The notes: generated by a model not told the origin, from the letters alone. A stretch of DNA of 34,737 bases from Puia sp. (GCA_036496825.1 DASXKM010000342.1:1-34737); one strand, 5' to 3'. Shown: positions 1-34,737, counted from the stretch's first letter. Numbers and translations: made by a program.

Positions 1-275
1 TTACCGGAAACCGACATTTCCGAATAAGAGGGAGACCAGGAAAAAATACCGTCAAATGCCGGTAGAGATCTCCAGAATTCTTTTGCATCTACCGGTCCCT
101 TTTCTGTAAACTCAATCCCGTTGCTGTCAACATTTGCAAGAAATCCATTCCTGATTCCCGATTCAAGACAGGACTTCTCAAATGCTTTCTCCGCCGCTAC
201 CAGGACCTGGGCGTTTTGGGCAGATAAATGGATACAGAAGCAACCCGTAAAAATCAGAATGAAATATTTTTTCAT
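1..275 (-). CDS. Secreted protein, probably NTF2-like/DUF4440 family; N-terminal part only, runs off the window
   Basis: Not in the ORF track. Manual translation from the ATG at 275 gives MKKYFILIFTGCFCIHLSAQNAQVLVAAEKAFEKSCLESGIRNGFLANVDSNGIEF...IFSWSPSYSEMSVSG, open to the edge. It has a signal peptide ending LSA|Q, and the AEKAF and W-x-P...S-x-SG segments resemble DUF4440 proteins. Confidence 0.7.
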   Translation of the reverse strand, partial: MKKYFILIFTGCFCIHLSAQNAQVLVAAEKAFEKSCLESGIRNGFLANVDSNGIEFTEKGPVDAKEFWRSLPAFDGIFSWSPSYSEMSVSG

Positions 276-364
276 AACGCAAATGAGTTAATCAAATGTA
301 AAGAATAAAAATCGGGGACCGGTGCGGTATTGGCTGACCGGGCGAAACGGCCAATAAACGGAAC

Positions 365-392
365 GCAACCCTATCTCCCTAAAAACGTATCC
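365..392 (+). promoter_or_regulatory. Candidate ECF sigma promoter, copy 1 (GCAACC-N15-CGTATCC)
   Basis: AAC...CGT arrangement typical of ECF promoters, 45 nt upstream of the first GT. The same motif recurs before the other units of the cluster. Confidence 0.65.
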
Positions 393-437
393 ATTAGAAA
401 TGGTTCACGACAGACCATTTTATACCCGGAATAAGTC

Positions 438-1562
438 ATGAAAGACGGTTCATCATTACCGAACAGTTACTCATTGGAAACGATCAAAGTGGCCATGATT
501 GTCAGATCCACTTTATATACTGTCCAGGGCGGCGATACCATACAGGCTTTACAAACCGCGCGTTCACTCCGGACGCAGGGTATCCGGGTGGATATCAAAT
601 TAACGAATGAAGAAATTGATTACGGCAGTTATCATTTATTGCATTTCTTCAATATCACAAGGCCGGCAGATATTCTTTATCATATCGGAAAAACAAGTCT
701 TCCTTTCGTTGTCTCTACCATTCTGATAAATTACAGCGAATACGATAAATATCACCGGAAAGGCATTTCGGGTATACTGTTCCGTTATTTGCCAGCGGAT
801 ACGATTGAATATCTGAAGGTCATTTCAAGATGGATTTTGGGCAGGGACAGGTTAATGAGTTTCTCTTATGCATGGAAGGGGCAGAAAAAATCCATACACG
901 AGATCATAAAAAAAGCTGGCATGCTTTTACCGAATTCGCGTTCCGAATATATCCGGCTTCAGGAAATTTATGGGTGCCAGACAAATCATATGGTAATTCC
1001 GAATGCGGTAGATGGTAATTTATTCAAGTTTAATAAGGAAGCTAAGAAAGATCCAAAGCTTGTCATTTGCATAGCCCGCGTTGAAGGAATTAAAAATCAA
1101 TTAAACCTGATCCGGGCACTGAATAATACAGGTTATCATTTGCTGATCATCGGAGCGCCTGCACCGAATCAACCCGGATATTACCAGAAGTGCCGCAATA
1201 TCGCGTCGCGCAACATAGAATTTATTGAGCATATCCCACAGCAGGAACTCGTGGCTTATTATCAAAAAGCAAAAGTACATGTACTGCCAAGCTGGTTTGA
1301 AACCACCGGATTAAGTTCGCTGGAAGCGGCGGCCATGGGATGTAATATTGTAATCACCGACAAAGGCGACACGAAGGAATATTTTGGAAATCATGCCGTC
1401 TATTGTTCGCCTTCCTCAACGGAAAGCATCTTTGCTGCCATTGAAAAAGCCAGTTCCCTGCCTCCGGATGAAATACTCCGGTCAAAGATTGCCTATTCTT
1501 ATACATGGCATCTCGCCGGCCGCCATACTGCGGAAGGATATAAACAAATAATAAATAACTAA
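438..1562 (+). CDS. Glycosyltransferase family 4 (GT-B fold)
   Basis: N-terminal GGDxIQ motif, ARVEGIKNQ, and the C-terminal E-x7-E motif ETTGLSSLEAAAMG. Confidence 0.9.
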   Translation: MKDGSSLPNSYSLETIKVAMIVRSTLYTVQGGDTIQALQTARSLRTQGIRVDIKLTNEEIDYGSYHLLHFFNITRPADILYHIGKTSLPFVVSTILINYSEYDKYHRKGISGILFRYLPADTIEYLKVISRWILGRDRLMSFSYAWKGQKKSIHEIIKKAGMLLPNSRSEYIRLQEIYGCQTNHMVIPNAVDGNLFKFNKEAKKDPKLVICIARVEGIKNQLNLIRALNNTGYHLLIIGAPAPNQPGYYQKCRNIASRNIEFIEHIPQQELVAYYQKAKVHVLPSWFETTGLSSLEAAAMGCNIVITDKGDTKEYFGNHAVYCSPSSTESIFAAIEKASSLPPDEILRSKIAYSYTWHLAGRHTAEGYKQIINN

Positions 1563-2701
1563 TGGGTTTAAAAATTGCTATACTGGGAACCAGAGGTGTG
1601 CCCAATAACTACGGTGGATTTGAACATGTAGCCGCGCATCTGTCAAGGGGACTTGTTCAGAAAGGACATGATGTAACGGTCTATAATTCCAGTAAACATC
1701 CTTATAAGGAAAATCAATGGCATGGAGTTGATATTGTGCATTGCTACGACCCGGAATACCTGATCGGTACTGCCGGACAGTTTATCTATGATCTGAATTG
1801 TATACTGGATGCCCGGAGAAGAGAATATAATATTATCCTGGTCCTTGGATATACCAGCAGCTCCGTATGGGGATTCCTGTATCCTAAAAATTCCATCATC
1901 ATCACCAATATGGACGGCCTGGAATGGAAACGCAGCAAATACCCGGGTCCTGTAAAAAACTTCCTGAGAAGAGCAGAGAAATGGGCCATAGCATCAAGCA
2001 GCTTTCATATTGCAGATTCTCAGGTAATCAAAGAATACCTGGACCAAAAATATCATGTTAAATGTAAACATATCGCCTATGGCGCAGGTATTTACCCGGT
2101 AGCTGATGTGAACCTCCTGAAGCAGTATAACCTGGAAAAAAATCAGTACTTTCTGTTAATCGCCAGAATGGAGCCTGAGAATAATATTGAAATGATATTG
2201 GATGGCTATACCATGACAAATACAAAAACCCGGTTTGTTGTCATTGGAAACATAACCAACCGCTATGGCAAATCCCTGAAGACAAAATATAAATCAGACT
2301 CCCGGATTATATTTCTGGGAGCTGTTTTTAATGAAATTAAAGTCCAGACATTAAGAGCCTTTTGCAAATTGTACTTTCACGGACATAGTGTCGGCGGCAC
2401 CAATCCCTCCCTGTTGGATGCCATGGCCGCGAGAGCACCTATCGCCATTCACAATAACGTTTTTAACGATGCCGTCGTAAAAGGAAATGCGCTCCGGTTT
2501 AATGACGCCAATGATGTCTTCAACATGATCAGTGAAAATCACCTGCCCGACGAAATTCAAATCGAGGACAATTACGTAATGATCGCAAGCGAGTTTACAT
2601 GGGAAAAAATTGTAAATCAATACGAGTACTATTTTCTTGCCTGTTACCTGAATAGGCAGCCTTATTATCTCTTAAAACATGCAACCCTGCCGGTAAATTG
2701 A
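1562..2701 (+). CDS. Glycosyltransferase family 4 with DUF1972 domain (WchF-like)
   Basis: KIAILGTRGVPNNYGGFE, NMDGLEWKRSK, ARMEPENN and HGHSVGGTNPSLLDAM motifs. Start overlaps the upstream stop (TAATG). Confidence 0.9.
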   Translation: MGLKIAILGTRGVPNNYGGFEHVAAHLSRGLVQKGHDVTVYNSSKHPYKENQWHGVDIVHCYDPEYLIGTAGQFIYDLNCILDARRREYNIILVLGYTSSSVWGFLYPKNSIIITNMDGLEWKRSKYPGPVKNFLRRAEKWAIASSSFHIADSQVIKEYLDQKYHVKCKHIAYGAGIYPVADVNLLKQYNLEKNQYFLLIARMEPENNIEMILDGYTMTNTKTRFVVIGNITNRYGKSLKTKYKSDSRIIFLGAVFNEIKVQTLRAFCKLYFHGHSVGGTNPSLLDAMAARAPIAIHNNVFNDAVVKGNALRFNDANDVFNMISENHLPDEIQIEDNYVMIASEFTWEKIVNQYEYYFLACYLNRQPYYLLKHATLPVN

Positions 2702-2706
2702 CGTAC
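2681..2706 (+). promoter_or_regulatory. Candidate ECF sigma promoter, copy 2 (GCAACC-N15-CGTAC)
   Basis: Straddles the stop of the DUF1972 GT, 42 nt upstream of the nucleotidyltransferase ATG. Confidence 0.6.
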
Positions 2707-2748
2707 TATCATGATGGATCTCTTCATGGCATGTTAAGTAATATGTAA

Positions 2749-3675
2749 ATGAAATATTTTAACATCAGAAAAGACATACTAGCCACCCTCGCCTATTTCA
2801 ACATGTTCGATTACCCCCTGAAGAAGAACGAGATTTTCCTTTTTCTGGGGCATTGTAACGATTACCAGGAGTTCGAGCAGGCTTTGACAAATCTCCTAAA
2901 AGACTCAGTGGTGTTTAAAATGGCCGAATTTTACAGCCTGCAAAACGATTTCAAGCTGGCCATCAGGCGGTTCAGAGGCAACGAAAAGGCGATATCCATG
3001 TTAAAAAATGCCGAAAGAGCGGCAACTATTATTGCTGCATTCCCATTTGTCAGGGCTGTTGCCGTTTCCGGTTCACTTTCAAAATACTTTGCAGACGAAC
3101 AGTCCGATATTGATTTCTTTATTATAACCAGGGCAAACCGGCTTTGGATTGCCAGGACCCTTCTGCATATCTTTAAAAAATTTACATTCATCGTACACAG
3201 GCAGCACCATTTCTGCATGAATTATTTTATTGATGAGGAGGAACCGGGGATCATGGAGAAAAATATTTATACAGCTATGGAGATCGCCACTGTTTTACCG
3301 CTACGGGATAACGGCATTTTCGATCAGTTCTTCAAAGCAAATAACTGGGCCAACGTTTTCTTTCCAAATAAATATTTGCATACTCCTCCTGTAAAGAGTA
3401 CAGGAAAGTCATGGATAAAATCCCTGACAGAGAAATCACTGAATAACAAATTCGGCAATTCACTGGATAATTTTTTAATGACCCGGACCGCAAAAAAATG
3501 GAATGCTAAAACGCTGTCAAATAAAAAAGACAACAAAGGCATGCTGATGAGTATGCATGTTGGAAAACATTTTTCAAAACCGAGCCCGGAAATTTTCCAG
3601 AAGACAATTCTCCAGTCTTACGACGACAGCCTCTCGGAAATATTTAAACGCTGCGAACTTTCTGTAGCGAAATGA
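2749..3675 (+). CDS. Nucleotidyltransferase-domain protein (pol-beta superfamily)
   Basis: hG[GS]-x9-13-DhD signature VSGSLSKYFADEQSDIDFFII, a later CMNYF strand, and an N-terminal helical extension (LAYFNMFDYPL). Confidence 0.8.
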   Translation: MKYFNIRKDILATLAYFNMFDYPLKKNEIFLFLGHCNDYQEFEQALTNLLKDSVVFKMAEFYSLQNDFKLAIRRFRGNEKAISMLKNAERAATIIAAFPFVRAVAVSGSLSKYFADEQSDIDFFIITRANRLWIARTLLHIFKKFTFIVHRQHHFCMNYFIDEEEPGIMEKNIYTAMEIATVLPLRDNGIFDQFFKANNWANVFFPNKYLHTPPVKSTGKSWIKSLTEKSLNNKFGNSLDNFLMTRTAKKWNAKTLSNKKDNKGMLMSMHVGKHFSKPSPEIFQKTILQSYDDSLSEIFKRCELSVAK

Positions 3676-4474
3676 TATAGTAATCTCCGATGTATTTCCA
3701 GGGCCATCTGCTCTTAAACCTGTTTTCCATTTTACACAACCAGATATATAACCGGGGAAATTTTTCAGGAAAATCTTCTACATAGGATGGCGGCACTATT
3801 GTGCATAGGCCTTCCAGCTCCTTAAATTCAAATTTTTTTTTCAAATTTCGTCTGATAAATCCCGGAGAATAGTACCAGCAGGTAAAAAAATCTTCTCCAA
3901 TTCTTGCTTCTCTTCCACCAGCACTGAAAAACCGCCTGGTTGCCGTTTTGAATTTTCCCTTCAGCATGAACATTGTCTCCCAGAGACAAAATCGCGGAAG
4001 AACAACCAGCACAACGGTTCCGCCGGGTTTCAGCAGCGAATCGAAACTGGCTAACACTTTTTTGAGATCACTGGTACAATTTAAACCCGCAAAATTTGAA
4101 AATATACAATCAAAGGGTCTTTTTTCGGAGAGGTTTTCCAATGAGGTAAAAGAACAAAGCTCCTGAGTCACAAGCGCATCCATGTTGTAGACTGCCACTT
4201 TCTCCCTTAATTTAGCCTGCATCCCGGTGGAAATATCTGTCGCATGAACATGATGGCCTTGTCTTGCCAGGAAGATGGCATCATCACCTGTTCCTGCATT
4301 CAATTCAAGGATGCGACTGCCCGGACTCAGATATTTCAAAAGAAACTGCCTGACCCTTTCCCGCTTATATCCCACGATTCCGTTGTTCCCATATAATTGA
4401 TCAAAACTGGCCGACTGACCCGTAAATGCGAGCGCAACCCGTTGTTCATTCATATGATTGACCGGTTCATTCAT
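3644..4474 (-). CDS. Class I SAM-dependent methyltransferase
   Basis: Motif I RILELNAGTGDDA, ATDIS, FDCIFSNF and LKPGG. ATGA-coupled to the upstream radical SAM gene. Confidence 0.9.
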   Translation of the reverse strand: MNEPVNHMNEQRVALAFTGQSASFDQLYGNNGIVGYKRERVRQFLLKYLSPGSRILELNAGTGDDAIFLARQGHHVHATDISTGMQAKLREKVAVYNMDALVTQELCSFTSLENLSEKRPFDCIFSNFAGLNCTSDLKKVLASFDSLLKPGGTVVLVVLPRFCLWETMFMLKGKFKTATRRFFSAGGREARIGEDFFTCWYYSPGFIRRNLKKKFEFKELEGLCTIVPPSYVEDFPEKFPRLYIWLCKMENRFKSRWPWKYIGDYYIISLQKVRSV

Positions 4475-5940
4475 CGGGTGGGCTTTTCCAACAGGTGAAG
4501 TTTTTTCCCGGCAATAAATGCTGCCGGTAAATAATAAATGGCAGACAAGGCCTTCTTTATCCGGGCTGCTTTTATTTTTAACGGGTGATTCAATAATTTT
4601 TTAATATTATCAAATGCGATATGCTTTCGATAACTCTTATGAACAAACCGGTGTAATTGTTTGTAAAAGGCAGGCTGGTATGTATTACTGAACAGGAGAG
4701 CCAACTCATCAGAATCTTTCCAGTTTGTTTTATTGACGAGTTCATTTTTTACCTTTTCAAAAAATACAGTGCCTGGTAACGGATATGAAACAGAGATTCC
4801 CAGTTCATAAGGTAGTAACTCATTGATCATCGCTATTGTCTTCCCGATATCTTCTTTCGTCTCACCGGGATAACCAAATTGTATAAAGAAAGAAGGCCTG
4901 ATTCCGCATTTCTTTAATAAACGGGTGGCCTCGTAGATCTGTTGAACGGTTGTTCCTTTATCCATGGCATCCAGAATTTTCTGGGAACCGCTCTCCGCGC
5001 CCATCCAGATATTTTCGCAACCAGCTCTTGCCAGATCCAGAATATTATTTTCCTGCAAAAGCAGATCAACCCTTCCCTGCATTTTAAATTTAAACTGCAA
5101 TCCTTCTTCCCGGATTAAATCGGCAAATTCATGCACCCATCCCGGCCTCAGACCAAAAATATCATCGCAGAACCAGACATGATCAAATGAATACCGCTTT
5201 CTCAACCATTTCAATTCGGCTACAACATTTTCGGGAGTCCGTGAATTATAACGGTTCCCGTAGATCGGTTTGGCGCACCAGTTACATTTAAATGGACAAC
5301 CACGGGTTGTACCCATATTCATTGAAAAATATCCTGCATGGGCCAGCCACATATCCCGGTAAGGATCCATGTCAATCATATCCCACGCGGGAAAGGGAAG
5401 CGCGTCCAGATCTTTTATAACGTTCCGGTGTTTTGTTTTTATGGTAGCTTCATTTTGCCTGAAGGCAAGACCCTCAATAGAAGAATAATCTGCTTTCCCG
5501 GATTTCAATGCATTGGATAATTCGAGAAGAGTTAATTCGGCTTCGCCGAGCATTATAAAATCTGCTCCGCTGTCCAGATACATTTCAAAACGGTCGGTAG
5601 AATCTGAGCTCGACACAATTACGATGCAACCACTTTTTTTTGCTGCCTGTATCATGACGAAGGCCGCATCGCGCATATTTTCCAGGCACATCTTGGTCAG
5701 ATAGTTGAAGCCGTCATCATATATAACGAAAATGTCGGGTGTTATCTTTTCAATCACGGGAATGATCTCGCCGGGATCTCTTGAAAACATCGTATCAAAG
5801 AATGAAACTTCATAACCATGTAGTTTCAAAAAAGAAGTTGCATATAAAGTGCCCAGGGGTGCATAGGGCCGCCCCGTGGACCATTGTTTCGGATCGAAAC
5901 GTAGAAAATAGGAATGTGTGATCAGTACTTTTTCCCGCAT
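4471..5940 (-). CDS. Cobalamin-binding-domain radical SAM protein
   Basis: N-terminal PLGTLY...DFIMLGEAE B12-type domain, TRGCPFKCNWC, FCDDIF and GAESGSQKILDAMDKG. Start moved from 5988 to ATG 5940 (MREKVLITHSY), 5 nt after the upstream stop. Confidence 0.9.
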   Translation of the reverse strand: MREKVLITHSYFLRFDPKQWSTGRPYAPLGTLYATSFLKLHGYEVSFFDTMFSRDPGEIIPVIEKITPDIFVIYDDGFNYLTKMCLENMRDAAFVMIQAAKKSGCIVIVSSSDSTDRFEMYLDSGADFIMLGEAELTLLELSNALKSGKADYSSIEGLAFRQNEATIKTKHRNVIKDLDALPFPAWDMIDMDPYRDMWLAHAGYFSMNMGTTRGCPFKCNWCAKPIYGNRYNSRTPENVVAELKWLRKRYSFDHVWFCDDIFGLRPGWVHEFADLIREEGLQFKFKMQGRVDLLLQENNILDLARAGCENIWMGAESGSQKILDAMDKGTTVQQIYEATRLLKKCGIRPSFFIQFGYPGETKEDIGKTIAMINELLPYELGISVSYPLPGTVFFEKVKNELVNKTNWKDSDELALLFSNTYQPAFYKQLHRFVHKSYRKHIAFDNIKKLLNHPLKIKAARIKKALSAIYYLPAAFIAGKKLHLLEKPTR

Positions 5941-5945
5941 AGCTT

Positions 5946-6992
5946 TTAAATTTTTACTGCCGGCCTTAAATTCAGTGAACAGACGCATTTCAGGCAGGTC
6001 TCATTATTATCCATATCCAGTTTTTTTCTGAATTCAACGGCTGACTCGCTGTTGATTATCGAATCCAGCGACCCATCCTTTATATTGCCATATGCTTTAT
6101 GAAAGAAGCAGGGCCTGACGGTTCCATCCGCTTCTATCACTGTGGATACCCAGGGCGCATTGCATTTTTTATACGGAAAAGGATTGAGTCCAAAGTAAGC
6201 GGCGTAGTAATAGTAAATCCTTTGAAATTTCTGTGGTGACTCAAGAATATAATGATTTTTAAATTCATCCTCAAATTCCTCCAGCATTCCCCCGATGATT
6301 ATTTTCATTTCTTCCAGTTCAGATTCGGTTAGAACGATTTCCTGCTGCCGGTCACCAGTCCAGACTGACTCTCTGTTGAAAGCTGTACTGCTGACATCAG
6401 CAGGTAAAAAACTGATGGAATCAAGTGCTATGTCTTTCGCTGCCGGAATGATCGCCGGCCAATTTCGAAAATTGAGACGATGGATTACAGATCTCCCGGA
6501 AATTCGAAAATAAGGATCAACAGCCCTTACGGATTCAATTCCTTCTTTTAGTTTCTTAAAAGCGCCAGGTATATTCCGGATCGCATCGTGCACTACCTCA
6601 TCTCCATCCAGCGACACAATGATATCATCCACCCATTTTACCAATTGTTCGCAATGCTTTTTAACAGTCAGACCGGTAGAAAGCAGGGTAATTTTTATAT
6701 TCTGATCTTTCAATATTTCACAGAACCTGAAGAACCGGGGATTCAATAAAGCTTCGCCGCCCGACATGACTACCTGACGGGTCTGATATTTCCTGAAAGT
6801 TTTTAATAAGCCGCTGATGTCCGTTTCGTTCAGCTGTCTGAGATGATGATTACCCTTCCAGATATCGCACATAACGCAACGACAGTTGCAGGAACTATGT
6901 GGCATCAGGATTACGATCGGCAGGCTCGTGATTTTATCGGTCTGCAGAGTAAGAAACCGGTTATAAGTCTGATATAGTGATTGGATGGCCAT
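5946..6992 (-). CDS. Radical SAM protein with twitch (short SPASM) domain
   Basis: CNCRCVMC, SGGEAL and VSLDG motifs. C-terminal C-x12-G-x4-C (CNAPW...GTVRPC) followed by CLKCVC. Confidence 0.9.
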   Translation of the reverse strand: MAIQSLYQTYNRFLTLQTDKITSLPIVILMPHSSCNCRCVMCDIWKGNHHLRQLNETDISGLLKTFRKYQTRQVVMSGGEALLNPRFFRFCEILKDQNIKITLLSTGLTVKKHCEQLVKWVDDIIVSLDGDEVVHDAIRNIPGAFKKLKEGIESVRAVDPYFRISGRSVIHRLNFRNWPAIIPAAKDIALDSISFLPADVSSTAFNRESVWTGDRQQEIVLTESELEEMKIIIGGMLEEFEDEFKNHYILESPQKFQRIYYYYAAYFGLNPFPYKKCNAPWVSTVIEADGTVRPCFFHKAYGNIKDGSLDSIINSESAVEFRKKLDMDNNETCLKCVCSLNLRPAVKI

Positions 6993-6993
6993 A

Positions 6994-8493
6994 TTAAAAT
7001 CCCTGTATTTCAGGTTGGCGGTATTTCCACAAGCGATGCAATAATTTTATTTCGTATGGATATTTGTGCACGTTGATATTATACCTGACTCCCGCCAGCA
7101 GATGCATTGCCTTCCTTTTAAACCGGTTCAGGCGAATGTCCGTTACAGTAGGATAATATCCATTCAATACCGTCTCAAAGTTTTTGATTTTATCAATCAT
7201 GGCTGGCGTGAGCCATGGAGTCAGGGGATTTTTCCGAAGGTCAAAATTTTCCCAGGCGGGGCTGATCCAGTCCTCCAGTTTGTCAGGAAATTTAAATCCT
7301 TTCGAAAGCGCTTCATTATAAAGGTCAGAGCCTTCTGTTGCCACGGGACTATAGGTGTAAAGAATAATCTCGGTATTTGGGTTGATACGTTTTATCTTTT
7401 TGATGAAATTGATTTCAAAATCTATCTGCGCTTCCACCTGGGCAGGTGTTGGAGCCGGCATGCCCAGAACAAATGAGTATTCCGGGATGATATCAAATTT
7501 TTTCATGCGTGCGGCAAATTCCTCGATCTGATCTCCATTTTGGGTGCCGCCTTTGTCCATCTGTTTGAGTATGGCGTTATTACCGCTTTCTGCGCCAAAA
7601 AAAATAATCCGGCACCCTGCTTCACGAATGAGTGCAAGGGATTCGTCCTTGAATTTGTGCATCGTATCAATACGTGCCATGCCCCACCAGCTCATTTTTT
7701 CGGGAAGTATTAGTTTGGCAAATTCTACCGTACGTCTTTCCGAAACGAAAAAATTATTATCATGAAATTCAATGGCGTCGGCACCCCATTTATCTTTTAT
7801 ATATTTTATATCCCGATAAATTTTTTTGGCAGATTTCGCCTTCCAGCGGGCTTCATATGTTGGAACGACGGCACAAAACGAACAGGTAAAAGGACAGCCG
7901 ATACTCGAATGATAAGCAAGTGTTTTATTGCCGAGATAGGTTTTTCCAAGGTATTTATCCATTGGATAAAACTCAGTGAGCTTATCATATGGCAAATCCG
8001 GAAGTTCGTCCTGCTCAATCAGATCCTGCTTTCTGGTCTTTACTATCTGGTCGCCGGATTTATAGATCAGGTTTTGTATGAGCTCATAGGGCTCATTTTT
8101 TTCGAGTGCACTGATCAGCAGTGGAAAACAATGATCACCGGGTCCATTAACTACAAAGTCAACATAACCCGAGTTCAGAACCGCCTTATATTGATTTGTT
8201 GGAAAATATCCGCCCCAGATTATTTTTATCTCCGGGAAATAATCCCTGATTGTCTGAGAAAAGGGTATTGCCTGTTTCAGCTGGGGACCAGGCATAACAG
8301 TAAATCCAACATATTTGTAATTGCCTGTTTCGAGCCATTGCATAATTCTCGCCATGGGATCGGCTTCCCGGTTTCCGTCAACGATTACCCAGGGATATTT
8401 GCCCTCTACAGAGGCAGCGATGTTCAGGATGGAATTGGGTACGCGGTATTTCGCATGGGCACTTCGCGGGTTAAATAATAATATACCATTCAT
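6994..8493 (-). CDS. Cobalamin-binding-domain radical SAM protein
   Basis: ILLFNP start, WGGYFPT, SIGCPFTCSFC, FHDNNFF and GAESG. Start moved from 8613 to ATG 8493 (MNGILLFNPRS) because the 40-aa extension covers the divergent promoters. Confidence 0.9.
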   Translation of the reverse strand: MNGILLFNPRSAHAKYRVPNSILNIAASVEGKYPWVIVDGNREADPMARIMQWLETGNYKYVGFTVMPGPQLKQAIPFSQTIRDYFPEIKIIWGGYFPTNQYKAVLNSGYVDFVVNGPGDHCFPLLISALEKNEPYELIQNLIYKSGDQIVKTRKQDLIEQDELPDLPYDKLTEFYPMDKYLGKTYLGNKTLAYHSSIGCPFTCSFCAVVPTYEARWKAKSAKKIYRDIKYIKDKWGADAIEFHDNNFFVSERRTVEFAKLILPEKMSWWGMARIDTMHKFKDESLALIREAGCRIIFFGAESGNNAILKQMDKGGTQNGDQIEEFAARMKKFDIIPEYSFVLGMPAPTPAQVEAQIDFEINFIKKIKRINPNTEIILYTYSPVATEGSDLYNEALSKGFKFPDKLEDWISPAWENFDLRKNPLTPWLTPAMIDKIKNFETVLNGYYPTVTDIRLNRFKRKAMHLLAGVRYNINVHKYPYEIKLLHRLWKYRQPEIQGF

Positions 8494-8529
8494 AGAATTT
8501 CCCGGGGCCTCGTGCCCCCCTCCACATGT

Positions 8530-8559
8530 GGATACGTCCGGTGCTTTTAACTGGTTGCA
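8530..8559 (-). promoter_or_regulatory. Candidate ECF sigma promoter, copy 3 (TGCAACC-N16-CGTATCC)
   Basis: Minus strand reads tgcaacc agttaaaagcaccgga cgtatcc, 36 nt upstream of the radical SAM operon start. Confidence 0.65.
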
Positions 8560-8584
8560 AAAAATGATATTAAATGGCGGAAAT

Positions 8585-8611
8585 ACAACCTGTTCCGCAG
8601 AAAACCCGTAC
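8585..8611 (+). promoter_or_regulatory. Candidate ECF sigma promoter, copy 4 (ACAACC-N16-CGTAC)
   Basis: Back-to-back with copy 3, upstream of the methyltransferase-amidohydrolase-GT unit. Confidence 0.6.
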
Positions 8612-8623
8612 ATGTAGTAAGGA

Positions 8624-9397
8624 ATGGCAGATATCCAAACGACCGTTAACTATATGATCACAAAATTCAAAGACTTTCTTTACAAAACCGGCCTTTCAAA
8701 ATCTGAACTGGATCCTGAGAAAGCATACGAAATCTGGTCAGCGAATTATGATAAACAGCCTGGCAATCTGATGCTTGACCTGGATGAAAAGATTTTTACA
8801 GACCTGATAGAACAGGTCGATCTCAAAGACAAAGAAGTAGCAGATATTGGTTGCGGCACCGGCAGGCATTGGGAAAAAATATATGCAAAAAATCCTTCGG
8901 CCGTCATTGGTTTTGATATTTCCGGGGCGATGCTCGAACGCCTGAAAAGCAAATTTCCATTTGCCAATACACAAAAGACAACGGACAATCTATTGGCATC
9001 AGTTCCGGATGCCTCCATAGATTTTATTGTTTCAACGCTGACCATTGCTCATATAAAAAACATCAGAGAAGCCATTGCATCCTGGTCCAGAGTTCTGAAA
9101 ATGAATGGCGAAATACTGGTTACTGATTTCCATCCTTCCCTGCTTGCAAGAGGCGGCAAAAGAAGTTTCAGTCATGGCGGCAGGAGTCTGTCCGTAAGAA
9201 ATTATACTCATTCGATCGAGAAAATAAAGCAATTTTTTTATGATGCCGGACTCTCGCTGATCCGGGAGGAAGAAAGGACCGTGGATGAAAATGTAAGATC
9301 ATATTATGAAGCAAAGAATGCGCTGCCCGTTTACGAGCGCTTTAAAGGGCTTCCTGTTATTTACGGATTATACTTAAGGAAACAACGTGCTGCTTAA
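8624..9397 (+). CDS. Class I SAM-dependent methyltransferase
   Basis: AYEIWSANYD, motif I VADIGCGTGRH, GFDIS and ILVTDFHP. Alternative start at ATG 8654. Confidence 0.88.
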   Translation: MADIQTTVNYMITKFKDFLYKTGLSKSELDPEKAYEIWSANYDKQPGNLMLDLDEKIFTDLIEQVDLKDKEVADIGCGTGRHWEKIYAKNPSAVIGFDISGAMLERLKSKFPFANTQKTTDNLLASVPDASIDFIVSTLTIAHIKNIREAIASWSRVLKMNGEILVTDFHPSLLARGGKRSFSHGGRSLSVRNYTHSIEKIKQFFYDAGLSLIREEERTVDENVRSYYEAKNALPVYERFKGLPVIYGLYLRKQRAA

Positions 9398-10574
9398 TCA
9401 TCTATCCATTATTAATTCAGATCAGCCGGTAAATATTGCCATTTACGGAGAAAAAATGATGGCAATCGGACCCGGGCATGTAAATAATTCCTCTGATCCA
9501 TTGCAGCTTCGGTTTACAAATGCCATCGCCATTCCCGGTCTGATCAATTCGCACGATCATCTTGATTTTAATTGCTTTTCTGTATTAGGCAATAGAAAGT
9601 ACGATCATTATACCGACTGGGGAAAACATATCCACGAGTCCCATAAGGAAAATATCAGGGCGGTACTGAGAATACCTAAAAAACTTCGCGCGGCCTGGGG
9701 AATGTACAAGAATCTGCTGGCTGGTGTCACAACGGTAGTCAATCATGGCAGCCGGCTTGAAATCGAGAATCCCCTAATCGATATATACCAGGAATCACAA
9801 AATTTGCATTCCGTGGCATTCGAAAAAAACTGGAAGTGGAAACTGAATAACCCTGTTCATCTGCGGAGAGATTTCGTCATACATACAGGCGAAGGCACCG
9901 ACAAGCGATCCGCTGACGAAATTGATCTATTGCTGAAGTTCAATCTTCTGAGAAGAACTTTAATAGGTATTCATGGCGTATCCATGAAGCCTGAACAGGC
10001 CAAACGATTCAAGGCCATGATCTGGTGTCCTGAATCTAACCGGATACTACTGGATCAAAATGCCCGCATTCATGAATTGAAAAACAGCACGACGGTGGTT
10101 TTTGGAACCGACTCTACATTGACTGGCGGCTGGAATATCTGGAAACATCTGAGACTCGCACGCACACTGCATCAGGTAACCGATGAGGAATTGCTGGATA
10201 TGATTACCAGCGCACCAGCGAGGTTATGGAATCTCAACAAGGGTAAACTGGAACCAAAAAAAGATGCTGATATCGTTGTGCTGAAAATGAAAAACAAATA
10301 TGCCGGAGCGAGTGAATTATTCAATGCAAATCCCGAAGACATATTACTGATTATTCACAAAGGGCAAATCCGATTATTTGATAAATCGCTGCTCCCGCAA
10401 CTCAGGCTCCTGCCGATGAATCTTTTCCGATATAACCAGATAAACTTTAAAGAGAATACAAAATTCGTTGAGGGAGATCTGCCCGGTCTGATTGGTGAAA
10501 TCAAAAAGTATAATCCGAATATCCATTTCCCTGTTGAAGTTTTCGAAACGATTAATGAATCTCACTATGATTAA
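9387..10574 (+). CDS. Metal-dependent amidohydrolase family protein (deaminase-like)
   Basis: PGLINSHDH (HxH), HTGEG (HxxE), IHG, WCPESN, GTDS and ADIVV motifs. GTG start overlaps the upstream stop. Confidence 0.85.
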   Translation: MLLNHLSIINSDQPVNIAIYGEKMMAIGPGHVNNSSDPLQLRFTNAIAIPGLINSHDHLDFNCFSVLGNRKYDHYTDWGKHIHESHKENIRAVLRIPKKLRAAWGMYKNLLAGVTTVVNHGSRLEIENPLIDIYQESQNLHSVAFEKNWKWKLNNPVHLRRDFVIHTGEGTDKRSADEIDLLLKFNLLRRTLIGIHGVSMKPEQAKRFKAMIWCPESNRILLDQNARIHELKNSTTVVFGTDSTLTGGWNIWKHLRLARTLHQVTDEELLDMITSAPARLWNLNKGKLEPKKDADIVVLKMKNKYAGASELFNANPEDILLIIHKGQIRLFDKSLLPQLRLLPMNLFRYNQINFKENTKFVEGDLPGLIGEIKKYNPNIHFPVEVFETINESHYD

Positions 10575-11670
10575 AGTCGTGGACATCGTTTACCATCATC
10601 ATAGTGAATTCAATAAACCTCTGCAGGTGCTGGAAAAACATGCTCCTTCATTGGGTTTTGCCGACTTTATACAGAAATCAATTCAGATTATTTTTGTAAA
10701 ACACCTGGACTACAATGGCATCGAATATATCAACGGTAAAGCCTATGCTTTTTTCAGAGGCCGGAACAAGTTCTGGCATATCCCTTTTAAAACGCATCGG
10801 TACGTCAAGAGTCAAAATCCCGATATCGTATTGGTAGAAGGCCTGATCTTCCCATTGCAGTTAATATCATTAAAATGGATGCTGGGCAAAAACTGCAGAA
10901 TCATTGTTCAGCATCATGGGGAAAAACCCTTTGATGGAATGAAGGGGTTGCTGCAAAAAATAGCCGACAGGAATATAAGTGCTTACCTTTTTACCTCTTA
11001 TAAAAACGCATCCGCCTGGATCAACAAAAAAATTATAAGAAATCCATATAAGTGCAAGGAAGTGCTGGAAGCGTCTACAAACTTTATCAGACGGGATAAA
11101 GTGAAAAGTCAGGCCCGGGTTGGCATGTCCGGCGTCCACAATTTTTTATGGGTCGGAAGACTGAATAAAAATAAGGATCCTCTAACCGTACTGAAAGCAT
11201 TTAAAAAATATGGTCTCTATCATCCGAATGCCAGGTTATATATGATATATCAGGACGAAGAGTTACTGGAGGAAGTAAAGAATAAGGTTCTTCAAAGTGT
11301 TGTACTGGAAGATGCAGTAAAGCTGATTGGGAAAGTGGATCACCGTGAACTGACCTACTGGTTCAGCGCTGCCAATTTTTACATCTCAGGCAGTCTTTCC
11401 GAAGGAAGCGGTTACGCATTACTGGAAGCGATGGCATGTGGTTGCATACCGGTAGTTACCGCAATTCCTTCTTTCGAAAAAATTACAGAAAAGGGGAAAT
11501 ATGGATTTTTATTCCCGCCGGAAGATGTCGAAGCTTTGGCTCAATTGCTTGAAAATCTACATACGATGCCGATCGAAAGAGAGAGGCTGAGGATTGAAAA
11601 ATATTTCCGTGAAAATCTCAGTTTTAAAAGCATTGCGGAAAGTCTGGGTGACGTGATCAATCAATTGTAG
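10567..11670 (+). CDS. Glycosyltransferase family 4
   Basis: WVGRLNKNKD and EGSGYALLEAMACG. Start moved to ATG 10567, an ATGATTAA overlap with the amidohydrolase stop. Confidence 0.9.
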   Translation: MIKVVDIVYHHHSEFNKPLQVLEKHAPSLGFADFIQKSIQIIFVKHLDYNGIEYINGKAYAFFRGRNKFWHIPFKTHRYVKSQNPDIVLVEGLIFPLQLISLKWMLGKNCRIIVQHHGEKPFDGMKGLLQKIADRNISAYLFTSYKNASAWINKKIIRNPYKCKEVLEASTNFIRRDKVKSQARVGMSGVHNFLWVGRLNKNKDPLTVLKAFKKYGLYHPNARLYMIYQDEELLEEVKNKVLQSVVLEDAVKLIGKVDHRELTYWFSAANFYISGSLSEGSGYALLEAMACGCIPVVTAIPSFEKITEKGKYGFLFPPEDVEALAQLLENLHTMPIERERLRIEKYFRENLSFKSIAESLGDVINQL

Positions 11671-12716
11671 AGGGATAATATTTTATTGCAGGTTTCTCCG
11701 ATCGGCCAGGTCAGCACGGAATCATGTTTCATGTTTTTATTGTTCAATAACTCCAGCAGCTTTTCTTTCATTTCCTCCTTCGTTTTAACAATATGGTGAT
11801 GATCGAAATTGATATGCATCGGTTTACAATAACTCAGAACCTGCGTCCCCGCATATAATGCTTCTAAAAAAACGATACCAAATCCTTCATAGGAAGAGGG
11901 ATGAACAAGTATTCTGGATTCTCTCATGATATCCAATATACTGTCATGGTCCAGTTCACCGCGCAATTCAATCTGACTGGTTAAATGAAAATGTTGAATG
12001 AGTTGTTGCAGTTTCCCGCGTTCCGGTCCATCTCCACAAATCACCGCCCTGATATCCGGATGTGTGTCAGCGAGCGCTGCAACCAGCAAAATAATCTGAT
12101 CAAACTGTTTCAGCGGTATCAGGGAACCCACACCGAGAATATCAATTTTTCTCTCTATCTTTTTTTCTGGAAAAGATACAATGTCAATTCCCGGTGGAAT
12201 GGTATGGGCTGGTTTTATCTTATAATTTCTGAAAAACTCATCTGCGAGAAAATCCGACAGGGCAATCAGTGATTCCTGTCTGGAGCGGACGATTGAAACA
12301 TACCGGTTATTCTTTCTGGCATCCTGACCCATTAACCAGGTAAATGACCGTACACCGTATTTCTTCGCCGCAAATTTTGCCAGTAGCGACGCCTCCCCCA
12401 TCCAGAAGCTAAGAATGCCTGTCACTTTTTCTTCGCGGAATATTTTTTTCAGGCGCCGCCATATCGTTGTCCACAAAAATAAACGCCGTATTCCACCCTT
12501 GTTTCTGCCGTTGAATGCGTGTACTTCGCATGCATGCCATTCATAAACTGCCTCAAAATATGGATATTGAAATGTCAACACTTTTATGTTCAGATCCGGA
12601 TTTGATAATTTGAGATGTTTGACAAAAGCCTGGGGAAAAGGAAGACAGGCACTATCCTGTTCATTGGCAGGAAAACCCGGAATCAGGATAATCAGTGTTT
12701 TATTTTTCCAGGTCAT
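11661..12716 (-). CDS. Glycosyltransferase family 4
   Basis: GVGSLIPLKQ, GDGPER and EGFGIVFLEALYAG. Confidence 0.9.
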   Translation of the reverse strand: MTWKNKTLIILIPGFPANEQDSACLPFPQAFVKHLKLSNPDLNIKVLTFQYPYFEAVYEWHACEVHAFNGRNKGGIRRLFLWTTIWRRLKKIFREEKVTGILSFWMGEASLLAKFAAKKYGVRSFTWLMGQDARKNNRYVSIVRSRQESLIALSDFLADEFFRNYKIKPAHTIPPGIDIVSFPEKKIERKIDILGVGSLIPLKQFDQIILLVAALADTHPDIRAVICGDGPERGKLQQLIQHFHLTSQIELRGELDHDSILDIMRESRILVHPSSYEGFGIVFLEALYAGTQVLSYCKPMHINFDHHHIVKTKEEMKEKLLELLNNKNMKHDSVLTWPIGETCNKILSLYN

Positions 12717-14370
12717 CCAATTGGATTTTCTTGTTACAGAAAGAAAATGCGTCGGTGTTATGCGTAATTAAAAGGATGATCTTCCCGTTGTTTGCCAGTA
12801 TCCGGAGTTGTTTCAGCATTTCTGTTTCGGCAGCCCTGTCCAACTCACTGAACGGTTCGTCCAGAATAAGCAGGTCATAATCTCTGTATAAGGCGCGCGC
12901 CAAAATAAAACGTTGCCTTTGCCCGCCGCTTAAATTTTTCCCATTCTCAGTTATCACGGTATCCACCCCATGAGAAAATGACCGGACCATTTGAGCCATA
13001 CCTGTCAACTCTAAAACATCTTCCATTCTTTTTTTATTATAATTACCTTCCTCCAATGTGATATTTTCAGCTAAAGATGCGTGTAGAAAAAAATGTTGTT
13101 GTTTGATATAAGATATTCTCTTCCATAATTTCTTTCTGGTATCCAAATCCGATAGATGACCATTAAAATATATATTTCCTTTGTCCGTAGTTAAAAATCC
13201 CAATAATAAATTTACCAGTGTTGTTTTACCCCGGCCGGATATGCCGGATATGCCCATCATGTCGCCTTTCTCCAGTTTCATCGAAAAAGATTTCAGGAGG
13301 CTTTTTCCATTGAAATCGAAATCAACATTTTCAAAATCGATGGAAGAAATATGATCCGTAATATCATTTGTTTCCGTCGGATGCCCATCGCTTTTGGTTA
13401 ACCCGGCCGCCGCATATGCATAGGTCCTTACCTGTCCGGTTAAATTGGTAATTTTTACAATACCGGGAATAATTTTATAGGCGGCCGCCATCAGTGCGCC
13501 CAGGGTGATTATGGGGATCGTAGAATGATGAGAGGCAAGAAAATTCAAAACGATGAGAAGAAATAAACCAAATACAGCAAATACCTCAATAAAACGGGTG
13601 GGCATATTTTGTATGATCAGCCGCTCAGACAAATATCGATTGAGTCGTTTCTGGAAACGATGATACCGGTTCGTAAAGAATTCATTTTTTGAATTCAGGT
13701 TACTCTCTACATAGCCCGTCAATGCTTCCTGCAGATGTTGCATGGATTTTTCACTCATGCTCTTTCCCATCTGGCGGCCTTCATGAAGTCTTCTTTTTAT
13801 GAATATTGAAATCATGGCGACGGGTGGAACCAGTATCAACAGCAGCAATGGCAACAACAATGGGTTAAAAATTGCGATCGCGGTGACGCTTATCAGGATC
13901 AGGATTGCCTGACTAAAAATCTGTTGCAATCCGTTCAATACATAATGGCAGAACTCAACAGGCTGCTGGCTGATATACCTGTTCATAACAGAAGAATCAA
14001 CATGAATGTAATCCGTATAAGGGCCATTCAGGTATTGCAATAAATTGTCCCTTGAAATCCGGGAAGCCACTCCATATACATAATTATATTGCGCTTTTGA
14101 AATGAGAAAAGCCAGGATATTCTTTGCGGTAAACAAAAGAAAAAATAAGCTGATCAGCAAGACCGGGTGTTCATTAAAAAGAGCGGGTGAAAAAAATTTG
14201 TCGGATGCCTGACCCTGTGGTTGCGTGTAAAAATTGATCACAAATAATAATGCAATTAAAAACAAAATATCCAGCACACTGATAAACACATCCGCGATTG
14301 TAAGTTGCCAAAGTTTGTCAACCTCCCTTCGGTTGAGTATCCTGAATATGTCTTTCACAATCTGCTTCAA
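12700..14370 (-). CDS. Fused ABC exporter (TMD + NBD; PglK/HetA/MsbA-like)
   Basis: N-terminal hydrophobic helices, Walker A GISGRGKTT, signature LSGGQRQR and Walker B LLILDE. Start is uncertain (TTG 14370 or GTG 14358); the track start at 14451 lies upstream of the candidate promoter. Confidence 0.88.
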   Translation of the reverse strand: MKQIVKDIFRILNRREVDKLWQLTIADVFISVLDILFLIALLFVINFYTQPQGQASDKFFSPALFNEHPVLLISLFFLLFTAKNILAFLISKAQYNYVYGVASRISRDNLLQYLNGPYTDYIHVDSSVMNRYISQQPVEFCHYVLNGLQQIFSQAILILISVTAIAIFNPLLLPLLLLILVPPVAMISIFIKRRLHEGRQMGKSMSEKSMQHLQEALTGYVESNLNSKNEFFTNRYHRFQKRLNRYLSERLIIQNMPTRFIEVFAVFGLFLLIVLNFLASHHSTIPIITLGALMAAAYKIIPGIVKITNLTGQVRTYAYAAAGLTKSDGHPTETNDITDHISSIDFENVDFDFNGKSLLKSFSMKLEKGDMMGISGISGRGKTTLVNLLLGFLTTDKGNIYFNGHLSDLDTRKKLWKRISYIKQQHFFLHASLAENITLEEGNYNKKRMEDVLELTGMAQMVRSFSHGVDTVITENGKNLSGGQRQRFILARALYRDYDLLILDEPFSELDRAAETEMLKQLRILANNGKIILLITHNTDAFSFCNKKIQLDDLEK

Positions 14371-14420
14371 GAACCTGATTTGATCAATAAATGAACGAAG
14401 ATTATTTCCTGCCCCTTTGG

Positions 14421-14450
14421 TAATACGAAGGTTTCCATGCGCCGGTGTCA
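14421..14450 (-). promoter_or_regulatory. Candidate ECF sigma promoter, copy 5, variant (TGACACC-N16-CGTATTA)
   Basis: Minus strand reads tgacacc ggcgcatggaaacctt cgtatta upstream of the ABC-GT unit. The -35 part deviates from the other copies. Confidence 0.45.
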
Positions 14451-14486
14451 AAACATTTAAATATCTTGGGGTTCAGGAACATTCAT

Positions 14487-16277
14487 ATGACCAATAAAAT
14501 ACTGACAGTTTTTGCTGTTTTCTTTTCCAGCCTTATTTCGATTGCCACTTATTCGCAAAATACCACGACAAAAAACACAGATAACAAGGAATGGGTTATT
14601 AAATCTAATAACTATACCAAGATACTGATTGATATCGACGAGAAGTATTCTCCCGAGTTTGGCTCTGAACAGGGACTGGCTGTTTATGATACACTGACAG
14701 GGGTGCCGACACTGGCAAATTTATATGCTCAAAGAAAGGACAGGGAAAATGCAGTCATATTCTTAAATGAGGCAAAGCAAAAGGAAACGAATATTAAAGT
14801 AAAACAGGATCTGGAGATCCTGCTAAGCAATACAAAACTAAATTTCCGTCAACAGGACTTTGAGCTCAACAGGGAGGTTCCTTTTTTCAATCCTTCGAGT
14901 ACAGTTTTTAATGGTATCAAAACATTACTTGACGACCAGACGCCCATAGAAAGACGAAATGCTGCTTTGATCCGCTTACGTAAATATGCCGGTTTACAAT
15001 CCGGATACTCTCCTCTTACGTCGATCCTCAAAGAACGTACCATACTGCAGATGAAAAAAGTTGATATGATATTTCCTGCGAGGCAAAAAATGGAAGTTAT
15101 TTTATCGCACAACGGCAGCATAGTAGAAGGTATTCAGCAGTTATTCATAAAATATAAAATAACCGGCTGGGAAGAACCTTATGCCGTAATTAAGAAGCAA
15201 CTTGAAGAATATGATCAGTGGACAAAGGATTCAGTACTTCCCAAAGGACGCTCTGACTTCAGATTACCTCCTGAGAAATATAAACTTGCCCTTGAAGCAT
15301 ACGGGATTGACATCCCACCGGCAGAGATTGCAAAAATGGCGCATGCTGCATTTAATGATATACAGGAACAGATGAAACCGCTGGCAGAACAAATTGCGAA
15401 AAAATACAATCTTCCATCGAATGACTATCGTTCGGTCATGCAGTTTTTGAAAAAAGATCAGATTATTGGCGATTCCATTCTGCCACTTTATGAATCTCAC
15501 CTGGCAATCATCGAAGACATTATCAGAAAACAACAACTCGTTACTCTGCCAGACCGCCCGGCAATTATCAAAATAGCCACGGCTGCTGAAACGGCCGAGC
15601 AACCCGCACCCCATATGGTTCGACCCCCGTTTTTAAATAATACAGGGCAGCGTGGTGTATTCGTATTGCCACTGAATCTGCCGCCTGCACCTGGCGAAAA
15701 AATCGATAAATACGACGATTTTACTTTCGATGCCGCATCCTGGACCCTCATAGCACATGAAGTACGCCCCGGGCACGAAATGCAATTCGATAAAATGGTT
15801 GAAGAGGGAGTTTCCCTGGCCCGGGCCCTTTATGCGTTAAATTCAACAAACACGGAAGGCTGGGGATTATATTCGGAATATATTACGCGGCCGTTTATGC
15901 CTGTTGAAGGCCAGCTCGTTTCGCTGGACTACAGATTACTTCGCGCTGCCCGGGCATTTCTGGATCCTGAATTACAGGCCGGCATCATCACACAGCAGCA
16001 GGCACTGACTATATTAATGGTCGACGTTGTCTCATCTCATGCATTTGCACAACAGGAAGTTGAGCGTTACAGCCTGCGTGCCCCGGGTCAGGCCAACAGT
16101 TATTTTTATGGGTTTACAAAAATGGTTTCACTTCGAAAAGATACTGAGCAGGCGCTTGGTGTAAAATTTAACCAGTTGCGCTTCCACGATTTTATCCTGT
16201 CACAAGGCATTTTACCGCCGGCGTTGATAAGAGATGCGGTTATGAATGAATTTGTGCCGGCTGAAAAAATGCGGTGA
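14487..16277 (+). CDS. DUF885 family secreted protein (putative zinc metallopeptidase)
   Basis: Signal peptide from ATG 14487 (MTNKILTVFAVFF...YS|Q), plus HEVRPGH, EGWGLYSE, PGQANSY and FHDFIL motifs. Confidence 0.85.
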   Translation: MTNKILTVFAVFFSSLISIATYSQNTTTKNTDNKEWVIKSNNYTKILIDIDEKYSPEFGSEQGLAVYDTLTGVPTLANLYAQRKDRENAVIFLNEAKQKETNIKVKQDLEILLSNTKLNFRQQDFELNREVPFFNPSSTVFNGIKTLLDDQTPIERRNAALIRLRKYAGLQSGYSPLTSILKERTILQMKKVDMIFPARQKMEVILSHNGSIVEGIQQLFIKYKITGWEEPYAVIKKQLEEYDQWTKDSVLPKGRSDFRLPPEKYKLALEAYGIDIPPAEIAKMAHAAFNDIQEQMKPLAEQIAKKYNLPSNDYRSVMQFLKKDQIIGDSILPLYESHLAIIEDIIRKQQLVTLPDRPAIIKIATAAETAEQPAPHMVRPPFLNNTGQRGVFVLPLNLPPAPGEKIDKYDDFTFDAASWTLIAHEVRPGHEMQFDKMVEEGVSLARALYALNSTNTEGWGLYSEYITRPFMPVEGQLVSLDYRLLRAARAFLDPELQAGIITQQQALTILMVDVVSSHAFAQQEVERYSLRAPGQANSYFYGFTKMVSLRKDTEQALGVKFNQLRFHDFILSQGILPPALIRDAVMNEFVPAEKMR

Positions 16278-16301
16278 GTGCCTTTTTTTAAAGACTGTCT
16301 G

Positions 16302-16724
16302 TCAGCTGAGTTCTGCTGAGGTCCTGTAAGCGGTGCCCTTGAAGAGAGCGACCAACTCATCTTTTTCATTCGTCGTGCGAACATCGTAGATGCCGATTTT
16401 GTTGCCAAGGAAAATTTCAACGGCTTCCACGTTTAGCAGTTCACCCGTTTTTACCGGCTTTGTAAAACTGACTGAAGCATCGAGTGCCACAGTGAGATGC
16501 CCATAGGAATTACACGCAAAGGCAAAAGCAGAATCAGCGGCCGCAAACAATATGCCTCCGTGAACACTGTTGAACCCATTCATCATATCATCAACAATCC
16601 GATATTGCAATTTGCAGTATCCCTGCCTGAATTCAATAACCTGAAGTCCCAGCCATGCCGTAAACCGGTCCTTCTTCAGCATGATCTTTAGTACATCTTC
16701 CGGGGAAATTTTTTGTTCACCCAT
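16302..16724 (-). CDS. paaI: PaaI-family hotdog-fold acyl-CoA thioesterase
   Basis: MMNGFNSVHGGILFAAADSAFAFACNS signature. Confidence 0.85.
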   Translation of the reverse strand: MGEQKISPEDVLKIMLKKDRFTAWLGLQVIEFRQGYCKLQYRIVDDMMNGFNSVHGGILFAAADSAFAFACNSYGHLTVALDASVSFTKPVKTGELLNVEAVEIFLGNKIGIYDVRTTNEKDELVALFKGTAYRTSAELS

Positions 16725-16796
16725 GATATATTATTTGTGATTTTCAAATTCAGGATAACTTTTAGTGAGTCTTTTTTGAAATTATACACCACTATG

Positions 16797-17462
16797 TTAT
16801 TCACCGAGATATGGATCCTTTATCTTTTTTATCTGATAGCTGATATTGGAAAATTTTACTTCACAGCGATCGCCTGTAGGTGATTGTGCCAAAAATCCCA
16901 GTTTAAATCCTTTGTGCGTTTCGAATTGCAGATGCCTCACCAGGTACCATTTTATCCCGTTTCCGGAACAGTACAATGTAATAACATTATCAGCCTTTGC
17001 TATCTTATAAAAAACCTTGTTGGATTTCATTTCTTCAGAATTACAATCATCCGAAATATCTTTTGTAACCACGCTGACCACCCTTCTTGCTCCGGTATAG
17101 TCTTTCTCAAAGCAAAATTTTATCCAGTTCAGACTGTCCTGTTTGATTACGATGGCTCCGCCGTCCCACTCGCTGGCAAAGGCATGTTCGATGGATGTAA
17201 CAAATACAAAATTCTCATCTCCCTCAAACAAGAGTTTGGGTGCGTTATCCGTGTTGTACTTCACATTTGGATCTCTGAACATATCCGTTTTTCCACTGGC
17301 AATGATCGTCAAATCATTTCCGTTCACTGAGAATGATTTTGGCATATTCTCCCAATATAACCCGCGGGGAATGCCTTGAACTGTTATTGAATCGGTCGAC
17401 TGGGCCTCCACATAGAAGCCAAACAGAAAGACGACCGCCAGGAAGAAAAAACTTTTTATCAT
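16797..17462 (-). CDS. DUF1349 family secreted protein (ConA-like beta-sandwich)
   Basis: Signal peptide from ATG 17462, plus TDMF, NAP, WIKFCFE, VVSVVTKDISDD and QSPTG motifs. Confidence 0.8.
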   Translation of the reverse strand: MIKSFFFLAVVFLFGFYVEAQSTDSITVQGIPRGLYWENMPKSFSVNGNDLTIIASGKTDMFRDPNVKYNTDNAPKLLFEGDENFVFVTSIEHAFASEWDGGAIVIKQDSLNWIKFCFEKDYTGARRVVSVVTKDISDDCNSEEMKSNKVFYKIAKADNVITLYCSGNGIKWYLVRHLQFETHKGFKLGFLAQSPTGDRCEVKFSNISYQIKKIKDPYLGE

Positions 17463-17550
17463 ATTTATTTTTTTCTGAATTTTAAAGGTATGACCAGTTT
17501 GAGTGCCGACCATTCTTCACTCAGGGAACATATTTTCTATCAACCCGATC

Positions 17551-18123
17551 TCAATGCGCCGGCCATTGTTCAGCTTTTGAATTTTTAAAATCTTCTTCCA
17601 GTATAGCATAACTGTACGCATCTATCCATTCTCCGCGGATAGGTAAAATTTTTCTTTTACATCCTTCACGTTTCATTCCGGCTTTTTCAAGAACCCTGGC
17701 TGACGCAATATTTCCCGTCGCGCAACCGGCTTCCACTCTGTGAAGATTTAGTTCGATGAATGCAAAGGTCAATGTTCTGTTGAGAGATTCGGTTGCAAAT
17801 CCATCACCCCAGTTCTCCGGAAGAATCTTGAACCAGACTTCAGCGCTTCTAAGTTTTAATTCTCTGAGTTGTAACCCAATCAGTCCCATCCAATGACCGT
17901 TGTTTCTGTTTTCCAGGGAAAATACAAATAATGATCTCGGCTGTTCGGTTTGGGCCATGATCCATTCAGTCATTAAACATTCTGTTCTTTGGATCGTCTC
18001 AGGACTGCCAAGTGTATTGTATTTATCAGTTTCAGGTCTCGTAAGGAGGTGATGAACATCACTCAGGTCACTTAAAAACAGGTCCCGCATGATTAATCTA
18101 TCAGAATGATATATCAAGCTCAA
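17551..18123 (-). CDS. GNAT N-acetyltransferase (RimJ/RimL-like)
   Basis: WGDGFATE, LHRVEA and NIASARVLEKAGMKREG. Confidence 0.88.
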   Translation of the reverse strand: MSLIYHSDRLIMRDLFLSDLSDVHHLLTRPETDKYNTLGSPETIQRTECLMTEWIMAQTEQPRSLFVFSLENRNNGHWMGLIGLQLRELKLRSAEVWFKILPENWGDGFATESLNRTLTFAFIELNLHRVEAGCATGNIASARVLEKAGMKREGCKRKILPIRGEWIDAYSYAILEEDFKNSKAEQWPAH

Positions 18124-18127
18124 AATT

Positions 18128-19567
18128 TTATTCTGACTTAAAAATATCTTTCAAAACACATTTCGCAGATTGGTAACCACACATACCATGAACACCTCCG
18201 CCCGGTGGTGTGGATGCAGAGCAAAGGTAAATGCTCTTTGCCGGGGTTCGATAAGGCGAAAGTCTGAGTGCCGGCCTGGTAAAAAGCTGCCGGATATCCT
18301 GTTCGCCTCCGTTTATACTCCCTCCCACATTATTCGGATTATATTCCTCCATTGCGTTTGTGTCCATTGTGTGAACCGCCAGTATTCGTTCCCTGAATCC
18401 GGGAGCAAACCGTTCAACCTGTTTTTCAATGGTTGCGCGCATATCACGCACCGATCCGTTGGGCACGTGACAATAGGCCCAGGCCGTATGTTTTCCTGTA
18501 GGTGCACGCGTTGGATCGAAAATACTCTGCTGGGCAAGAAGGACAAAAGGTTTTTCGGGATGCTCACCTTTTGAAGTGATTTGTTCGCTTAATGCGATTT
18601 CCTTATAAGAATTTCCCAAGTGAATTGTCCCGGCCTGTCCGCAGGGAGCGGCTCTAAACGGGATCGGCGCATCGAGCGCCCAATCGATCTTATAGACGCC
18701 CATACCGTAACGGTATTCTTCTAACTGACTCCTGTATGAAGATGAAAATTCATTTCCGGCAATCCGTAATATCTGTTTGGGAGAAAGATCCAGAACGAAC
18801 GCCCTGGCACTTGGAAGGTCATTTAATTTCTCAATCCGGAAACCTGTTTGTATTTGTCCGCCAATGGATACAAAGTAAGCAGCGAGTGCATCGGCTAATT
18901 TCTGTGACCCTCCTTTTATAATCGGCCATCCTTTCAGATGGCCCTGGATCATCAATACCAATCCTGCCGCGGAACTGGCTATTTTTGAAAACGGAAGAAA
19001 ACCATGGGCAGCCGTTCCTGCAAATAGACCTTTTGCTTTTTCATCCTTAAAATATTTTCGGCACAAAGTGTTTGCCGGGAGCAAAGCGCTCATTCCAAAA
19101 TTTGCCATGGCCAGCGGATGACGTGGAATCCGCAGCGGCCCAAGAACATCGGACTCTATCAAATGCCATTCACTTAACAGACGCGAAAATAATTTTGTAT
19201 AAGACTCTCCGTCATTACCCAGAGCGGATGCCGTTTTTTGCAGCGAGCATTCAAGCCATGATGCGCTTCCATCATCAAAGGGATGCGCTACAGCATATTT
19301 CGGAAAAATATATTCCAGTCCGAATTCATTCAGTGGAAGGGATGAAAAAAATGGGGAGCTGGCTGCCATCGGATGAATGGCGGCGCCGATATCATGTGTA
19401 AATCCGGGCAGGGTTAATTCCGCAGAACGCATATTACCGCCAAGCGTGGAGTCAGCTTCAATCAATAATATTTTCAAACCGGATTTTTGCAGTGTGATAG
19501 CTGCTGACAAACCATTGGGACCTGAGCCGACAACGACCGCATCAAAATCAACGGCTGACCATTTCAT
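18128..19567 (-). CDS. FAD-dependent oxidoreductase, phytoene dehydrogenase-like family
   Basis: DAVVVGSGPNGL Rossmann motif, WAYCHVP and STPPGGGVHGMCG. Confidence 0.88.
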   Translation of the reverse strand: MKWSAVDFDAVVVGSGPNGLSAAITLQKSGLKILLIEADSTLGGNMRSAELTLPGFTHDIGAAIHPMAASSPFFSSLPLNEFGLEYIFPKYAVAHPFDDGSASWLECSLQKTASALGNDGESYTKLFSRLLSEWHLIESDVLGPLRIPRHPLAMANFGMSALLPANTLCRKYFKDEKAKGLFAGTAAHGFLPFSKIASSAAGLVLMIQGHLKGWPIIKGGSQKLADALAAYFVSIGGQIQTGFRIEKLNDLPSARAFVLDLSPKQILRIAGNEFSSSYRSQLEEYRYGMGVYKIDWALDAPIPFRAAPCGQAGTIHLGNSYKEIALSEQITSKGEHPEKPFVLLAQQSIFDPTRAPTGKHTAWAYCHVPNGSVRDMRATIEKQVERFAPGFRERILAVHTMDTNAMEEYNPNNVGGSINGGEQDIRQLFTRPALRLSPYRTPAKSIYLCSASTPPGGGVHGMCGYQSAKCVLKDIFKSE

Positions 19568-19613
19568 CCTTAAAGGTAAACATTGATCAATCGATGTGCT
19601 ACTTACAACCCGA

Positions 19614-19650
19614 TGCCTGGCCTCCTGCCTGCTGCTTCAGGCCTCCTGCC
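19614..19650. repeat. Degenerate 7-nt tandem repeat (CCTNCTG-like)
   Basis: tgcctgg cctcctg cctgctg cttcagg cctcctg cc. GGCCTCCTGCC occurs twice, 21 nt apart, directly after the tricorn stop. Confidence 0.5.
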
Positions 19651-19652
19651 CT

Positions 19653-22600
19653 TTACCGTTTTTCGTAAGGAGGAGTTTTAGGTGCCGCATATCCCTTTTT
19701 TTGAATTTCATCTTTTATCTCTGCAATGGCACGTACCAGTTGAGGATCGATTCCTTTTGCCATGCTGCCCAGATCCTCTCTCACTTCAATATCGGGATCT
19801 ACGCCATGCCCTTCTTTGAACCATGTACCGTCAGGATTCATCATCCTGAAACTGGGAACTGTAATTGCGCCGCCATCAATCAGATCGGGTGCGCCACTGA
19901 TACCTATAAGCCCTCCCCAGGTTCTGGCACCGATCAGCGGACCAAGACCCCTTTTTCTGAAATAATCCGGGAACGCATCGCCCCCCGATCCGCTCCATCC
20001 ATTGATGAGCATTACTTTCGGACCAAAATTTGAAAATGGCGGCCATGGCAGGGATTCGCCATCCCGGGTAGCCCAATATGCCAAAGGTGTTCTATTTAAT
20101 AATTCAATAAACCGATCCGGAATCTGACCACCATCATTGAAACGTTCATCAATAATTAAAGCTTTTTTATCCCATTGAGCATTGAATTGCCGGATGAGTT
20201 CATTCTGTCCGTCGATACCTGTACTGGGCACGAATATATAACCAACTTCGCCGTTGGTGGATGTCTCTACCTGTTTTCTGTTTCCTTCTATCCATGCAAG
20301 ATTTCGCAAACGGTACTCATCGCCCATGGTTTGAACCACTACCTTCCTTGCAGTATTCCAGGAGGGTGTTGTATTATAGGTAAGCTCTACCGGCTTATTT
20401 GAAAGGTCCTGGAATAACTCAAAGGGCTCATGTGCCGTTGTTAAAGGCATTCCGTTTACCGCCAGAATATAATCTCCTTCCCTGATCATTACCCCAGGCC
20501 GGTCAAGAGAAGATCTGGCTTCCGCATCCCAGGGTGCTGCGCGAATAATTTGCTTTACTTTATAATAACTGCCATCCGCTTCCCAGTTAACACCCAAATA
20601 TCCGACGGCAGAATGTTTTTCTGTTTCCAGATCACCGCCTCCATGATAGGTATGGGATGAACTCAGCTCTCCGATCATTTCACCAATGATAAAATCAACT
20701 TCCTCGCGGGTCATCGCGCCTTTCATCATCTTTGCATATCGTTCTTTCACCAGGTTCCAATCCACGCCGTGCATGGTGGAATCATAAAAAAAGTCACGTT
20801 CAAGTCTCCAGGCATCATTAAATATCTGCTGCCATTCCTGCACCGGATCAACCAGCATTTTCATTTCGGCAATACGCAACGGTTTTTCAAATTTCTGGTT
20901 TTCTTCTCCCTTCACGATTGCCCAGGTGTTGTCGCGGTGTAGCAGTAATTTGTTTCTGTTCGCGGATAACTGAAAGTCATCAATATTTGCCAGAATGGTC
21001 TTCACCTCCCGTTTGTCGATATCATAATACTTCAGCGTAGCTTGTTTTTCAGCAGAACCGGTTCCGGGAGATTGTAATAAATAAATCTTCGCCTTGTCGG
21101 CATCCAGACTTATATAATGACCGGAAGGAATGGGAAGAATGACCATTCTGAATTCCAGACCATCCGGTTCAATATCGACCGGCTTCACCACTTCTTTTTC
21201 TGCTTTTGACGCAGGTCCATTCGGTCCTTTCTTGTTTTTGCTGCTGTCGGTTTTGGCATTTTCTGGCTCCTGCTTTTCAGATTGTACAGCTACGGTATCA
21301 TTCTTGGGATATAATAATGAAGGAGTTGTTTTCTTCAGAGAAATCGCAGCTATCTGACTGGCATTCCCATATATAAATGAATTATCAATATCGCTATAAG
21401 AGGGGTTGAAGGACTGATTCGTTAAGAGGTAAATATATTTTCCTTCGGGATCAAAAACCGGATTACTGCAATCGTAATAACCATCAGTAATCTGTCTCTT
21501 CACCTGACCGTGGGAATCAAAAAGAAAAATAGCATTATGCGAATTTTCAAGATCGCGGCTATAGACAAACCACCGGCTGTCGGATGACCAGCTGACGGTG
21601 AATCCCTCCAAACTTCCTTCCGAATAACGAAGGGCCTTATCAATTTGTGTTGTCCGTCCGCTATTCAGATCATACATCTGAACGCGCATGGCCTTGTCAA
21701 TAAACGCAATTTTCTTGTTGTCGGGCGACCAGAACAGTCTGTATCTGAACCCCGGCCCGTAGGAAGTTAGTTTTTTTGAATCGGCGGTGAACGAGTTATA
21801 TGGTGAAATATACAGTTCATATTCGCCTGAGCGATCGCTCCAGTATGCTATATTTTTTCCATCCGGCGACCAGGCCGGATAACGTTCAGCAATACCTGAT
21901 GTTTGCGTCAGATTTTTCACAAATCCATTTTCCGCCGGCAGAGAAAATATTTCCCCCCGTGCACTCAAAAGCACCCGGTTGCCATCCGGACTGATAAAAC
22001 TTTGCTGAATCACTTTTTCCGTGCTTACCCATTTTGGTTTCAGCGCTGTTTCATCCGTCATCACGGTTACCTTTACTTCTTTCAATTGCTTGGAATCCAG
22101 TTGATAAAGCCATAACTTCCCGGCGGCTTCAAAAACGATATCCTTCGGACCCAGCGAAGGAAAGTGCACGTCATAATCGGTAAAATGGGTTATCTGCTCA
22201 AAAGATTTAGATCCCAAATTGTACCGCCACAAATTCATACGGAGATCGGCTCCGCGGTCTGATAAAAAATAAATCATGTTCCCGGTCCACATCGGGAACT
22301 CATCGCCGGCTGATTCTGATCCCGAAATATTTTCGGAAATGAGTGTCTTAAAATTGAAAATATTAATATCCGCTTTCCACCCACCCCGGTAACGTTTCCA
22401 GTTCCGTCCCGCCTGTGTACGAAAAGTCAGGGCCATTTGATTGCCGTCAGGTGAATAGGATCCGAATTCTGCATAGGCAAGTGGCAATTTGGATGCGGGT
22501 CCTCCGGAAACCGGTACCGTATAGAATTGATTGAACCTGGCTTTTCCACTTTCCCTGTTGGAAGCAAACAAAATATTTTTACCATCCGGTGTCCAGTCGA

Positions 22601-22934
22601 CAACCCGGTCTGTATACCCATGTTCCGTGAGCCGGACGGGAACGCCACCCGTTACAGAAAGCGCATATACATCCTTGTTGCCATCATAGTTACCTGTAAA
22701 TGCGATCGATTTTCCATCGGGCGAGAATTTCGGAAATGATTCCACACCGGGGGGTGAACTGATTTTATAGGCTTCACCTCCTTCTCTGGGCACCATCCAC
22801 AAGTCGTTCGCATAAGAAAATACAATCTGGTTTTCCGACACGTCGGGATACCGGAACAGTCCTGCATCAATTTGTGCATTCAGATTATCAAGAAATAATA
22901 CAAAGCTTATAAAGCAAATGATCCGTTTTCTCAT
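19653..22934 (-). CDS. Tricorn-like protease (peptidase S41), secreted
   Basis: Signal peptide, beta-propeller repeats (PKFSPDG, WSPDG), ELSSSHTY, a PDZ-like segment, IIDERFNDGG, catalytic SGSGGD and RTWGG. Start ATG 22934 or TTG 22940. Confidence 0.93.
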   Translation of the reverse strand: MRKRIICFISFVLFLDNLNAQIDAGLFRYPDVSENQIVFSYANDLWMVPREGGEAYKISSPPGVESFPKFSPDGKSIAFTGNYDGNKDVYALSVTGGVPVRLTEHGYTDRVVDWTPDGKNILFASNRESGKARFNQFYTVPVSGGPASKLPLAYAEFGSYSPDGNQMALTFRTQAGRNWKRYRGGWKADINIFNFKTLISENISGSESAGDEFPMWTGNMIYFLSDRGADLRMNLWRYNLGSKSFEQITHFTDYDVHFPSLGPKDIVFEAAGKLWLYQLDSKQLKEVKVTVMTDETALKPKWVSTEKVIQQSFISPDGNRVLLSARGEIFSLPAENGFVKNLTQTSGIAERYPAWSPDGKNIAYWSDRSGEYELYISPYNSFTADSKKLTSYGPGFRYRLFWSPDNKKIAFIDKAMRVQMYDLNSGRTTQIDKALRYSEGSLEGFTVSWSSDSRWFVYSRDLENSHNAIFLFDSHGQVKRQITDGYYDCSNPVFDPEGKYIYLLTNQSFNPSYSDIDNSFIYGNASQIAAISLKKTTPSLLYPKNDTVAVQSEKQEPENAKTDSSKNKKGPNGPASKAEKEVVKPVDIEPDGLEFRMVILPIPSGHYISLDADKAKIYLLQSPGTGSAEKQATLKYYDIDKREVKTILANIDDFQLSANRNKLLLHRDNTWAIVKGEENQKFEKPLRIAEMKMLVDPVQEWQQIFNDAWRLERDFFYDSTMHGVDWNLVKERYAKMMKGAMTREEVDFIIGEMIGELSSSHTYHGGGDLETEKHSAVGYLGVNWEADGSYYKVKQIIRAAPWDAEARSSLDRPGVMIREGDYILAVNGMPLTTAHEPFELFQDLSNKPVELTYNTTPSWNTARKVVVQTMGDEYRLRNLAWIEGNRKQVETSTNGEVGYIFVPSTGIDGQNELIRQFNAQWDKKALIIDERFNDGGQIPDRFIELLNRTPLAYWATRDGESLPWPPFSNFGPKVMLINGWSGSGGDAFPDYFRKRGLGPLIGARTWGGLIGISGAPDLIDGGAITVPSFRMMNPDGTWFKEGHGVDPDIEVREDLGSMAKGIDPQLVRAIAEIKDEIQKKGYAAPKTPPYEKR

Positions 22935-23096
22935 TTTCAAAATTTTTGGCTGATAAATTTATCGAAATCTATTTGCACTATTCGTTAAATAATGGGGGAA
23001 TTATTTTCGCAAAAATATGTGCTTCTAATGTAGTACCTTAAAAAATCATAGTCATATATTTCATTTCTTTATTTTTTCTTCCCCTAACCACTATTT

Positions 23097-23801
23097 ATGA
23101 AATTTTACTTTAGCCTGCTGTTATTTTGCTTCTTCTACACATCCATTGCCTTTTCACAAGCAGTCGCAAGTCCGGACAGTTTAATTAACAAAATATCGGA
23201 CAGCCTGATTAAAAAATCATCTGCTGATTACGCAAAAAATATTCGGGACAGTGTTGTAAAAAATGTAAAGGACAGTCTTTTCTGGACCAATCTGGAAAAA
23301 ACAGCCACATACCCGGTTATAAAAAATAGCAAATGGTCAGGCGTTTTCGCCGCCAGGAATGTAACGGAAAAGCCCGATGCCACTATGAAATACAAATTGC
23401 TTTTCAATATGACCATCTGGTCCAAAGACAGTACCGGTCGGCGTAAACTGAATGAAGGGTTAGCAGAAATCGGGCGCATCATCAACCTCCATGTGGCTTC
23501 GGGTGTACCCAGAGAAAATCTGGAACTAGCCATCGTTATTCATGGTGGTGCCATGAATACTTATTTGAAAAATGAAGCCTTTCACAAAAAATTCCAAACA
23601 GATAATCCAAACCTGGATATCCTGAAACAATTCACAGATCTGCATGCCAGCCTGATGGCCTGCGGACAGGCAGAAATATTTTTCCGCATTCCTGCAGAAG
23701 ATATGATCCCGGAAGTAAAAACGGCTTTCAGTGCCCAGGTTGTACTTTCTACCTATCAGCTAAAGGGATATGTACTTTATAATATCGAAGAAGAGAAATA
23801 A
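23097..23801 (+). CDS. Secreted DsrE/DsrF-like family protein
   Basis: Signal peptide, RIINLH, IVIHGGA, NPN, MACGQA and C-terminal YQLKGY. Confidence 0.75.
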   Translation: MKFYFSLLLFCFFYTSIAFSQAVASPDSLINKISDSLIKKSSADYAKNIRDSVVKNVKDSLFWTNLEKTATYPVIKNSKWSGVFAARNVTEKPDATMKYKLLFNMTIWSKDSTGRRKLNEGLAEIGRIINLHVASGVPRENLELAIVIHGGAMNTYLKNEAFHKKFQTDNPNLDILKQFTDLHASLMACGQAEIFFRIPAEDMIPEVKTAFSAQVVLSTYQLKGYVLYNIEEEK

Positions 23802-23846
23802 CTTCTGGCAGTTATGACGGTTCCGTAATGAGATCGCTGTTCCAAA

Positions 23847-25073
23847 CTATCTCCTGGCGTGAGCCATCCTGGAATCTGATTTTACGATGTACTCTAATGC
23901 ATTACATAAAGCGTCTATTTCTTCCTCCGTATTGTAGTAATGAACGGACGCTCTGACAACGGTTGTCAGACTGTTCCTGTTCATATAAATCAATGTTGAT
24001 TCAGCCAACCCCACGGAGACATTTATTTTTTTTTCGGCAAGTTCCTTTTTGACGTGCGAACTGCCTATGCCAGACACCGAAAAAGTAACAATCCCGCTTT
24101 TTTGTTCTCCGTGGTCATGTATATCAATCCCATCAATTTCTGCCAGTTGCCGTCGCATAGTGGCGGCCAGGTATTGTACCCGCTGCCAGATCCTTCCCAT
24201 TCCAATATCCAGTGCGTATTCAATGGCTTTCCCCAGTCCCAGCGTCAGTGCCCGGTTCCTTTCGAACAATTCAAAACGCCTGGCATCCTTTCTTATTTCG
24301 AAAGCGTTTTCATTTATCAGATGTGCCGTATGCCCATCCATAAAAATGATTTTCAAGTCATCCTGAATCTCCTTTCTCACGTATAAAAAGCCGGTTCCGC
24401 GAGGCCCGCGCAAATATTTTCTGCCTGTTGCCGATAAGATATCACAGCCGATTTCTTTTACATTGATGGGTATCTGTCCAACCGTCTGACAGGCATCCAC
24501 CAGGTATAAAATATTGTGCCTGCGTGCTATTTTTCCGATCTCAACGACTGGTACCACGGTTCCGGCAGTGGAAGCTATTTGGGTGATCGCGATCAGCTTC
24601 GTCTTTGATGTGATGGCATTTTCGAGCGCCTGAAGAGAAAAATTTCCCAAGTCATCATTCGGAATCACTTTTATCTGTATACCGTATGTCTGTTCTGCGT
24701 TCAGGAAGCCCAGGATATTCGTTACATATTCCATTTCAGAAGTAATAATTTCATCGCCCTGCTGAAATTTGATGCCATTGAAAGCCAGTCCCCATGCCAT
24801 ACTTGCATTTTCCACAATGGCCACTTCATTCTTTTCCGCATGAATCAGCCGGGCAATGAGTTGGTATACATTTTCCAGCTGCTCTTTGTATTTATATTCT
24901 GTTTCATATCCACCCCGGCCTGCTTCTTCGCTTAAATATTGAATAACCGTTTCAACCACCATGTCCGGTGGCAGGGAGGCACCGGCATTGTTAAAATGGG
25001 TCCACTCAGAAGTTCCCTTTGTTTCGGTACGGAATTTCTGGATTTCCTTTGCGCTGAAAGTTTTTATCTCCAT
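23847..25073 (-). CDS. Class V PLP-dependent enzyme (EgtE-like C-S lyase/aminotransferase)
   Basis: HFNNAGASL, VDACQTVGQ, PLP lysine in SATGRKYLRGPRGTG, and RASVHYYN. Start at ATG 25073. Confidence 0.85.
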   Translation of the reverse strand: MEIKTFSAKEIQKFRTETKGTSEWTHFNNAGASLPPDMVVETVIQYLSEEAGRGGYETEYKYKEQLENVYQLIARLIHAEKNEVAIVENASMAWGLAFNGIKFQQGDEIITSEMEYVTNILGFLNAEQTYGIQIKVIPNDDLGNFSLQALENAITSKTKLIAITQIASTAGTVVPVVEIGKIARRHNILYLVDACQTVGQIPINVKEIGCDILSATGRKYLRGPRGTGFLYVRKEIQDDLKIIFMDGHTAHLINENAFEIRKDARRFELFERNRALTLGLGKAIEYALDIGMGRIWQRVQYLAATMRRQLAEIDGIDIHDHGEQKSGIVTFSVSGIGSSHVKKELAEKKINVSVGLAESTLIYMNRNSLTTVVRASVHYYNTEEEIDALCNALEYIVKSDSRMAHARR

Positions 25074-25112
25074 GAAATTTTTATACAAAGTAAACACCTA
25101 AAACAACCACAA

Positions 25113-25149
25113 AACAGATGCAGAATTACTAATTTTGAGCATAACAGAT
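25113..25149 (+). promoter_or_regulatory. Divergent control region: TAnnTTTG -7 box flanked by AACAGAT direct repeats (candidate MocR operator)
   Basis: TAATTTTG at 25130-25137; AACAGAT at 25113-25119 and 25143-25149. Confidence 0.55.
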
Positions 25150-25153
25150 TAAG

Positions 25154-26611
25154 ATGGAACCGACAACCACTTCTATCGTTCATGATTTCCTGTACTTACG
25201 TATCGCCGGCCGTCTCGAAAATCAGATAAGGCAAAATCTCCTGAAATCGGGGGATAAGCTACCATCCGTGCGGGCATTAAGTCGGGAGCAGGGTATCAGT
25301 CTGAGCACTGCATTCAAGGCTTATGTGGAACTGGAATCCATGGGCATGATTGAAGCAAAACCAAAATCAGGTTATTATGTCAGGGTTCTGCCGGCCAGAT
25401 TTTCAAAGGCCCCGGAAATTAAACCGCCGCTAAAAAAGATCAGGCGGGTAAGTGTTACGCAGATGATTGCCATGATACATCAAAATATGGAGGAAGAAGC
25501 TGTATTGCGATTGTCACTGTCTGCGCCTCCTGTTAATCTGTTACCATTGGCGAAGCTGAGTAAGTCGATGGCGGAAGCGATTCGTAAAAGTCCGAATGGC
25601 AATATTAATTACGAGAATGTACAGGGAAATATTTCCCTTCGAAAACAGATCGCCAAACAGGCTTTCAGCTGGGGAGGCAATATCACCGAAAATGACGTGG
25701 TTACCACACAGGGTTGCATGGAAGCACTGGTATTTTGTCTGCGGGCTGTTACCAAACCGGGCGACACCGTTGCCATCGAAAGCCCAACCTATTTTGGAAT
25801 ATTCAATGTAATGCTCAGCCTGGAATTAAATGTTTTGGAAATTCCGGTTCATCCTGAAAATGGGGCGGACATTGAATATCTGAAAAAGGCTATGGAAAAA
25901 GTGGAAATAAAAGCCTGTCTGTTTGTAACCAATTTTAGTAATCCGGTTGGCAGCTGTATGCCCGATGAAAAGAAAGAAAAACTCGTTCGTTTTTTAACGA
26001 AGAAAAAAATACCATTGATCGAAGATGATATTTACGGAGAAATATATTTTGGAAAAAGCCGGCCCCGCACCTGCAAAAGTTTCGACAGGAACGGCTGGGT
26101 ATTGCTATGTTCTTCCGTATCTAAATCCCTGGCACCGGGTTACCGGGTTGGATGGTGTATACCAGGCAGATTTAAGGATCAGGTTATTCAAATAAAAAGT
26201 ATGCACACGGTTACATCCGCAACGCCAACACAGGCAGCCATCGGCCATTTTCTTGAAACCGGTCGTTATGACCTGCATATGCGAAATCTGAGAAGGGGTT
26301 TGTATATCCAATGTCAGCAGTATACGCAGGCAATTTTGGATTATTTCCCTCCCAACACTAAAATAACGCGACCGACGGGTGGATATGTATTATGGATCGA
26401 ACTCGATAAAAATATCGATGCATTCAGGCTTTACCAGGAAGCACTGGCAAAAAATATCAGCATCGCACCCGGACAGATTTTCAGTACCGATTCACGCTTC
26501 ACCCATTTTATACGCATCAGTTTCGGAATCAGTTTTGACGAAACGATCGATAAAAGTATCAGGGTTCTTGGCAACCTCGTAAAAGCGCAAGGCGCAAGGC
26601 TTAAGGCTTAA
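25154..26611 (+). CDS. GntR/MocR family PLP-dependent transcriptional regulator
   Basis: wHTH GDKLPSVRALSRE...SGYYV, then an aminotransferase domain with IEDDIYGE and SVSKSLAPGYRVGW. Confidence 0.93.
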   Translation: MEPTTTSIVHDFLYLRIAGRLENQIRQNLLKSGDKLPSVRALSREQGISLSTAFKAYVELESMGMIEAKPKSGYYVRVLPARFSKAPEIKPPLKKIRRVSVTQMIAMIHQNMEEEAVLRLSLSAPPVNLLPLAKLSKSMAEAIRKSPNGNINYENVQGNISLRKQIAKQAFSWGGNITENDVVTTQGCMEALVFCLRAVTKPGDTVAIESPTYFGIFNVMLSLELNVLEIPVHPENGADIEYLKKAMEKVEIKACLFVTNFSNPVGSCMPDEKKEKLVRFLTKKKIPLIEDDIYGEIYFGKSRPRTCKSFDRNGWVLLCSSVSKSLAPGYRVGWCIPGRFKDQVIQIKSMHTVTSATPTQAAIGHFLETGRYDLHMRNLRRGLYIQCQQYTQAILDYFPPNTKITRPTGGYVLWIELDKNIDAFRLYQEALAKNISIAPGQIFSTDSRFTHFIRISFGISFDETIDKSIRVLGNLVKAQGARLKA

Positions 26612-26652
26612 GGCTAAGGTTCTTCACTCTTATACTTTTATACTCTTATACT
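26585..26652. repeat. Adjacent 7-mer and 8-mer tandem repeats between convergent genes
   Basis: gcgcaag gcgcaag gcttaag gcttaag gctaag, then actcttat acttttat actcttat act. Confidence 0.75.
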
Positions 26653-28024
26653 ATCGATGTTGTTTCAGTTTCGCAGTAAAGTGTCTTAGCATGGGCGCTT
26701 CCTCAATAATATGCAGCCCTTTTATTTTGTCTCTGTTATTAAATACTTCAATGATTACTTCCGCCACATAATCAATATGACTTTGCGTATATACTCTTCT
26801 GGGAAAGGCCAGTCGCACCAGTTCGAGCTGGGCAGGAATAAGTTGATTGTCCTTATCATATTTTCCAAACATCAGTGAACCGATTTCGACACTGCGGATA
26901 CCTCCATGCAGATACAAAGCGCCCACCAATGCCTGACCTGGATATTGTGTTACGGGAATATGCTCAAGAAACTTCTTTGCATCCAGATACACCGCATGAC
27001 CACCGGCGGGCTGCATGATGGGCACATCAGCCGATATCAATTTATTGGCGAGGTATTCAATACTTCGTATTCTGTATTGCAAATAATTCTCGTCCATTAC
27101 TTCCTTCAATCCGATTGCGATCGCTTCCAGATCTCTGCCCGCCAGTCCTCCATAAGTCGGAAACCCCTCGGTGATTACCAACAGGTTTCTGCATTTTAAT
27201 GCAAGATCTTCATTTCGCATGGCGAGAAACCCACCGATATTGGCAAAAGCATCTTTCTTCGCACTCATCGTGCAGCCGTCAGCATACGAAAAAAGTTCGC
27301 GGGCAATTTCAAAAACCGGCTTATCATGATATCCCTCCTCCCGCAATTTTATAAAATAGGAATTCTCGGCAAACCGGCAGGCATCAATAAAAACCGGGAT
27401 ATTATTTTCAGAACAAATCTTTTTTACGGACCGGATGTTTTGCATGCTGACGGGCTGACCACCACCGGAGTTGTTGGTCACCGTAATAATACAAAGTGGA
27501 ATATTTTCGGCACCTTTTTCGTGAATGATTTTTTTGAGAGCCACCAGGTCCATATTACCTTTAAACGGTGCTGGAACGGCCGGATACTTTCCTTCTTCAC
27601 AAATCAGATCAATGCCTTCCGCACCGGAGAATTCAATATTGGCCCGTGTAGTATCGAACAGGGTATTGCTCAAAAAATATTTACCCTTCCCTCCAAGTAT
27701 ACTGAATAATATTTTTTCGGATGCCCTGCCCTGGTGGGTTGGAATTACCAGCGGCAAACCGGTGATTTCCTGTATGGTCTCTTCAAAACGAAAGAAACTC
27801 GGGCTGCCTGCATATGATTCATCACCATGCATGATGCCTGCCCATTGACTGCTGCTCATGGCACTCGTTCCGCTGTCAGTTAATAAATCGATTAATACAT
27901 CTTTCGACCGGATGAGAAAGGGATTATAGAAAGCCTTTTCCAGGATTAGTTTTCGTTCTTCGGCTGTATTGAAATAAATGGGCTCAACAGATTTTATCCT
28001 GAATGGTTCTATGATTGTCTTCAT
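26651..28024 (-). CDS. tnaA: Tryptophanase (tryptophan indole-lyase)
   Basis: EPFRIKSVE, IDLLTDSGT and MSAKKD (PLP lysine). FDTT and LRHFTA match tryptophanase rather than tyrosine phenol-lyase (FTTT, LRFFTA). Confidence 0.92.
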   Translation of the reverse strand: MKTIIEPFRIKSVEPIYFNTAEERKLILEKAFYNPFLIRSKDVLIDLLTDSGTSAMSSSQWAGIMHGDESYAGSPSFFRFEETIQEITGLPLVIPTHQGRASEKILFSILGGKGKYFLSNTLFDTTRANIEFSGAEGIDLICEEGKYPAVPAPFKGNMDLVALKKIIHEKGAENIPLCIITVTNNSGGGQPVSMQNIRSVKKICSENNIPVFIDACRFAENSYFIKLREEGYHDKPVFEIARELFSYADGCTMSAKKDAFANIGGFLAMRNEDLALKCRNLLVITEGFPTYGGLAGRDLEAIAIGLKEVMDENYLQYRIRSIEYLANKLISADVPIMQPAGGHAVYLDAKKFLEHIPVTQYPGQALVGALYLHGGIRSVEIGSLMFGKYDKDNQLIPAQLELVRLAFPRRVYTQSHIDYVAEVIIEVFNNRDKIKGLHIIEEAPMLRHFTAKLKQHR

Positions 28025-28089
28025 ACAACGTATCGTTTAGAAGTGAAATAAAAAGGAGGAAATAAATATTGCGGGAACGCGCTGGAAAT

Positions 28090-28128
28090 TCAGGAGGGAC
28101 GACCAATGATATTTTTCCAAATCTGCAT
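28090..28128 (-). CDS. Candidate tryptophanase leader peptide (MQIWKNIIGRPS)
   Basis: ATG CAG ATT TGG AAA AAT ATC ATT GGT CGT CCC TCC TGA. Starts 4 nt after a -7-like box, contains one Trp, and ends 65 nt before tnaA. Confidence 0.55.
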   Translation of the reverse strand: MQIWKNIIGRPS

Positions 28129-28132
28129 CCGG

Positions 28133-28140
28133 CAAAGATG
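28133..28140 (-). promoter_or_regulatory. Candidate Bacteroidota -7 promoter box (CATCTTTG)
   Basis: One mismatch to TAnnTTTG, immediately upstream of the leader ORF. Confidence 0.45.
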
Positions 28141-28216
28141 GTATTAATGAGGCAGAAGAAAAAATTAAAACCGTTATTGTTTCTTATTTTTATCGACTTC
28201 TAACAGGGATAGCCGG

Positions 28217-29497
28217 ATGGAAAATAAAAAATCGATTGCTGTTGCACGCTGGTACCGTTTGATACCGGTTGTATTTATCACTTATAGCCTGGCCTATCTG
28301 GACCGGGCCAATTTTGGATTTGGTGCCGCGGGCGGAATGGCAGTCGATCTGCATATAACCTCCACGATGTCATCGCTGATGGGGTCTTTATTCTTTTTAG
28401 GATATTTTTTCTTTCAGATCCCCGGAACGATCTATGCTTCCAACAAGAGTGCAAAGAAATTGATATTCTGGTCGCTGATCCTCTGGGGTTTGTTTGCGAT
28501 GGCTACCGGCCTGATCAATCACGTGAAAATTTTGCTTGTCATCCGGTTTATGCTGGGTGTTTTTGAAAGCGCCGTTTTCCCTTCCATGCTGGTATTAATC
28601 AGCCGCTGGTTTACCCGCGAAGAAAGATCAAGGGCTAATACCTTATTGATGTTTGGAAATCCGGTAACCATTCTTTGGATGTCTATTATTTCCGGGTATT
28701 TAATTCATGCCCTCGGTTGGCGATGGATGTTTATCTGGGAGGGAATTCCTGCCATCGCTTGGGCTTTCTTCTGGTGGAAACTGGTGAGTGATAAGCCGAT
28801 GGAAGTCTCCTGGCTGAATACGGATGAAAAGAAAACGCTGGCGGACCTTCTTCAAAAGGAACAACAAACAATTAAACCGGTAAAAAATTATGCTACGGCA
28901 TTCAAATCGAAACTGGTCATACTACTTTGCCTTTTATATTTACTCTGGAGCTTCGGTATATACGGATTTGTGATCTGGCTACCTTCTATCATACACGCGG
29001 CTCCCGGCATTGGAATTGTAAAAACCGGCTGGCTTTCAGCCGTACCTTACCTGATGTCCATAATTGCCATGATCGTTGTTTCCTATTTTTCAGACAGATC
29101 GTTAAACAGAAAAATATACATCTGGCCATGTTTTCTCCTGGGAGCAATTGCTTTTTGTTGCCTGTATTTCGTTGGATCGAATCATTTCTGGATGTCCTTT
29201 TCCCTGCTAAGCATAGCGGGAGTTTCCATGTATGTGCCCTATGGTCCTTTCTTCGCCCACATGACAGAAATATTACCAGCCAATATCGCCGGAGGAGCCA
29301 TCGCTTTAATCAACAGCTTTGGCGCACTGGGTGCTTTCGGAGGTTCCTACCTGGTCGGTTATTTAAATGGAATTACGGGTAATTCCGCAACTTCTTATCT
29401 GGTGATGGGAGGTTCTCTTTTCCTCTCTTCTATTGCAGGAATTATAGCAGTGAAAGAACCTCAGGGCCGTGTCGCTATTGCCAGAGCCAGACTTTAA
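28217..29497 (+). CDS. MFS transporter, anion:cation symporter family (KguT/TtuB-like)
   Basis: ITYSLAYLDRANFGF, FFLGYFFFQIPG and WFTREERSRAN motifs; about 12 hydrophobic segments. Confidence 0.9.
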   Translation: MENKKSIAVARWYRLIPVVFITYSLAYLDRANFGFGAAGGMAVDLHITSTMSSLMGSLFFLGYFFFQIPGTIYASNKSAKKLIFWSLILWGLFAMATGLINHVKILLVIRFMLGVFESAVFPSMLVLISRWFTREERSRANTLLMFGNPVTILWMSIISGYLIHALGWRWMFIWEGIPAIAWAFFWWKLVSDKPMEVSWLNTDEKKTLADLLQKEQQTIKPVKNYATAFKSKLVILLCLLYLLWSFGIYGFVIWLPSIIHAAPGIGIVKTGWLSAVPYLMSIIAMIVVSYFSDRSLNRKIYIWPCFLLGAIAFCCLYFVGSNHFWMSFSLLSIAGVSMYVPYGPFFAHMTEILPANIAGGAIALINSFGALGAFGGSYLVGYLNGITGNSATSYLVMGGSLFLSSIAGIIAVKEPQGRVAIARARL

Positions 29498-29930
29498 TTA
29501 CGATTGACTGAAATGGAACCACCCAGGGATTTGGCAGTTCTCCACTATGGGCATCCTGGTCGGAATAATAGAAAGTAAGCGTGCAGGTTTCTTTATCTGC
29601 AGTGGTATAAACCGCTCCTGACAAATGGCCGCCCATAAAGTTCTGCTGGCAACAGGGGAAAAACTGAAATAAGCTGCCTTCACTCACAAACTGCATTGAA
29701 TATACTTCGTTAACCGATGCACCCGCAGCGTTTATTTCGGCTGTCAGATCACTTTTAAATACACGTTGTCCCTCTCTGTTCCAGTTGCTATCGGTAATAT
29801 AAATGAATTTCACAGCCGATACGGAAGACGAATCAGGTTTGGGGTAATTGTCCGGAGCCGGAGAATCTTTTTTGCATGAAATTGAAATCAGCATAGTGGC
29901 GGCGCATGCGAAGAAAAATAAATGTTTCAT
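29475..29930 (-). CDS. Hypothetical lipoprotein
   Basis: Type II signal peptide MKHLFFFACAATMLISIS|C followed by KKDS, with an AT-rich upstream region. Confidence 0.7.
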   Translation of the reverse strand: MKHLFFFACAATMLISISCKKDSPAPDNYPKPDSSSVSAVKFIYITDSNWNREGQRVFKSDLTAEINAAGASVNEVYSMQFVSEGSLFQFFPCCQQNFMGGHLSGAVYTTADKETCTLTFYYSDQDAHSGELPNPWVVPFQSIVIKVWLWQ

Positions 29931-30211
29931 AGTTGTAAGTTTTAGGGGTTATTCATCTAATTGATCGAAATGATCTATCTAAAGGAAACATTTGACGGCA
30001 TCTATTATAAACTGCCGGACGAAAACCGTGATGAACCGTTAGGAAGTTCATAATCCTACAAACCGGGGCACTATCTAATTTTAAATCCGCTGATCGTCGA
30101 AATAAGCCCTTCGCCTGGTTATTAATAATTATACAGGGACAATAGAAATGGTAACCGAAACCAGATTGGGCGACCAACATAAGGAAGTATTAATTTTTTT
30201 AATCCGGTAAA

Positions 30212-31486
30212 ATGAGTTCAGAACAATTGGAAAAATCATCTGTGTCAACGGGTGTTTTAATAAATATTCCCCTCGGCAGTCCAAACCGCCGTCATTTATC
30301 TGACAAAAATCACTTTACAATAAAGCCGGTATCTTATTTGTCAAATCTGACACCCATGCGCGGTATCGCTGCTCTCTTAACGGTGATTTTTCATATTGAT
30401 ATCTTTTTAGGATGGGAGATGATTCCCCCGTCTGGTTCTCCGTTGATGGCTCATCTGTATTTGATGGTAGACTTCTTTTTTATCCTCAGCGGTTTCATCA
30501 TGTGCCATGTATACGGAAACCGCTTTCTCAAGGATGTGCGGAGATCAGAATTTAAAAAGTTCACGATTGCACGTTTTTCCAGGGTGTATCCGCTTCATCT
30601 GGTGACGCTTGTTACCACCATCGTAATACTCTATTTATTTGCAGAAATGGGTGTATCAAAAAATATATATCTCCAGGCTGAAAACAATTTATATTCTGTT
30701 TTTACCAATCTGTTTCTGGTACAAGCCATGAATTTTAATAACTGGTTTACCTGGGTACACGCATCCTGGTCAATCAGCACAGAATGGTGGGCTTATATGA
30801 TCTTCCCTTTTTTGGTAGCTCCCCTTTTCAGACTGAATGCCAGGGGAAGAATTTTCATCTGCCTGTTGTGCGTAACAGGATATGTATGCACTTCCTGGTT
30901 TCTTGCGCCATTGGTAACGTTTCCGGCGGAATTCCATTTATCCCCGGCAAAGGCGACGGATTGGTCACTGAATCTGGCTTATCAATATGGATTCGCCCGT
31001 TGCCTATGTGGATTTGTTCTGGGTATGATGACTTATCATGCATTCAGGGACCGGTGGTCAAAAAAAATATTTGGAAATGGATGGACGATGATCGGATTTT
31101 CAATGGCGGCGTTTATATCCATGCACCTGAACTTACCGGATATTATCACCGTAGCTTTCTTCCCATTCATCATTCTTTCGGGAGCTTATGGGAGCGATGG
31201 AATAAATAAAGTCTTTGCAACCAAACCACTTCAAAGGTTGGGTGACTGGTCCTTTTCTATTTATCTGATCCATCAGCCATTTCTTATTCTGGTCACTTAT
31301 GGCTGGTCAGGACTCAGCGCGGTACAGCCAAATAATTTAAACCAATGGGTATCGCATGGCCATGGTCTGGCAACCAGCTGGGCGATGTGCTTTGTATTAA
31401 TTATTCCGATACTTTTTATTTCTTATTTATCTTATCGTTATATAGAGAATCCCTCACGAAGGTGGTTAAATGCAAAAGCAGCCTGA
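30212..31486 (+). CDS. Acyltransferase family 3 (OafA-like) membrane protein
   Basis: MRGIAALLTVIFH, VDFFFILSGF, RFSRVYPLH, WSISTEWWAY, SFSIYLIH and YRYIENP. Confidence 0.9.
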   Translation: MSSEQLEKSSVSTGVLINIPLGSPNRRHLSDKNHFTIKPVSYLSNLTPMRGIAALLTVIFHIDIFLGWEMIPPSGSPLMAHLYLMVDFFFILSGFIMCHVYGNRFLKDVRRSEFKKFTIARFSRVYPLHLVTLVTTIVILYLFAEMGVSKNIYLQAENNLYSVFTNLFLVQAMNFNNWFTWVHASWSISTEWWAYMIFPFLVAPLFRLNARGRIFICLLCVTGYVCTSWFLAPLVTFPAEFHLSPAKATDWSLNLAYQYGFARCLCGFVLGMMTYHAFRDRWSKKIFGNGWTMIGFSMAAFISMHLNLPDIITVAFFPFIILSGAYGSDGINKVFATKPLQRLGDWSFSIYLIHQPFLILVTYGWSGLSAVQPNNLNQWVSHGHGLATSWAMCFVLIIPILFISYLSYRYIENPSRRWLNAKAA

Positions 31487-31918
31487 ACTCAAATCTGACT
31501 GTATAAGGACGACGCTTCATGTAACTGCCTCCTTTGTTGCCAGTGCAAGGTGAAATGTTTTTGAATTGTGAGTCATTTGAATCGAAATATTTGTTCTGCC
31601 TTGCGGGTAAATTAGTCATCCAGGTATTGTTCTTCACTTTATTTAGCGTTCGTCTGCATTGGTTCGTTCCGCCGGCAAAATCCTGCCGTTTAAATTAGCA
31701 TTTCTGTTCGGTTCAAAACAATTTCTTTCCGCAAAAACTTCCAAGCGCTATAACATCTCTAATGCTGAAGTTGGGAATCGAAATGAATTATCACTTCCAT
31801 CTTTCCCGTGATTTTCATGACTTTACAATTTTCCCTCCGGCCGATGGGAAAACGGGACTGCCAAACATTTCTAAAATGTCATAACTAGCATCTATAAACT
31901 TTTTTCAAAAACCTGCGC

Positions 31919-32782
31919 TTGTATAACATTTACTCACATATCGCCAATAACCCCAGCCGTTGTGAGCGGCTGACCTGTGGTGACTCTCTTTTTACCAGTT
32001 ATAACTGTGGACTCAGAAACAAGTTTGAGGATCTTTGGAGCCATCACAATTCTATCGTCTATGTGATGGAGGGAAGAAAGATCTGGCACACCGGTCACGG
32101 TTCTTATGACTTACGGGAAGGCAGTTGCGTTTTTGTGCGGAAAGGAGCTTCCATTGTCGAACAGTTTTTTGATTCCGAATTTTGTTTCTTTCTTTTTTTT
32201 ATACAGGATGAATTCATTTGTGATGTCCTGAAAAGTAGATCAAACCCGATTGTAAAATCAGTAAAAAACTATGATCCGGTTATCACTATAGAAAACAGCG
32301 CCACCGTTCACGCTTTCTTCCAGTCTATGATGCTGTATTTCGACAACCGGTTTAAACCGGATCAGTCTTTACTGGAATTAAAATTCAGAGAATTGATACT
32401 TACCATCGCAGATAATCCGAAAAACGGTGAATTATTATCTTATTTCCGCTCCTTACTCCAGGAACCGCAGGCTGTTTCATTGCAAAAAGTAATGGAAGAT
32501 AATTTTTGTTTTAATCTCAGGATGGAAGAGTTTGCAAAAATAACAGCCCGTAGCTTATCTGCCTTTAAAAGAGATTTTATGCGTGTATACAATACGACTC
32601 CGGGCAAATGGCTCATGGAAAAAAGATTGAAAAACGCACTGCACCTGTTGACCAATATGGGCAAGACTGTTTCCGAAGCCTCATTTGAAAGCGGTTTCGA
32701 AAGTCCTTCCCACTTCAGTCGCTCATTCCGCCAACGATTTGGCAATTCTCCCACTTCCATCCGCCACCGGATTGCAGTGTGA
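31919..32782 (+). CDS. AraC family transcriptional regulator
   Basis: RSLSAFKRDF, TPGKWL and GFESPSHFSRSFRQRFG. TTG start. Confidence 0.9.
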   Translation: MYNIYSHIANNPSRCERLTCGDSLFTSYNCGLRNKFEDLWSHHNSIVYVMEGRKIWHTGHGSYDLREGSCVFVRKGASIVEQFFDSEFCFFLFFIQDEFICDVLKSRSNPIVKSVKNYDPVITIENSATVHAFFQSMMLYFDNRFKPDQSLLELKFRELILTIADNPKNGELLSYFRSLLQEPQAVSLQKVMEDNFCFNLRMEEFAKITARSLSAFKRDFMRVYNTTPGKWLMEKRLKNALHLLTNMGKTVSEASFESGFESPSHFSRSFRQRFGNSPTSIRHRIAV

Positions 32783-32957
32783 ACGAATGGTTCTGTTGCT
32801 GCTGCAATAAATCATAGCAGCCTGGAAATAGCGGAAGAAACGATCGGAAATGCGTTAGCAACGTTTCACCTGGTAGACGATTTGTATTTTTTACAAAACA
32901 GCTTTCTGGTATTTATTGCTGAGAATTAACTAATTACCTTCGGACGAACCTCCGGGT

Positions 32958-33839
32958 TTATGTGACTGATCTGTATATCGGTCTTGTCAGACATGTGGGA
33001 CCGCCACCACCCTTCATGCTTATTTCTTCACCCTGATACACACTAACCAGACAACCTGCATTTTCAAGGACAGTTTTTATAACCGGATTTCCCTTCATCA
33101 GTAAACATTCCCTGGGGGCAAGTGCCAGTACATTGCATCCCAGCGATTCAAATTCCTCATCGGTTACTTCCAGCAACTGATAACCCCGTTGCAACAAAAA
33201 GTTTCGGAATACAATGGGCATTAAGGGAGAATACACAACCGCCAGATTGCTATCTACCGGACTCAATATGGACATCAGATGAAACACATCTGCATGTCCC
33301 TTGTAATGTGGCAGGTGAACGACAATTACTTCAACACCCAATGGCTTTAATATTGATTTTAGTTGGCTGATACCCTCTTCATTCGTCCGATAAGTATGAC
33401 CGACAGCCAGCGTATGTTCATCCAGCCAGGCGACGTCGCCTCCCTCCACAGTTCCCGGCGAATGGATGGTACCCAGTATGGGAATGGCTCTTTTTTCAAA
33501 AGCCTTTCTTTCTGCCAGTGGCTCATTTATTCTGCCAGCCTTTCCCATATTACAAATGATCATTCCCTTGTTGGTTGCAATGGAAGCATCACGACAATAA
33601 ATGGAATCCATATTGACAGTTAAGTCCTCGGGCAGATGAAATAAATCCGTCACCTGGTTCTCCAGTATGCTTTGAAATAATTTATATTCTTTCCGGGCAA
33701 GGCTTAAATCCGGTTTACCGGCATAATTCAATGCCTGCCAATTCTGATCGACATGCGCATCACTTAAAAATGCCTGCTCCACATTTTTTATGAATACTGA
33801 TTTTATTTTACCGATTTCAGAATGACAAGTGTAATTCAT
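32958..33839 (-). CDS. Amidinotransferase superfamily enzyme (dimethylarginine dimethylaminohydrolase/arginine deiminase-like)
   Basis: YCRD, EGGD, RTN, FHL and C-terminal GGGGPTCLTRP with the catalytic Cys. Confidence 0.85.
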   Translation of the reverse strand: MNYTCHSEIGKIKSVFIKNVEQAFLSDAHVDQNWQALNYAGKPDLSLARKEYKLFQSILENQVTDLFHLPEDLTVNMDSIYCRDASIATNKGMIICNMGKAGRINEPLAERKAFEKRAIPILGTIHSPGTVEGGDVAWLDEHTLAVGHTYRTNEEGISQLKSILKPLGVEVIVVHLPHYKGHADVFHLMSILSPVDSNLAVVYSPLMPIVFRNFLLQRGYQLLEVTDEEFESLGCNVLALAPRECLLMKGNPVIKTVLENAGCLVSVYQGEEISMKGGGGPTCLTRPIYRSVT

Positions 33840-33924
33840 GTCAGGTTTTTTTATTCCATTTTATGATAACGTAAAAAGGCAGTCCCGGGTAAGATACAAT
33901 TTTAAAACTTTCACCCGTAATCCT

Positions 33925-34737
33925 TTACTTCTTCCCCTCCAGAATAAATTCGGTCACCGCCTTCCTGAATAATATGAGTGATGCGGGATTTACATACATC
34001 ATATGTCCCGCCTCAAAATACTTCATACTAATATTGGATTTGACTTTCTTTTCAAGCCGCAGATGGTCGAATGTATATTCCGTAGCATAAAACGGTGTGG
34101 CCAGGTCGAAATAACCATTGAGCACGAGAATTTTTACATTCGGATTCTTGCTCATCAGGCTGGCAAGGTCTTCACCCGTGTTCGGAATATAGAGGCCACC
34201 ATAGTCGCCGTTCTTCTTGCGACTAAAATCCCATTTGAATCCTTCGGTGTTATAGGCATTTATTTTATAATTAAGTCTCTTGTCCACTTTCAGATCGGTA
34301 TAAAAATAATTCATGAAAGCAGCGATATAGGCCGGACTGATTTGTGTTGACTGCGGATCATCCTGTGAATTTTCACTCAGAAGGTCCTGATTGATTCCTT
34401 TGTAACGCCCGTCAAGCCTTCCGACCGTCAGGTGCTCATTTCGTAACAGTTCATCAGTGAACACTTCTTCCCGCAGGCGCAGATTGCCTTTGCTCCAATA
34501 CTCCTTACTGACACCGGTGTAAGCCGCGAGCTTATTTAGAACCTGATCCTTTTCCGCATCCGTAATCAGGTCGCCCTTGCTGAGTGCAGCTGCGTACTCT
34601 CCGGAAGCAAAACTCCTGACTTCCTTTAAAAACGACTCCAGTCCGTTGGATGCATTGGGTATTTTCTTATGATACCAGGCCACGGCAGCGTAAGTGGGTA
34701 AATACAATTCATATGTAAGATCATCCTTGAAAGTGAG
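33925..34737 (-). CDS. Serine carboxypeptidase S10 family; C-terminal part only, starts beyond the window
   Basis: Frame is open to the edge (LTFKDDLTYELYLPTYAAVAWYH...), with GRLDGRY, GYFDLATP and AGHMMY motifs. Confidence 0.88.
   Translation of the reverse strand, partial: LTFKDDLTYELYLPTYAAVAWYHKKIPNASNGLESFLKEVRSFASGEYAAALSKGDLITDAEKDQVLNKLAAYTGVSKEYWSKGNLRLREEVFTDELLRNEHLTVGRLDGRYKGINQDLLSENSQDDPQSTQISPAYIAAFMNYFYTDLKVDKRLNYKINAYNTEGFKWDFSRKKNGDYGGLYIPNTGEDLASLMSKNPNVKILVLNGYFDLATPFYATEYTFDHLRLEKKVKSNISMKYFEAGHMMYVNPASLILFRKAVTEFILEGKK

What the first reader, a model, noticed from the sequence alone, without database searches (positions are those of the whole stretch)
438..14370. Uncharacterised 12-gene radical SAM / glycosyltransferase cluster: candidate pathway for an exported, radical-modified glycan or glycoconjugate
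Seen: 4 GT4 enzymes, a nucleotidyltransferase, 2 class I methyltransferases, 2 B12-domain radical SAM enzymes, a twitch radical SAM, an amidohydrolase and a fused ABC exporter, tightly packed with overlapping start/stop codons. Also seen: no wzx/wzy/wzz, NDP-sugar synthesis, NRPS/PKS or convincing precursor peptide in the cluster. Known: B12 radical SAM enzymes methylate unactivated carbons on sugars (GenK, GenD1), twitch enzymes oxidise or epimerise cyclitols/sugars (BtrN, NeoN), and PglK-type ABC proteins flip lipid-linked oligosaccharides. Inference: the cluster builds an oligosaccharide, glycolipid or nucleoside-sugar with unusual C-methylation or rearrangement and exports it. I do not recognise it as a characterised pathway.
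Basis: partly seen in the sequence, partly recalled or inferred. Interest (0 to 1): 0.85.

Follow-up and report, generated by a model that had tools for sequence, protein, structure and literature searches.

The report
Radical-enzyme cassette for surface sugars
Twelve real, conserved genes in a Chitinophagaceae bacterium encode three radical-SAM enzymes plus helper enzymes that likely build an undescribed, unusual sugar and likely attach it to a cell-surface sugar chain, and one of the supposed vitamin-B12 enzymes lacks the glycine pair that normally makes room for B12.

Summary
All 12 genes are real, but they form four alternating-strand blocks, not one operon. Order and strands recur in 13 of 46 long homologous loci holding at least 11 of the 12 genes. 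The fixed core is three genes: nucleotidyltransferase-fold NT, radical SAM enzyme RS1 and methyltransferase MT1. RS1 occurs in 46 of 400 Bacteroidota genomes, always with NT, and is fused to NT, MT1, a GT4 or the amidohydrolase elsewhere, including Tistrella. Relatives place the cassette beside priming transferase, Wzy_C, Wzx, GT2, GT9 and GT-C genes. The ends of a separate Wzx/Wzy locus lie on other contigs of this genome. So the product is likely a cell-surface glycan decoration, not a secreted metabolite. RS1 lacks the cobalamin Gly-Gly motif in 197 of 197 sequences and folds closest to non-methylating OxsB and AprD4, whereas RS2 keeps methylase-type motifs. No curated family cut-off names any enzyme and six literature searches found no description. 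This scan has reported the same cassette before on other DNA (at least eight earlier notes). Product unknown; chemistry inferred.

The parts
438..1562 (+). GT4a, family 4 glycosyltransferase; an ortholog is fused to NT in P0326; a 54% paralog lies in the second (Wzx/Wzy) locus of a sister genome
1562..2701 (+). GT4b, DUF1972 GT4; best NCBIfam model Cps2T (191 bits vs cut-off 500); 52% paralog next to the priming transferase in the second locus
2749..3675 (+). NT: winged helix + Pol-beta-type nucleotidyltransferase fold; G108, D120, D122, W133, C156, N158 invariant in 165 of 165 sequences; core gene
3644..4474 (-). MT1, class I SAM methyltransferase, core partner of RS1 (fused to it in 6 representatives); N132 146/146, C133 143/146
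4471..5937 (-). RS1, radical SAM enzyme with a remodelled cobalamin-type domain (no Gly-Gly; D112, D115 invariant; DxFNYLxKMC insertion); core gene (ORF open from 5988)
5932..5933 (.). Junction at which sister genomes carry a 490-aa GT-C (PMT_2) membrane glycosyltransferase gene; about 1.48 kb cleanly absent here
5946..6992 (-). TW, radical SAM enzyme with twitch domain (C35/C39/C42; C277, C295, C333, C336); best PDB profile match BlsE
6994..8493 (-). RS2, B12-binding radical SAM enzyme with G-x-T-x-M, WGG, GPG and DNNF motifs; predicted cobalamin-dependent methylase (ORF open from 8613)
8624..9397 (+). MT2, class I methyltransferase; travels with AH (31 both, 1 and 2 alone, of 105 loci)
9387..10574 (+). 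AH, deaminase-type amidohydrolase (H56/H58, H166-x-x-E169, H196, D242 invariant)
10567..11670 (+). GT4c; never in the same locus as a GT9 (0 both, 17 GT9 only, 35 GT4c only, of 105 loci) (ORF open from 10492)
11661..12716 (-). GT4d; travels with the ABC exporter (32 both, 7 and 3 alone, of 105 loci)
12700..14370 (-). Fused type IV ABC exporter (MsbA/PglK/HepA-like, below every cut-off) (ORF open from 14451)

Best explanation
The twelve genes are a conserved tailoring cassette that likely makes an unusual sugar unit and likely adds it to a lipid-linked cell-surface glycan, whose priming, flipping and polymerising genes likely sit at a second locus of this genome. Shown: gene content, conservation, fusions, neighbourhoods, motifs. 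Inferred steps: (1) NT tags or activates a small sugar(-phosphate) with a nucleotide. (2) RS1 carries out a non-methylating radical step on the sugar ring (dehydration, rearrangement or ring contraction, as AprD4 and OxsB do), possibly without cobalamin. (3) MT1 methylates the product. (4) The optional module RS2 + TW + MT2 adds a cobalamin-dependent C-methylation and an oxidation or epimerisation. (5) AH deaminates an adenosine species, most simply the 5'-deoxyadenosine/SAH by-products; other lineages put a nucleosidase-like gene in the cassette instead. (6) The GT4s (GT9 or GT-C in relatives) transfer the unit and the ABC protein flips the lipid-linked product. Confidence 0.65 is for the surface-glycan role; the exact step order is about 0.25.
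For: Core coupling: 46 genomes with RS1 and NT, 0 with RS1 alone, 4 with NT alone, 350 with neither, of 400. Of the four, one has a fragmented RS1, one keeps NT and an MT1-like gene without RS1, and two have divergent GT4-NT fusions. In the 46 loci NT is within about 10 kb in 45, MT1 in 43 and a glycosyltransferase in 32. Fusions among 39 long representatives: NT-RS in 8 (one weak), RS-MT1 in 6, GT4-RS1 in 1, AH-RS1 in 1; GT4-RS1 again in 5 metagenome loci; GT4a-NT and NT-epimerase/SDR fusions. The NT-RS1 fusion is held by cultured Tistrella mobilis. Neighbours in the first 100 loci: Wzy_C in 24 + 5 loci, priming Bac_transf in 21, Wzx in 12 + 4, GT2 in 17, GT-C (PMT_2) in 16, GT9 in 10. The distant metagenome loci also carry Wzy_C, Wzx, GT2 and GT4. 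Second locus: sister genome G018 has priming transferase, GT4b paralog, GT2, Wzy_C, Wzx, FdtA, DegT, GT4a paralog, ABC and GT2; its two ends match contigs C659 (98.6% over 70 aa) and C109 (88%, 81%) of this genome. RS1 model (pLDDT 87): OxsB Z 32.2, rmsd 4.8, 439 aligned; AprD4 Z 31.1, rmsd 3.1, 427 aligned; above MgmA 28.8, CysS 28.3, TsrM 26.3 and TokK 20.9. RS1 N78 (196/197) aligns with OxsB N186; Gly-Gly is present in 0 of 197 RS1, 83 of 85 RS2 and 36 of 36 RS3. NT fold matches kanamycin nucleotidyltransferase ANT(4') (Z 8.4, rmsd 3.2, 112 aligned). MetH passes the cut-off in 4 of 4 relatives and a fragment is present here, so cobalamin is used.
Against: No substrate, product or expression datum exists. 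14 of the 46 phylum-wide loci show no glycosyltransferase within about 10 kb by my custom profiles, and Wzy-like, Wzx and priming genes were detected next to the core in only 4, 1 and 2 of 46; that adjacency is mainly seen in Chitinophagaceae and in the distant metagenome loci. The in-cluster Wzy_C and 537-aa membrane protein of other relatives have no close match in the five nearest genomes. The second locus has its own GT4a/GT4b paralogs and NDP-sugar genes, so it could be an independent O-antigen locus. No NDP-sugar synthesis gene is in the window. Identities to all solved radical SAM enzymes are 15-21%, so motif-based predictions are weak; OxsB itself has only one Gly at that strand. The NT structural match is middling and its winged helix could mean a regulatory or protein-modifying role. 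Genomes are kin and the locus sets overlap in part, so counts are not independent events.
Confidence: 0.65

Rival explanations
1. SAM-derived sugar route: RS1 joins the 5'-deoxyadenosyl radical to an acceptor, the deaminase or nucleosidase strips or converts the base, NT activates the freed pentose derivative and the GTs put it on the envelope. This would work like HpnH/HpnG in hopanoids, or the methylthioxylose cap of mycobacterial lipoarabinomannan. It is a sub-case of the glycan model in which AH and the phosphorylase-fold protein are pathway enzymes.
For: A PNP_UDP_1 gene follows RS1-MT1 in 11 of 80 distant metagenome loci and lies in 2 of 46 Bacteroidota loci, never with AH (0 both, 32 AH only, 5 PNP only, of 105 long loci). 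It occurs in minimal loci with RS1 as the only radical SAM enzyme. It lacks the Arg of the 'RVG' phosphate-binding strand seen in its best PDB match, in 9 of 9 rows the pattern matched, of 10, which fits a hydrolytic nucleosidase (role of that Arg recalled). AH's best NCBIfam model is aminofutalosine deaminase (54 bits vs 320). NT is fused to an epimerase/SDR domain in 3 clusters. HpnH then HpnG: PMC13459092 passages.
Against: 68 of 105 long loci have neither AH nor PNP, so neither is required in cis. AH tracks MT2 and RS2, not RS1. By-product clean-up explains the same pattern. With only 5 PNP loci, exclusivity could be lineage history. RS1 has no sequence tie to HpnH or MqnE (MqnE Z 14.6, barrel only).
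Confidence: 0.12
2. Both B12-domain enzymes are ordinary class B C-methyltransferases (GenK/GenD1-like) that C-methylate sugars of a glycan.
For: Most characterised members of this architecture are methylases (PMC13459092 passage; GenK and GenD1 in PMC5461906). MgmA is the top Foldseek and profile hit of RS1. RS2 keeps methylase-type motifs. RS1 keeps the Gly-Glu motif in 193 of 197 sequences.
Against: RS1 has Gly-Gly in 0 of 197 sequences and His, Phe or Trp at the first Gly position in 31 of 197. It has the OxsB-type Asn, Lys at Cys-loop+2 (197/197; OxsB Arg323) and an acidic GGE motif, and the best full-length structural fits are OxsB and AprD4. AprD4 has such a domain and does not bind cobalamin (PMC12931638 passage).
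Confidence: 0.15
3. The cluster makes a secreted glycoside or nucleoside metabolite (aminoglycoside-, oxetanocin- or fosfomycin-like) that the ABC protein exports.
For: The nearest characterised enzymes (AprD4, OxsB, BlsE, BtrN, ANT(4')) come from such pathways. The window lacks wzx/wzy. Nucleotide tagging before a radical step recalls Fom1/Fom3 (recalled; suggested by earlier notes).
Against: One conserved chromosomal copy in 46 of 400 Bacteroidota across many families; no close match on 72,556 plasmids (best below 32% identity; none for the Tistrella fusion). The ABC gene is present in only 8 of 46 loci. Partners are GT9, GT-C, Wzy_C, Wzx and priming transferases.
Confidence: 0.1
4. The core modifies a peptide or protein (RiPP or post-translational modification); NT would be a protein nucleotidylase or regulator and the glycosyltransferases incidental.
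For: The NT fold also resembles MNT antitoxins and GlnE, and carries a winged helix. MgmA, a protein methylase, is a top RS1 hit. The bare NT-RS1-MT1 trio occurs without a detected GT in some genomes.
Against: No conserved small ORF among 596 intergenic ORFs of 20-89 aa from 223 loci; the largest groups were MT1 fragments or shared by near-identical loci. No peptidase or RiPP transporter recurs. NT and RS1 are fused to GT4 and SDR domains.
Confidence: 0.06

Closest known systems
AprD4 (apramycin radical SAM 1,2-diol dehydratase, PDB 6fd2) with reductase AprD3
   Same: Same size and architecture as RS1 over the full length (Z 31.1, rmsd 3.1, 427 aligned); best sequence hit of RS1 and RS2; acts on a sugar; has a B12-type domain without binding cobalamin (PMC12931638 passage).
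   Different: 18% identity; NCBIfam AprD4 score 78 vs cut-off 500; no aminoglycoside genes; RS1 is tied to NT and MT1, and only some loci have an SDR.
OxsB/OxsA (oxetanocin ring contraction, PDB 5ul3)
   Same: Top VIA match (Z 32.2); RS1 and the paralog RS3 share the Asn at the lower-axial position, a basic residue at Cys-loop+2 and an acidic GGE motif (motifs from PMC9204698).
   Different: 16% identity; OxsB has extra domains and binds cobalamin; no HD phosphohydrolase seen (a membrane metallophosphoesterase occurs in some loci); glycan context.
HpnJ (bacteriohopanetetrol cyclitol ether) and calditol synthase Cds
   Same: Radical SAM enzymes proposed to contract a sugar ring on an envelope lipid (PMC13459092 passages); HpnJ is among the top NCBIfam hits of RS1 and RS2.
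   Different: HpnJ scores 129.6 and 109.2 vs cut-off 577.6; no hopanoid gene in the annotated neighbours; the acceptor here is likely a lipid-linked glycan.
GenK/GenD1, TokK, TsrM, MgmA (class B methylases)
   Same: RS2 has G-x-T-x-M, WGG, GPG (as TsrM) and DNNF (TokK DANF).
   Different: RS1 lacks the Gly-Gly motif; no model reaches its cut-off; substrates unknown.
Fom1 cytidylyltransferase/Fom3/FomD (fosfomycin; recalled, raised by earlier notes)
   Same: Logic of nucleotide tagging coupled to a B12-type radical step.
   Different: No Fom1 match in the NT fold searches; no phosphonate gene among annotated neighbours; PhpK model 115 and 111 vs 600.
Wzx/Wzy- and ABC-flippase-dependent surface glycan loci (PglK/MsbA-type exporters, Cps2T-like GT4)
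   Same: GT4s, ABC exporter and, in relatives or in trans, priming transferase, Wzy_C, Wzx, GT2, GT9, GT-C.
   Different: I found no described locus of this kind with two to four radical SAM enzymes and this NT family; the ABC is below all named cut-offs.

Membership tests
Class B (cobalamin-dependent) radical SAM enzymes - RS1 | CxxxCxxC cluster motif and partial TIM barrel | tested here: met
   197 of 197 sequences; model and fold searches
Class B (cobalamin-dependent) radical SAM enzymes - RS1 | N-terminal Rossmann domain of cobalamin-binding type | tested here: met
   Full-length alignment to OxsB, TsrM, MgmA; Pfam B12-binding not hit in the window protein, 16-38% of members in Atlas clusters
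Class B (cobalamin-dependent) radical SAM enzymes - RS1 | Gly-Gly (one or more Gly) pocket on beta-4 for the DMB tail, and downstream G-x-S-x-X motif (PMC9204698) | tested here: not met
   GG in 0 of 197; first position S/C/A/H/F/W/N/T, never G; second position G in 92 of 197; beta-3 reads IYDD plus an insertion, though the Asn is kept
Class B (cobalamin-dependent) radical SAM enzymes - RS1 | Binds cobalamin; methylates | not testable with these tools
   No cobalamin ligand in the complex tool; no biochemistry
Class B (cobalamin-dependent) radical SAM enzymes - RS2 | CxxxCxxC, B12-binding domain, G-x-S/T-x-X and Gly-Gly motifs | tested here: met
   Pfam 34.2 bits vs 32.1; WGG 83 of 85; G/A-x-T/S-x-M with M in 84 of 85
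Named B12 radical SAM equivalogs (BchE, HpnJ, PhpK, AprD4, MgmA and others) | Score above the curated NCBIfam cut-off | tested here: not met
   Best scores 137 (RS1, BchE, cut-off 481) and 111 (RS2, PhpK, cut-off 600)
SPASM/twitch radical SAM enzymes - TW | Radical SAM core plus C-terminal auxiliary-cluster cysteines | tested here: met
   PF13186 47.7 bits vs 21.5; C277, C295, C333, C336 in 61 of 61
Pol-beta nucleotidyltransferase superfamily - NT | hG[GS] and DxD motifs on the minimal NTase fold | tested here: met
   G108, D120, D122 in 165 of 165; fold matches ANT(4'), MNT, HalB; PF01909 in 25-41% of members of the top Atlas clusters
Pol-beta nucleotidyltransferase superfamily - NT | Third catalytic carboxylate (recalled) and NMP transfer | tested here: inconclusive
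   The third strand carries invariant C156 and N158; D162 is not invariant; E178 is in 164 of 165; activity untested
Deaminase-type amidohydrolases (TM0936/MqnX/guanine deaminase group) - AH | HxH, HxxE, H and D metal/catalytic motif | tested here: met
   H56, H58, H166, E169, H196, D242 in 34 of 34; weak profile hits to TM0936; below all named cut-offs
PglK-type lipid-linked oligosaccharide flippase - ABC | NCBIfam PglK cut-off | tested here: not met
   142.5 bits vs 1000, though over residues 32-578; MsbA 194 and LssB 196 score higher; PglK is not among the 60 PDB rows shown of 130
PglK-type lipid-linked oligosaccharide flippase - ABC | External helix between TM1 and TM2 (recalled) | not tested
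Wzx/Wzy-dependent glycan locus | Priming transferase, flippase and polymerase/ligase genes | tested here: inconclusive
   Absent from the window; adjacent in many relatives; second locus in G018 with both ends present in G000 and the middle unassembled; functional link untested
RiPP biosynthetic cluster | Conserved precursor peptide gene | tested here: not met
   No conserved candidate among 596 small ATG-started intergenic ORFs of 223 loci; a distant or very short precursor is not excluded
Phosphonate/phosphinate pathway | PEP mutase and related genes | tested here: inconclusive
   None among neighbours annotated; whole genomes were not searched for pepM

The most novel reading that the evidence does not exclude
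RS1 founds a multi-phylum family of cobalamin-free radical SAM enzymes. Its B12-type domain has been rebuilt (two invariant aspartates in place of the Gly-Gly pocket, a near-invariant cysteine at the cobalt face) to hold a nucleotide-tagged sugar made by the partner NT. Together with MT1 it builds a new carbon skeleton (ring-contracted, deoxy-branched or SAM-derived sugar) for cell-surface glycans of Bacteroidota, Tistrella and other lineages: radical skeleton chemistry inside surface-glycan biosynthesis.
Probability: 0.25. Interest if true: 0.88.

Novelty: new variant of a known kind. Interest (0 to 1): 0.64.

Why it matters
About one in nine high-quality Bacteroidota genomes sampled (46 of 400) carries this three-gene core, and a fused form sits in a cultured alphaproteobacterium, yet none of its enzymes has a name or a product. 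Radical SAM chemistry on sugars is known from antibiotics and from two envelope-lipid head groups (HpnJ, Cds); I found no description of it in surface-polysaccharide loci. If the reading holds, it predicts an unknown sugar or cap on the envelope of many environmental bacteria, possibly relevant to phage receptors and envelope stability (inference). It also offers a natural set of B12-type paralogs with and without the cobalamin motifs (RS1, RS2, RS3) for the open question of what decides methylation versus rearrangement. Cultured carriers make this directly testable.

Tried and rejected
Complex prediction of RS1 with NT, paired 109-row alignments: no answer, score 0.00 in both runs; no evidence either way. 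RNA runs for window 3644-11670: none was listed. Cobalamin riboswitch RF00174 in this genome: not found, but the genome is 66% complete. Plasmid collection: only distant radical SAM hits for RS1, none for the Tistrella fusion. Rfam scan of the window: nothing. Promoter and terminator scan: counts at chance level (45 vs 36.5 +/- 6.6; 10 vs 13.8 +/- 3.5). PDB sequence search with AH alone: no hit. Foldseek of NT: no match at E <= 0.001; VIA rows were dominated by the winged helix. JGI's label 'BchE cyclase' for RS1 homologs was rejected (137 vs 481 bits). An arsenic reading, prompted by conserved cysteines in RS1, NT and MT1, was considered and dropped: ArsM/ArsL models score only at family-background level and no ars gene was among annotated neighbours. 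The papers read did not give the methylthioxylose pathway genes beyond MtxS, so that analogy rests on recall. No tree against characterised enzymes was built, as their sequences were not held as records. The in-cluster Wzy_C and 537-aa membrane protein were sought in five nearest genomes: only a 24-25% match and no match. An alignment of ABC orthologs failed on a coordinate slip and was not repeated.

Full report
Observation. The window is one whole contig of a 66%-complete genome. The nearest named loci are Puia sp. (RS1 92-95% identical) and other Chitinophagaceae. Seven of 11 junctions overlap, but the genes form four blocks, GT4a-GT4b-NT (+), RS2-TW-RS1-MT1 (-), MT2-AH-GT4c (+) and ABC-GT4d (-), with two tail-to-tail overlaps and one divergent gap.

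Conservation. Whole RS1 orthologs (60-87% identity) occur in 15 of 24 same-genus genomes, plus one frameshifted copy. Of 80 GTDB loci, 46 are 19 kb or longer; 13 of these hold at least 11 of the 12 genes, all in the window's order and strand pattern, and the other 33 hold 2 to 10. In an even draw of 400 high-quality Bacteroidota genomes, RS1 is in 46 and NT in 50. The 46 are a subset of the 50; the four extras are a decayed RS1 locus, a locus with NT and an MT1-like gene but no RS1, and two divergent GT4-NT fusions. Within about 10 kb of RS1 in the 46 genomes lie NT (45), MT1 (43), RS2 (23), the paralog RS3 (12), GT-C/GT87 (12), GT9 (11), GT4d (9), ABC (8), TW, AH and MT2 (6 each), and any glycosyltransferase (32) (custom profiles that can miss distant families). 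So the fixed core is NT-RS1-MT1 and the rest is modular. Over 105 loci of 15 kb or more, TW never occurs without RS2 (42 both, 0 TW alone), AH goes with MT2, GT4d with ABC, and GT9 never occurs with GT4c. Kin are not independent and the locus sets overlap in part.

Beyond Bacteroidota and fusions. A profile search of 1.84 billion representatives gave 39 long proteins among the best 150. Eight join NT to the radical SAM domain (one weakly), six join it to MT1, one to a GT4 and one to AH. The NT-RS1 fusion P0125 is from Tistrella mobilis; other relatives are named Myxococcota, Gemmatimonadota and FCB group (20 proteins looked up, most unnamed). In 80 metagenome loci of distant RS1 orthologs (G+C 0.39-0.73 in those printed, taxa not given), NT is present in 56 and adjacent in 52; many loci are short. 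Their neighbours include Wzy_C, Wzx, GT2, GT4, GT-C-like membrane proteins and, in 11 loci, a nucleoside phosphorylase-fold gene. Longer NT proteins are fused to a GT4a ortholog or to an epimerase/SDR domain, the latter in Aureispira anguillae.

Where the assembly genes are. In the first 100 loci the recurring extra genes are Wzy_C (24 + 5 loci), priming Bac_transf (21), GT2 (17), GT-C PMT_2 (16), Wzx (12 + 4) and GT9 (10). The closest genomes lack these beside the cassette, except a GT-C gene between TW and RS1 that is cleanly absent here. Sister genome G018 has a second locus with priming transferase, GT4b paralog, GT2, Wzy_C, an unannotated 303-aa gene that I take for Wzz-like, Wzx, FdtA, DegT, an unannotated 407-aa membrane protein, GT4a paralog, ABC and GT2. 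Families of that locus flank NT-RS1-MT1 directly in L201 and L203. In this genome, contig C659 ends inside the priming transferase and C109 begins at the ABC-GT2 end, with the middle unassembled. Against it, the second locus has its own paralogs and may work alone, and across the phylum Wzy-like, Wzx and priming genes were detected near the core in only 4, 1 and 2 of 46 loci.

RS1 is not a plain B12 methylase. Its model (pLDDT 87) matches class B-type structures at 15-21% identity: Foldseek ranks MgmA, AprD4, TsrM and OxsB first, and VIA gives OxsB Z 32.2, AprD4 31.1 with the lowest rmsd among the top five, MgmA 28.8, CysS 28.3, TsrM 26.3 and TokK 20.9. PMC9204698 (passages and the Outlook section read) defines the cobalamin motifs. 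RS1 keeps Gly-Glu (193 of 197) but has Gly-Gly in 0 of 197 distinct sequences; the strand reads [SCAHFW]-[SG]-[SA]-D-x-x-D with both aspartates invariant, and beta-3 carries an insertion DxFNYLxKMC with C84 in 195 of 197. N78 aligns with OxsB N186, Cys-loop+2 is Lys in 197 of 197 and the GGE position is acidic, as in OxsB. PMC12931638 (passages) states that enzymes not doing radical methylation have a hydrophilic lower face, and that AprD4 and ArsL have such domains without binding cobalamin. RS3 keeps Gly-Gly (36 of 36) with the same Asn (33 of 36). RS2 has G-x-T-x-M, WGG (83 of 85), GPG as in TsrM and DNNF like TokK's DANF. These are predictions from motifs at low identity, and OxsB itself has a single Gly there.

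Helpers. NT (pLDDT 94) is a winged helix plus a minimal Pol-beta NTase domain closest to ANT(4'), MNT antitoxins and HalB (weak matches), with invariant G108, D120, D122, C156 and N158. AH has the full deaminase motif and weak ties to SAH/MTA and aminofutalosine deaminases. AH and the phosphorylase-fold gene never share a locus (0 both, 32, 5), but 68 of 105 loci have neither. The phosphorylase-fold protein lacks the Arg seen in its best PDB match, a point raised by note e1-4144806. TW is a twitch enzyme nearest BlsE by profile. The ABC is a generic type IV exporter. MetH and other B12-binding proteins show cobalamin use in this clade. No conserved precursor peptide was found.

Mechanism. Most likely the cassette makes a nucleotide-linked, radically remodelled and methylated sugar unit and transfers it to a lipid-linked envelope glycan (0.65 for the role, about 0.25 for the step order). 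Rivals are a SAM-derived sugar route (0.12), two ordinary C-methylases (0.15), a secreted metabolite (0.10) and a peptide or protein target (0.06); the first two are variants within the glycan role. Every chemical step is inferred.

What is known. Six full-text searches for the system returned no paper describing it; I saw only listings and abstract starts for those. The library lacks most subscription journals, and no supplements were read, so a mention in a network table could be missed. Background: PMC13459092 (passages on HpnJ, HpnG, Cds), PMC5461906 (passages on GenK, GenD1, AprD4/AprD3), PMC3229680 and PMC12088412 (passages on the methylthioxylose cap). Fom1/Fom3, the MTX gene set, the PglK external helix, the NTase third carboxylate and the phosphorylase Arg role are recalled. 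Earlier notes of this scan describe the same cassette on other DNA; they are unchecked AI notes and are not counted as evidence. Gene labels (RS1, NT, U15 and so on) are mine.

Verdict. A real, widespread, undescribed radical SAM tailoring cassette, probably for a cell-surface glycan: a new variant of a known kind of system, with a fair chance of new enzyme chemistry in RS1. Interest 0.64.

Noticed in passing
window 4471-5937, 2749-3675, 3644-4474: Each of the three core proteins has a near-invariant cysteine at or near its predicted active site (RS1 C84 195/197, NT C156 165/165, MT1 C133 143/146); unexplained, may point to thiol or covalent chemistry.
   Followed up: partly
L207:2775-4052, L208, L210, L213, L218, L222, L258, L177/L179: A ~420-aa calcineurin-like metallophosphoesterase recurs inside cassettes that mostly carry GT9 and/or GT87; it could remove the nucleotide or phosphate tag.
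   Followed up: no
L215:11625-12101 and L212:14135-14791: A cytidine/dCMP-deaminase-family gene lies directly after MT1 or the ABC gene in two loci without AH; possibly a third way to deaminate a nucleoside, possibly chance.
   Followed up: no
P0150, P0169, P0184, P0237, P0240: Proteins of 1,800-2,300 aa made of four or five tandem radical SAM domains, most of B12 type, some with a SPASM domain; others (P0224, P0249, P0263) fuse two such domains to GT2/GT4, methyltransferase, DUF362 and TPR domains.
   Followed up: no
L021:7756-9420 region, L083, L089, L082, L102: Flavin-reductase-like genes (two families, about 310-320 aa; one with a Pfam hit, one without) sit in many Chitinophagaceae cassettes; possible electron supply for the radical enzymes.
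   Followed up: no
L063/L066/L067, L219, L223: Arylsulfotransferase, sulfotransferase and cytochrome c genes lie within some cassettes, hinting at sulfation of the product in those lineages.
   Followed up: no
L066: The record is titled uncultured Bifidobacteriaceae, but its locus has the same layout and similar identities as Bacteroidia locus L063; probably a mislabelled genome.
   Followed up: no
G000:C637:4924-5688: A methyltransferase of the family (MT3) that lies between RS2 and TW in many relatives stands alone elsewhere in this genome, 48% identical.
   Followed up: partly
L254 (G057:C12): A decaying copy of the core: NT with a stop, RS1 and MT1 in fragments.
   Followed up: partly
window 3-275, 14445-34737: Flanks are ordinary and not part of the cassette: a cut-off DUF4440-family gene upstream; downstream DUF885, PaaI-like thioesterase, GNAT, phytoene-desaturase-like oxidoreductase, tricorn protease, cysteine desulfurase-like protein, MocR regulator, tryptophanase, MFS transporter, acyltransferase, AraC regulator, arginine deiminase-like protein.
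   Followed up: no
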